Assembly (NCBI GenBank): GCA_030688545.1
Contig: JAUYHT010000002.1
Location: 300,001-332,000 of the forward strand
DNA length: 32,000 nt
Direction of reading: 5' to 3'
DNA from: Candidatus Iainarchaeum sp.
GTDB taxonomy: Archaea; Iainarchaeota; Iainarchaeia; Iainarchaeales; VGJJ01
Positions 1 to 32,000 of the stretch are shown here, one piece after another. How positions within the stretch are numbered: the stretch's first letter is position 1; each line of letters opens with the position of its first letter. Below the pieces are notes generated by a model. That model did not search any database. It had not been told where the DNA came from and worked only from the letters and a program-made list of their open reading frames with translations. Both the position numbers and the translations under genes were made by a program.

Positions 1-108
1 AAGAAATAGGGGTTGGCGATAACGTGGGGAATTAGGGGAGAATGGAAATTAGAGGGAATGGAGGAGAAAATGGAAGTCCAACCAAAATCCAAAAGGGAGA
101 GGTCTTAC

Positions 109-3100
109 TCACGGCTGAAGGTTGGGAATCCCCACCCAGTACCGCTCCCCATCATTAGCACAGTAATCGGGGGAGGAGGGGCATTTCACACTCGTGGGGG
201 CGCCGCAATTGGTGGGAGAATATCTATATTGGACGCTCCGGTCGAGCGGGTCACCCGTATTGGGGGTTGTTTGCGTGGGGGGAAGATGAATCTGCGTTCC
301 CACGGGATAAGGAATACCTAATTGCAAATAGGCCCCCACTTGGGGAGAATTTGAATATAGGGGGCACAATCCCAAAACATTCTGTGAATTGGGAATATTT
401 CCGGCGCGCTCTTGTAAGGTATAGGTGCCCCCGCGCCCCAGGGGGTTGCCGGTGGCTACACAGGCATTTCCAACGAGCGTGGATGAATTGGTGCCCATTC
501 CATAGGCCGCGTGCTCCTCTTTCACCAAATCGATGAGTTTGTCGCGGTTCCAGAAAATGGTGGTTGAATCCCCCTCAGATGAGATACATGTCCAATCCTG
601 CGCGAGCAGGGCAAGCATGCCCTGGAAGCTCTGGGCCTTGGCCCATTCGGACTCCAATACTGCGTCCCCGGCATCCAACGCCCCGGTGGATTGGCCCTGA
701 TTCTGGAGAACAGTATTCATGGTGAGGATGCTCCCAATCTCGCGGGAGGGATTATCATTCAACCCCAGCACAATGGAATAATCCTTCCCGGCGGGCCGAT
801 AAAAAGCGCCCGCGAGGAAGGACTCATTGGAGATTCCTGAAGGCGAGGTGAAACCAAATAATTGAGTGGCGTTCAAGGGGGCGCGATATCCTGTAACGGT
901 GGATGGAGGATTATAATCCCCCACAATGGAGGAAGCAAACGGATTTCCACCCCCATCCACGCACAATGCGCACGCGGAGGACGAACACCCATACGCCGGC
1001 TGCTTGATCAGGGACGCGATGGGCTTCCAGGCGGACAACGGATTTGTCCCTTGATTGGGATGAGAAATATAGGCCGATGTTCCCGTTGAAAAATCAGTCT
1101 CCTGGATCCCATAAAACACACTTCCTTGACCGAAGGGATTGGAGCCCCAGTCCAGGATGACGGGGGCGGGAAGGGTGGGCGCCAGGTAAAGGGTATTGGT
1201 TGTATTATCGATGCGCGCCAATTCCCCCGGCGCAGTGGCATTGGTGGCCACGAAATCAGTGGCCACGCGCACCTCGAATGTTTTCAATGCGGTTGTTCCG
1301 GGCGATGAGGGATAGGTGCGAAGGGGGTAAGAGGAGGTGCCCACTAAATCGACGACGCCCCCTGAAAAGGTGGTACCATACCCCTCGCGGTGAAACAGCT
1401 GCGTGGACTCATCCCACCCGATTAATCCATCAAGGGGCATGGCATACAAGGGCGAATCCACGCTCATCCCGGAGGAGGCGGCTAATAGGTCCAGATAAAT
1501 GGTAATGCGGGCCGCGGGAGTATTAGCGATGAAAAAAGTGCCCACATCCGAATCCCATTGGATATCCATACGAACGCGGTACAACCCAGAGGTGGGAAGA
1601 ACATTCACGTTAGGATCACCATTTACCACGATGGCCATCCTGTCATTGGAGGGATTCACATAGTCCTTCCACGCCCCCGCTCCTAGCAAGGCATTCTTGA
1701 ACCACGAGGGGGCGTCCGCGAAACTGCTGTTGGCATAGTAGTCGACGAAATCCTGACGAAGATCCGAAGGAAAGGCATCCTCCATAAGATAAGCATCGAA
1801 ATTCATCCAGAAAGGGATCTGCGCCACCTGCTGGGAGTTCGCGGTGGGGGCATACGCATTTTCCACCTCATGGAGTTTCTTCACGGCGGACAAAAGGAAC
1901 TGCGATCCGTCGCAGAAAATACCATTGGATGTTGACACATCAGATGCCCGGTCGCACGCGCGGATATCCACATCATTCCAATCCCAATCCAACAGGATGC
2001 GGGGCAACGCCCTCACTCCCGAATCGCCAACCACATCATTTTCCCCAATGCACGCATTGGGGGGGAGGGATGAGAGCTTGACCGCGATGCGCTGGGAGGA
2101 CCTATCGAAGGCATGCTGGAGCAGGCGCTTGGCAATCTTGTTATAGGAGGCCTGCTCCCACGCATGAACATTATTTGACGTGTCAACCCTCTCAGAGAAA
2201 TCAAAGGCCTCCACAAAACCCTGGGTGCTCGCCGCGAAATAATCCATGAGGGCAATGGCATCACTCCGGTTAGGGTCGCCGGTGTCCAACCCATGGGGAT
2301 TGGACTCGAGGGGGGTCATGTACCACACCACTCCTTTCACTCCATTAGCATTCAAGCGCGCGGCCGCGGCATTCACCAATGGTAACTCCCGAGTGGAATC
2401 CCACTCCGAGGGGCGTTGATTATTGGAAAGGCCGGAGGGTTTGTTGTCCGTGATAATCAGGAGAAGTTTGGATTGCTGGGATTGGGTGAAAAAGGAATCC
2501 TGGGCCGCATGTTCAGCGGCTAGGGCCCAACTCTCGGTGGGATCACCTGAAACAGGTGGGGAAAATGAAAGAATGCGCGTGGCATTTGGGGGAAGGATTC
2601 CCTCACACGGAATGGACGCCCCGCTGGAAGCCCCGGTGAACGAGGAGGGGGCATTCATGAGGAAGACTTGTAAATCAACGGTTTTTCCGGAGTAATAGCG
2701 CATCCCTTTCTGCAGATTAGCGATGGCCCGGCAGATCCCATCCACTCCATTGGGAGAATGCGCGGCGACTTTAGCCAATACGGAAGGAGATGCATCCACC
2801 ACCACGCCCAGACGCACATTGGTTTGAGGGGAGGACAGCCCCGCATAATCCGTGAGGGTGAGGATTCCATATTTTTCTCCCTGCATCCCCAAATTTTCAA
2901 CTATGACATTTTGTTCAGCCGCCGGATCATCAAATCCAACGTATTGAGCAAACACATCCCCGTCCTTCACGAACGCTCGCACCCCCGGATGATCCGTTGA
3001 CACCCGCAAACCAGAGTGCTTGAGGTGTTCCACTCCCCCCTTATTAGCGAGGATATCCCGGAAGGAATTAGGGAGAGAGGCGATGTAGACTGGTTGAGTG

Positions 3101-6100
3101 GTGGATGACGCGGGGGTCAATGTAGCGGGCAATGGCCCCAAAACCTGCGTCCCATTCGTATTGTTTCCAGCCGACCAAACATTCCCGTATTCGGGAGAGA
3201 GATAGAAACCATTCCCCTGGTCATCCGAAAACGCGCGGAAATTGCTCCCGTCAAACCAGAGGGCGCGGATCTGATAATCATCCGCATCATTATCATACAC
3301 AAAATATTCAATGGTGTGAGGGCCCGCGGAAAGGGTATGATTGGTAAGGGCACAATTGGGATTCATAAAGCGATCCTGCACCAGCACCCCGTCGATTCGC
3401 ACATTTACAGAGGGAACACCTGACGTGAGGAAGCAGAGGCGGGGGAATGTGAAGGCGCGCTCGAGGAAAAGAGTTGTTTGGAACAGCAAGGCTTTGCGTC
3501 CCCGCGAGGCATGCGGAAAAACGGTTTGATTCTGGGTTTCCAAATAACTCACATTGGAAATACGCACCTCATCCGATACTAATAACGGGGCGCTCCCCGA
3601 AAAACCATCCTTGGAATCAAGGAACGCGGGGGCACCCGCCACTTCAAAACGATTCCAATTGCCATCCGGAATGGTCTGCGATGGAAAATCGTCCAGAACC
3701 CAATCCCCATTGATTATGGGTTGATAGTCCAGAGCGAGGGTCCAATTGAAAGAAATAGGGGCATTGGGGGAACGCATCTCGGGAGTCAACACGGGGGGAA
3801 TGGCATGGGCATAGATTCCATTCATGGATAGATTCACTTGTGGAAACAAGGGATCGTGCACGTGGGGGTTGCACTGGTTGACTACTTTGGCCGAATCGCT
3901 CCCCCGACTCACGTCAAACGAATATTTTTCCAAATTAAGGCATTGCGTGTTAGGTGAAATGGGATCCACGCGCACGTCCACATTGCGCACAAAGGCATAC
4001 GCGGACGAGGGCTCACTCTGGCGCTTGGCGAACACATACACCGGATACATCCCAATATGCGGCGCGGGGCCCACGGTGAGGACTTTGGTGTCATTGATGC
4101 CCATGAGTATGGGAGATGAGCTATTCACGGGATTGGCGCCCTGCCTTACAGGGAGTTGGATGATCTGGCTGCCTTCCACAAACCCCCCCGTATACACCTG
4201 CAGGGGCTCGCGGCAATTGATGGTTTGCAGGGTGAGGGAACCGAAGCCCCCTAACGGGAATGACAGCAGGGAAGGAGAAATAGACAGGCACGCATGATCC
4301 TGGGACAAATTAATTCCCCCATCGGAAGAAACGGGAATCAATTGGGTTCCCGAAATATACCCGGGGGCATCGGCCTGGAGGTGCAGGGCATCCCCATCCT
4401 GGGCGGCGGGGATGGAGGCGAAGAATACTCCACTGGAGGAAGACGTGAAGGGAATGAGATTTCCAATGGCGCCCCCCGAGCTATCCAAAAGCTGTCCAGT
4501 CATCTGAATTCCGCTCGTGGCGGGAAGAAGGGGCTTTTGCTGTTGGTCCAAGGCCACCGCTTGAATGGTTTGAGCAGTACCGGGAAGCAAGGAGGAGGGA
4601 GCGACCTGCAGGAAAATCTGGCGTTGGGGAATGGTATAGAATCGGAGTTGCTGGGTGCGGGGCTGTTCATTACTCCCCACTCCATTCAATGTGATAGTGA
4701 GGGTGGAACAGTAAGACACATTCCCCTGGCAAAGTTGGGTCGAGGAAAGGGACACACTTCCCCCTTGGGAGGAATTATTAGAAAAATTAGGCAACGTTTT
4801 TTGAGTGGGCGATACAGTAAACGTCCCGGGATTGGCCGAGAATGACAGCGATGCGGATGGATAATCCCGGCCGGACTGGTTGAGAATGGCATAGGACAAT
4901 GAATAATCCTTCCCCACTTCAATAGGAATGGGAGCGGCTCCATTCACTTGCACCAATTGATTGGTTCCCGTTTCGGCGAGGAAAAAAGTGTACACGTAAT
5001 CCCCCGCATCGGGGAGGGGGGCGCCCAGGGTGAAGGACTCCTGGTATAAGGGGGAGATTTCAGTGGTTGATTTGGACTGATATATGAAAGACAACGCATC
5101 CTGGTTGGGGATGGATTGGGGGTTTATTTCTACGCGGGAAATGAAAGCGAAGGCCCCCGCCGAGGACGCATCCCCGAGCGTGTTGAGAATCACCTTCGCC
5201 GGCTGCCCTGCCGAAACGGGATTAGAAGGGGCAAACTCATCCTGGGAGGAGGCCGTTGAGTATAGGGCGACGCTCCCTTTGGCCGCCTGGCCATCCTTGA
5301 CGGTTCCCACATCGGTTGTCTGTTGGAATAATGGAGAAAGGCTATTCACGCGTTTCACGGCCTGCCACGCCTGTTGAACGGTGGGGGAGCGCACGGAATA
5401 ATGGAACGCATAGGATTGGCCCGGCACCAATGTTTGGGCAATGACGGGCGCGCCGCTCTGGTTCAATTGGTAGATGGCATCCAAATGAATATCCACCTGC
5501 TGCGTGGCACTGCTCAAGGAAACATCAATCCGGAGCACATGGGTGTTGTCTTTCAATAGCGTGAAAGGGGTGCTCGAGAAAGGGAGAAACAAATCCTTGG
5601 ACACGAAAACGAAGGCGGTGTGGTTGGTGTCCACCGCGAGCTGGGCAACGCCCTGGGCATCCGTGATTGCGGCTCCCAAAACGAGGCCCGATGATGCATC
5701 AATAACCTGCACATTGGCATCGGCCACGCGCTGGTTGAATTCATCCGTCACCGTCACTTGCACTAAGGCGGTGCCCGTTTGGAGTTTCACCTCCAGGGGC
5801 AATGTCCGACCAACAACCCCCACTCCTTTAGGGGAAAGGCCATCCGCCGTGGGGGTTGAGCCGGTCGCTTGGTAGGTGCCTGCGGGAAGATTAGGGAAAA
5901 AGGCGGCTCCAGACATGTCCGTTTTCTTCATCCCTAAAGGAATACCATTGGCATCCGGGGAAAATAATATTGCATCGGCCCCCCGCACCCCCAAACCGAA
6001 AGCATCGCGCACGCGCACGTCCACGAGAACAGCATTCGTGGCATTGCCATCAGTCCCTAATTCCAAGGGGTCTAATAGAATAGGTATGGGAGACAGGGCA

Positions 6101-7362
6101 TCCTCATTCACCAAACCTTGGTTTTGAAGAATACGCGTGACATAGTGGGGATGGGCCGCCACGAGACTGGTGCTGCCATTGAAATCCGTGAGGGTTTGGT
6201 CTACTATTCCATTCGTGTCGCTGGTATAGGTGCCATACTCCACATAGCTCCCGCTCACTGTCTGGATGAACAACCCGATTTGAGCCCCTTCCACGGGAAG
6301 CTGGTTGGCGCTGCTCAGCACTTTCACCAATAACTTTTTGGTGGTGGAAGCCGCGGGAAGCATCAGCGTCGATTCGAGAATATCCCCCGCACTCACCACA
6401 ATTTCGCCACTCTCCACCTGTTTGAAACCCGGTTTTCCAGCGGTGAGGATGTAGGTTCCCGGGGCCAAACGCTCAACTAATGCAAACCCCCCATTATCAG
6501 TGATCTTTTGAGTTACCAAGATCTTGGAACCGGACACGGGAACCTTATGCACCTTCACGTCCGCGGCAAAGATGGGGGCTCCTGTTTCATCCACCACATA
6601 GGCTTCGATACTCCCAGTCGTAGGATTATTCCCCCCACCGCTGTCTTCGCGCTGGAGAATAATTTCAGTGGTGTCCCCGAGCAGGGGTTGAGTGGAAGGA
6701 ATGTAACCCGGCACGCGCACATTCACGGAAAGGTTGACGCAATTGGAAGGCTGCAACACCTGCACGTTTCCAAACGACACCACTTGCGCGGCCGGGGCTA
6801 AACCGGTTTGGCACGAAAACGAGAGAGAAATATCATTCGTGGAGAAAGATAAGATGTTCTGCGACGCATCCTTGATGAGCAACACCCTCGCTTTAGGGGG
6901 AATGATCTTTTCCAATAGGGTGAAGCGACTGGTTATACTATTCGCGATCTCAATGACCTGAGATAAAGGATCATACCCCTCCTTCTGAGCCTCAATAGTA
7001 TACGTCCCAGCGGCCAATTGGAAGGCAACTGTTCCGGAAGAGGAAGTAATTTCGGTGATGGCCTGCCCTTGGGCATTCACCATGTCCACGAATACATCGG
7101 CCAGGGGAACATTGGACTCATCCACAAACGATACACTAAAGGTATGCGTGGCGCCCCCACCCAACCCCCCCAAAACCGAGGCGCCCACCCCGATGATGAG
7201 GAAGATTAGTATTCCCAGAACGAGAAGGAAGCTGGGGAAAACCTTATCCAGGGGATCAATGACTTTGTAAACAGGAATGCGTGCCTGGATCTTGTCCAGA
7301 AAACCATAATAGGCATCCTCGAGAGCAAAATAAAACCCCCGCATCCCATCCATGAGTCCCAT
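109..7362 (-). CDS. Giant (2417 aa) membrane-anchored surface protein with Ig-like/carboxypeptidase-regulatory-like beta-sandwich repeats and an internal vWA (MIDAS) domain
   Basis: Single uninterrupted ORF with ATG at 7360-7362. N-terminal hydrophobic helix FPSFLLVLGILIFLIIGVGASVLGG. Recurring motifs GTYTIEAQKEGYDP, PGTYILTAGKPGFKQ and AGTYQATG are typical of CarboxypepD_reg-like domains. DASPS (DxSxS, nt 2781-2795) plus LLLIITDNKPSG (about nt 2432-2466) form a vWA MIDAS signature. Confidence 0.85.
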   Translation of the reverse strand: MGLMDGMRGFYFALEDAYYGFLDKIQARIPVYKVIDPLDKVFPSFLLVLGILIFLIIGVGASVLGGLGGGATHTFSVSFVDESNVPLADVFVDMVNAQGQAITEITSSSGTVAFQLAAGTYTIEAQKEGYDPLSQVIEIANSITSRFTLLEKIIPPKARVLLIKDASQNILSFSTNDISLSFSCQTGLAPAAQVVSFGNVQVLQPSNCVNLSVNVRVPGYIPSTQPLLGDTTEIILQREDSGGGNNPTTGSIEAYVVDETGAPIFAADVKVHKVPVSGSKILVTQKITDNGGFALVERLAPGTYILTAGKPGFKQVESGEIVVSAGDILESTLMLPAASTTKKLLVKVLSSANQLPVEGAQIGLFIQTVSGSYVEYGTYTSDTNGIVDQTLTDFNGSTSLVAAHPHYVTRILQNQGLVNEDALSPIPILLDPLELGTDGNATNAVLVDVRVRDAFGLGVRGADAILFSPDANGIPLGMKKTDMSGAAFFPNLPAGTYQATGSTPTADGLSPKGVGVVGRTLPLEVKLQTGTALVQVTVTDEFNQRVADANVQVIDASSGLVLGAAITDAQGVAQLAVDTNHTAFVFVSKDLFLPFSSTPFTLLKDNTHVLRIDVSLSSATQQVDIHLDAIYQLNQSGAPVIAQTLVPGQSYAFHYSVRSPTVQQAWQAVKRVNSLSPLFQQTTDVGTVKDGQAAKGSVALYSTASSQDEFAPSNPVSAGQPAKVILNTLGDASSAGAFAFISRVEINPQSIPNQDALSFIYQSKSTTEISPLYQESFTLGAPLPDAGDYVYTFFLAETGTNQLVQVNGAAPIPIEVGKDYSLSYAILNQSGRDYPSASLSFSANPGTFTVSPTQKTLPNFSNNSSQGGSVSLSSTQLCQGNVSYCSTLTITLNGVGSNEQPRTQQLRFYTIPQRQIFLQVAPSSLLPGTAQTIQAVALDQQQKPLLPATSGIQMTGQLLDSSGGAIGNLIPFTSSSSGVFFASIPAAQDGDALHLQADAPGYISGTQLIPVSSDGGINLSQDHACLSISPSLLSFPLGGFGSLTLQTINCREPLQVYTGGFVEGSQIIQLPVRQGANPVNSSSPILMGINDTKVLTVGPAPHIGMYPVYVFAKRQSEPSSAYAFVRNVDVRVDPISPNTQCLNLEKYSFDVSRGSDSAKVVNQCNPHVHDPLFPQVNLSMNGIYAHAIPPVLTPEMRSPNAPISFNWTLALDYQPIINGDWVLDDFPSQTIPDGNWNRFEVAGAPAFLDSKDGFSGSAPLLVSDEVRISNVSYLETQNQTVFPHASRGRKALLFQTTLFLERAFTFPRLCFLTSGVPSVNVRIDGVLVQDRFMNPNCALTNHTLSAGPHTIEYFVYDNDADDYQIRALWFDGSNFRAFSDDQGNGFYLSPEYGNVWSAGNNTNGTQVLGPLPATLTPASSTTQPVYIASLPNSFRDILANKGGVEHLKHSGLRVSTDHPGVRAFVKDGDVFAQYVGFDDPAAEQNVIVENLGMQGEKYGILTLTDYAGLSSPQTNVRLGVVVDASPSVLAKVAAHSPNGVDGICRAIANLQKGMRYYSGKTVDLQVFLMNAPSSFTGASSGASIPCEGILPPNATRILSFSPPVSGDPTESWALAAEHAAQDSFFTQSQQSKLLLIITDNKPSGLSNNQRPSEWDSTRELPLVNAAAARLNANGVKGVVWYMTPLESNPHGLDTGDPNRSDAIALMDYFAASTQGFVEAFDFSERVDTSNNVHAWEQASYNKIAKRLLQHAFDRSSQRIAVKLSSLPPNACIGENDVVGDSGVRALPRILLDWDWNDVDIRACDRASDVSTSNGIFCDGSQFLLSAVKKLHEVENAYAPTANSQQVAQIPFWMNFDAYLMEDAFPSDLRQDFVDYYANSSFADAPSWFKNALLGAGAWKDYVNPSNDRMAIVVNGDPNVNVLPTSGLYRVRMDIQWDSDVGTFFIANTPAARITIYLDLLAASSGMSVDSPLYAMPLDGLIGWDESTQLFHREGYGTTFSGGVVDLVGTSSYPLRTYPSSPGTTALKTFEVRVATDFVATNATAPGELARIDNTTNTLYLAPTLPAPVILDWGSNPFGQGSVFYGIQETDFSTGTSAYISHPNQGTNPLSAWKPIASLIKQPAYGCSSSACALCVDGGGNPFASSIVGDYNPPSTVTGYRAPLNATQLFGFTSPSGISNESFLAGAFYRPAGKDYSIVLGLNDNPSREIGSILTMNTVLQNQGQSTGALDAGDAVLESEWAKAQSFQGMLALLAQDWTCISSEGDSTTIFWNRDKLIDLVKEEHAAYGMGTNSSTLVGNACVATGNPLGRGGTYTLQERAGNIPNSQNVLGLCPLYSNSPQVGAYLQLGIPYPVGTQIHLPPTQTTPNTGDPLDRSVQYRYSPTNCGAPTSVKCPSSPDYCANDGERYWVGIPNLQP

Positions 7363-7383
7363 GGCCCCAGCACCCCAAGAGCG

Positions 7384-7392
7384 TTTAAAAAG
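7384..7392 (-). promoter_or_regulatory. TATA-like box (CTTTTTAAA on minus strand) for the giant surface-protein gene
   Basis: Centre is 26 nt upstream of the ATG at 7362, the same spacing seen at most genes in the window. Confidence 0.45.
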
Positions 7393-7420
7393 ATGGGGGG
7401 GCGTGAAAGAGCAAAAAGCT

Positions 7421-8461
7421 CTACTTATTTTTGAATTGCGGAACCCGCTCGTACGCCATCAGCGCCTGCTGGGGGGCTTCTTTTAACGACTTGGCGGGGA
7501 TGCCCAACTCGCGCGTGATGGATCGGGCGAGCTCGTCTTCGAAACCATGATGAGTGTACACCTGCTTGGGCTCGGCCTCTTTCACATAGCGCAGGAGTTG
7601 CGCATAATCCGCATGATCGGATAAGGGGAAATTGCGCTCAAACCCATTTTTCCACTGCCACCCCGTGGCCTTGGCGGCCCGGATATTTCGCTTGGCGGAG
7701 ATGGCAATGGCATGCAACACGTGCGGGGTGCATAAGGAAGGGGGGAGAATCAATAATTGGGCGTCAGGGAGATTATGATCTATCTTTTCATAGGCTCCCA
7801 ACCGTGCTTCATGGGACTCATACACTTGGTTCTTCTCAAACACTGATTCATGGACGAATGGAATGGTATTCGTGTACTCGTTCACCATTTTGGTCAATTC
7901 CTGGGCCTTACCTGTTGCATAGCCTGCGAGCACGGGCAACCCCCCCTGTTGCTGCACCTCGCGGATCCAAGCGCCCATCTCCTCGTACACTTGTTCACGG
8001 GGCGGGAAGGAAAACTCCTTCATCCCGAAGGTGGATTCAATGACTAAGGTATCGCAGGGCACAATTTCAGCCCCTTCTTGAATAATGGAATCCTGGAGCT
8101 TGAAATCGGTGGTAGCGCAAATGGTTTGCTCGCCTTCGATTACGATCTGCGCGCTCCCCAAAATGTGGCCCGCGCTCACGAAGGAAACATTTTCGTTGGC
8201 ATGGGATTGTTTCTTCCGAAGGGAAAGGGTTTTGGCTGTGGCCTTTAGGGGAATCTTTTTTCGGATGAGCGAATGTGTGGGAGGCGTCATAAAGTATGGA
8301 GACGTGCCGGCCGCACCAATGTAGACATGGTCAGAATGGGCGTGCGAGACAAACACCTGGTCGGCCTGCACCTTTTTCCGAGCGGGATCGATGAGATATT
8401 TTGATTCCCCGGCCGATACCAGGATACCCCCCCATGCCTCGCTCACGAACATGGATGCCAT
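7421..8461 (-). CDS. Metallo-beta-lactamase/beta-CASP-fold nuclease (COG1236, mRNA 3'-end processing factor-like)
   Basis: HAHSDH zinc motif near the N-terminus and C-terminal PLSDHADYAQLLRYVKEAEPKQVYTHHG (beta-CASP motifs B/C style). The ORF-track start at 8530 is GTG and overlaps the upstream gene. The ATG at 8461 avoids that overlap and lies about 29 nt downstream of GATTATAGG (minus strand, 8487-8495). Confidence 0.8.
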   Translation of the reverse strand: MASMFVSEAWGGILVSAGESKYLIDPARKKVQADQVFVSHAHSDHVYIGAAGTSPYFMTPPTHSLIRKKIPLKATAKTLSLRKKQSHANENVSFVSAGHILGSAQIVIEGEQTICATTDFKLQDSIIQEGAEIVPCDTLVIESTFGMKEFSFPPREQVYEEMGAWIREVQQQGGLPVLAGYATGKAQELTKMVNEYTNTIPFVHESVFEKNQVYESHEARLGAYEKIDHNLPDAQLLILPPSLCTPHVLHAIAISAKRNIRAAKATGWQWKNGFERNFPLSDHADYAQLLRYVKEAEPKQVYTHHGFEDELARSITRELGIPAKSLKEAPQQALMAYERVPQFKNK

Positions 8462-8487
8462 ATGGGAATGGCGAATAAAAAGCAACC

Positions 8488-8775
8488 CTATAATCGGGAT
8501 AGGCGAGTGAAAACTGGGGGGTTCAAGCACATGGGATACAATGCGTCCACAAATTTTTGGGTATGCGGGGCATCGCGGTGGGCCTTTTCAGCAGGGGAGT
8601 CTTTGAATACCATTAGATGAACATATTGGAATGAATTTGGAAAGCGAAAGGCCTCATACACCTGCGTTCTCCCCTTTTCCTTGGAACGAATAGCCCGTAA
8701 AAAGGAACGGATGGCCCGATCTCCCTTGGCACGGGCCCCCTTCTTGAGAGCATACGTGACCATCTGGGCTGGCAT
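8488..8775 (-). CDS. Small ABM (antibiotic-biosynthesis-monooxygenase/Dabb)-like domain protein
   Basis: 95 aa with an ATG start. The stretch YEAFR..FQYVHLMVFKDSPAEKAHRDAPHTQKF resembles the ferredoxin-like ABM fold signature. Confidence 0.55.
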   Translation of the reverse strand: MPAQMVTYALKKGARAKGDRAIRSFLRAIRSKEKGRTQVYEAFRFPNSFQYVHLMVFKDSPAEKAHRDAPHTQKFVDALYPMCLNPPVFTRLSRL

Positions 8776-8830
8776 TCAGGATGAGCGATAAGGGGCTTTT
8801 TGAGGGTTTCCCTCCACGCCGGGAAAACGC

Positions 8831-8838
8831 ATATATAG
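8831..8838 (+). promoter_or_regulatory. TATA box ATATATAG for the coiled-coil gene
   Basis: Centre is about 25 nt upstream of the ATG at 8859. It lies inside the first 26 codons of the longer ORF-track model (8781), which argues for the internal start. Confidence 0.45.
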
Positions 8839-8858
8839 CCCGTTTCCATTCTCCCCGC

Positions 8859-9938
8859 ATGGGCGAATCGGTGCTCCTCCTGGAACAGCTGCATGACGAG
8901 CTGTCCGCCTTCAAGGAACTCCCTCAGATTCCTTGGCACCAGACCAATCGTGCCGCCCTGATCGAACGCCTGAAGGCCTGGCACACGCATACTAAACGAA
9001 CGCGGGAAATCATTTCATTATTACAACGGGAACAACTCATGAACCCTATGTTGAAAGGGATGGATTTGCATGAGCTTGAACGCGAGCTATCCAAGAACAT
9101 GGATGTGCTCCACCGCAACATCCGTTTCGAAGAAGACAAACACGCCCGGAAAATAGACCTCACCCAAAAAATAACTACCCCTGAATTGGGGATGGAACTG
9201 GATGCGCGGATGCATCGGCAATGGTTGAAACTCCTGCGGACGCAGGAACATGTGCAGATTGCCCTGCGGAATGGGATGGAATCCCCCCTCACCGCACAAG
9301 CCATGGAGGGGGAAATATTTTCACTCATCAAGACGAAAGACCAGGAATTGCAATCCATCACCAAGGAACGCGACCAATTGAAGCGCGAAAAATACTTCGG
9401 GCCACATGAAAAATATTCCCTCACCGAGATGGAGAATGATCTCCAGGAATTATTACAAACATTCGCCATCCAGAAGCATGCCCTCAAGGACCATTTGGAT
9501 CAAGGGAAAAAGAAGCTGGATGAGTACGCGGTACAACATGAGCACCTGCACCACAAGACGATGAAGCTGGAACACCTGGTGACGGAACTCACCAAGCGTC
9601 ATATTGGAATATTGTCGGTGCTCAAGAAAGAAAGGGATTTCGCCCGGAAGTTGGCATTGGAGATGGAGAGCGAGACCGCGCACCTGCGGGCGCTCTATTC
9701 CAAGGAACTGCTCTCCATGGAAGAGAAGAAGCATGCCCTCAAACAGGAGGCATTCGAAAAACACGCGTCGCACATCGCGGAACTGGAACGAAAGCTCAAA
9801 AGCCAATCGCAATTGAACAAGGAACTGGATGCCCTGCTCCGGGAGAAGGAACGGCACATCCAACGAACGGCGGAAACCACCCTCCCGACTCAAAAACAAA
9901 CCAATCGCCGGAAAGAGAACACGCGCATGGTGAGTTGA
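8859..9938 (+). CDS. Coiled-coil protein, E/K/L/H-rich, unknown function
   Basis: Long ORF with heptad-like charged composition throughout, for example LQSITKERDQLKREKYF and ELERKLKSQSQLNKELDALLREKERH. Start re-set from 8781 to the MGESV ATG at 8859 because of the TATA spacing and because the divergent ABM gene begins only 5 nt from 8781. Confidence 0.6.
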   Translation: MGESVLLLEQLHDELSAFKELPQIPWHQTNRAALIERLKAWHTHTKRTREIISLLQREQLMNPMLKGMDLHELERELSKNMDVLHRNIRFEEDKHARKIDLTQKITTPELGMELDARMHRQWLKLLRTQEHVQIALRNGMESPLTAQAMEGEIFSLIKTKDQELQSITKERDQLKREKYFGPHEKYSLTEMENDLQELLQTFAIQKHALKDHLDQGKKKLDEYAVQHEHLHHKTMKLEHLVTELTKRHIGILSVLKKERDFARKLALEMESETAHLRALYSKELLSMEEKKHALKQEAFEKHASHIAELERKLKSQSQLNKELDALLREKERHIQRTAETTLPTQKQTNRRKENTRMVS

Positions 9939-9961
9939 ATTCTAATAGAATGGTCTGCGCG

Positions 9962-10390
9962 TTAGCGAAACCACCCCAAAAGCTCCAATGGTTTCCTTTT
10001 GGTGTCCCCATCCCCATAATCAGGATTCACCACCACTTGGACCCAATTATCGGGTTCGAGAGTAAACTGAATGGGATATTCCAATGGGATCACGCGGGTC
10101 TCATCCACATTCAGGGATAGGGATTGGTTTCCCAGAAAACGGTCATTGGAAGTGATGACTAATGAATAAGAGGCGGATGACTGGGAATGGTTGCGCAGGT
10201 CAATGGCCAAGCGGAGGATGTTCTCATCATCATGGAAAGTGGGATACGCGGCGAATGAGAGAGTTGAATAGGTCGTGTCTGCCGTGTAGGGAAAGAAAAT
10301 ATAATAGCCCACGGCCACGAGAAGCAACCCCAGGGCCACCATGCCCGCCAGGGAGATCGCGCGTTCTTCCATATCGTTCTTGAGTGGCAT
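9962..10390 (-). CDS. Small single-pass membrane protein, unknown function
   Basis: The ORF-track start (10420) is TTG and the first ATG is at 10390 (MPLKNDMEERAIS). One TM helix, LAGMVALGLLLVAVGYYIFF, is followed by a probable beta-rich ectodomain. Confidence 0.5.
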   Translation of the reverse strand: MPLKNDMEERAISLAGMVALGLLLVAVGYYIFFPYTADTTYSTLSFAAYPTFHDDENILRLAIDLRNHSQSSASYSLVITSNDRFLGNQSLSLNVDETRVIPLEYPIQFTLEPDNWVQVVVNPDYGDGDTKRKPLELLGWFR

Positions 10391-10454
10391 GCCATAATCC
10401 TTCCATCGGGCGTCCTTCAATTAGGCGTATTCCCATTACTCACCCAGGAGCAAT

Positions 10455-10463
10455 CTTTAAGAG
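10455..10463 (+). promoter_or_regulatory. TATA-like box CTTTAAGAG
   Basis: Centre is 26 nt upstream of the ATG at 10485. Confidence 0.4.
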
Positions 10464-10484
10464 TGATACCCCCTTCCTAGCGGC

Positions 10485-12032
10485 ATGTATCCGGATGAAA
10501 ACCAGGGAGAGGAAGAATTTGCTGCTCCTCCAATGGGAGAAGATCCCCCCTATTCGTCTTTTGAAGGAGCTCCTCCCGCCCCGGCACCTGGGCCCATTGA
10601 TACGTTACGAAATATATGGGCGGCGCATGGGAAAACGTTTCTCAAGATAGGCCTACTCCTCGTGGTAGGATTCTTCGTCTATGATTTTTTTATTGGGTCC
10701 CTGGTCCCCACCACGATTGAAGCGCGTGACACGGAAAACATGCTCCTCAGTGGCGTGCAAGGACAATTATATTCGGGGAACGACCCCAACCCTATCCAGA
10801 CATTCTCGGGAACCATTACCATTGATTTGCGCCCGGGCGATTACCGGGTGGAATGGGAAACCGGGGGAACTGCCTATAGGAATCGGGGAGTGGACTATTT
10901 CACCATCGACGCGGGAAGCAAGGAAAGCGGCCACGTTGAACGCGGGGTGTTCGAGCAATCTATTGGGGTGGAATTGTTATCCCTCGAATTTCCCTCCGTG
11001 ATGGTCGCCGGTCAACAGGATGGCCGGGCGCAAGTGGTGCTCACCAATACCACCAATCAAGCCCAAACGATTGAACTGGTTTTTGAGGAGGCCCTCGCGC
11101 TATTCGTTATTACCACCCAATCCTCCCCCATCACCATCGGACCCAACACGAGTGAATCGGTGACCCTCCTCATGAATGTCCCATCCACGGTGCCCATCAA
11201 GGACACCCGCTCCGGGGACGCCAAGAAGGCCCGCGTGCGGGTAAAATACACCAAGAGTGCCAAAACCGCGGATTTTACTTTATTCAAGAGCTTCGATTTC
11301 TCGGTGAGCCCAAGCACCAATGTGGCGTTCACCGCGCGCGCCAATGAACTGGTGGCCAAACGCTATGCTATTCGCAACCGGGGCAACGCGGATGCGGGGG
11401 AAAAAATTCAGACATTAATCACCATCAAAGGAAGCCCCGCTAATGACTCAGGGGATATCACGTCATGGTTTTCCTGGAGCATTGATCCCCCATTTGGCCC
11501 GCTGGCCAAAGGGGAAACGTTTTCAGTGGACCTGCGCTTTAATGCTCCCTTGACCGCGTTGAATGATACGATTGAAGGAGAAGTGACATTCTCCACCAGC
11601 TTCTGGGAGCAGATCGTGCCATTTACCATATCCCTTTCCGCGAGCAAGGTAGAGGTCGTGGCAACCGTTGATGGCTCCACGAATAAAACATTCAACCTGA
11701 CCCAAAATTCGGCCACCGGGCAATGGGACAGCCGAACGGCCACATTGAAAGTGGAGAACAAAGGGGAACTGCCCATCGAAACCATATTGTACACCCTCGA
11801 TGGGTGCACGGAGCAACATATCAGTCTCGTCGATTCCTCTTTCTTCCCCATCCAGAACCTCAATGAATCCGGGAAGACGGGAAGCAGCAAGAGCACCACC
11901 CTCCTTGTCTCCGCGCCCGCGACACAACTCCCGGACACGGAAACTTTTTGCCAGATTCGCTTGACTTTTTTAGACCCTAAGACGGGGGATATAAGCACCG
12001 TGGACCCGGTGCTTGTGCGCATCGCGACGTGA
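10485..12032 (+). CDS. Membrane-anchored surface protein with Pro-rich cytoplasmic N-terminus and Ig/CARDB-like beta-sandwich ectodomains
   Basis: 515-aa ORF with an ATG start. Pro-rich head (APPAPAPGP), TM helix IGLLLVVGFFVYDFFIG, then repetitive T/S/V/N-rich beta-type sequence. Confidence 0.7.
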   Translation: MYPDENQGEEEFAAPPMGEDPPYSSFEGAPPAPAPGPIDTLRNIWAAHGKTFLKIGLLLVVGFFVYDFFIGSLVPTTIEARDTENMLLSGVQGQLYSGNDPNPIQTFSGTITIDLRPGDYRVEWETGGTAYRNRGVDYFTIDAGSKESGHVERGVFEQSIGVELLSLEFPSVMVAGQQDGRAQVVLTNTTNQAQTIELVFEEALALFVITTQSSPITIGPNTSESVTLLMNVPSTVPIKDTRSGDAKKARVRVKYTKSAKTADFTLFKSFDFSVSPSTNVAFTARANELVAKRYAIRNRGNADAGEKIQTLITIKGSPANDSGDITSWFSWSIDPPFGPLAKGETFSVDLRFNAPLTALNDTIEGEVTFSTSFWEQIVPFTISLSASKVEVVATVDGSTNKTFNLTQNSATGQWDSRTATLKVENKGELPIETILYTLDGCTEQHISLVDSSFFPIQNLNESGKTGSSKSTTLLVSAPATQLPDTETFCQIRLTFLDPKTGDISTVDPVLVRIAT

Positions 12033-12071
12033 AAAAATTTTACCTAAATATTCCTCGTTAACCATGAGACA

Positions 12072-12146
12072 CGGCCCCGGAGGGATTTGAACCCTCGACC
12101 TTCGCCTTAGGAGTGCGCTGCTCTATCCGGGCTGAGCTACGGGGCC
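12072..12146 (-). tRNA. tRNA-Arg (anticodon CCU), with an unusually weak anticodon stem
   Basis: Minus strand reads GGCCCCG TA GCTC AGCCCGGATA GAGC A GCGCA CTCCTAA GGCGA AGGTC GAGGG TTCAAAT CCCTC CGGGGCC G. Acceptor, D and T arms pair perfectly. The anticodon stem has only 3 Watson-Crick pairs (G27/A43 and A31/G39 do not pair). No CCA is encoded. Confidence 0.75.
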
Positions 12147-12159
12147 TTATTACCATTAT

Positions 12160-12233
12160 TGATTTATCGAGGGATTGAAAATCCCTCGGTAGACCCTCGC
12201 TGCGGCCCGCCAAAACGGGCCAGCTAAGAGGCC
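12160..12233 (-). pseudogene. tRNA-like module A (degenerate, lacks an anticodon arm)
   Basis: Minus strand reads GGCCTCTTAGCTGGCCCGTTTTGGCGGGCCGCAGCGAGGGTCTACCGAGGGATTTTCAATCCCTCG. The 5' end resembles the tRNA-Arg 5' end and a T-arm-like hairpin lies at 12168-12188. Boundaries are approximate. Confidence 0.45.
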
Positions 12234-12273
12234 GTTACTTTAGTGATCTATCATGGGTTTGAAAAACCCATGG
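12209..12273. repeat. 65-nt direct repeat, copy A
   Basis: 59/65 identical to 12372-12436 (hand alignment), offset 163 bp. Contains the hairpin catgggttt-gaa-aaacccatg. Confidence 0.85.
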
Positions 12274-12312
12274 TCAATCCAAAACATCCTTTGGAAAGAA
12301 TCCAATTGTTCC

Positions 12313-12396
12313 GGCCGCTGGGAGGGTGTAACCCTCCCACGTCCCTCGGGGCGCACGATCGAAAGCGTGCCGCCAAAACGGGCCAGTTACGGGGCC
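12313..12396 (-). pseudogene. tRNA-like module B (degenerate type-II-like tRNA with an 8-nt anticodon-type loop CTTTCGAT)
   Basis: Minus strand reads GGCCCCG TA ACTGGCCCGTTTTGGCG GCACG CTTTCGAT CGTGC GCCCCGAGGGACGT GGGAGGG TTACA CCCTCCC AGCGGCC. Five of 7 acceptor pairs are possible. The D and T loops lack the canonical GG and TTCRA. Confidence 0.45.
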
Positions 12397-12436
12397 ATTA
12401 CTTAAGTGATCTATCATGGGTTTGAAAAACCCACGG
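12372..12436. repeat. 65-nt direct repeat, copy B
   Basis: Partner of 12209-12273, with 6 mismatches. Confidence 0.85.
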
Positions 12437-12458
12437 GGTAGCCCCTCGATTTAACCGG

Positions 12459-13034
12459 TTACACGACGGTCTGAAGGGCAAAAGCGGTCACTAGGGGGAT
12501 GGTAAGGGCATCGTTGAGGGGAAAGAGTTCCACGGCGGTGGCGATGAGGGCCACCTGGAATGCGATGGGCAATGGGAACAATGGAAGGAGGGCCATGAGG
12601 CACACCAGGAAACCGGCCACCGATCCCTCGATGGATTTGTTAAAGATTATTTTCCGGTTGCCAAAACGCATCCCCACTAATGTGGAAGCGGAATCCTGGA
12701 AGGTCAAGGCGATGATGCCCCCCGCGATTATGAAAGGATTGGAAAAGACCCATGCGGTTATCCCAATTCCCAAAACGAAATAGAACGCCCCCTCCCCCGG
12801 AACCTTTTCATTGGCGCGGGAGACTTCTTTCAATATGTCATTCACGACCCAGGCCATCCGGTTATAGGCCAGGGATGACAGGAAGAAGCCGAAAAGGAGC
12901 AAAATGAGGGTGAGGCCGCGGAGGGCATCCAAGGAAACCAGGAACAGAACGGCCAGAAAAATAAGACCCAATCCCAAGTGGAACAATTGCCGCTTGAACT
13001 CGCGGATCCATTCCTTACGCCAGCGGGTAACCAT
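12459..13034 (-). CDS. CTP-dependent polyprenol/dolichol kinase family membrane protein (COG0170/SEC59-like)
   Basis: Multi-TM protein with N-terminal EFKRQLFHLGLG (E..RK..H type motif) and C-terminal FQDSASTLVGMRFGNRKIIFNKSIEGSVAGF (GD..A..G...G...KS.EGS pattern). The ORF-track start at 13043 is GTG and the first ATG is at 13034. Lies 9-18 nt downstream of fibrillarin, so probably in the same operon. Confidence 0.65.
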   Translation of the reverse strand: MVTRWRKEWIREFKRQLFHLGLGLIFLAVLFLVSLDALRGLTLILLLFGFFLSSLAYNRMAWVVNDILKEVSRANEKVPGEGAFYFVLGIGITAWVFSNPFIIAGGIIALTFQDSASTLVGMRFGNRKIIFNKSIEGSVAGFLVCLMALLPLFPLPIAFQVALIATAVELFPLNDALTIPLVTAFALQTVV

Positions 13035-13052
13035 ATTTTTCACCAGAGGTAC

Positions 13053-13745
13053 TCACGCGGGCTTCCTGGAATGGATGAGGAAATGATCCTTCTCGAACCG
13101 ACCCAAAGGAATGGTTTGAATAATCGTCAACTCCTCCTGCAGGCGAATGCGTTCCCCTTCAAAAACCTTTGCGGGGTCCGCCGCGAAATCGATGGAGCGG
13201 GCTTTGATGACCAATGCTCCTTCCGTTCCTTTCGTTCCGAATAGACGCATATTGCGGAGGAATATCTCTCCCTGATTGCGCTGGGAGATATCCTGCACCA
13301 CTATTTGGAAAGAGAGACCATCGAGGTCGGGGGCATAGGACGAAGGATTTGCTGCGTCCCCGAGCAAGGGAAGGATGTTGGTCCGCGTCTCCGCGAGCGC
13401 GGTGAACTTTACCATGGCTTGGGGGGAGATGTCCACGCCCACGACTAATCCATTTTTCCCCACGATGTCTGAAACATGCGATACGGTAGTGCCCTCGGCG
13501 CAACCCAGGTAGAGGACATGGTGCCCCTCTCTAATGGGAAAACTTGTCCACCCGGATGCCAATGCGGCCGCGAGCTTGGATCGGAAGGGATTCCACTCCC
13601 GCCATTCTATATTTCCCTCCTTGAGGATCCGTTCGCCATAGATACGTTGTCCGGGAACGAGAGAGCGGGTGAACCAGTGGTGGTTTATTTGTTTGAGGGT
13701 GTTGGAATATCCCTCGGGCATTCCATCATTTACTTTTGCGACCAT
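13053..13745 (-). CDS. flpA: Fibrillarin, C/D-box sRNP 2'-O-methyltransferase
   Basis: 230 aa with EWREWNPFRSKLAAAL, the SAM motif VLYLGCAEGTTVSHVSDIVG and GVDISP. Immediately downstream of nop5, the canonical archaeal operon. Confidence 0.95.
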   Translation of the reverse strand: MVAKVNDGMPEGYSNTLKQINHHWFTRSLVPGQRIYGERILKEGNIEWREWNPFRSKLAAALASGWTSFPIREGHHVLYLGCAEGTTVSHVSDIVGKNGLVVGVDISPQAMVKFTALAETRTNILPLLGDAANPSSYAPDLDGLSFQIVVQDISQRNQGEIFLRNMRLFGTKGTEGALVIKARSIDFAADPAKVFEGERIRLQEELTIIQTIPLGRFEKDHFLIHSRKPA

Positions 13746-13760
13746 GGAATACCCCCCTTT

Positions 13761-14696
13761 TCACCGCTTTTCCCGGAAGCGGGGACGAAAACCCCGGCGT
13801 TCAAGGCGGGGGATGGGAGAGGGATTAGGATGGGGGGACGTAGTTGATGTGCGCGCATGAGGTTTGGGTTTTGGTTTGGACTGGGCGAGCACCTTGGATT
13901 GGGCCAAGAGTTTCTCGTGATAGTCTTTCCATACCGCGCTTTTCCCGAACCGATCCACGCGCACGCAGATGGCGAGCTTCCCGGCAAGGGCACGGGCCAT
14001 TTTCCCCCGAGCATGCTTGGGAAGCGTCTTGAGTAAGGGATGGTTGAAGATGAACCCATGTTTGGGAGGACGCGTACGGGCACGCAGATGGGAGAATAAC
14101 GCTTCCTCAGCCCCTAACACTTGCAACGTGGAACCGGGCATCTCGGACAACCGTTTGAATGAACCGGCTTTGCTGAGCAGCTGGGCGGCAATGACAGGAG
14201 TGGCCAACTGGGTGAAATTGGGAGCCAATTCAAGCATCTCTTTGCGAACAAACTCATTCAAACGAGCATATTCCTCGCGCACGCGGATGGCGGTTCTAGC
14301 AGTTTCCTGAAGGGTTTGCAAAACAGATTGTTCCATACTGCCCCCGGCACTCGTCTCCGCGGCCTCATGGATGCGTATTCGGGTCGTTTCATCCGTGAAA
14401 AAGGATTGGAGCGACTCATCCGTATAAGCGGGACGAAGACCTAATCGAATAATCATTTGGAGCTGGGTGTCGGGATCCTTAACCTTGCCGCGCAGCTCGG
14501 GAAAGTGCAGGCCATACCATTCCAACGTTTGTTCATAGAGGAGATTGAACACGGATTCCATGCTCTTGCTGAGCTGGGCCGCGCGAATGATATGGCGATC
14601 GGGACCGGATAATCCTTCTTCCACTCCTCGCTTGGCCTGCTCCACCAATCGTCGGCGGAGGGCCTTAATCCGATGATCATGGGGGGTGGGGGACAT
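13761..14696 (-). CDS. nop5: Nop5 (Nop56/58) C/D-box sRNP core protein, apparently lacking the N-terminal fibrillarin-binding domain
   Basis: Contains EWYGLHFPEL (NOSIC), LGAEEALFSHLRARTRPPKHGFIFNHPLL and ARALAGKLAICVRVD (Nop domain). Only 59 residues precede the WY motif. An in-frame stop at 14739-14741 prevents N-terminal extension. Confidence 0.9.
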   Translation of the reverse strand: MSPTPHDHRIKALRRRLVEQAKRGVEEGLSGPDRHIIRAAQLSKSMESVFNLLYEQTLEWYGLHFPELRGKVKDPDTQLQMIIRLGLRPAYTDESLQSFFTDETTRIRIHEAAETSAGGSMEQSVLQTLQETARTAIRVREEYARLNEFVRKEMLELAPNFTQLATPVIAAQLLSKAGSFKRLSEMPGSTLQVLGAEEALFSHLRARTRPPKHGFIFNHPLLKTLPKHARGKMARALAGKLAICVRVDRFGKSAVWKDYHEKLLAQSKVLAQSKPKPKPHARTSTTSPHPNPSPIPRLERRGFRPRFREKR

Positions 14697-14717
14697 AGGA
14701 AAGCCTTGCCTCCATCC

Positions 14718-14726
14718 CTTTAAAAG
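14718..14726. promoter_or_regulatory. Shared near-palindromic TATA element CTTTAAAAG between divergent nop5 and glyS
   Basis: The 53-bp intergenic region has a single A/T box centred at 14722. This is 26 nt from the nop5 ATG (14696) and 28 nt from the glyS ATG (14750). Confidence 0.5.
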
Positions 14727-14749
14727 AGCGCTTCCATCCTAACTTTAGT

Positions 14750-16252
14750 ATGCACGCCGACATCATGAATTTGGCCGCCAGGAGAGGATTGTTTTTCCCA
14801 GCGGCGAGCATCTACCCCGATGCCCCGGCCGGATTTTTTGACTATGCCAATGAAGGATTGCGCATCCGGAGGCAGATCATCCAAGCCTGGAGGGAGGAAA
14901 TGGTGGAGAAAGAGGGCTATCTCGAATTGGATGGGAGCACTATTCTTCCAGAAAAAGTATTCCAGGCTTCAGGGCATCTAATCCATTTCAATGACCCCAT
15001 GGTCGTATGCCCCTCCTGCCAAACCGCCTACCGCGCCGACAACCTGATTACTGACAAATCGGGGGAGGTGATTCCCGAAGGAGCGGCGCTCGACTTTTTC
15101 GACCAGAAAATTAAGGATTTGGGCATCGCCTGCCCGAAAGACAACAACCCATTCGGGAACACGAAGCGGTTCAACATGATGATGAAAGTAGAATTAGGCG
15201 TCACGCAGGACCAAACGGCGTATTTGCGCCCGGAAGCCTGTCAAAACATCTTCCTGGATTTCCCCCGCATCTGGAAACTGGGAAAAATCAAACTGCCGAT
15301 AGGCTTAGCCCAAGTCGGACGGGCCTACCGCAATGAGATTGCTCCCCGGCAAGGGTTGTTGCGGACGAGGGAGCTTGAACACATGGACGTGGAGGTGTTC
15401 TTCAATCCCCAGAAAATCAATGAGGTGTCCCGATGGGAGGAAGTAAAGGGATACTTATTGCGATTGAAATTGGTGAGAAAGGATGCCATTGAATCTATAT
15501 CCTGCGAAGACGCGGTGAACCAAGGTATAGTCTCAGGAAAAGTGGTTGCTTATCATCTGGCCCGCTGCCAGCAGTTCTTCGAAACACTCGGAATGGGCGT
15601 TGAACGAATGCGCTTCCGGGAATTGGAAAAGGAATCACGGGCCTTCTATGCCTCGGAGACCTGGGATTTCGAAGTGAAACTGGAGGAAGGATGGGTGGAG
15701 TTAGTCGCCTGCAACTATCGAACCGATTATGATCTTCAATCCCATGGGAAAGAGAGCAAGCAGGATTTGGGGGTGAAGGAAGAGGGAAGCGACGAGAAAT
15801 TTATTCCCCATGTCTTCGAATTATCCATGGGAGTCGGACGCACTGTTTTCTGCACCCTTGCTCTTGCCTACCGCCATGAATTCAAAGGGCCTGACGAACG
15901 AATGTACCTGGACCTCCCTCCCCGCCTCGCCCCCAATATGGCGGGGGTGTTTCCGCTCATGAAGAAAGACGGTTTAGGAGAAAAAGCGAGAGAGATATTC
16001 ACGCATCTCCAGGCGATGAAAACGCGCGTTTTTTATGACGATGCGGGAAGCGTGGGAAAACGGTATGCCCGCGCGGATGAGGTGGGGGTGCCATTCGCCA
16101 TCACCATCGATCACCAAACCTTGGAGGATCAAACCGTCACCCTGCGGGAAAGAAATACCATGAAACAGAAACGCATCCCCGTCGACGCATTGGAAGAAAT
16201 ATTATGGAAATTCTCCACCCATCAAAAAGGGTTTGAAGACTTGGCGGAATAA
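14750..16252 (+). CDS. glyS: Glycine--tRNA ligase (archaeal/eukaryotic alpha2 type)
   Basis: 500 aa with RRGLFFPAASIYPDAPAGFFDYANEGLRIRRQI at the N-terminus, class II core motifs (AQVGRAYRNEIAPRQGLLRTRELEHMDVEVF; GVGRTVF) and a C-terminal anticodon-binding domain (VGKRYARADEVGVPFAITID). Confidence 0.93.
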   Translation: MHADIMNLAARRGLFFPAASIYPDAPAGFFDYANEGLRIRRQIIQAWREEMVEKEGYLELDGSTILPEKVFQASGHLIHFNDPMVVCPSCQTAYRADNLITDKSGEVIPEGAALDFFDQKIKDLGIACPKDNNPFGNTKRFNMMMKVELGVTQDQTAYLRPEACQNIFLDFPRIWKLGKIKLPIGLAQVGRAYRNEIAPRQGLLRTRELEHMDVEVFFNPQKINEVSRWEEVKGYLLRLKLVRKDAIESISCEDAVNQGIVSGKVVAYHLARCQQFFETLGMGVERMRFRELEKESRAFYASETWDFEVKLEEGWVELVACNYRTDYDLQSHGKESKQDLGVKEEGSDEKFIPHVFELSMGVGRTVFCTLALAYRHEFKGPDERMYLDLPPRLAPNMAGVFPLMKKDGLGEKAREIFTHLQAMKTRVFYDDAGSVGKRYARADEVGVPFAITIDHQTLEDQTVTLRERNTMKQKRIPVDALEEILWKFSTHQKGFEDLAE

Positions 16253-16371
16253 TATGACATCCTCCCCCCTAAAGGCCCCGGTATATCACCATTTTTGATC
16301 GAACTTCACCGTAAACGGTGTTTACGATGCCCGCAAAACATAGTTTTGCTTGGTTTTTTAAAAAGTTCGGA

Positions 16372-16803
16372 TTATTTGAATGGATTAATAGCCACAATTC
16401 CATCCATTTTTTGGAAATCCTTGGTATTTTCAGTGTAAATATGGACGATTCCATTTTCTTTCATCGTTTGGGCGATTAAAGCATCCCAGGGTGAGTTCGA
16501 CTGCCCATTTATGAATGCCTTTTCAACCGTATGAGTGGTATAATTTATTTTTTTACAGGAAGGCAGGCGATTGATTTGAGAAATAATTCTTTGGACCAAT
16601 TCAGGAGGGAAAGGATGTTCCAATTTATATCGCACCACCCGGTTAAACTCGGCCAGGATTTGATTACTCACTACAAGATGACGTCTTCCTTCTATACAAT
16701 CGTTCATTAATGTTTTGGCTATTTCATGCCTTTCCCCATCTTTTGTATTATAGGCATATACTAATATGTTGGTATCAAGGAAAAAAGGATCAGTCGCGGT
16801 CAT
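16372..16803 (-). CDS. vapC: PIN-domain ribonuclease toxin VapC
   Basis: FFLDTNILVYAY near the N-terminus, then AEF, WDALIA and YTENTKDF acidic/PIN motifs. I chose the ATG at 16803 (MTATDPFFLDTN), which overlaps the vapB stop by 14 nt. An upstream ATG at 16872 would overlap vapB by 83 nt. Confidence 0.85.
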   Translation of the reverse strand: MTATDPFFLDTNILVYAYNTKDGERHEIAKTLMNDCIEGRRHLVVSNQILAEFNRVVRYKLEHPFPPELVQRIISQINRLPSCKKINYTTHTVEKAFINGQSNSPWDALIAQTMKENGIVHIYTENTKDFQKMDGIVAINPFK

Positions 16804-17050
16804 ACAATTCGTCTCGGGATTTGTACAGTATCTTACCCCCGTTAAATCCCTTGTTAAGCGTTTCGATGGCATTCCGCCGAACTTCCTCTGACTCCTTCTT
16901 CTTCACCCACAAATCCATAGCTTCAGAAATAGCCTTGCCTAAAACACCTTTACTTTCACCCAAAAATTTCTTTACCGTCTTACGAAAACGCTGCTCGCTT
17001 TTCGTCGAAACGTTGGCCGTAATGGTAGCTGTGTCAGACATGCTATACAT
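16790..17050 (-). CDS. vapB: VapB-type antitoxin (probable RHH/CopG-like)
   Basis: 86-aa ORF directly upstream of and overlapping vapC. An ATTTAAAT box (17066-17073) lies upstream. An alternative ATG lies at 17041. Confidence 0.6.
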   Translation of the reverse strand: MYSMSDTATITANVSTKSEQRFRKTVKKFLGESKGVLGKAISEAMDLWVKKKESEEVRRNAIETLNKGFNGGKILYKSRDELYDRD

Positions 17051-17201
17051 TTAGATTATTGGATTATTTAAATGGATGTGGGGTGGGCTAAAATCATTCT
17101 TCCACGTCGTTTTAAAGCATTCCCAGGCCCACATTATCTTAATCCGGAACCAATGGCGTTCTGGGGTTCCGGCATGTAAAAATGGGCGAGTTTCCCCATA
17201 A

Positions 17202-17275
17202 GCCCACGTAGCTCAGTCTGGAAGAGCACCAGTTTCGTAAACTGGGGGCCGAGGGTTCAAATCCCTCCGTGGGCT
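17202..17275 (+). tRNA. tRNA-Thr (anticodon CGU)
   Basis: GCCCACG TA GCTC AGTCTGGAA GAGC A CCAGT TTCGTAA ACTGG GGGCC GAGGG TTCAAAT CCCTC CGTGGGC T. All four stems are fully paired, with T33, A37, GG in the D loop and a TTCAAAT T loop. A TAAAAAT box is centred 22 nt upstream. Confidence 0.9.
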
Positions 17276-17280
17276 TGTCT

Positions 17281-18306
17281 ATGGAAAAACGTGTTTTCGT
17301 AGGTAATCGGCTGGATTCGATAGCTTTCTTCAATGATGTGAAAAATGGCGGAAATTTTCATAGCTTTAAAGAATTGTGCACCATTCTAAGAATCCCGCAT
17401 GGTAGATTCTGGTTTTTGCAAACAGGAAGACGAAGCCTTACTATCACTCAATTCAAAAAATTATTTTCATATTTACCCCCAGAATTACAAAAGAGATACT
17501 ATAAAATAATCGATATCCGCCCACGGAATTGGGGTCAAATAATTGGCGGAAAAATCGCTTATGAGAAAATAAAAGATGCATTTGAAAAGGGACGGACAAA
17601 GGCCTGTGAAGCCAGGTCAAGAAAAGCGGAGTCAAAATTTAATATTTTGCAAACGTTGAACAGCGATATATGCGAATATTTAGGTGCCTTCGCAGGAGAT
17701 GGTTTCACTAACGACAACAATTCAAATTATACGATCGGATTTTCTGGAGATAGTCGTTATGATTTTGATTATTATCTGAACACAATAATTCCGATATCTG
17801 AAAAGTACTTCAATTTAACCCATCACCATACTCGTATTGATAAAAATTCCATGTGGATCAGTTTCTATTCAAAGGCATTATTCAAAATGCTAACCGAAAG
17901 ATTTGATATGCCAAAAGGAGAAAAATGGGACAAAGTCCTTGTTCCGAAAGAAATTATGAGGAGTAATATTGAACATAAAACAGCTTTTTTACGTGGTACT
18001 TTTGATAGTGATGGATGTGTTTCATTCGATAGAAGACCCATATACAAAGAGCCCTATATGCGAGTGGATATCACTATGGTAAATACGCCTATCCTAAAAC
18101 AACTTAATCAAATACTAACAGAATTAGGTATTAATTCCAGTGTACTCGGGAACGGAAAACATCTTCAAATTTGTTCAAAAGAGAATGTCCGAAAATTCTT
18201 TGAAATTGTTGGAACCTCTAATAAGCGCCATCGTACTAAGGTTCGACAAAAATACAAAAATTTCGAGGAATGGAATCCCGCTAGGTTTTCATACCCAGTT
18301 TCGTAA
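17281..18306 (+). CDS. Double-motif LAGLIDADG homing endonuclease with an N-terminal extension of about 130 aa
   Basis: Two LAGLIDADG motifs, YLGAFAGDGFT and FLRGTFDSDGCVS. The ATG at 17281 is 6 nt after the tRNA-Thr discriminator base (the ORF-track start at 17269 is a GTG inside the tRNA). The TAA stop (18304-18306) is T36-A37-A38 of a duplicated anticodon loop. Very AT-rich: 17 G+C in nt 17461-17520. Confidence 0.85.
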   Translation: MEKRVFVGNRLDSIAFFNDVKNGGNFHSFKELCTILRIPHGRFWFLQTGRRSLTITQFKKLFSYLPPELQKRYYKIIDIRPRNWGQIIGGKIAYEKIKDAFEKGRTKACEARSRKAESKFNILQTLNSDICEYLGAFAGDGFTNDNNSNYTIGFSGDSRYDFDYYLNTIIPISEKYFNLTHHHTRIDKNSMWISFYSKALFKMLTERFDMPKGEKWDKVLVPKEIMRSNIEHKTAFLRGTFDSDGCVSFDRRPIYKEPYMRVDITMVNTPILKQLNQILTELGINSSVLGNGKHLQICSKENVRKFFEIVGTSNKRHRTKVRQKYKNFEEWNPARFSYPVS

Positions 18307-18342
18307 ACTGGGGGTCGAGGGTTCAAATCCCTCCGAAGGCTT
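18295..18342 (+). pseudogene. Partial tRNA-Thr(CGU) copy (positions 27-73 plus 1 trailing nt, no 5' acceptor or D arm)
   Basis: 45/48 identical to 17229-17276. Differences are GGGCC>GGGTC and the 3' acceptor CGTGGGC>CGAAGGC. No matching 5' half lies upstream. Confidence 0.85.
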
Positions 18343-19492
18343 ACTTCTTCCAGAAAAGGAGGACTGTTATTCCCAGCAGTGTTATTCCTGAAATGAATAT
18401 TGCAGTGGGCAATCCGACCATATCTGAAATTAGGACCCATGCTATGACAAGCACAGCTGAAAACACATACACGGCCATGCTGTCAATCGAAAGAATAGTT
18501 GCCCTCTTGTCAGAGGGAGAATGACGATTGATGTATCCGCTTACTAATGGCAAATATGCACCGGCCACAAAAAAAAGAAGAAAAAGGGAAAGAAGCCCAT
18601 ACACGGAAGGGAAAATCCCCATGAGTAGATAGGATAGCGCAAACAAAATAGGCAAGAGGAAAAGCATGCGCCAACCCCCCAGCATTTTTTCAAACCTTAC
18701 TGAAAACTTAGACCCCACTGCGGCAGAAAAACGGAAAAGCGCAAAAAATATGCCAAAAAGAAGGATGTCCACACCCACACTTTGTATGTAAGGTTGAATC
18801 AAGTTTCTAAAAAAGATAAAATAAAAAGAAATAATCAAGGAATTATAGACCACAATCCAGCGAACCGCAGGGGTTTTCCAGACAAAAGAAAGAGAATCCA
18901 GGAAGTGCGCGACAAACGAGGTATTTTTCTTTTTGATGGGAGGCTCCTCAAATAGAACGGAAGCAACAAGTGCGATGCAAAAACCAAAAAAGGCAAGAAC
19001 GAAAGGATAGCGAATATTGAGCGTGTAAACGTATGCCCCCACCAACGCAGTCAGACCCAAGGAGACCTGCGCAAAAAAAAGGGCGTTGCCTTGAATTTTC
19101 TTGAACTCATTTTCTCGCTTCAAGGCTTTAAGGGAATCATACAACAGCGCGGAGGAGGCCCCCGAATCAAAGGCACCCCAAAGACCTGTCAAAAAGCTTG
19201 CGACGACGAGCGCTTCAAATGAAGGAGCCCAAATAATTAGGAGGCCACCGACCACCAAAAAAGTGGACCCAATCACCATCGACTTCTTTCTCCCAAATTT
19301 ATCAGCAAAAATTCCGGTTGGGATTTCAAAAACAACCCATGTCAAATAAAACACAGTTGACGAGATAAAGACCGTCTCCAAAAGCGTGTACCCCAAATCA
19401 AAATAGAAGAGCGTGAATATGGGGGCCACAAAGAGAGAGAAACGAAAGACAAAGTAAATGTAATACTTCGAGATATTGGATTCGAGTGACAT
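18341..19492 (-). CDS. Major facilitator superfamily (MFS) transporter
   Basis: 383 aa with about 10-12 hydrophobic helices and the loop 2-3 signature GIFADKFGRKKSM. Its stop codon overlaps the end of the tRNA fragment by 2 nt. More AT-rich than the core genes. Confidence 0.85.
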   Translation of the reverse strand: MSLESNISKYYIYFVFRFSLFVAPIFTLFYFDLGYTLLETVFISSTVFYLTWVVFEIPTGIFADKFGRKKSMVIGSTFLVVGGLLIIWAPSFEALVVASFLTGLWGAFDSGASSALLYDSLKALKRENEFKKIQGNALFFAQVSLGLTALVGAYVYTLNIRYPFVLAFFGFCIALVASVLFEEPPIKKKNTSFVAHFLDSLSFVWKTPAVRWIVVYNSLIISFYFIFFRNLIQPYIQSVGVDILLFGIFFALFRFSAAVGSKFSVRFEKMLGGWRMLFLLPILFALSYLLMGIFPSVYGLLSLFLLFFVAGAYLPLVSGYINRHSPSDKRATILSIDSMAVYVFSAVLVIAWVLISDMVGLPTAIFISGITLLGITVLLFWKK

Positions 19493-19516
19493 GAAGGGAG
19501 CTTCACTACCAAGTAT

Positions 19517-19924
19517 TTAATCCCTCTTCAAGTCCAGAGCGCACGAGTTGATACAATATCGCTTTCCCGTTTGGGTGGGGCCGTCGGTGAAGAGATGACC
19601 CAGGTGGCCACCACATTTTTTGCAGCGGACTTCCACGCGCTTCATGAAAAGGGAATTATCTTCAACCAATTCAATATTCTTCGTGTTCGCCGGCTCATCA
19701 AAACTCGGCCACCCGGTCCCCGAATCAAACTTGGCTTGGGATGAGAATAGTTCAGCCCCGCAGGCGGCGCACCCATACATTCCCTTGTCTTTGGTGTGAA
19801 CAAACTTCCCCTTGAAGGGGGCTTCCGTTCCTTTCTCACGGAGGACATGAAATTGTTCCGCGGTCAACCGTTTCTTCCACCCGGTTTGGGATGTGGGAAG
19901 GGGACGGCGGGGAGATGACGACAT
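19517..19924 (-). CDS. msrB: Peptide-methionine (R)-S-oxide reductase MsrB
   Basis: CAACGAELFSSQAKFDSGTGWPSF plus RVEVRCKKCGGHLGHLFTDGP..GKRYCINS (two CxxC zinc pairs and the catalytic Cys). A CTATAAA box (minus strand) is centred 25 nt upstream of the ATG. Confidence 0.93.
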   Translation of the reverse strand: MSSSPRRPLPTSQTGWKKRLTAEQFHVLREKGTEAPFKGKFVHTKDKGMYGCAACGAELFSSQAKFDSGTGWPSFDEPANTKNIELVEDNSLFMKRVEVRCKKCGGHLGHLFTDGPTQTGKRYCINSCALDLKRD

Positions 19925-19998
19925 ACGAGTAAAAAGGTTTCAAGGTTTATAGGGATTGTTCCAAAACCAAAGGGAAAGGGCGTGGGAATACGCAGGCC

Positions 19999-20007
19999 AT
20001 TTAAAGG
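19999..20007 (+). promoter_or_regulatory. TATA box ATTTAAAGG
   Basis: Centre is 25 nt upstream of the ATG at 20028. This supports that start over the TTG at 19956. Confidence 0.45.
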
Positions 20008-20027
20008 TCCACCTGGTTTTTTCAAAC

Positions 20028-20423
20028 ATGCCCAAACCCAAAACCAAGGCCGTCGCGGGAAGATCCAAAAAATCAATCCCTGTTTCCCGGAGGAAACCTC
20101 TGAATTTGATCCCCATTCTCATGGGGGTGTTCATTCTCTTTCTCCTCCTCATTGTGGGAGCGGTGCTCGTGCTTATGCCCATTCAACGCACCGTTACCCC
20201 AATTATCTCCGATTATGATTCGTGTGTGGCGGCCGGCTACCCATCCACGGATGGAATACCCAGCACCTGCGCCACTCCCGATGGACGAACCTTTGTCCAA
20301 AACCTCCCGGGAATCCAATCGTTCGAGGAGTGTGCTTTGTATTATCCGGTGATGGAATCCTTCCCCGAGCAGTGCCGCACGCCCGATGGCAGGCTGTTCG
20401 TTAAATCCTACCCCACTCCCTGA
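20028..20423 (+). CDS. Membrane-anchored protein with two copies of a C-x2-[AS]G[YF]..[FI]P-x2-C-x-TPDGR-x-F module
   Basis: Basic N-terminus, TM helix LIPILMGVFILFLLLIVGAVLVL, then SCVAAGYPSTDGIPSTCATPDGRTFV and ECALYYPVMESFPEQCRTPDGRLFV. Confidence 0.65.
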   Translation: MPKPKTKAVAGRSKKSIPVSRRKPLNLIPILMGVFILFLLLIVGAVLVLMPIQRTVTPIISDYDSCVAAGYPSTDGIPSTCATPDGRTFVQNLPGIQSFEECALYYPVMESFPEQCRTPDGRLFVKSYPTP

Positions 20424-20450
20424 CTTTTCAAATAGATGGGGACCACGCGG

Positions 20451-20459
20451 TTAAAAAAG
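20451..20459 (+). promoter_or_regulatory. TATA box TTAAAAAAG
   Basis: Centre is 25 nt upstream of the ATG at 20480. Confidence 0.45.
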
Positions 20460-20479
20460 AGGCAATGGCTCCCTAGCGC

Positions 20480-21112
20480 ATGGCCCGAAAAAAGAATGGA
20501 TTGGAACAAAAACTGAGGCCCCTCTCCCGGGTTGAATTGATTGCCCGCATTCCCAAAGTCACCATCATCCTCATCTTCCTCATCGCCATCATCATCGCAT
20601 CCTTATGGATTATTCCCTATTTCGAACATCAAGGACTGACTATCCGCTCCTACAATGAATGTGTGACCTCCGGATTCGAGAAGCTGGACACCTTTCCCCC
20701 GCAATGCCGCACGCCCGATGGGAGGTTGTTCGCCCAACCCCATGAACCCGTGGTGTGCCTCATTGACGATGTCTGCGGGAAGGGCTATTTCTGCAAACTC
20801 GGGCTGTGCGCCCCCTTTGTCCCAGAAACATTTTGCCGGAATGACGCGGACTGCCGCCTCATCAACCGGGAACTTTATTTTTCTTGTTGCTATGCCGGAA
20901 CGTGTGACCCCCTCGATTATGGAAACCAAAAATGGGTGGCGGCCAACACGCAATGGTTCTTCAAGAACCGCCAGATTGTTTGCCCTTTCCCGGAGAAATG
21001 CGGGGACGCACCAGTGTGTAATGTGAAGAGCCTCGACACCGGGTACCAGGCCAAATGCATCCAGAACGCCTGCCAAAAAGTGCCCATCACTCCACCGAAT
21101 AGCGGCATTTGA
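20480..21112 (+). CDS. Membrane-anchored Cys-rich extracellular protein carrying one CRTPDGRLF module
   Basis: TM helix VTIILIFLIAIIIASLWIIPYF, then ECVTSGFEKLDTFPPQCRTPDGRLFA, then a domain with many further cysteines (for example CLIDDVCGKGYFCKLGLC and FCRNDADC). Confidence 0.7.
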   Translation: MARKKNGLEQKLRPLSRVELIARIPKVTIILIFLIAIIIASLWIIPYFEHQGLTIRSYNECVTSGFEKLDTFPPQCRTPDGRLFAQPHEPVVCLIDDVCGKGYFCKLGLCAPFVPETFCRNDADCRLINRELYFSCCYAGTCDPLDYGNQKWVAANTQWFFKNRQIVCPFPEKCGDAPVCNVKSLDTGYQAKCIQNACQKVPITPPNSGI

Positions 21113-21118
21113 CGTTTG

Positions 21119-21127
21119 TTTAAATAG
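21119..21127 (+). promoter_or_regulatory. TATA box TTTAAATAG
   Basis: Centre is 25 nt upstream of the ATG at 21148. The same core is seen at 28604 and 29856. Confidence 0.45.
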
Positions 21128-21147
21128 TCGTTTGCCGAAAGAGTGGC

Positions 21148-21849
21148 ATGGACCAGCTTAAAGTCACCATCGCCGGGGAAATAACCCTCTCAAAAGACCC
21201 GGGGGGCAGCATGAAGAAATGGAGGGAAATATTTGGAATATCCCAAACGGAGTTAGCTGAATTCCTGCATGTTTCTTCCTCAACTATATCCGATTACGAA
21301 GGGGGACGGCGTAAAAGTCCAGGGATCGCGGTGATTAACCGGTTAGTGGAGGCCCTCATTGAAGTGGATAAGAATCGAGGGGGAAAGATCTCGCAACAAT
21401 TGACTAGGGATGATGGGCCCAAGGAGAAGGTGTTTGATGTCCATGAATTCGCCTCCGCGATAAATGGTAAGGAATTTGTGGAGAAAGTGGAAGGGGAATG
21501 CGTGGCTAATCATTTACGATTGAAAGAATTGAACCTGTATGGGTATACGGTCATCGATTCACTTAAGGTCATCCTTGACGTGCCCGTGCACGAATACCTG
21601 CAGATGTATGGGAAAACCCCCGAAAGGGCATTGGTGTTCACGCACGTGGAGAATGGAAGGAGCCCCCTCATCGCCGTGAAAGTAGGACGATTCGCCACCG
21701 AGATGCGACCATCCGTCGTAGTACTGCACGGCTGCCTGAAAGTGGATCCGGTGGCCAAACGCATTGCCGAGAATGAGAAGATCCCCTTGATTGTTACCCA
21801 CATGCCCATCGAACGCATCCGCGAGGTATTCCGCGGGGCCGAATCCTGA
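21148..21849 (+). CDS. XRE-family HTH transcriptional regulator with an archaeal C-terminal domain (COG1395-like)
   Basis: HTH segment ISQTELAEFLHVSSSTISDYEGGRRKSPGIAVINRLVEAL, followed by a domain of about 150 aa with no motif I can name. Confidence 0.65.
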   Translation: MDQLKVTIAGEITLSKDPGGSMKKWREIFGISQTELAEFLHVSSSTISDYEGGRRKSPGIAVINRLVEALIEVDKNRGGKISQQLTRDDGPKEKVFDVHEFASAINGKEFVEKVEGECVANHLRLKELNLYGYTVIDSLKVILDVPVHEYLQMYGKTPERALVFTHVENGRSPLIAVKVGRFATEMRPSVVVLHGCLKVDPVAKRIAENEKIPLIVTHMPIERIREVFRGAES

Positions 21850-21851
21850 GC

Positions 21852-22646
21852 ATGCCCAAGCCACGCATTCTTATTGGCACTCCAACTTATGATGGAAAAG
21901 AATATTGTTTTGATTATTGGGCTCAAAACCTCAAAAAAATAGTAAAAAATGCACGCAAAAAATTTCACGTGGATGTTTTGATCGTAGACAACAGCCAAGG
22001 TATGCGTTACAAAAAACTCATTCAAAAAAAGGGGTTTAATGTGATAAAAATTAGGCGCGTAAAAGACCCTCTTGAATCGCTTGCTAATGCTAGGAAAAAA
22101 ATCTTCAATGCATGCGTAAACGGAAAATATGATTATTTATTTTCTCTTGAGCAAGACATTGTTCCACCCCCCACTATTTTGCGCCAATTGTATGCATTAC
22201 GCCAAAAAATAAAGAAAGAAAAAGCAATAATTGGAGCACCATATATTTTACATGACGCCGTTGAAATCAGATCCCATTCCCCGATTCGAAAAGATTATGT
22301 GACTTCGATTTCATCCCATCGATTTTGGCGCAAAGAATTCAAGTATTACGTTCAAAGTCTGGTTTTTGCATCCAAACTTCCTAAAAAAAGGAGTATGAAA
22401 TGTTTTTCCGTTTGCCTAGGTTGTACATTAATCGATTCAAAAATAATTGAATCTATTAAAGTAAAATTTGTCCCCGGAATTCGCAAGCCTGATGATTCAT
22501 ATTTCTTTATTGAATGCCAAAATAAAAAAATACCCGTATATTCGGCAAATCTATTGCTTCCATTTATCCGCCACTATAAAGGATCCACTTACCACCAAGA
22601 AAGCTGGTTAAAACACTTATACAATGGACAACAAGAAGCGAGATAA
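21852..22646 (+). CDS. GT-A-fold (family-2-like) glycosyltransferase candidate
   Basis: ILIGTPTYDGKEY...VLIVDNS...LFSLEQDI resembles the Rossmann-like N-terminal half of GT-A enzymes. Very AT-rich: 16 G+C in nt 21901-21960. Starts 2 nt after the stop of the regulator gene. Confidence 0.5.
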   Translation: MPKPRILIGTPTYDGKEYCFDYWAQNLKKIVKNARKKFHVDVLIVDNSQGMRYKKLIQKKGFNVIKIRRVKDPLESLANARKKIFNACVNGKYDYLFSLEQDIVPPPTILRQLYALRQKIKKEKAIIGAPYILHDAVEIRSHSPIRKDYVTSISSHRFWRKEFKYYVQSLVFASKLPKKRSMKCFSVCLGCTLIDSKIIESIKVKFVPGIRKPDDSYFFIECQNKKIPVYSANLLLPFIRHYKGSTYHQESWLKHLYNGQQEAR

Positions 22647-22777
22647 ATAATGACTTCCTCCCCACCCTAAAGGGTGGGGTATCCAACAAATAGAAAACGT
22701 CACTTGCTCGCGTGATCGCTCGCCAAACAATGGGCGACGAATGTCGTTCTAAAGGACGAGACATAAACCTTTTTGAT

Positions 22778-22800
22778 GAAACTTTTTTCTAAAAAGTTTC
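22778..22800. terminator. Perfect 10-bp inverted repeat GAAACTTTTT-TCT-AAAAAGTTTC between convergent genes
   Basis: The palindrome carries oligo-T tracts on both strands. It lies between the glycosyltransferase stop (22646) and the NMD3-like stop (22806). Confidence 0.45.
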
Positions 22801-22805
22801 AGTCA

Positions 22806-23510
22806 CTATTCCAAGCGCACCAAGAATGTCTTGCGATGGCGCTCTTTCCCCGTTCGGGACAAACCGATGAGCTTGGAGGTCACGGTCATCTCCACGTTAT
22901 GCCGGCGTGCCAGAGAAACGGCGGCGGCCTTGGCGGCCTTTTTTGAAACGATCCACGCGTCAAAACCAAATTTTTGAGTGATCCAATTCACCACCACGGC
23001 CTTGGAATCCGTAGCATGCAGGGGCACTAACGCACTCTCGATAACCGTTTGCGTTTGCCTAATCTTGTCGATAGAGGGCTCAGTGAATCGAACCTGGAGA
23101 ATGCCCTCATAATAATCACTTGAAACGAGCATGTCATCATTGCAGATGCTGCCTTTCAATTTCAGGTTGACCGGGAATTGGAAATCAACGGGGTGATCCA
23201 GGAGGGAGCCAGAAACTTGAATGAGAAGAGGGATGTGCTTTTCCTGGCGTTCGCCATATTCGATGGCGATATCCATTTTGGATAGTTCCCTGGACTTAAT
23301 GTGAGACGCCACCCATTTGGAAATGGGCTTTTCCTCCCAGGGAATCCAATTCCCATGCACGCGTACTTTCTCACAGCGCTTGCAGCGCTCCAGCTCCAGG
23401 ATAGGGGGCACCTTCACTACATCCGGATGGTCGAGGAGAAAACAGGTGCGGCAGAAGAGGCCGATGAAGGGCCCTTCCGTTGTTCCACACTTGGGGCAGA
23501 AGGGTTGCAT
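22806..23510 (-). CDS. NMD3-family protein (archaeal homologue of the 60S export/biogenesis adaptor)
   Basis: N-terminal Cys clusters CPKCG...FCRTC and CKRCEKVRVHGNW are typical of NMD3 zinc-binding domains. Starts 23 nt downstream of the beta-CASP gene stop. Confidence 0.7.
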   Translation of the reverse strand: MQPFCPKCGTTEGPFIGLFCRTCFLLDHPDVVKVPPILELERCKRCEKVRVHGNWIPWEEKPISKWVASHIKSRELSKMDIAIEYGERQEKHIPLLIQVSGSLLDHPVDFQFPVNLKLKGSICNDDMLVSSDYYEGILQVRFTEPSIDKIRQTQTVIESALVPLHATDSKAVVVNWITQKFGFDAWIVSKKAAKAAAVSLARRHNVEMTVTSKLIGLSRTGKERHRKTFLVRLE

Positions 23511-23533
23511 GGAAAGAAATGGCCGGGTCTTCG

Positions 23534-24811
23534 TTATAAGACCACGGTTTCCCCGACACCGGGGTTGCTGACCTTGAAGCCCTGATCTCTCAATTCTTGG
23601 CCGAATTGACCTGAGATCTTTTCATCCCCATGGATGAGAACAATGTGTTCGGGGGCGAGGGTGGTGATGGTTTTCAACAAATCATCCTTCCCTGAATGGG
23701 CGGAAAAGTCGTAGCGCTGAATCTCCATTTTGGGTTCAACCACGCCGCTTTCCAGTTCGATCTTTCCCGTTTCAAGGAGCTTCCTTCCTTTGGTGCCATG
23801 GACTTGGTAGCCCGTAATGAGGAGACTTGAACGCGTGTCCTGGTGGAGGCGGTTGAGGTAATACAACACCGGTCCCCCTTCCAGCATGCCCGCGGTCGTG
23901 ACGATGACAGAGGGTTCCTTCAACGCCTGCTTGCGGATACCGGGATGAACGACGATATTCAACTGATCGAGCATCCGGCGAACCACTTTGGGCTTTTTGT
24001 TGTACTGGGGAAACTGGTTATAAATTTCAGTGGCCTTGCGGGACATCCCATCCAGGAACACCGGGGCATCCACCCCATGCTCGAAAAGGATATCCAATAT
24101 TTCCTGCGTCCGACCGATAGCAAACGCCGCCACTACGCATGTGCCTCCCCGATCAATGGTTTCACGGATCTTGGCCACGAATTCCTTAACGGTTTTTTCG
24201 CGATCCGGGTGAACCCGGTTACCATAGGTGGATTCCATCATGAGGTAATCCACTTTCCCCAATCCTTTGAGGTGGGCCCCATCATGAAGACGGATGGGGG
24301 GCACCATATAATCGCCCGTGTAGACGAATGTTTTGTCCCGATTAGTTAGTTTCACCATCGCACTCCCCAGGATGTGGCCTGCGTCCACGAATTCCAATTG
24401 AGTGTTGGGTGTAATATCCACGGGTTTATTGAAATGGAGCGTGGTGGTATGCTTGTCCACATTGGAAATATCGTGCTTGGAGAACGGGGGGATTTTCCCT
24501 TCCGAATCCGCAATCTTCAATGCGTCATGCCAAAGCATCCGGCTCAATTCGAGCGTGGGCTTGGTCATGAATGTTCTCACGGGAGCGTCCTTGAACAAAT
24601 GAGGGACGAATCCGGAGTGGTCGAAGTGGGCGTGGGAGAGGACGAAGGCATCCAGCTTCTGCTTGATGGGAAGGGGATACGAGGTCTCCTCGGGAGACAA
24701 TTTCACCCCATAATCCAGGAGGATATTCTCTTTTCCATCGCTGAAAATGAATGAGGAGCGGCCAATTTCCTTGCCGGCTCCGTGAACTTCGATAGAGTAT
24801 TGTGTAGTCAT
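23534..24811 (-). CDS. beta-CASP metallo-beta-lactamase ribonuclease (aCPSF2-like)
   Basis: VLSHAHFDHSG motif 2, ESTYG, the beta-CASP insert and C-terminal SAHSGKDDL...IVLIHGD. The ORF-track start at 24823 is GTG and the first ATG is at 24811 (MTTQYSIEVHGAG). Confidence 0.9.
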   Translation of the reverse strand: MTTQYSIEVHGAGKEIGRSSFIFSDGKENILLDYGVKLSPEETSYPLPIKQKLDAFVLSHAHFDHSGFVPHLFKDAPVRTFMTKPTLELSRMLWHDALKIADSEGKIPPFSKHDISNVDKHTTTLHFNKPVDITPNTQLEFVDAGHILGSAMVKLTNRDKTFVYTGDYMVPPIRLHDGAHLKGLGKVDYLMMESTYGNRVHPDREKTVKEFVAKIRETIDRGGTCVVAAFAIGRTQEILDILFEHGVDAPVFLDGMSRKATEIYNQFPQYNKKPKVVRRMLDQLNIVVHPGIRKQALKEPSVIVTTAGMLEGGPVLYYLNRLHQDTRSSLLITGYQVHGTKGRKLLETGKIELESGVVEPKMEIQRYDFSAHSGKDDLLKTITTLAPEHIVLIHGDEKISGQFGQELRDQGFKVSNPGVGETVVL

Positions 24812-24980
24812 GTTTTGTTTCACTTTTTTCCTTGCCTAGGTTGCTTTCAGGCCAATCGCCCGGACTCATGAATGAATCCGTGTTCAAACAGCGGCCTCGA
24901 TGAGGCGCTTTTGAGGCGCATTCGGCCCCACAAAAAAGGCATTTTTGAGTTAATTCTACATACAACGGGCCCCTAAGTCC

Positions 24981-24987
24981 TTATAAA
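24981..24987 (-). promoter_or_regulatory. Strong TATA-like box (TTTATAA on minus strand) with no start codon at the usual spacing
   Basis: Lies about 170 nt upstream of the beta-CASP ATG. No canonical TATA lies 25 nt upstream of that ATG. Confidence 0.3.
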
Positions 24988-25027
24988 CCCCCTCCTGAAT
25001 GGGGCGCAAAACATACCATCCCTGGCA

Positions 25028-25627
25028 TTATCGGCGATGTCTCTTTGGGGGAGGGATAGATTTAGGGACGCCATCCCTGAATGGTGGATTTCGATGTCGG
25101 GTTCGCTCGGCGGCTAACCGCTCTAGGACCATACGGGTGTGGGGTTGGATCGGGGGAGTTGATGGATGAAATAGGGTGGCCCTCAATAATGCCGGGAGAC
25201 CACGATGAACGGCGGCTGCACGCAATTCGGAGTGGACGCCTTTATTTATTTTTTTGGTGATATCCTTGAGCGTGGGGAGGGAAACTTCGACCCAAAAAAA
25301 ATGGGCTTTGTAATTGTGGGAGTCTGGAATCTTCCTTCCTGTTGAAGGGCTTTTGTCTGGTAATTTAAAATCGCGACCTGACTCCACCATCATAAGATGG
25401 GGAGTGACGGATAAAATATCCTTTCTCTCTAACTTTATTTCTTCAGACAGACCCCTGAATAGGGTGGGTACATATCGCCCCGCGTCTTTTGGCTCACGGG
25501 TTTCGGCAGGTCCCAGCATGAGCGCGTTGGCCCATTTTCCACGGGAATCCCGCTTGAGAGTCAAATAAAAAAAATGATTTCCGGACCGAGCCACCATGAT
25601 GGCCACGGCCGCATTCCGCGGTGCCAT
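25028..25627 (-). CDS. Hypothetical protein with a degenerate Nudix-like box and a basic Pro/Arg-rich tail
   Basis: GPAETRE...RGLSEEIKL resembles G-x5-E-x7-REUxEExGU, but with an insertion of about 5 residues and substitutions. Starts 1 nt after the stop of the isopentenyl phosphate kinase gene. Confidence 0.45.
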   Translation of the reverse strand: MAPRNAAVAIMVARSGNHFFYLTLKRDSRGKWANALMLGPAETREPKDAGRYVPTLFRGLSEEIKLERKDILSVTPHLMMVESGRDFKLPDKSPSTGRKIPDSHNYKAHFFWVEVSLPTLKDITKKINKGVHSELRAAAVHRGLPALLRATLFHPSTPPIQPHTRMVLERLAAERTRHRNPPFRDGVPKSIPPPKRHRR

Positions 25628-25628
25628 A

Positions 25629-26435
25629 TCAACCCACTCTTACAAGGGTTCCCATATTTAATGATGGATGCTCGAGGATGCGCCGTAAAGCCCCTTTTTT
25701 CTTAAGGGAAAAAATGCGTACCGGAGCACCGCTTCCCAGGTTCACGATCTCTTCCAGCTTCCCTTTCATGCCACGCGTCACATCAACCGCCATGGATTCC
25801 CCTACCAATGCACCCACTTTTTTCAGATTGGCATTGGTGATTCTGGAAATGCGTTTGGCCCGCTTATCCTTTTTGGGGTCCGAGGTGAAAACCCCATCCA
25901 CATCGGTTCCTAGTAGCACATAGTCTGGTGAAAAATGTTTAGACAACCGCGCGATGATCCGATCCCCACTCATCACGCTCCACCCCAAGGTTGAATCGGG
26001 GACCATTGATCCGGTGGAAACGGGAATAATGCCTTTGTCCAAGAGGGTTTCATATGCCTCCAGATTCCATGTCACTAGTTTCTTATCGCGTTGTTCAAAA
26101 AAAGTAGATGGGTCGACGAATTTAGCCGGCATACCATGGGATTTGAGCAGCCTGACGATGGTGAAACCGATTCGTTTGGTGGCACGCAAGCAAATCTGAA
26201 CCCCCTTTTTTTGGTGTGGGGTGCGGACACCATCATTAATCCCCCACTTCACCACGATCCCATGTCCAATGGATCCCACCCCGCTAATAAGGATTAAGCG
26301 AAAGGGTTTGATCGCTCGCGCCTGGGCAATCTGACGAATCAACCCTTTCAGGAACAACTGATCAATATGAGGGATTTGCTCTCCTTTTTTAGTGACAATA
26401 CTTCCCCCGAGCTTCAGCACATAGAAGCGCTCCAT
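25629..26435 (-). CDS. Isopentenyl phosphate kinase (amino-acid-kinase fold)
   Basis: YVLKLGGSIVTKK N-terminal glycine loop and ISGVGSIGHG (GSFGH-type motif). The ORF-track start at 26468 is TTG. The ATG at 26435 (MERFYVLKLGGS) lies 25 nt downstream of TTATATA (minus strand, 26457-26463). Confidence 0.75.
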   Translation of the reverse strand: MERFYVLKLGGSIVTKKGEQIPHIDQLFLKGLIRQIAQARAIKPFRLILISGVGSIGHGIVVKWGINDGVRTPHQKKGVQICLRATKRIGFTIVRLLKSHGMPAKFVDPSTFFEQRDKKLVTWNLEAYETLLDKGIIPVSTGSMVPDSTLGWSVMSGDRIIARLSKHFSPDYVLLGTDVDGVFTSDPKKDKRAKRISRITNANLKKVGALVGESMAVDVTRGMKGKLEEIVNLGSGAPVRIFSLKKKGALRRILEHPSLNMGTLVRVG

Positions 26436-26480
26436 TCCATTCGAAAGAAGGGGTTCTATATAATCCAACCCGAACGCACG

Positions 26481-26489
26481 ATTAAAAAG
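26481..26489 (+). promoter_or_regulatory. TATA box ATTAAAAAG
   Basis: Centre is 25 nt upstream of the ATG at 26510. Confidence 0.45.
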
Positions 26490-26509
26490 ACGAAAAGGTA
26501 GGTCCCGGG

Positions 26510-27154
26510 ATGAAGACCACGCGCCTTATGCAACAGGATTTTTTGGAATCCGTAACACTCGCCCGGCGCGCCGGCATCCCATTCGTCCCCACGCAGGGGC
26601 TATGGAGAAAGGATGACATCCAAAAAACCGTTAGGAAAATCCCCTTCCCCTGGGCCATGAAGGCCGCGGGAAAAAAGCTATTGCACAAAACGGATGCGGG
26701 GGGCGTGGCACTGGATATCCAAAATGAAAGGGATGCTCAAAAAATATTCCAGAGGATGAAACGAATACGGAATTGCGAATACGTGGTGGTGCAACCCATG
26801 CGGAAGGGAATCGAATTGATTGTCGGGGGAAAGATTGATCCGCAGTTTGGCCCATTAGTATTAGTGGGGAGCGGGGGCATCTATACCGAGGTGCTGAAGG
26901 ACGTGCGCATGCGCATTAGTCCAATAGGGACGAAGGATGCGGAAGCCATGATCAAGGGTTTGGCCATCTATCCTATTTTGAAAGGCGTGCGGGGGCAGAA
27001 GGGAGTGAGGATGTCGGAATTGATAAAAATCATACTTGGAGCGGATAAACTTATGCGCTCGGGTAAGATCGCGGAATTGGACCTCAACCCTGTTCTCGCC
27101 ACTCCCCAAAAGGTAGAAGGGGTGGATGTGCGGATTATTCCGGAATCATTATGA
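26510..27154 (+). CDS. ADP-forming acetyl-CoA synthetase beta-subunit-like ATP-grasp protein
   Basis: 214 aa with PWAMKAAGKKLLHKTDAGGVALDI and LDLNPV, typical of the ATP-grasp_5 / ACD beta module. No alpha subunit gene lies in the window. Confidence 0.7.
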   Translation: MKTTRLMQQDFLESVTLARRAGIPFVPTQGLWRKDDIQKTVRKIPFPWAMKAAGKKLLHKTDAGGVALDIQNERDAQKIFQRMKRIRNCEYVVVQPMRKGIELIVGGKIDPQFGPLVLVGSGGIYTEVLKDVRMRISPIGTKDAEAMIKGLAIYPILKGVRGQKGVRMSELIKIILGADKLMRSGKIAELDLNPVLATPQKVEGVDVRIIPESL

Positions 27155-27195
27155 ATGCTACCCCCCCTTATTCCGTGTGCTAAGGGAGATTGCTC

Positions 27196-27786
27196 ATGAA
27201 CGAAAAAATTCAATGCCCACAATGCGGCAAAATGATGGGAAATGCAGAAGCCTTGGGCATGCACACCCGGACCAAGCACCCAGAAACCCTCCCGGCAAAA
27301 AATGAATCCAATCTTTTTTGGAGGAAATGGAAAATCTCCATCATGGGAGCAGTGCTTCTATTGGGAATCGTCCTCGTTTTAGGTAGTGGCCTATTTTCAT
27401 CCGGATCCCCCGACCCCGATGGGAGCGGGATCACTTTTCCGACGCCCAATGTGCATTGGCATGCGAGCGTCAATGCATCCGTCTGCGGGGAGACATTCAT
27501 CATGCCATTGGCCCCCATCCGCGACCATTTGTTGCATACGCACGAAGACCGCTTGATTCATGTAGAAGGAATCGCCAGCTCTCCCGATCAAATCACCTTG
27601 GGGAGGTTTTTCCAATTAGTCGGGGTCACCTTCACCTCGCAAACATTCAATGGAACCAGTGTCGAAGATATTTGTCCCAACGGGGAAGCGGCCGAAATGG
27701 TGTTTTTAGTCAATGGCCAACCCAGTGACGAATACGAAAACCGCGTCGTTCGGGATGAAGACGTCTACACCATTCACCTTGAGTAA
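27196..27786 (+). CDS. Zinc-finger / single-TM / His-rich ectodomain protein
   Basis: N-terminal C2H2-like CPQCGKMMGNAEALGMHTRTKH, TM helix ISIMGAVLLLGIVLVLGSGLF, and an ectodomain with HWHA and LLHTHEDRLIHVEG. The ATG at 27196 is preferred to the TTG at 27190. Confidence 0.6.
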   Translation: MNEKIQCPQCGKMMGNAEALGMHTRTKHPETLPAKNESNLFWRKWKISIMGAVLLLGIVLVLGSGLFSSGSPDPDGSGITFPTPNVHWHASVNASVCGETFIMPLAPIRDHLLHTHEDRLIHVEGIASSPDQITLGRFFQLVGVTFTSQTFNGTSVEDICPNGEAAEMVFLVNGQPSDEYENRVVRDEDVYTIHLE

Positions 27787-27901
27787 CAAAGAACCCTCCC
27801 CCATTTTGGGTTTTTGCTGCAGAAGGCCCCCCCTCCTCCCACTTGTAAAGCGGTCAAGAAAACGCACCTATTTTTAATTCAACCAAATCCATCCTCCCAA
27901 T

Positions 27902-28612
27902 ATGAACACGTATGCACACATTTTTGGGGAAAAGAGGCTCATCATATTCGACATCGATGGGACGATGATGGACACCGTGGCCATTCACATGGACGTGCTT
28001 CTTGAAGCTTACCAACGCAACCCCGCGACCCCGCACCCGGATCCAAAGATCCTCCAACGCCACCTGGGAAAAACATCCACTGCCTACGCGCGAGACGTCT
28101 TCCGGGACCATGGGCATGCCAACCCCACCTTGAACGACATCCAATCCATCATTGAATACCATCGCCAGAAAGCCACTCATCCGTCGTTCCTCGAGGGAAA
28201 GGAATCGTTATTCCCCGGGGTCCGCGAATTATTGGAACGATTGCGCCAGGATGGAAAAGAGCTAGCGGTCATCTCCGGGAACATCCGGGAAACGGGGGAA
28301 GTATTGTTGCAAGCGACGGGAATCATCTCCTATTTCAAATACCGGGTGTATGCCTCGGACACTTACTTGGGAAAGCCTATTCGGGAAAGGCACGAGATGC
28401 TTCGAAAGGTACTGGAGCAGGTTCAGAAAGAAAATAGGGGGCTTTCCCCTCGTGATACCCTGGTGATCGGGGACACCATGTATGATATCGAGGCGGCCCA
28501 TCAAGTGGGAATGGAGGCACTCGCCGTGGGAACAGGCAATACTCCGTTAGACGAATTGAAAACCCATCACCCTCTCTTTGCCGCGGCAACTTTGCGGGAA
28601 TGCCTTAAATAG
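27902..28612 (+). CDS. HAD-superfamily hydrolase (phosphoglycolate-phosphatase-like subfamily IA)
   Basis: IIFDIDGTMMDT (motif I DxDGT), VISGN (motif II) and GDTMYDIEAA (motif IV). Confidence 0.85.
   Translation: MNTYAHIFGEKRLIIFDIDGTMMDTVAIHMDVLLEAYQRNPATPHPDPKILQRHLGKTSTAYARDVFRDHGHANPTLNDIQSIIEYHRQKATHPSFLEGKESLFPGVRELLERLRQDGKELAVISGNIRETGEVLLQATGIISYFKYRVYASDTYLGKPIRERHEMLRKVLEQVQKENRGLSPRDTLVIGDTMYDIEAAHQVGMEALAVGTGNTPLDELKTHHPLFAAATLRECLK
28604..28612 (+). promoter_or_regulatory. TATA box CTTAAATAG overlapping the HAD gene stop codon
   Basis: Centre is 25 nt upstream of the ATG at 28633. Confidence 0.45.
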
Positions 28613-28632
28613 ACGAACCGAATATCCCGCTC

Positions 28633-29826
28633 ATGCCCTATTCCAGACGCATCCCTAAAACAAGGTGGGGACATATCCTCTCCGAACGCGTGGCGAACTT
28701 ACCTGAGTCGGAATTCGAATCCATCATGGGCATCGCCAAGGAACGCCCGGACATCATTTCATTAGGGCCGGGGGAACCTGATTTTAGTTCTCCTACGCCG
28801 GTTATCCGCGCCACGCAAGAGGCGCTCCAAAAAGGGCAGACGCATTATTCGGCCATCCCGGGGTTGAAAGAATTGCGGGAGGCCATCTCGCGCAAACTGA
28901 AAAAGGAGAACCATATTTTCCTGGAAGACCCCGAGAACGAAGTATGCGTCACCGCCGGAAGCACGGAAGGATTGCTCTTGGGATTGATGAGTATCGTGGA
29001 TGTGGGAGAAGAAGTTTTAGTGCCCGACCCGGGGTTCTTAGCGTACACCCCCATGGTGGATCTGGTGACGGGAAACGCCCTCCCCTACCGCTTGAAGGAT
29101 GAGGATGGGTTTCAAATCCACCCTGAAGAATTGGAAGCCCAGATTACCAACAAGACCCGCACCATCATCCTGAATTCCCCCTCCAATCCAACGGGGACGG
29201 TGCTCAAGCGAAAGGTTTTGGAGGAGATCGCTGACATCGCGGTGGAGCATGAACTGATCATATTTTCGGATGAGGCCTATGAGAAGCTGGTCTTTGGTAA
29301 AGGAAAACATGTGAGCATGGCCGCGCTGGAAGGCATGCACGATCACGTGCTGACATTTCAATCATTCTCCAAGAGCTTCGCCATGCCTGGATTTCGTATT
29401 GGCTACGTGGCCGGCCACCATGAGTTGGTGCGGAAAATAGGGCAGATTCACGTGTACACGAGCCTCACTGCGAGCACGGCCAATCAATATGGGGCGCTGA
29501 AGGCATTATCCTTGGGAAAAAAATATGTGGAGCGGATGCGCACGAGCTATGACCAGCGGAGGAAACTGGTTTTGAAGCATGTGAATGAGATGAAAACATT
29601 ACACGTGGAAGTGGAACCGGAAGGGGCCTTTTATGTGTTCCCCCGAATAACGACAAAACAAAAATCCCGCGACTACGCCCACGCACTGGTGAAAAAAGCC
29701 AAGGTCCTCATGGTCCCGGGAAACGAGTTCGGGCGAGGGGGGGAAGGATTCATGCGCATCTCCTACGCGACGAGCACCCAACAGATTAACGAAGCATTTG
29801 AACGGATGAAGAAGGCGGGGTTCTGA
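28633..29826 (+). CDS. Class I/II PLP-dependent aminotransferase (aspartate aminotransferase-like)
   Basis: 397 aa with NSPSNPTG, the SFSKSFAMPGFRIGY PLP-lysine motif and RISYATS near the C-terminus. Confidence 0.92.
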   Translation: MPYSRRIPKTRWGHILSERVANLPESEFESIMGIAKERPDIISLGPGEPDFSSPTPVIRATQEALQKGQTHYSAIPGLKELREAISRKLKKENHIFLEDPENEVCVTAGSTEGLLLGLMSIVDVGEEVLVPDPGFLAYTPMVDLVTGNALPYRLKDEDGFQIHPEELEAQITNKTRTIILNSPSNPTGTVLKRKVLEEIADIAVEHELIIFSDEAYEKLVFGKGKHVSMAALEGMHDHVLTFQSFSKSFAMPGFRIGYVAGHHELVRKIGQIHVYTSLTASTANQYGALKALSLGKKYVERMRTSYDQRRKLVLKHVNEMKTLHVEVEPEGAFYVFPRITTKQKSRDYAHALVKKAKVLMVPGNEFGRGGEGFMRISYATSTQQINEAFERMKKAGF

Positions 29827-29855
29827 CCACCCTACGGCGACCCGGTCACCATACA

Positions 29856-29864
29856 CTTAAATAG
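29856..29864 (+). promoter_or_regulatory. TATA box CTTAAATAG for the second vapBC operon
   Basis: Centre is 27 nt upstream of the ATG at 29887. Confidence 0.45.
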
Positions 29865-29886
29865 CACATACACATACATACACAGT

Positions 29887-30108
29887 ATGGGTACGAAGAC
29901 CATCTCTATCACGGATGAGGCGTATGATCGTCTCTTTCGCAGAAAGAAAGGGAATGAGAGCTTCAGCGAGGTCATTTGCCGGCTTACCAACAAAAGCAGC
30001 ATTCTTGCATTCGCGGGAATCCTTTCTGATTCGGAGGGAGAAAAACTCGAACGTGCCATCAAAGAGGGAAGAAAAACCTCTCGCCAGAGGAAAATTGAGG
30101 CGATTTGA
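29887..30108 (+). CDS. vapB: VapB-type antitoxin (archaeal small antitoxin family)
   Basis: 73 aa with TISITDEAYDRLFRRKKGNESFSEVI, typical of archaeal PIN-associated antitoxins. Its TGA stop overlaps the vapC ATG (TGATG). Confidence 0.75.
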   Translation: MGTKTISITDEAYDRLFRRKKGNESFSEVICRLTNKSSILAFAGILSDSEGEKLERAIKEGRKTSRQRKIEAI

Positions 30109-30497
30109 TGATACTCGACACGAACGTGCTCATTGACCTCCTGAAAGGAAGAAAGGAAGCTATCGCCAAACTTTCAGAACTGGAAGAAAAAGGAGTCGTG
30201 TTGTCCACTACTACCATTTCCGTCTTTGAACTATACCGGGGACTCCGAGAAATAAGCAATCATGAAAAAATCACCCAAATATCCAAATTATTGGAATCAC
30301 TCGATGTGTACCTTTTCGATAAAGAGTCCGCCCGGGATGGGGGAATGATGCTCGCCAAACTGGAACGCGAAGGAAAAGGAATCGACACTGAGGACACCAT
30401 GATTGCAGGCATCGCCAAAACCCACCAAAAAAAAATCCTCACGCGAGATACCAACCATTTCGCACGCATTCCTGACATTGCCATTGAAACATATTAA
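30108..30497 (+). CDS. vapC: PIN-domain ribonuclease toxin VapC
   Basis: MILDTNVLIDLL, FELY, DTMIAGIA and LTRDTNHF motifs. ATG at 30108 (the ORF-track TTG is at 30105). Confidence 0.88.
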   Translation: MILDTNVLIDLLKGRKEAIAKLSELEEKGVVLSTTTISVFELYRGLREISNHEKITQISKLLESLDVYLFDKESARDGGMMLAKLEREGKGIDTEDTMIAGIAKTHQKKILTRDTNHFARIPDIAIETY

Positions 30498-30675
30498 CCC
30501 CCTTTTTTCAGTCCAAAAAAAAAGAGGCCAGCGCAGCAAAAAAGAAAAGATAAAGGGGGCAATCGAATGATTAAATAAAACGGATTTTGAAGAAATAATA
30601 CATTTTATGACTAGTATAACCGTCACAAATACACGTTTTATCGACTACTATAATAGTCATAAATAAAGAAATTAA

Positions 30676-30720
30676 ACTGAGAAGGAAGCCTTCGAACGGA
30701 TGAAGGAAAAAGGGTTCTGA
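30676..30720 (+). pseudogene. Relic of an aminotransferase gene 3' end (TEKEAFERMKEKGF-stop)
   Basis: Positions 30685-30720 match 29791-29826 at 29/36 nt and end in the same TGA. The encoded EAFERMKEKGF compares with EAFERMKKAGF of the intact gene. An in-frame TAA lies immediately upstream (30673-30675). Confidence 0.6.
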
Positions 30721-30790
30721 ACCATAAAACAATCGGGTAAATTTTTATAGATCCAAGAAGGATGGTTAATTACTAAAAAATGACTAGACT

Positions 30791-31408
30791 ATGGGAATTG
30801 GTATAGGTCGATTGAAGATGAGTATTCCGAATATCCATTTCCAACGTAGCTGGGTATATGAGCAAAAATGGTGGGAATTCCGGCTAACCAAACCGCCTCG
30901 CATAAGCGAGGAAGCGGCCAACCAGTTGTTTAAGCAAATCAAAGAACGAAAACCCCTGTTCGAGCACCTCCTTGGTGAAATTACCCGCACGCTCCAAATT
31001 ACCTGGAAACGGAAAGAAATTGAGGTCACCATGATCGCCTTATTCATTGGATCTTTCTCTAAACCCCTTACCATATCTTTGAGCGACGCCCATGGACACC
31101 CTAATGACATCGAGGACTTAATCGATATAATCATTCATGAACTCATCCACAATGCCCTCAATGAACATCCACAAATAAATGCTGCCCTCACAAAAATCCG
31201 CACAGACTACCCTGACGAACCATTCCTCACCCACATCCATATCCTCGTACATGCCCTACACATGACCTTGTATGAACAGCATCGCGGAATGGATCGGGCT
31301 CAGCGCGATATTGACAAAAGCGCTTTACACCCCTCATATGCCAAAGCGTGGCAAATCGTCACCAAAGAGGGGGCTGAAAATATACTCAACAAATATTTGT
31401 CCGATTAA
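30791..31408 (+). CDS. Hypothetical protein with an HExxH (HELIHN) putative metallopeptidase motif
   Basis: 205-aa ORF in an AT-rich region. IIIHELIHNAL plus downstream His-rich THIHILVHALH. No family that I recognise. Confidence 0.55.
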   Translation: MGIGIGRLKMSIPNIHFQRSWVYEQKWWEFRLTKPPRISEEAANQLFKQIKERKPLFEHLLGEITRTLQITWKRKEIEVTMIALFIGSFSKPLTISLSDAHGHPNDIEDLIDIIIHELIHNALNEHPQINAALTKIRTDYPDEPFLTHIHILVHALHMTLYEQHRGMDRAQRDIDKSALHPSYAKAWQIVTKEGAENILNKYLSD

Positions 31409-31411
31409 TCT

Positions 31412-32000
31412 TCAATTATTTGATTTCGTTTTTCTGTTTTCGAGTTTCCGGATGACAAAAGTGGTGTCGAAATAACCTTTTCCAATATAGTCGATTTTGT
31501 AGCCAGATTTCTTTATGATATCTACCATTTCCGCTCTTGAAAAAATACCCCTAACTGTCTTTTCGGCGATAATTTTAGACTTCCTGTTTTCGAGGATGAA
31601 ATATACCATCTTCGTATACCACTTTCTATCCTTGGCATGAGCGTGCATAGAACGTGAAATAGAGACGTTTCCGGAAAAATATTCTTTTGTGCCGAAAACA
31701 TCTTCCTTCATTTGATCTGTGAGAACTAAATCGAAAATCAAAATGCCATTTTCAGTCAATAGATTCCGCAAATTCTTCAATGTCCGGATAAATGTTTTAG
31801 AATCCTGGCAATAGGCGAAGGAATTGAAAAAGCTGATGATAATGGGAAATGTGGTCGGAAATGAAATTTCCTGATAGGGCTTCCTCTTCAAATGGGCATG
31901 CTTCAATTTCTTCCGTGCGATCCGCAAGAATGCCGGGCTGATATCCGATCCATATGCATCGTACCCTTCTATCTCAAATATTGCCAATAATTGCCCCGTT
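31412..32000 (-). CDS. Class I SAM-dependent methyltransferase (5'-partial, runs off the window)
   Basis: The reading frame stays open upstream of the ORF-track TTG (31987) to the window edge. It reads ..TGQLLAIFEIEGYDAYGSDISPAFLRIARKK, the end of a GCGTG motif I followed by motif II, so the true N-terminus lies beyond nt 32000. Confidence 0.8.
   Translation of the reverse strand, partial: TGQLLAIFEIEGYDAYGSDISPAFLRIARKKLKHAHLKRKPYQEISFPTTFPIIISFFNSFAYCQDSKTFIRTLKNLRNLLTENGILIFDLVLTDQMKEDVFGTKEYFSGNVSISRSMHAHAKDRKWYTKMVYFILENRKSKIIAEKTVRGIFSRAEMVDIIKKSGYKIDYIGKGYFDTTFVIRKLENRKTKSNN

Follow-up and report, generated by a model that had tools for sequence, protein, structure and literature searches.

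Tandem pseudo-copies of tRNA-Arg(CCU) with candidate promoter cassettes: a probable reading of a 312-nt gap in an archaeal genome

Tandem arrays of tRNA genes exist in bacteria. In plant tRNA clusters, such arrays arise through unequal crossing-over, as described in the sections of two reports drawn on here (PMC10701932, PMC12652284). Incomplete tRNA sequences in prokaryotes have been given another origin: in the corresponding sections of van der Gulik et al. (2023; PMC9897764), partial tRNAs are either single att duplicates (44 bp in the worked example) with an element of 9–23 kb between them, or CRISPR spacers. Finally, in Haloferax volcanii, tRNase Z and RNase P act as processing enzymes on so-called t-elements, which are tRNA-like structures upstream of 5S rRNA (PMC4326828, citing Holzle et al. 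2008, 2012). The locus described here resembles the plant arrays, as portrayed in those sections, in its head-to-tail units of tRNA size and in a higher-order repeat (163 nt, two units) (PMC10701932, PMC12652284). It differs from tandem arrays in that only the last unit is a tRNA while the upstream units are degenerate, and in its tiny size (312 nt) within a compact archaeal genome. Like the partial tRNAs treated in the sections of PMC9897764 used here, its units are tRNA-derived, lie near their parent, score as non-canonical and are easily taken for odd tRNAs; unlike them, the copies are nearly full-length, stand head to tail with 10–13-nt spacers and no mobile element, and part of each copy is conserved between species.

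The locus lies in a window of 32,000 nt, by which we mean the whole stretch of DNA that was analysed. Read on the minus strand, the 312-nt gap between tRNA-Arg(CCU) and the preceding gene forms a chain of tRNA-sized units, namely P_0 (3′ part only), M_B, a decayed unit, M_A and tRNA-Arg(CCU) itself. The unit lengths of 84, 79 and 74 + 13 nt correspond to about the size of a tRNA plus spacer. With a probability of roughly 60%, we read the gap as a lineage-specific head-to-tail array of tRNA-Arg(CCU) pseudo-copies, the 3′ parts of which serve as promoter/terminator cassettes. The features, all on the minus strand, are as follows.

12072–12146, minus: intact tRNA-Arg(CCU), parent sequence and final unit of the chain (ARAGORN; Rfam tRNA model, 60 bits, E = 8.6e-11).
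12147–12159, minus: 13-nt AT-rich spacer ATAATGGTAATAA between M_A and tRNA-Arg (from the sequence).
12160–12233, minus: M_A (74 nt), a full-length but degenerate tRNA-Arg copy that opens with the start GGCCTCTTAGCT and closes with the box GATAAATCA (local alignment).
12168–12188, minus: hairpin H_t, CGAGGGATT-TTC-AATCCCTCG, in M_A at the T-arm position; its centre is a candidate box A.
12188–12199, minus: 12-mer CGAGGGTCTACC of M_A, aligning with the 3′ strand of the anticodon stem plus the variable loop of tRNA-Arg (GCGAGGGTC versus GCGAAGGTC).
12202–12273, minus: first copy of a recent 72-nt duplication, comprising P_x and the M_A 5′ half (repeat search).
12234–12273, minus: cassette P_x, with hairpin H_x (12252–12272), box GATAGATCA (12244–12252) and a 10-nt spacer; it adjoins the start of M_A on the upstream side.
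12274–12312, minus: 39-nt segment without recognisable tRNA similarity (p = 0.42 versus tRNA-Arg).
12313–12396, minus: M_B, an 84-nt degenerate full-length copy of tRNA-Arg with the 5′ start GGCCCCGTAACT (alignment).
12320–12338, minus: hairpin H′_B, GGGAGGG-TTACA-CCCTCCC, the T-arm derivative of M_B, with a loop of 5 nt instead of 7.
12353–12370, minus: inner hairpin of M_B, GCACG-CTTTCGAT-CGTGC, with an 8-nt loop at the anticodon-arm position (from the sequence).
12365–12436, minus: second copy of this duplication, comprising P_0 and the M_B 5′ half; the two copies share 89% identity (repeat search).
12397–12448, minus: cassette P_0, with 12-mer CGAGGGGCTACC (12437–12448), hairpin H_0 (12415–12435, one G.U pair), box GATAGATCA (12407–12415) and spacer; it extends from 10 nt past the upstream gene's stop codon to the start of M_B (from the sequence).
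12459–13034, minus: upstream neighbour, a 191-aa membrane protein, last gene of a nop5–fibrillarin cluster; its pairing with tRNA-Arg(CCU) is kept in relatives.

An independent assembly (L001) confirms 12315–12458 only, being identical over M_B down to 12315; 12147–12314, and with it the second repeat copy, is known from a single assembly, that of the window. In a related archaeon (L024), whose neighbour protein is 79% identical, one module (M_L24) lies between the same gene and tRNA-Arg(CCU), and the module position is identical in both species. More distant relatives (L025, L031, L034, L036 and L044) keep the pairing of gene and tRNA-Arg(CCU) and have no modules.

The original prediction had described two tandem tRNA-like modules with a 163-bp period, built around 65-nt blocks at 12209–12273 and 12372–12436. 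The identity of these blocks (59/65) was reproduced, and a repeat search widened the repeat to 72 nt at 89% identity with a spacing of 163. A 26-mer within the block occurred exactly twice in the window and not at all in 100 shuffles. The 163-nt period escaped Tandem Repeats Finder, since divergence between the copies is too high beyond the 72-nt block. Although the spacing is as described, it equals two tRNA-sized sub-units of ~80–87 nt each. Both modules are real, but a third copy of hairpin plus box (12156–12190), directly upstream of tRNA-Arg, had been missed; similarly, the hairpins and the tRNA-like 5′ starts had been placed correctly, whereas the register of the units had to be corrected. 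As predicted, the hairpin CATGGGTTT-TTC-AAACCCATG (12252–12272) is fully paired and its copy at 12415–12435 has one G.T pair, the inner hairpin and the T-arm-like hairpin of M_B are present, and the starts at 12222–12233 and 12385–12396 match that of tRNA-Arg at 10/12 and 11/12 positions, respectively. The 12-mer does recur, but its first copy lies at 12188–12199 and not at 12189–12200; two copies of this degenerate 12-mer are not significant by themselves (0.2 expected by chance). The claim that unit A is shorter by exactly 17 nt did not hold. The net difference is 14 nt, with 7 nt from GGCGG to CGAGGG compared to 21 in unit B.

Both modules proved to be collinear with tRNA-Arg. The local alignment of M_A spans tRNA positions 1–67 (score 39 versus a null of 16.3 ± 3.0, p = 0.001), and that of M_B positions 1–74 (p = 0.003). 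Each half matched the corresponding half of tRNA-Arg, with p = 0.0055 (5′) and p = 0.0005 (3′) for M_A and p = 0.0015 (5′) and p = 0.001 (3′) for M_B, whereas non-corresponding halves gave no significant similarity. Thus, M_A and M_B show collinear similarity beyond chance over both halves, as expected of tRNA pseudogenes; neither the 39-nt segment at 12274–12312 nor P_0 and P_x on their own do so. The 39-nt segment may be filler, or what complete decay has left of a unit's 5′ part. When the modules and both tRNAs were aligned with MAFFT, the alignment was collinear, with a mean column identity of 64%. In M_A, the tip of the anticodon arm is absent. M_B carries a T-arm-like hairpin, an acceptor 3′ strand and a discriminator (..CAGCGGCC G), and its inner hairpin has no significant similarity to the anticodon arm of tRNA-Arg. 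The real T arm of tRNA-Arg reads CGAGGG-TTCAAAT-CCCTCC; judged by sequence and position, H_t, just upstream of tRNA-Arg, is the former T arm of M_A. Among the cassettes, similarity to the tRNA 3′ half was significant only for P_t and for the 3′ half of M_B. P_0, P_x and the L024 cassette (P_L24) gave p = 0.18–0.57, so that a T-arm origin of the whole cassette family rests on family membership, with P_0 and P_t being identical at 41/50 positions and P_x and P_0 at 41/45.

Degenerate collinear copies standing head to tail come closest to one of the earlier proposals, in which recombination at the tRNA-Arg locus left a stack of relics; neither an integrated element nor an integrase left any sign. 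In the specific form of this idea, mobile elements would have integrated and excised repeatedly, in a site-specific manner, at the 5′ part of tRNA-Arg, each event leaving a displaced promoter and a 5′ tRNA fragment as an att duplication. According to the sections of PMC9897764 considered here, such events commonly yield partial tRNA genes beside intact ones in archaea, and the 72-nt block indeed consists of promoter-like sequence plus a tRNA 5′ half. Moreover, an exact 14-nt direct repeat, GGCCCCGTAGCTCA, flanks a 79-nt insert in L024, and in relatives the locus has accepted inserts of small size, namely toxin-antitoxin genes (L025, and probably L044). Yet no integrase or element lies between or beside the copies, which are 10–13 nt apart, and the flanking gene order is that of relatives without modules. 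M_A and M_B hold both tRNA halves in order rather than one end, and identity to the tRNA start extends over 12–14 nt only, compared to the 44-bp repeat of the example in the consulted part of PMC9897764. No viral contig carried the 3′ end of tRNA-Arg, and the only match to its 5′ end was a complete, unrelated tRNA-Arg(UCU). We therefore consider integration scars improbable. For L024, an insertion of casposon or MITE type that duplicated a 14-nt target was also rejected: the putative terminal inverted repeat matches at only about 7/9 positions and is absent in the window.

The earlier proposal of a SINE-like or other mobile repeat fared worse. A tRNA-derived dispersed repeat that landed here twice by chance would account for the tRNA-derived body with its internal hairpins, and the locus is a break point in three further assemblies of this organism, as repeats can be. 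Against it, the modules occupy the same site in both species, and neither the remaining 31.6 kb of the window nor 0.61 Mb from the relatives' loci contained a further copy. The hairpin-plus-box pattern had one chance match in 596 Gb of GTDB representative genomes and none in JGI metagenomes, and matches of two 17-mers to viral contigs (IMG/VR) did not extend past the seed; the source lineage is absent from these viral, genome and metagenome collections. A mobile repeat thus appears very improbable.

In line with the original prediction, the modules are not standard tRNAs. They lack a G18G19-type D loop, and instead of the canonical 7-nt T loop (T54-Psi55-C56) their T-arm derivatives have 3–5-nt loops on 7–9-bp stems (5 nt in M_B, 4 nt in L024). 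Of the seven pairs of a canonical acceptor stem, M_B forms five, M_L24 at most four and M_A two. The Rfam tRNA model (RF00005), for which a canonical tRNA reaches at least the gathering threshold of 29 bits and tRNA-Arg scores 60 bits, did not match the modules even at E ≤ 10 in searches of 801 nt, of 311 nt and of the L024 module. In Rfam searches at gathering and permissive thresholds only the two real tRNAs scored; weak matches to SNORA44, Atu_C8, mir-6644 and plastid entries fell far short of the threshold and were attributed to chance. ARAGORN at default settings detected no tRNA among the modules, and its relaxed, intron and mitochondrial modes gave marginal calls that disagreed with one another. 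The sole relaxed call that was repeated, a 4-base anticodon ‘ttcg’ in mitochondrial mode in both species, is not credible because this mode also gives 7–10 ‘tRNAs’ in 320–520 nt. The cloverleaf drawn for unit B has the proposed five acceptor pairs and hairpins, but it is not the minimum-free-energy fold, and the stability of unit B is unremarkable (z = −1.4). The idea of a split, permuted or extra-intron tRNA was rejected because the real tRNA-Arg is complete by itself and lacks no exon.

Tandem pseudo-copies that fail as tRNAs leave the 8-nt loop of M_B to be considered. Suppressor tRNAs for +1 frameshifts, e.g., the bacterial sufD-type suppressors, possess 8-nt anticodon loops. M_B shares with them a loop of this size, which caps a 5-bp stem in the place of the anticodon arm and looks like the anticodon loop of an Arg(UCG) tRNA with one additional U. 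The earlier suggestion of an expressed tRNA-like RNA or +1 suppressor was right insofar as this loop is real and conserved in L024 on a covarying stem. All other tRNA features fail in M_B, however, which reduces the likeness to a single feature: a +1 suppressor carries its 8-nt loop within a functional, chargeable tRNA body, whereas the bodies found here fail every tRNA test described above (Rfam, ARAGORN, D loop, T loop and acceptor stem), and M_A is devoid of the 8-nt loop altogether. As the modules fail these tests and the L024 copy has neither acceptor stem nor T loop, a decoding role is very unlikely, and a working tRNA that acts as a natural +1 frameshift or quadruplet decoder in the form of M_B and the L024 module is scarcely credible.

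The best-conserved part of the modules is the cassette, composed of the 12-mer, the hairpin and a GATARRTCA box. The L024 cassette is identical to P_0 at 39/47 positions (83%), with a score of 54 versus a null of 16 ± 3.3 (p ≤ 0.0005). For the adjacent gene, the same two genomes are identical at 34/74 four-fold sites (46%) and at 43% of third codon positions. By this sequence comparison, the cassette is under constraint between the two species. The cassette hairpin is paired in 94% of cells and 3/9 pairs are changed on both sides, compared to at most 50% pairing in slid controls; the sample comprises four sequences, three of them paralogues, and 18/500 shuffles reach the observed values. The inner hairpin behaves similarly: in L024 it reads GTCCA-TTTTCGAT-TGGAC, with 7/8 loop positions conserved relative to M_B and both partners replaced in 3/5 pairs. 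Such two-sided changes are not expected of a plain DNA promoter and argue for selection on an RNA or single-strand structure.

These changes bear on the view that the modules are functional structured RNAs, either a long 5′ leader of pre-tRNA-Arg or separate tRNA-derived small RNAs, recognised by RNase P and tRNase Z like the Haloferax t-elements and with the hairpins and the 8-nt loop under selection. Besides the two hairpins that keep pairing, the inner loop YTTTCGAT is kept between species with near-saturated neutral sites, and only the minus (tRNA) strand tolerates the one G.U pair of H_0. Compared with shuffles, M_L24 (z = −6.0) and M_A (z = −4.2) form much more stable folds. In M_B, an acceptor-like stem (5/7) is stacked on the T-arm-like hairpin and followed by a discriminator G, a predicted structural hint that the enzymes acting on t-elements (PMC4326828) might recognise it; as with the t-elements, a tRNA-like element here directly precedes a stable RNA gene in an archaeon. 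On the other hand, the plus strands of the modules fold equally well (z = −6.4, −4.4 and −2.3), and assigning the strand by folding was rejected for this reason. An RNAalifold consensus of M_A, M_B and M_L24 contained only 7 pairs, without covariation and without a shared overall fold, and the pairing of start and 12-mer uses different columns in M_A and M_L24. The inner hairpin is lost from M_A, M_L24 has at most four acceptor-like pairs, and the sample consists of two species. In contrast to the t-elements (PMC4326828), a credible acceptor stem is missing from M_A and the L024 module, the gene that follows is a tRNA and would not need such a signal, and the elements are known from sequence. 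Taken together, we hold structured RNAs to be possible but rather unlikely. The fibrillarin and Nop5 neighbours prompted an inspection by eye for C/D-box sRNAs, in which neither a C (RUGAUGA) nor a D (CUGA) box of acceptable quality was seen.

A promoter role of the pseudo-copies' 3′ parts is suggested by distances. The archaeal box A (TATA) is an AT-rich element located about 26–27 nt upstream of the transcription start. The AT-rich hairpin centres TTTTTCAAA, TTTTCAAT and TTTTACAA lie 25–36 nt upstream of each start, with the centre of H_t (TTTTCAAT), the candidate box A of tRNA-Arg, at −35 to −28. In 11 genes of the window, YTTTAAAW occurs at about −30 to −23 from the ATG, and relatives place box A at similar distances from tRNA-Arg (TTTTAAAA at −35 to −28 in L025, TTTTTAAAAA at −33 to −24 in L034). 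Since the hairpin centres are found at the box A distance of this genome and its relatives, the cassette is most likely the promoter of the next unit. The start of M_L24 itself is preceded by ATTAATAG at −36 to −29 and not by a cassette. The AT-rich elements and a T5 run on the transcribed strand are reminiscent of the box A and the T-stretch terminators of archaeal tRNA genes (PMC3491384), and box A geometry predicts that tRNA-Arg transcription starts inside the spacer at 12147–12159 (PMC3491384). Unlike a standard box A, the element sits inside a perfect 8–9-bp hairpin with covarying arms. It also differs from the genome consensus YTTTAAAW by one C (consensus: A), and it is flanked by two extra conserved motifs, the 12-mer (about −56 to −45) and the GATARRTCA box (about −22 to −13), neither of which is a standard archaeal promoter element.

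We infer the following history for the array of pseudo-copies. The tRNA gene would have been duplicated in tandem, with a spacer of ~10 nt, in an ancestor shared with the L024 organism, and the upstream copy would then have ceased to be a tRNA. Its 3′ part (the former anticodon-stem/variable region, the T arm and the sequence beyond) may have been kept as the conserved cassette of ~50 nt, always directly preceding the next ‘start’. In the lineage of the window, unequal recombination would have enlarged the array through a two-unit duplication of ~163 nt, with the 72-nt block (89% identity) as its best-preserved part. M_B has the appearance of a recombinant that joins a cassette hairpin with a real T arm. 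The T5 run of the cassette may terminate transcription of the preceding unit. Under this arrangement, M_A and M_B are probably transcribed as short non-tRNA RNAs, which may be by-products or substrates of the enzymes that process tRNA ends.

A more ambitious reading regards the modules as a small family of RNA elements, derived from tRNA-Arg and maintained by selection, in an uncultured, DPANN-like lineage of archaea. In this family, either the T arm would have been exapted as the box A promoter/terminator hairpin of the downstream tRNA, or an expressed tRNA-like RNA with an 8-nt loop would control the processing or supply of the rare tRNA-Arg(CCU). We consider this unlikely as a whole. With a base of two species, the finding is a lead and not a discovery. 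In practical terms, odd ‘tRNA-like’ calls beside tRNA genes in archaeal MAGs can be tandem pseudo-copies and not integration scars or exotic tRNAs. If our main reading of the gap is right, the locus would show how a compact archaeal genome recycles a tandemly duplicated tRNA gene: the upstream copy sheds its tRNA identity, while its 3′ part is selected, with pairing maintained, at the position of the next promoter. It would then be a concrete case of a regulatory sequence born from a structural RNA gene, and a possible source of new tRNA-like small RNAs.

Recounting the two 65-nt blocks upstream of tRNA-Arg(CCU) gave the predicted identity of 59/65, and in a repeat search they grew to 72-nt blocks (12202-12273 vs. 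12365-12436, spacing 163) that share 89% identity. One 26-mer from these blocks has exactly two occurrences in the window; 100 shuffles produced none. The sequence does contain the hairpins and tRNA-like 5′ starts of the original prediction, as well as its 8-nt loop closed by GCACG/CGTGC and the hairpin GGGAGGG-TTACA-CCCTCCC. The first copy of the 12-mer, however, sits at 12188-12199 and not where it had been placed, and unit A, said to be exactly 17 nt shorter, has a net deficit of 14 nt. We also detected a third hairpin-plus-spacer copy (12156-12190), more diverged than the other two and positioned directly upstream of the real tRNA. The gap can be re-registered as a chain of tRNA-sized pieces, so that the 163-nt period spans two units as a higher-order repeat; the feature is more ordered than originally seen. 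In the following list, M_A and M_B are degenerate tRNA-Arg copies, and P_0, P_x, and P_t (the 3′ part of M_A) are cassettes of hairpin, box GATARRTCA, and spacer, with the 12-mer in P_0 and P_t.

12448-12397, minus strand: P_0, 52 nt; 3′ part only
12396-12313, minus strand: M_B, 84 nt; near-complete copy
12312-12274, minus strand: unrecognisable segment, 39 nt; without similarity to tRNA
12273-12234, minus strand: P_x, 40 nt; cassette
12233-12160, minus strand: M_A, 74 nt; copy without anticodon-arm tip
12159-12147, minus strand: spacer, 13 nt; AT-rich
12146-12072, minus strand: tRNA-Arg, 75 nt; intact gene

The sequence was compared with contigs from two more assemblies of this organism. Contig L001, an independent Logan assembly, is identical to the window from the upstream gene to 12315, where it ends. 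L030 starts at tRNA position 6, L114 ends in the tRNA T arm, and L002 ends inside the 191-aa gene. As three further contigs thus stop at or inside the locus, 12147-12314 is supported by the window's assembly alone. The module/tRNA locus resists assembly, and the number of copies there may vary.

End-to-end alignment to tRNA-Arg yielded scores of 39 for M_A (p = 0.001) and 34 for M_B (p = 0.003), with nulls of 16-18. The 5′ halves of both matched only the 5′ half of the tRNA and the 3′ halves only its 3′ half (p = 0.0005-0.0055, dinucleotide shuffles). In M_B, a derivative of the T arm is preserved along with the acceptor 3′ strand and discriminator G; the inner hairpin had no match anywhere in the tRNA. 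The hairpin CGAGGG-ATTTTCAAT-CCCTCG, which closely precedes the real tRNA, is the former T arm of M_A (real: CGAGGG-TTCAAAT-CCCTCC), and the recurring 12-mer corresponds to the 3′ strand of the anticodon stem plus variable loop (GCGAGGGTC vs. GCGAAGGTC). We consider it probable (roughly 60%) that the tandem series of tRNA-Arg pseudo-copies in the gap grew through unequal recombination after duplication in place, and that its conserved 3′ cassette provides the box A promoter of the next unit and possibly, through its T-run, the terminator of the preceding one.

The window is archaeal and encodes fibrillarin, Nop5, a class II aminoacyl-tRNA synthetase, and a LAGLIDADG protein. The gene for a 191-aa membrane protein (nearest named relative in a Candidatus Diapherotrites genome, 41% identity) closes the nop5-fibrillarin cluster, and tRNA-Arg(CCU) follows on the same strand. 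This pairing is kept in the related contig L024 and in L025, L031, L034, L036, and L044 from more distant relatives. L024, obtained in a separate sequencing run, encodes a neighbour protein 79% identical to that of the window and carries a single module, placed between the membrane-protein gene and its own tRNA-Arg(CCU). The module opens with GGCCCCGTAGCTCA, an exact match to the L024 tRNA over its first 14 nt, followed by the hairpin GTCCA-TTTTCGAT-TGGAC, CGAGGAGCTACGC, the hairpin GTGGGGTT-TTAC-AACCCCAC, GATAGGTCA, a 9-nt spacer, and the tRNA. The five more distant relatives lack the module; they have no more than a short promoter region, or else inserted toxin-antitoxin genes. Thus, the module originated in the common ancestor of window and L024, with later amplification in the lineage of the window.

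Two of the five module-free relatives have unusually long tRNA-Arg(CCU) introns at the canonical position (ARAGORN intron mode), of 91 nt in L025 (10613-10778; with a hairpin GGGGATTCC..GGAACCCC inside) and 161 nt in L044 (4232-4468). The default settings overlook both genes, and ARAGORN also overlooks the L031 gene (7520-7600, minus), which has a 13-nt D loop and was spotted only by eye. In L025, toxin-antitoxin genes (PIN with MazE/PrlF-like; 10789-11438) have inserted beyond tRNA-Arg, separating the tRNA from a 514-aa gene; in L044, ~700 bp separate membrane-protein gene and tRNA (3560-4100), and a similar insertion may be present. In the window, a PIN gene occupies 16372-16872. Small insertions seem to occur preferentially at the tRNA-Arg locus. 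Giant ORFs occupy a conserved position nearby (window 109-7362, minus, 2417 aa; relatives >2249, 2464, and 5251 aa; L025:15814-20564, L032:1-3132 and 7775-13527). They show faint Ig-like/CarboxypepD_reg matches. Surface proteins of a type common in small-genome archaea are their probable products.

The modules had been predicted not to be standard tRNAs, with a relaxed tRNA search as the proposed check, and this held. The Rfam tRNA model matched none of them even at E ≤ 10, and ARAGORN called no tRNA in them at default settings and gave mutually inconsistent calls at relaxed ones. T-arm derivatives have loops of 3-5 nt on stems of 7-9 bp, and a canonical D loop is absent. That they represent a frameshift-suppressor tRNA is barely credible. 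The "intact" tRNA-Arg genes are slightly irregular themselves: cmscan flagged two non-standard anticodon-stem pairs in that of the window (12072-12146), and that of L024 (964-1040) has a U·U mismatch in the T stem and a G·U pair in the acceptor stem.

The 3′ cassette of L024 was identical to P_0 at 39/47 positions (score 54 vs. null 16 ± 3.3, p ≤ 0.0005; module without tRNA-like start); within the window, P_0 matched P_t at 41/50 and P_x at 41/45 positions, which makes the cassettes one family. Third codon positions of the adjacent gene were 43% identical between window and L024, and four-fold sites agreed at 34/74 (46%), near saturation. Thus, the cassette is conserved. All copies of its hairpin are fully paired despite differing arms, with 3/9 pairs changed on both sides and a G·U in one copy; 94% of cells were paired vs. 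≤50% in slid registers, and with only four sequences the observed values were reached in 18/500 shuffles. Between M_B and L024, the inner hairpin kept 7/8 loop positions, while 3/5 stem pairs changed on both sides. This maintained base-pairing is the main point that pseudo-copies leave unaccounted for. An RNA structure under selection, either a structured leader or a t-element-like processing substrate (PMC4326828), therefore stays viable, if unlikely; no common overall fold emerged for whole modules, and plus and minus strands folded equally well. In the module-free promoter region of tRNA-Arg in L031 (7600-7625, minus), GTGGGGTTTTA matches the L024 cassette hairpin exactly over the 5′ arm and the beginning of the loop. 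It lies 14 nt nearer the tRNA, without the 3′ arm, and could be a cassette remnant, a precursor, or a chance match.

The suggestion of a SINE-like or mobile repeat fared poorly. Neither the remainder of the window nor 0.61 Mb of relatives' loci held a further module copy, the hairpin-plus-box pattern gave one chance match among representative genomes but was absent from JGI metagenomes, and matches in viral contigs were confined to the search seeds; on the sequence covered, a dispersed mobile repeat is very improbable. Integration scars (compare PMC9897764) are a slim prospect: viral contigs held no att-like copies of the tRNA-Arg ends, and the locus has no integrase and the flanking gene order of module-free relatives. 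Elsewhere in the window, tRNA-Thr(CGU) (17202-17275) is immediately followed, with nominal overlap, by a 345-aa LAGLIDADG-domain ORF (17269-18306). The pairing recurs in L031 (12251-12322 and 12265-13374), a 42%-identity relative, and is therefore a conserved arrangement and not a recent homing-endonuclease insertion. The surrounding region (16-19 kb) has a GC content of 39-43% vs. ~53%. An 8-bp inverted repeat, CCGGAACC ... GGTTCCGG (17144-17151 and 17165-17172), directly upstream of the tRNA-Thr box-A-like GTAAAAAT, is the window's second hairpin abutting a tRNA promoter.

Promoter geometry bears on the proposed promoter role of the cassette. YTTTAAAW stands ~30-23 nt before the ATG in 11 window genes; such box-A-like elements precede the start codon of most genes, as at the ORF starts 7362(-), 14696(-), 14750(+), 10485(+), 20480(+), 21148(+), 23510(-), 26510(+), 27902(+), and 28633(+). 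As a Shine-Dalgarno leader would not fit at this distance, the mRNAs of the organism seem to be mostly leaderless. Upstream of tRNA-Arg, L025 has TTTTAAAA at −35..−28 and L034 TTTTTAAAAA at −33..−24. The AT-rich centres of the cassette hairpins lie at −33..−25 from the starts of M_A and M_B, −35..−28 from tRNA-Arg, and −32..−25 from the L024 tRNA, coinciding with the L025 and L034 boxes. The T loop is located ~19 nt from the 3′ end of a tRNA; with a 10-13-nt spacer, this puts it ~30 nt ahead of the next unit. An upstream copy in decay would thus supply AT-rich, box-A-like sequence at the right distance. The locus resembles known cases of pseudo-copies next to an intact tRNA gene, or of tandem tRNA arrays, but differs from them in a conserved, pairing-maintaining cassette at promoter distance, as judged from the sequences of two species.

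Follow-up and report, generated by a model that had tools for sequence, protein, structure and literature searches.

A LAGLIDADG endonuclease gene of a Diapherotrites genome is probably part of a cassette that brings a replacement tRNA into a resident tRNA gene

Known homing endonucleases spare their hosts by hiding in introns or inteins. I-DmoI and I-Tsp061I have archaeal hosts and a conserved stable-RNA gene as their target, and their genes lie within spliceable bulge-helix-bulge introns of rRNA, where the insertion is harmless. The atp6 element of Allomyces is reportedly a mobile endonuclease ORF that brings along a replacement gene segment. Free-standing endonuclease genes have also been described in connection with 'fractured genes' (Dassa et al. 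2009, PMC2677866). According to the excerpted account of phage T4 SegB, this enzyme is a free-standing GIY-YIG homing endonuclease in a tRNA gene cluster; the site that it recognizes contains a conserved motif of tRNAs, the T-psi-C stem-loop, and it drives its gene's inheritance together with that of the neighboring tRNA genes, displacing the tRNA region of the recipient (PMC2330249). Integrase elements of tRNA genes, such as PYG1 of Pyrococcus yayanosii (PMC9897764), place an intact tRNA and a repeat of its 3' part around AT-richer foreign DNA.

We analyzed a locus from a Diapherotrites/Iainarchaeia MAG, a DPANN archaeon, within a stretch of 32,000 nucleotides referred to below as the window (Table 1). 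A LAGLIDADG gene is the sole ORF of a 1.1-kb insert, and the neighbors of the insert encode GlyRS, a PIN protein, an 86-aa ORF, an MFS transporter and MsrB. No integrase or recombinase is found in the insert or among the neighboring genes. A separate assembly (L170) matches the locus at 100% identity across 4496 nt; the arrangement is therefore no artefact of the assembly of one contig. As with SegB, a free-standing endonuclease gene is found among tRNA genes. SegB, however, is a GIY-YIG enzyme of a phage multi-tRNA cluster, whereas the archaeal element, known from sequence alone, is of the LAGLIDADG type, resides in a cellular genome and would form a one-tRNA cassette. The excerpted SegB account mentions no stranded halves of a disrupted resident tRNA at the flanks, whereas relatives of the archaeal element have them (PMC2330249). 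The locus likewise resembles the integrase elements in having an intact tRNA and a 3' repeat on either side of AT-richer DNA, but it lacks an integrase, the insert is only 1.1 kb long, the repeat is not an exact att core, and relatives display 5' fragments and a lost tRNA middle. A search of the literature on LAGLIDADG or homing endonucleases in connection with tRNA genes, DPANN, archaea and split tRNAs returned no description of this arrangement.

Table 1. Features of the locus, in positions of the window
Feature	Position	Strand	Remarks
TATA-like box TTTTAAAG	17110..17117	+	within conserved motif CGTTTTAAAGCATTCCC
Conserved leader element GGAACCAATGGCGTTCTGGGGTTCC	17146..17170	+	TATA box upstream, tRNA downstream
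Intact tRNA-Thr(CGU)	17202..17275	+	acceptor GCCCACG/CGTGGGC; CCA not encoded
Spacer TGTCT, 5 nt	17276..17280	+	from discriminator base to ATG; read directly
Free-standing LAGLIDADG homing-endonuclease gene, 341 aa	17281..18306	+	ATG 17281, TAA 18304-18306
3' fragment of tRNA-Thr(CGU) gene	18295..18343	+	positions 27-73 plus one base; 3' acceptor CGAAGGC

The intact tRNA scores 70.3 bits (E 8e-15) with Infernal under the full Rfam model, and ARAGORN types it as tRNA-Thr with anticodon CGT. An Rfam E-value scan of the region reports the intact tRNA only; the fragment reaches 18.6 bits under the tmRNA model, well under the threshold. The endonuclease ATG begins 6 nt after the discriminator base (T17275). 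The TATA-like box is invariant in an alignment of the window, L001-L005, L009 and the endonuclease-less L010, and from the archaeal promoter consensus it is likely the promoter of a transcription unit comprising the tRNA and the endonuclease gene. It is separated from the tRNA start by 84 nt in the window and by 27 nt in L010. The leader element between them is conserved in sequence in seven endonuclease-bearing loci and missing in L010; RNAalifold predicts a 7-bp stem in it, without compensatory changes or covariation. At the other end of the unit, the 3' end of the endonuclease mRNA folds only into the anticodon and T hairpins (z = -0.77). We take the intact tRNA for the functional one, coupled to the endonuclease gene as a cassette tRNA.

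The fragment behind the gene is identical to tRNA positions 27-73 at 45 of 48 nucleotides (18295-18342), or at 46 of 49 when the next T is included (18295-18343 against 17228-17276). The fragment departs from the tRNA by C>T in its variable loop and by TG>AA on the 3' side of the acceptor (CGTGGGC in the tRNA, CGAAGGC in the fragment). The TAA stop of the endonuclease gene corresponds to positions 36-38 of the anticodon loop of the fragment. The T-arm motif GGTTCRANTCC occurs three times in the window against 0.21 expected, and the three sites belong to two tRNAs and the fragment. Recomputation upholds the observation of an earlier note on this DNA, which had described the intact tRNA-Thr(CGU), a start codon too close to it for a promoter of its own, a stop codon inside a second anticodon loop, a duplicate with the same coordinates and identity, and the lack of an integrase. 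We interpret the fragment as the stranded 3' part of a resident tRNA gene of a GCCTTCG-type allele. A matching 5' half, GCCTTCG followed by a D-arm, was not found anywhere in the window: GCCTTCG occurs at eight sites (4.6 expected), none of them followed by a D-arm. One of these sites, inside the ORF at 17686, was tried as the 5' acceptor; it codes for part of LAGLIDADG motif 1, and the equivalent complement is impossible in L006, so we read it as a coincidence. Nor is a 5' leftover recognizable upstream of the tRNA in the window or in its close relatives. The sequence GCCGAAATAGT after the TATA box is faintly tRNA-like and was considered as a 5' relic; since its distance to the TATA box is only 9 nt and it shows no pairing with the 3' fragments, we make no claim for it.

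Equivalents of the fragment follow the stop codon in L003, L006, L013, L097 and L110, and degenerate traces are seen in L004 and L098. In L003 and L006 the fragment begins at the stop codon, and its acceptor strand is unlike that of the adjoining intact tRNA; the L006 fragment is closer to an L005-type allele than to its own neighboring tRNA. The preservation of tRNA-like fragments in loci whose endonucleases are only ~50% identical suggests repeated re-invasion, gene conversion or a function of the fragment.

Both sides of a second, disrupted tRNA are preserved in four loci (L013, L097, L098 and L110), where its pieces enclose the TATA box, the tRNA-Thr(CGU) and the endonuclease gene. In three of these loci the acceptor strand of the 5' piece pairs with that of the 3' piece, at 7/7 positions in L013 and L110 and at 6/7 in L097. 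The L013 pieces, GCCCTTGTAGCTCAGTGGAT on the 5' side and ...GAGAGTTCAAATCTCTCCAAGGGCT on the 3' side, have acceptors matching the allele of the endonuclease-less locus L016. In L097, L098 and L110 the 5' piece consists of positions 1-16, and the 3' piece lies at the stop codon or within about 10 nt of it, comprising the T-arm and acceptor in L097 and L110, and only part of the T-stem with the acceptor in L098. Positions about 17-48, which hold the 3' strand of the D-stem and the anticodon arm, are missing from the flanking pieces of L013, L097 and L110; splicing of these pieces therefore could not yield a tRNA.

The placement behind tRNA-Thr(CGU) is a constant feature of close homologues. All nine of them (44-60% identity) have the ATG 1-6 nt after this tRNA, a distance that leaves no room for a separate promoter, and eight of the nine loci lie between GlyRS and MsrB. 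The earlier note had proposed checking homologues for bracketing by tRNA-Thr sequence, and fragments do recur in the subfamily. Sites with the tRNA-Thr(CGU) after GlyRS and no endonuclease gene are found in L010, L012, L014 and L016, so that the insert is present or absent at a homologous site among related genomes. Insert-free sites, which the earlier note had proposed to look for, are thereby found in part: four loci carry the tRNA without the endonuclease gene, and it is the L013 pieces that match one of their alleles, that of L016. L010 falls within the endonuclease-bearing clade of the GlyRS tree. Decaying forms are also present, as expected of a selfish endonuclease gene that passes through invasion, degeneration and loss: the start codon is missing from L009 and the C-terminus from L005, L013 carries a frameshift, L015 has been truncated, and from L010 the gene is gone altogether. 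The linked tRNAs tend to share the T-stem GAGGG/CCCTC, a tendency too weak to be decisive; apart from it, tRNA-Thr(CGU) alleles with and without the endonuclease gene show no consistent difference that could point to the target or to immunity.

Neighbor-joining trees of the endonuclease and GlyRS are largely congruent in the clade of the window, and inheritance there looks mostly vertical. The element would accordingly not be a recent arrival everywhere. Horizontal spread in this clade is hinted at only by L004/L005, where identity is 84% for the endonuclease against 80% for GlyRS (dS 0.87 against 1.32), and by L007, where it is 44-54% against about 35%.

Among the more distant relatives (22-40% identity), 63 of 74 non-redundant metagenomic loci carry a tRNA no farther than 60 nt from an end of the ORF, and only 4 of the loci with complete flanks have none. 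The tRNAs, confirmed with Infernal, are mostly Thr or Ser: Thr(GGU/CGU/UGU), Ser(CGA/GCU/UGA/GGA) and Leu(CAA). Judging by these loci, association with tRNA genes is a property of a large protein family beyond one locus; the family comprises 120 cluster representatives at E<=1e-30 and about 1200 at E<=1e-10. In other subfamilies the endonuclease gene lies upstream of the tRNA or convergent to it, behind a TATA box of its own. Loci L104 and L122 are mirror images, with a 5' piece, a TATA box and the endonuclease gene followed by an intact tRNA-Thr(GGU). Stranded 5' pieces are present in the Ser and Leu subfamilies too, and some cassette tRNAs (L095/L096, L098, L110) have short introns.

The 341-aa protein matches LAGLIDADG_3 in Pfam at 5.9e-13 (49.3 bits against a curated cut-off of 22.5) and carries two motifs in one chain, LGAFAGDG and LRGTFDSDG, as in the monomeric type. 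G139-D140-G141 and D242/D244-G245 are invariant in 10 homologues, both motif aspartates included. The AF2 model has a pLDDT of 88, and a Foldseek search with it returned I-DmoI, I-Tsp061I, I-AniI and PI-SceI at probability 1.00, with TM scores (target) up to 0.74. The best matches are I-DmoI, I-Tsp061I and an intein endonuclease domain, with TM (target) of about 0.7; bI3 maturase and WhiA are also among the structural matches. The predicted structure has the alpha-beta-beta-alpha-beta-beta-alpha double-domain fold with a DNA-binding saddle. It shares the monomeric two-motif fold with I-DmoI (TM about 0.72 on target) and I-Tsp061I, and differs from them in an extra N-terminal domain, a helical extension of ~125 aa before the I-DmoI-like core that has no Pfam match. 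An hmmsearch of PDB sequences found no match to the endonuclease, and the assignment to known LAGLIDADG structures therefore rests on fold and Pfam. Comparison of L004 and L005 gives a dN/dS of 0.11, indicating purifying selection. With invariant catalytic aspartates, the modeled I-DmoI-like core and this selection, the endonuclease looks active.

GC amounts to 35.5% in the endonuclease ORF (GC3 31.6%); the window as a whole has 50.3% and the GlyRS gene 51.6%. The insert had been described as far more AT-rich than its flanks; the difference itself stands, but it is only partly specific, since the neighboring PIN and MFS genes are also low in GC (38% and 43%). GC3 of the endonuclease gene is 32-41% in every lineage, where GlyRS has 45-62%, which places it 13-30 points under the host and gives it a foreign composition.

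We consider that 17110-18343 is probably a free-standing homing-endonuclease gene of a tRNA-specialized LAGLIDADG lineage, forming with a replacement tRNA a cassette inserted in a resident tRNA gene. The mobile unit would consist of the promoter, the complete tRNA-Thr(CGU) and the endonuclease gene. The enzyme would cut a cassette-free resident gene for tRNA-Thr(CGU); judging by the retained fragments, the break would lie somewhere from about position 20 to about position 27, on the 3' strand of the D-stem. Taken solely from the ends of the flanking fragments, the target may extend around tRNA positions about 12-34. Repair of the break would copy the cassette in, with the conserved 5' and 3' ends of the tRNA serving as homology arms. 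The resident gene would thereby be destroyed and its leftover ends stranded beside the cassette, while the cassette tRNA would assume its function. Of these leftovers the window shows only the one on the 3' side (18295-18343) in recognizable form; its acceptor would derive from another allele, of the GCCTTCG type. The endonuclease ORF would have run into this leftover and taken its U36-A37-A38 as a stop codon.

Expression of the endonuclease would most likely be driven by the tRNA promoter, as the earlier note had proposed, with a tRNase Z cut after the discriminator base freeing an mRNA with a 5-nt leader. The 1-6 nt spacing and the single TATA box fit this route, under which shutting off the endonuclease would mean shutting off the tRNA as well. 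It cannot hold for the family as a whole, given the subfamilies with an upstream or convergent gene and its own TATA box. Counting against the cassette are the mostly vertical inheritance in this clade, the missing 5' leftover in the window and its close relatives, the persistence of fragments beside endonucleases only ~50% identical, and the likeness of the intact tRNA and the fragment, which are one base apart across positions 27 to 66; a target in this interval would leave the immunity of the intact copy unexplained, or else gene conversion would have homogenized both copies.

The cassette with a replacement tRNA had been one of two origins proposed in the earlier note, and it is the reading best supported by the tRNA-Thr(CGU) at all close homologues, the empty sites and the four two-sided loci. 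The endonuclease gene might instead move alone, with the tRNA outside the mobile unit: one-sided or illegitimate repair of a double-strand break would have placed it directly behind the resident tRNA and duplicated the 3' two-thirds of that tRNA, and the three differences in the fragment would be later mutations in a neutral copy. The fragment is indeed 94% identical to the neighboring tRNA, and homing in phage T4 with limited exon homology is said to produce flanking duplications. Although the L004 and L005 endonucleases are 84% alike, their tRNAs differ in the D-arms and anticodon stems, which suggests that the 5' two-thirds of the tRNA need not accompany the endonuclease gene when it moves. 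We nevertheless find it unlikely that the gene travels alone: in L013, L097, L098 and L110 the fragments flank a unit with the whole tRNA and the TATA box, those of L013, L097 and L110 pair mutually and are not derived from the enclosed tRNA, and the L006 fragment resembles an L005-type allele, unlike its own neighbor. The congruence of the endonuclease and host trees, the purifying selection as strong as on GlyRS (dN/dS 0.11) and the gene order and spacing kept across the clade also agree with a domesticated LAGLIDADG protein that is no longer selfish. Passed on vertically and associated with tRNA-Thr(CGU), it would serve the host, for example as a regulator that binds DNA or RNA or as a maturase-like factor, and the fragment next to it would be an old scar. 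LAGLIDADG domains with other roles have precedents in two of the structural matches, bI3 maturase and WhiA. Domestication is still rather improbable in view of the two invariant catalytic aspartates and a GC3 far under the host value in every lineage; moreover, several lineages have lost, truncated or frameshifted the gene while keeping the tRNA, and relatives lie beside various tRNAs and in both orientations, an indication that the targeting acts on DNA.

Split tRNAs occur in DPANN relatives (Nanoarchaeum), and the fragment could itself be functional as RNA: it might form the 3' half of a split tRNA, with the 5' half elsewhere, or the 3' exon of a tRNA whose giant intron holds the endonuclease gene. 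Pairing in the T-arm is kept in all fragments, a compensated stem is present in L003 (GTGGG/CCCAT), and the L003 and L006 fragments start near the canonical 37/38 position. ARAGORN even joins the L013 pieces as one tRNA with a 1128-nt intron, but this call crosses a run of N, and its intron-aware search found no intron-bearing tRNA in the window, L003 or L006. We give a functional RNA very little credence: GCCCACG and CGAAGGC are mismatched at 2/7 positions in the window, the 32 kb lack a GCCTTCG with a D-arm behind it, and the pieces of L013, L097 and L110 are without the 3' strand of the D-stem and the anticodon arm. The mismatch and the missing tRNA middle in relatives likewise lead us to discard a giant or bulge-helix-bulge intron, and bear out the earlier view that the duplicate is not a 3' exon. 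The other proposed origin was Campbell- or integrase-type integration of a circle carrying a tRNA 3' segment (attP), with the intact tRNA as attL and the 48-nt fragment as attR. Elements that integrate into tRNA genes classically leave an intact tRNA accompanied by a direct repeat of its 3' part, with examples in Thermococcaceae (PMC9897764), but no integrase or recombinase lies in or adjoining the 1.1-kb insert. A displaced host 3' part should also pair with the host 5' part, whereas the acceptors here mismatch, and a single crossover makes neither the upstream 5' fragments ending in the D-loop nor the deleted tRNA middle seen in relatives. Integration of a circle is accordingly disfavored and has only a slight chance of being correct.

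With the cassette as the preferred reading, the harmlessness that I-DmoI and I-Tsp061I gain from a spliceable intron would come, for a gene without an intron, from a complete spare tRNA and tRNA end-processing. To the extent that the atp6 element and the fractured genes are described in the accounts drawn on here, they too involve insertion in an essential gene whose function is kept through sequence supplied or arranged by the element, while a native part remains as a pseudogene fragment. They concern protein-coding genes, whereas the element in the window would rescue a tRNA and appears to carry a whole gene with its promoter. In the synthetic drives ClvR and HomeR a nuclease destroys an essential wild-type gene, and a linked cleavage-resistant copy rescues the carriers. 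The logic of the element would be the same, but these drives are engineered with Cas9 in diploid animals, and here a prokaryote is concerned and the logic is deduced from anatomy only. A more tentative generalization, which we put forward as possible though not favored, is that an archaeal LAGLIDADG radiation acts as a natural home-and-rescue drive, destroying an essential single-copy tRNA gene and installing a cleavage-resistant copy. Both genes would use the same promoter, with release by tRNase Z where the endonuclease gene is downstream or by RNase P where it is upstream, so that tRNA processing would stand in place of the splicing used by intron- and intein-borne endonucleases. The short introns of the cassette tRNAs in L095/L096, L098 and L110 could be an immunity device. 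Such a device would tie these elements to a long-standing proposal, in which the tRNA genes of archaea acquired introns or became split as a defense against mobile elements.

If the cassette reading is true, entry into a tRNA gene with a spare tRNA, and expression through tRNA end-processing, would be a third route to harmless insertion beside introns and inteins. It would also define a sizeable uncharacterized group of archaeal LAGLIDADG proteins with tRNA genes as predicted targets; tRNA genes are among the most conserved sequences in biology, which makes the group interesting to those who engineer meganucleases. A class of orphan tRNA fragments from DPANN genomes, possibly miscalled by annotation pipelines, would be accounted for. 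With these loci it can be asked in a concrete system whether selfish endonucleases were the driving force behind introns and split genes among archaeal tRNAs.

Some relatives of the endonuclease gene in the window have pieces of a disrupted tRNA gene on both sides, and these pieces bear directly on the duplicated tRNA sequence described in an earlier note. Every particular of the anatomy given there (the tRNA-Thr gene, the ORF behind it, the stop codon inside a second tRNA copy, the 45/48 identity of that copy and its mismatched acceptor strand) was confirmed by Rfam, ARAGORN, Pfam or the sequence itself. The acceptor stem of the intact tRNA, GCCCACG/CGTGGGC, forms all pairs, and CCA is not encoded. 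A 5-nt spacer, TGTCT, precedes the ATG of the ORF, whose TAA stop falls within the second copy. Copy and intact gene agree at 46 of 49 positions when the next T is counted. They differ by one C>T change in the variable loop and by TG>AA in the 3' acceptor strand, which leaves that strand unable to pair with the 5' strand upstream. Chance alone would give 0.21 occurrences of the T-arm motif per window, and an independent second assembly is identical across 4.5 kb. The convergent MFS gene overlaps the final bases of the fragment (18341-18343), so that two stop codons bound the fragment exactly, with zero spacer.

Features of the window and of related loci (L handles; coordinates refer to the sequence named)
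Feature	Location	Strand	Remarks
PIN-domain gene and small 86-aa ORF	window 16372-17050	-	overlapping, small ORF upstream
Conserved non-coding leader block	window 17103-17170		CGTTTTAAAGCATTCCC (TATA-like), ~25 nt later GGAACCWAYGG...TGGGGTTC
TATA-like box	window 17110-17117	+	conserved in window clade; 84 nt upstream of tRNA in window
tRNA-Thr, anticodon CGU	window 17202-17275	+	Rfam 70.3 bits; type by ARAGORN
LAGLIDADG ORF, 341 codons	window 17281-18306	+	Pfam LAGLIDADG_3 above curated cut-off
Partial second tRNA copy, tRNA positions 27-73	window 18295-18342	+	45/48 identity to intact gene
MFS transporter gene	window 18341-19492	-	convergent
5' tRNA piece	L013, first in order		GCCCTTGTAGCTCAGTGGAT
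Interval	L013, after 5' piece		~35 nt, partly masked
tRNA-Thr(CGU)	L013, after masked interval		complete-looking, different acceptor (…CTGCGGC)
Endonuclease gene	L013, after tRNA-Thr(CGU)		frameshifted
3' tRNA piece	L013, after endonuclease gene		…GGGGTCGAGAGTTCAAATCTCTCCAAGGGCT, then T-run
Variable loop, T-arm and acceptor fragment	L007 1795-1825	-	…GGTCGGGAGTTCAAATCTCCCCATGGGCT and T-run
tRNA of 118 nt	L096 3600-3717		Infernal, 38 bits
tRNA-Thr(CGU) with short anticodon-arm insertion/intron	L095 2367-2452
tRNA-Thr(CGU), likewise	L096 2367-2451
tRNA-Thr(CGU), likewise	L098 554-639
tRNA-Thr(CGU), likewise	L110 2346-2432

No integrase is present at the window locus, where the neighbouring genes encode GlyRS, MsrB, an MFS transporter, a PIN protein and a small ORF. 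The claim of an AT-rich insert holds for the ORF (35.5% GC vs 50.3% for the window), but less so for the contrast with its flanks, as the PIN (38%) and MFS (43%) genes also lie below the average. The PIN gene and the 86-aa ORF (45% GC) are likely a toxin-antitoxin pair; the insertion separates GlyRS from the tRNA promoter, and relatives do not have it at their syntenic loci. In general, the region from GlyRS to MsrB is variable.

The two pieces flanking the L013 cassette have fully complementary acceptor strands (GCCCTTG/CAAGGGC), and the same acceptor is found in the tRNA of the endonuclease-less locus L016. Three further loci, L097, L098 and L110, share flanking homology (L097 with each of the other two), and their endonucleases are 52-54% identical to one another. 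All three display the same order: a 5' piece (positions 1-16), a TATA box ~24 nt ahead of a complete tRNA-Thr(CGU), the endonuclease gene and, at its stop codon or within ~10 nt, a 3' piece. The latter comprises the T-arm and acceptor in L097 and L110, and part of the T-stem with the acceptor only in L098; acceptor pairing between the pieces is 7/7 in L110 and 6/7 in L097. The combined pieces lack positions ~17-48 in these loci and ~21-43 in L013. Lacking the tRNA middle, they cannot be exons, which together with the acceptor mismatch in the window upholds the earlier view that the duplicate is not a 3' exon. Judged by sequence, the flanking pieces are opposite ends of one tRNA gene, the middle of which has given way to a cassette that comprises promoter, tRNA and endonuclease gene.

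Among closer relatives, the TAA stop in L003 and L006 is directly followed by ATCCG at the position of the 3' strand of the anticodon stem, and then by the variable loop, a perfectly paired T-arm and the 3' acceptor strand; in L004 a degenerate trace is left. Each fragment has an acceptor strand (CGAAGGC, CGGAGGC, TATGGGC) unlike that of the adjacent intact tRNA, and the L006 fragment is closer to an L005-type allele than to its own neighbour. The L007 fragment has the opposite orientation, and the cassette tRNA lies ~57 nt downstream of it. In the mirror-image loci L104 and L122, a 5' piece, a TATA box and the endonuclease gene precede an intact tRNA-Thr(GGU); the L122 ORF crosses the 5' half of this tRNA and stops at U36-A37-A38, the stop position of the window ORF. 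Stranded 5' pieces are present in the Ser and Leu subfamilies too.

In many relatives the endonuclease ORF extends into an intact tRNA gene behind it, where conserved bases of the tRNA provide the stop codon: TAG from U8-A9-G10 (L115, L135, L136, L159), or TAA from N36-A37-A38 of the anticodon loop (L122/L123, L153/L157), where base 36 is in general the last anticodon base and is U in the Thr tRNAs of L122/L123. Transcripts of this kind would lose the stop codon when cut by RNase P. The usual T-loop is TTCRAWT, with a near-universal T54 that is G in the TGCAAHT loops (H = A, T or C) of the cassette tRNAs of L097, L098, L110 and L095/L096; this loop also occurs in the stranded fragments of L097 and L110.

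Two origins had been proposed for the arrangement. Campbell-style integration of a small circle is disfavoured: a recombinase is absent, and neither 5' fragments nor a deleted middle are expected from it. In Archaea, integrase-bearing elements are well known to leave tRNA fragments (PMC9897764). Best supported is the other proposal, invasion of a resident tRNA gene by a cassette with a replacement tRNA, with pieces on both sides in L013, L097, L098 and L110. A free-standing LAGLIDADG endonuclease would target the cognate resident tRNA gene, a donor cassette with a complete tRNA would template repair of the break, and the ends of the resident gene would be left stranded. The longest retained pieces reach position 20 from the 5' end (L013) and begin at position 27 on the 3' side (window), which would place the break in or near the 3' strand of the D-stem. 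No part of a tRNA is more conserved than its 5' and T-arm/acceptor ends, and we infer that these ends could act as portable homology arms. The window has a recognisable leftover on the 3' side only; over positions 27-66 it is nearly identical with the intact copy, which points either to a recent event or to gene conversion. Persistence of tRNA-like fragments across lineages with only ~50%-identical endonucleases may reflect repeated re-invasion, gene conversion or function. Short anticodon-arm introns of some distant cassette tRNAs could be relevant to their escape from cleavage. Such insertions occupy varied positions and were not seen in endonuclease-free alleles among the compared loci.

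In all nine non-redundant close-homologue loci inspected (the window, L001-L007 and L009) the endonuclease gene begins directly after tRNA-Thr(CGU), with the ATG 1-6 nt past the discriminator, and eight share the GlyRS...MsrB neighbourhood. GlyRS of L007, located downstream of the endonuclease gene, shares only ~35% identity with the others. When one genome per species was scanned with GlyRS as anchor, related Iainarchaeia with empty sites came to light: L010, L012, L014 and L016 have the tRNA after GlyRS and no endonuclease gene. L010 is nested within the endonuclease-bearing clade of the neighbour-joining GlyRS tree, implying gene loss. Other copies are decaying: L009 lacks a start codon, L013 is frameshifted, L015 is truncated past motif 2 and L005 is without its C-terminal tail. 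Purifying selection acts on the intact copies (dN/dS 0.11 for L004/L005, equal to that of GlyRS). The endonuclease tree is largely congruent with the GlyRS tree, so inheritance in the window clade looks mainly vertical. There are hints of transfer in L007 (endonuclease identity 44-54%, GlyRS ~35%) and L004/L005 (84% against 80%; dS 0.87 vs 1.32). In every lineage endonuclease GC3 (32-41%) is far under that of GlyRS (45-62%).

Proximity to tRNA genes extends across the family. A tRNA lies within 60 nt of an ORF end in 63 of the 74 non-redundant relatives from metagenomes (22-57% identity), compared to 19% for other ORFs in these loci; only four have complete flanks yet no tRNA. The commonest partners, confirmed by Infernal, are Thr(GGU) at the ORF end on the opposite (13 loci) or same strand (9), Ser(CGA) (13) and Ser(GCU) (6) at the ORF end on the same strand, and Thr(CGU) at the ORF start on the same strand (7). 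As the tRNA may precede the ORF, follow it or converge with it, what the loci have in common is DNA-level adjacency, not a shared transcript. The 118-nt tRNA of L096, downstream of the endonuclease gene and just upstream of tRNA-Thr(GGU), is presumably intron-bearing.

The proposed expression from the tRNA promoter with release by tRNase Z fits the anatomy: the spacer is 1-6 nt, and distant cassettes have a single TATA box. Cutting by tRNase Z after the discriminator, an established step of archaeal tRNA processing, is required because CCA is not encoded. In the window clade, the conserved TATA-like box is followed by a conserved leader. Expression of this kind would not extend to cassettes with the endonuclease gene upstream of the tRNA, which have a separate TATA box ~22 nt before the ATG. 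The leader block lies upstream of the tRNA in seven endonuclease-bearing loci (the window, L001-L005 and L009), displays no covariation and is conserved at the sequence level only. In the endonuclease-less L010 the TATA box is 27 nt from the tRNA and the ~62-nt block is absent.

The protein contains two LAGLIDADG motifs, LGAFAGDG and LRGTFDSDG, whose aspartates are invariant in the alignment of homologues. Diapherotrites/Iainarchaeia MAGs and metagenomes are the source of ten homologues (45-100% identity). Among 1.84 billion cluster representatives, a profile search detected 120 relatives at E<=1e-30, a number that rises to 1204 at E<=1e-10; there is a long form (~330 aa) and a core-only form (~210 aa). 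In the AlphaFold2 model (pLDDT 88), a helical region of ~125 residues at the N-terminus, which matches nothing in Pfam, precedes a double LAGLIDADG core. Searching the PDB by sequence gave no hit; by structure, the core comes closest to I-DmoI, I-Tsp061I and endonuclease domains of inteins (TM on target ~0.7).

The archaeal rRNA-intron enzymes I-DmoI and I-Tsp061I are thus the closest structural relatives, and the closest functional analogue is SegB of phage T4. SegB is a free-standing GIY-YIG endonuclease within a tRNA cluster, with a site that includes the T-psi-C motif, and it drives its own inheritance along with that of neighbouring tRNA genes (PMC2330249). The full-text literature searched contains no description of archaeal LAGLIDADG cassettes with flanking tRNA pieces, which does not in itself prove novelty. 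We classify the window element as a homing-endonuclease gene of the free-standing kind, linked to a replacement copy of its putative target gene.
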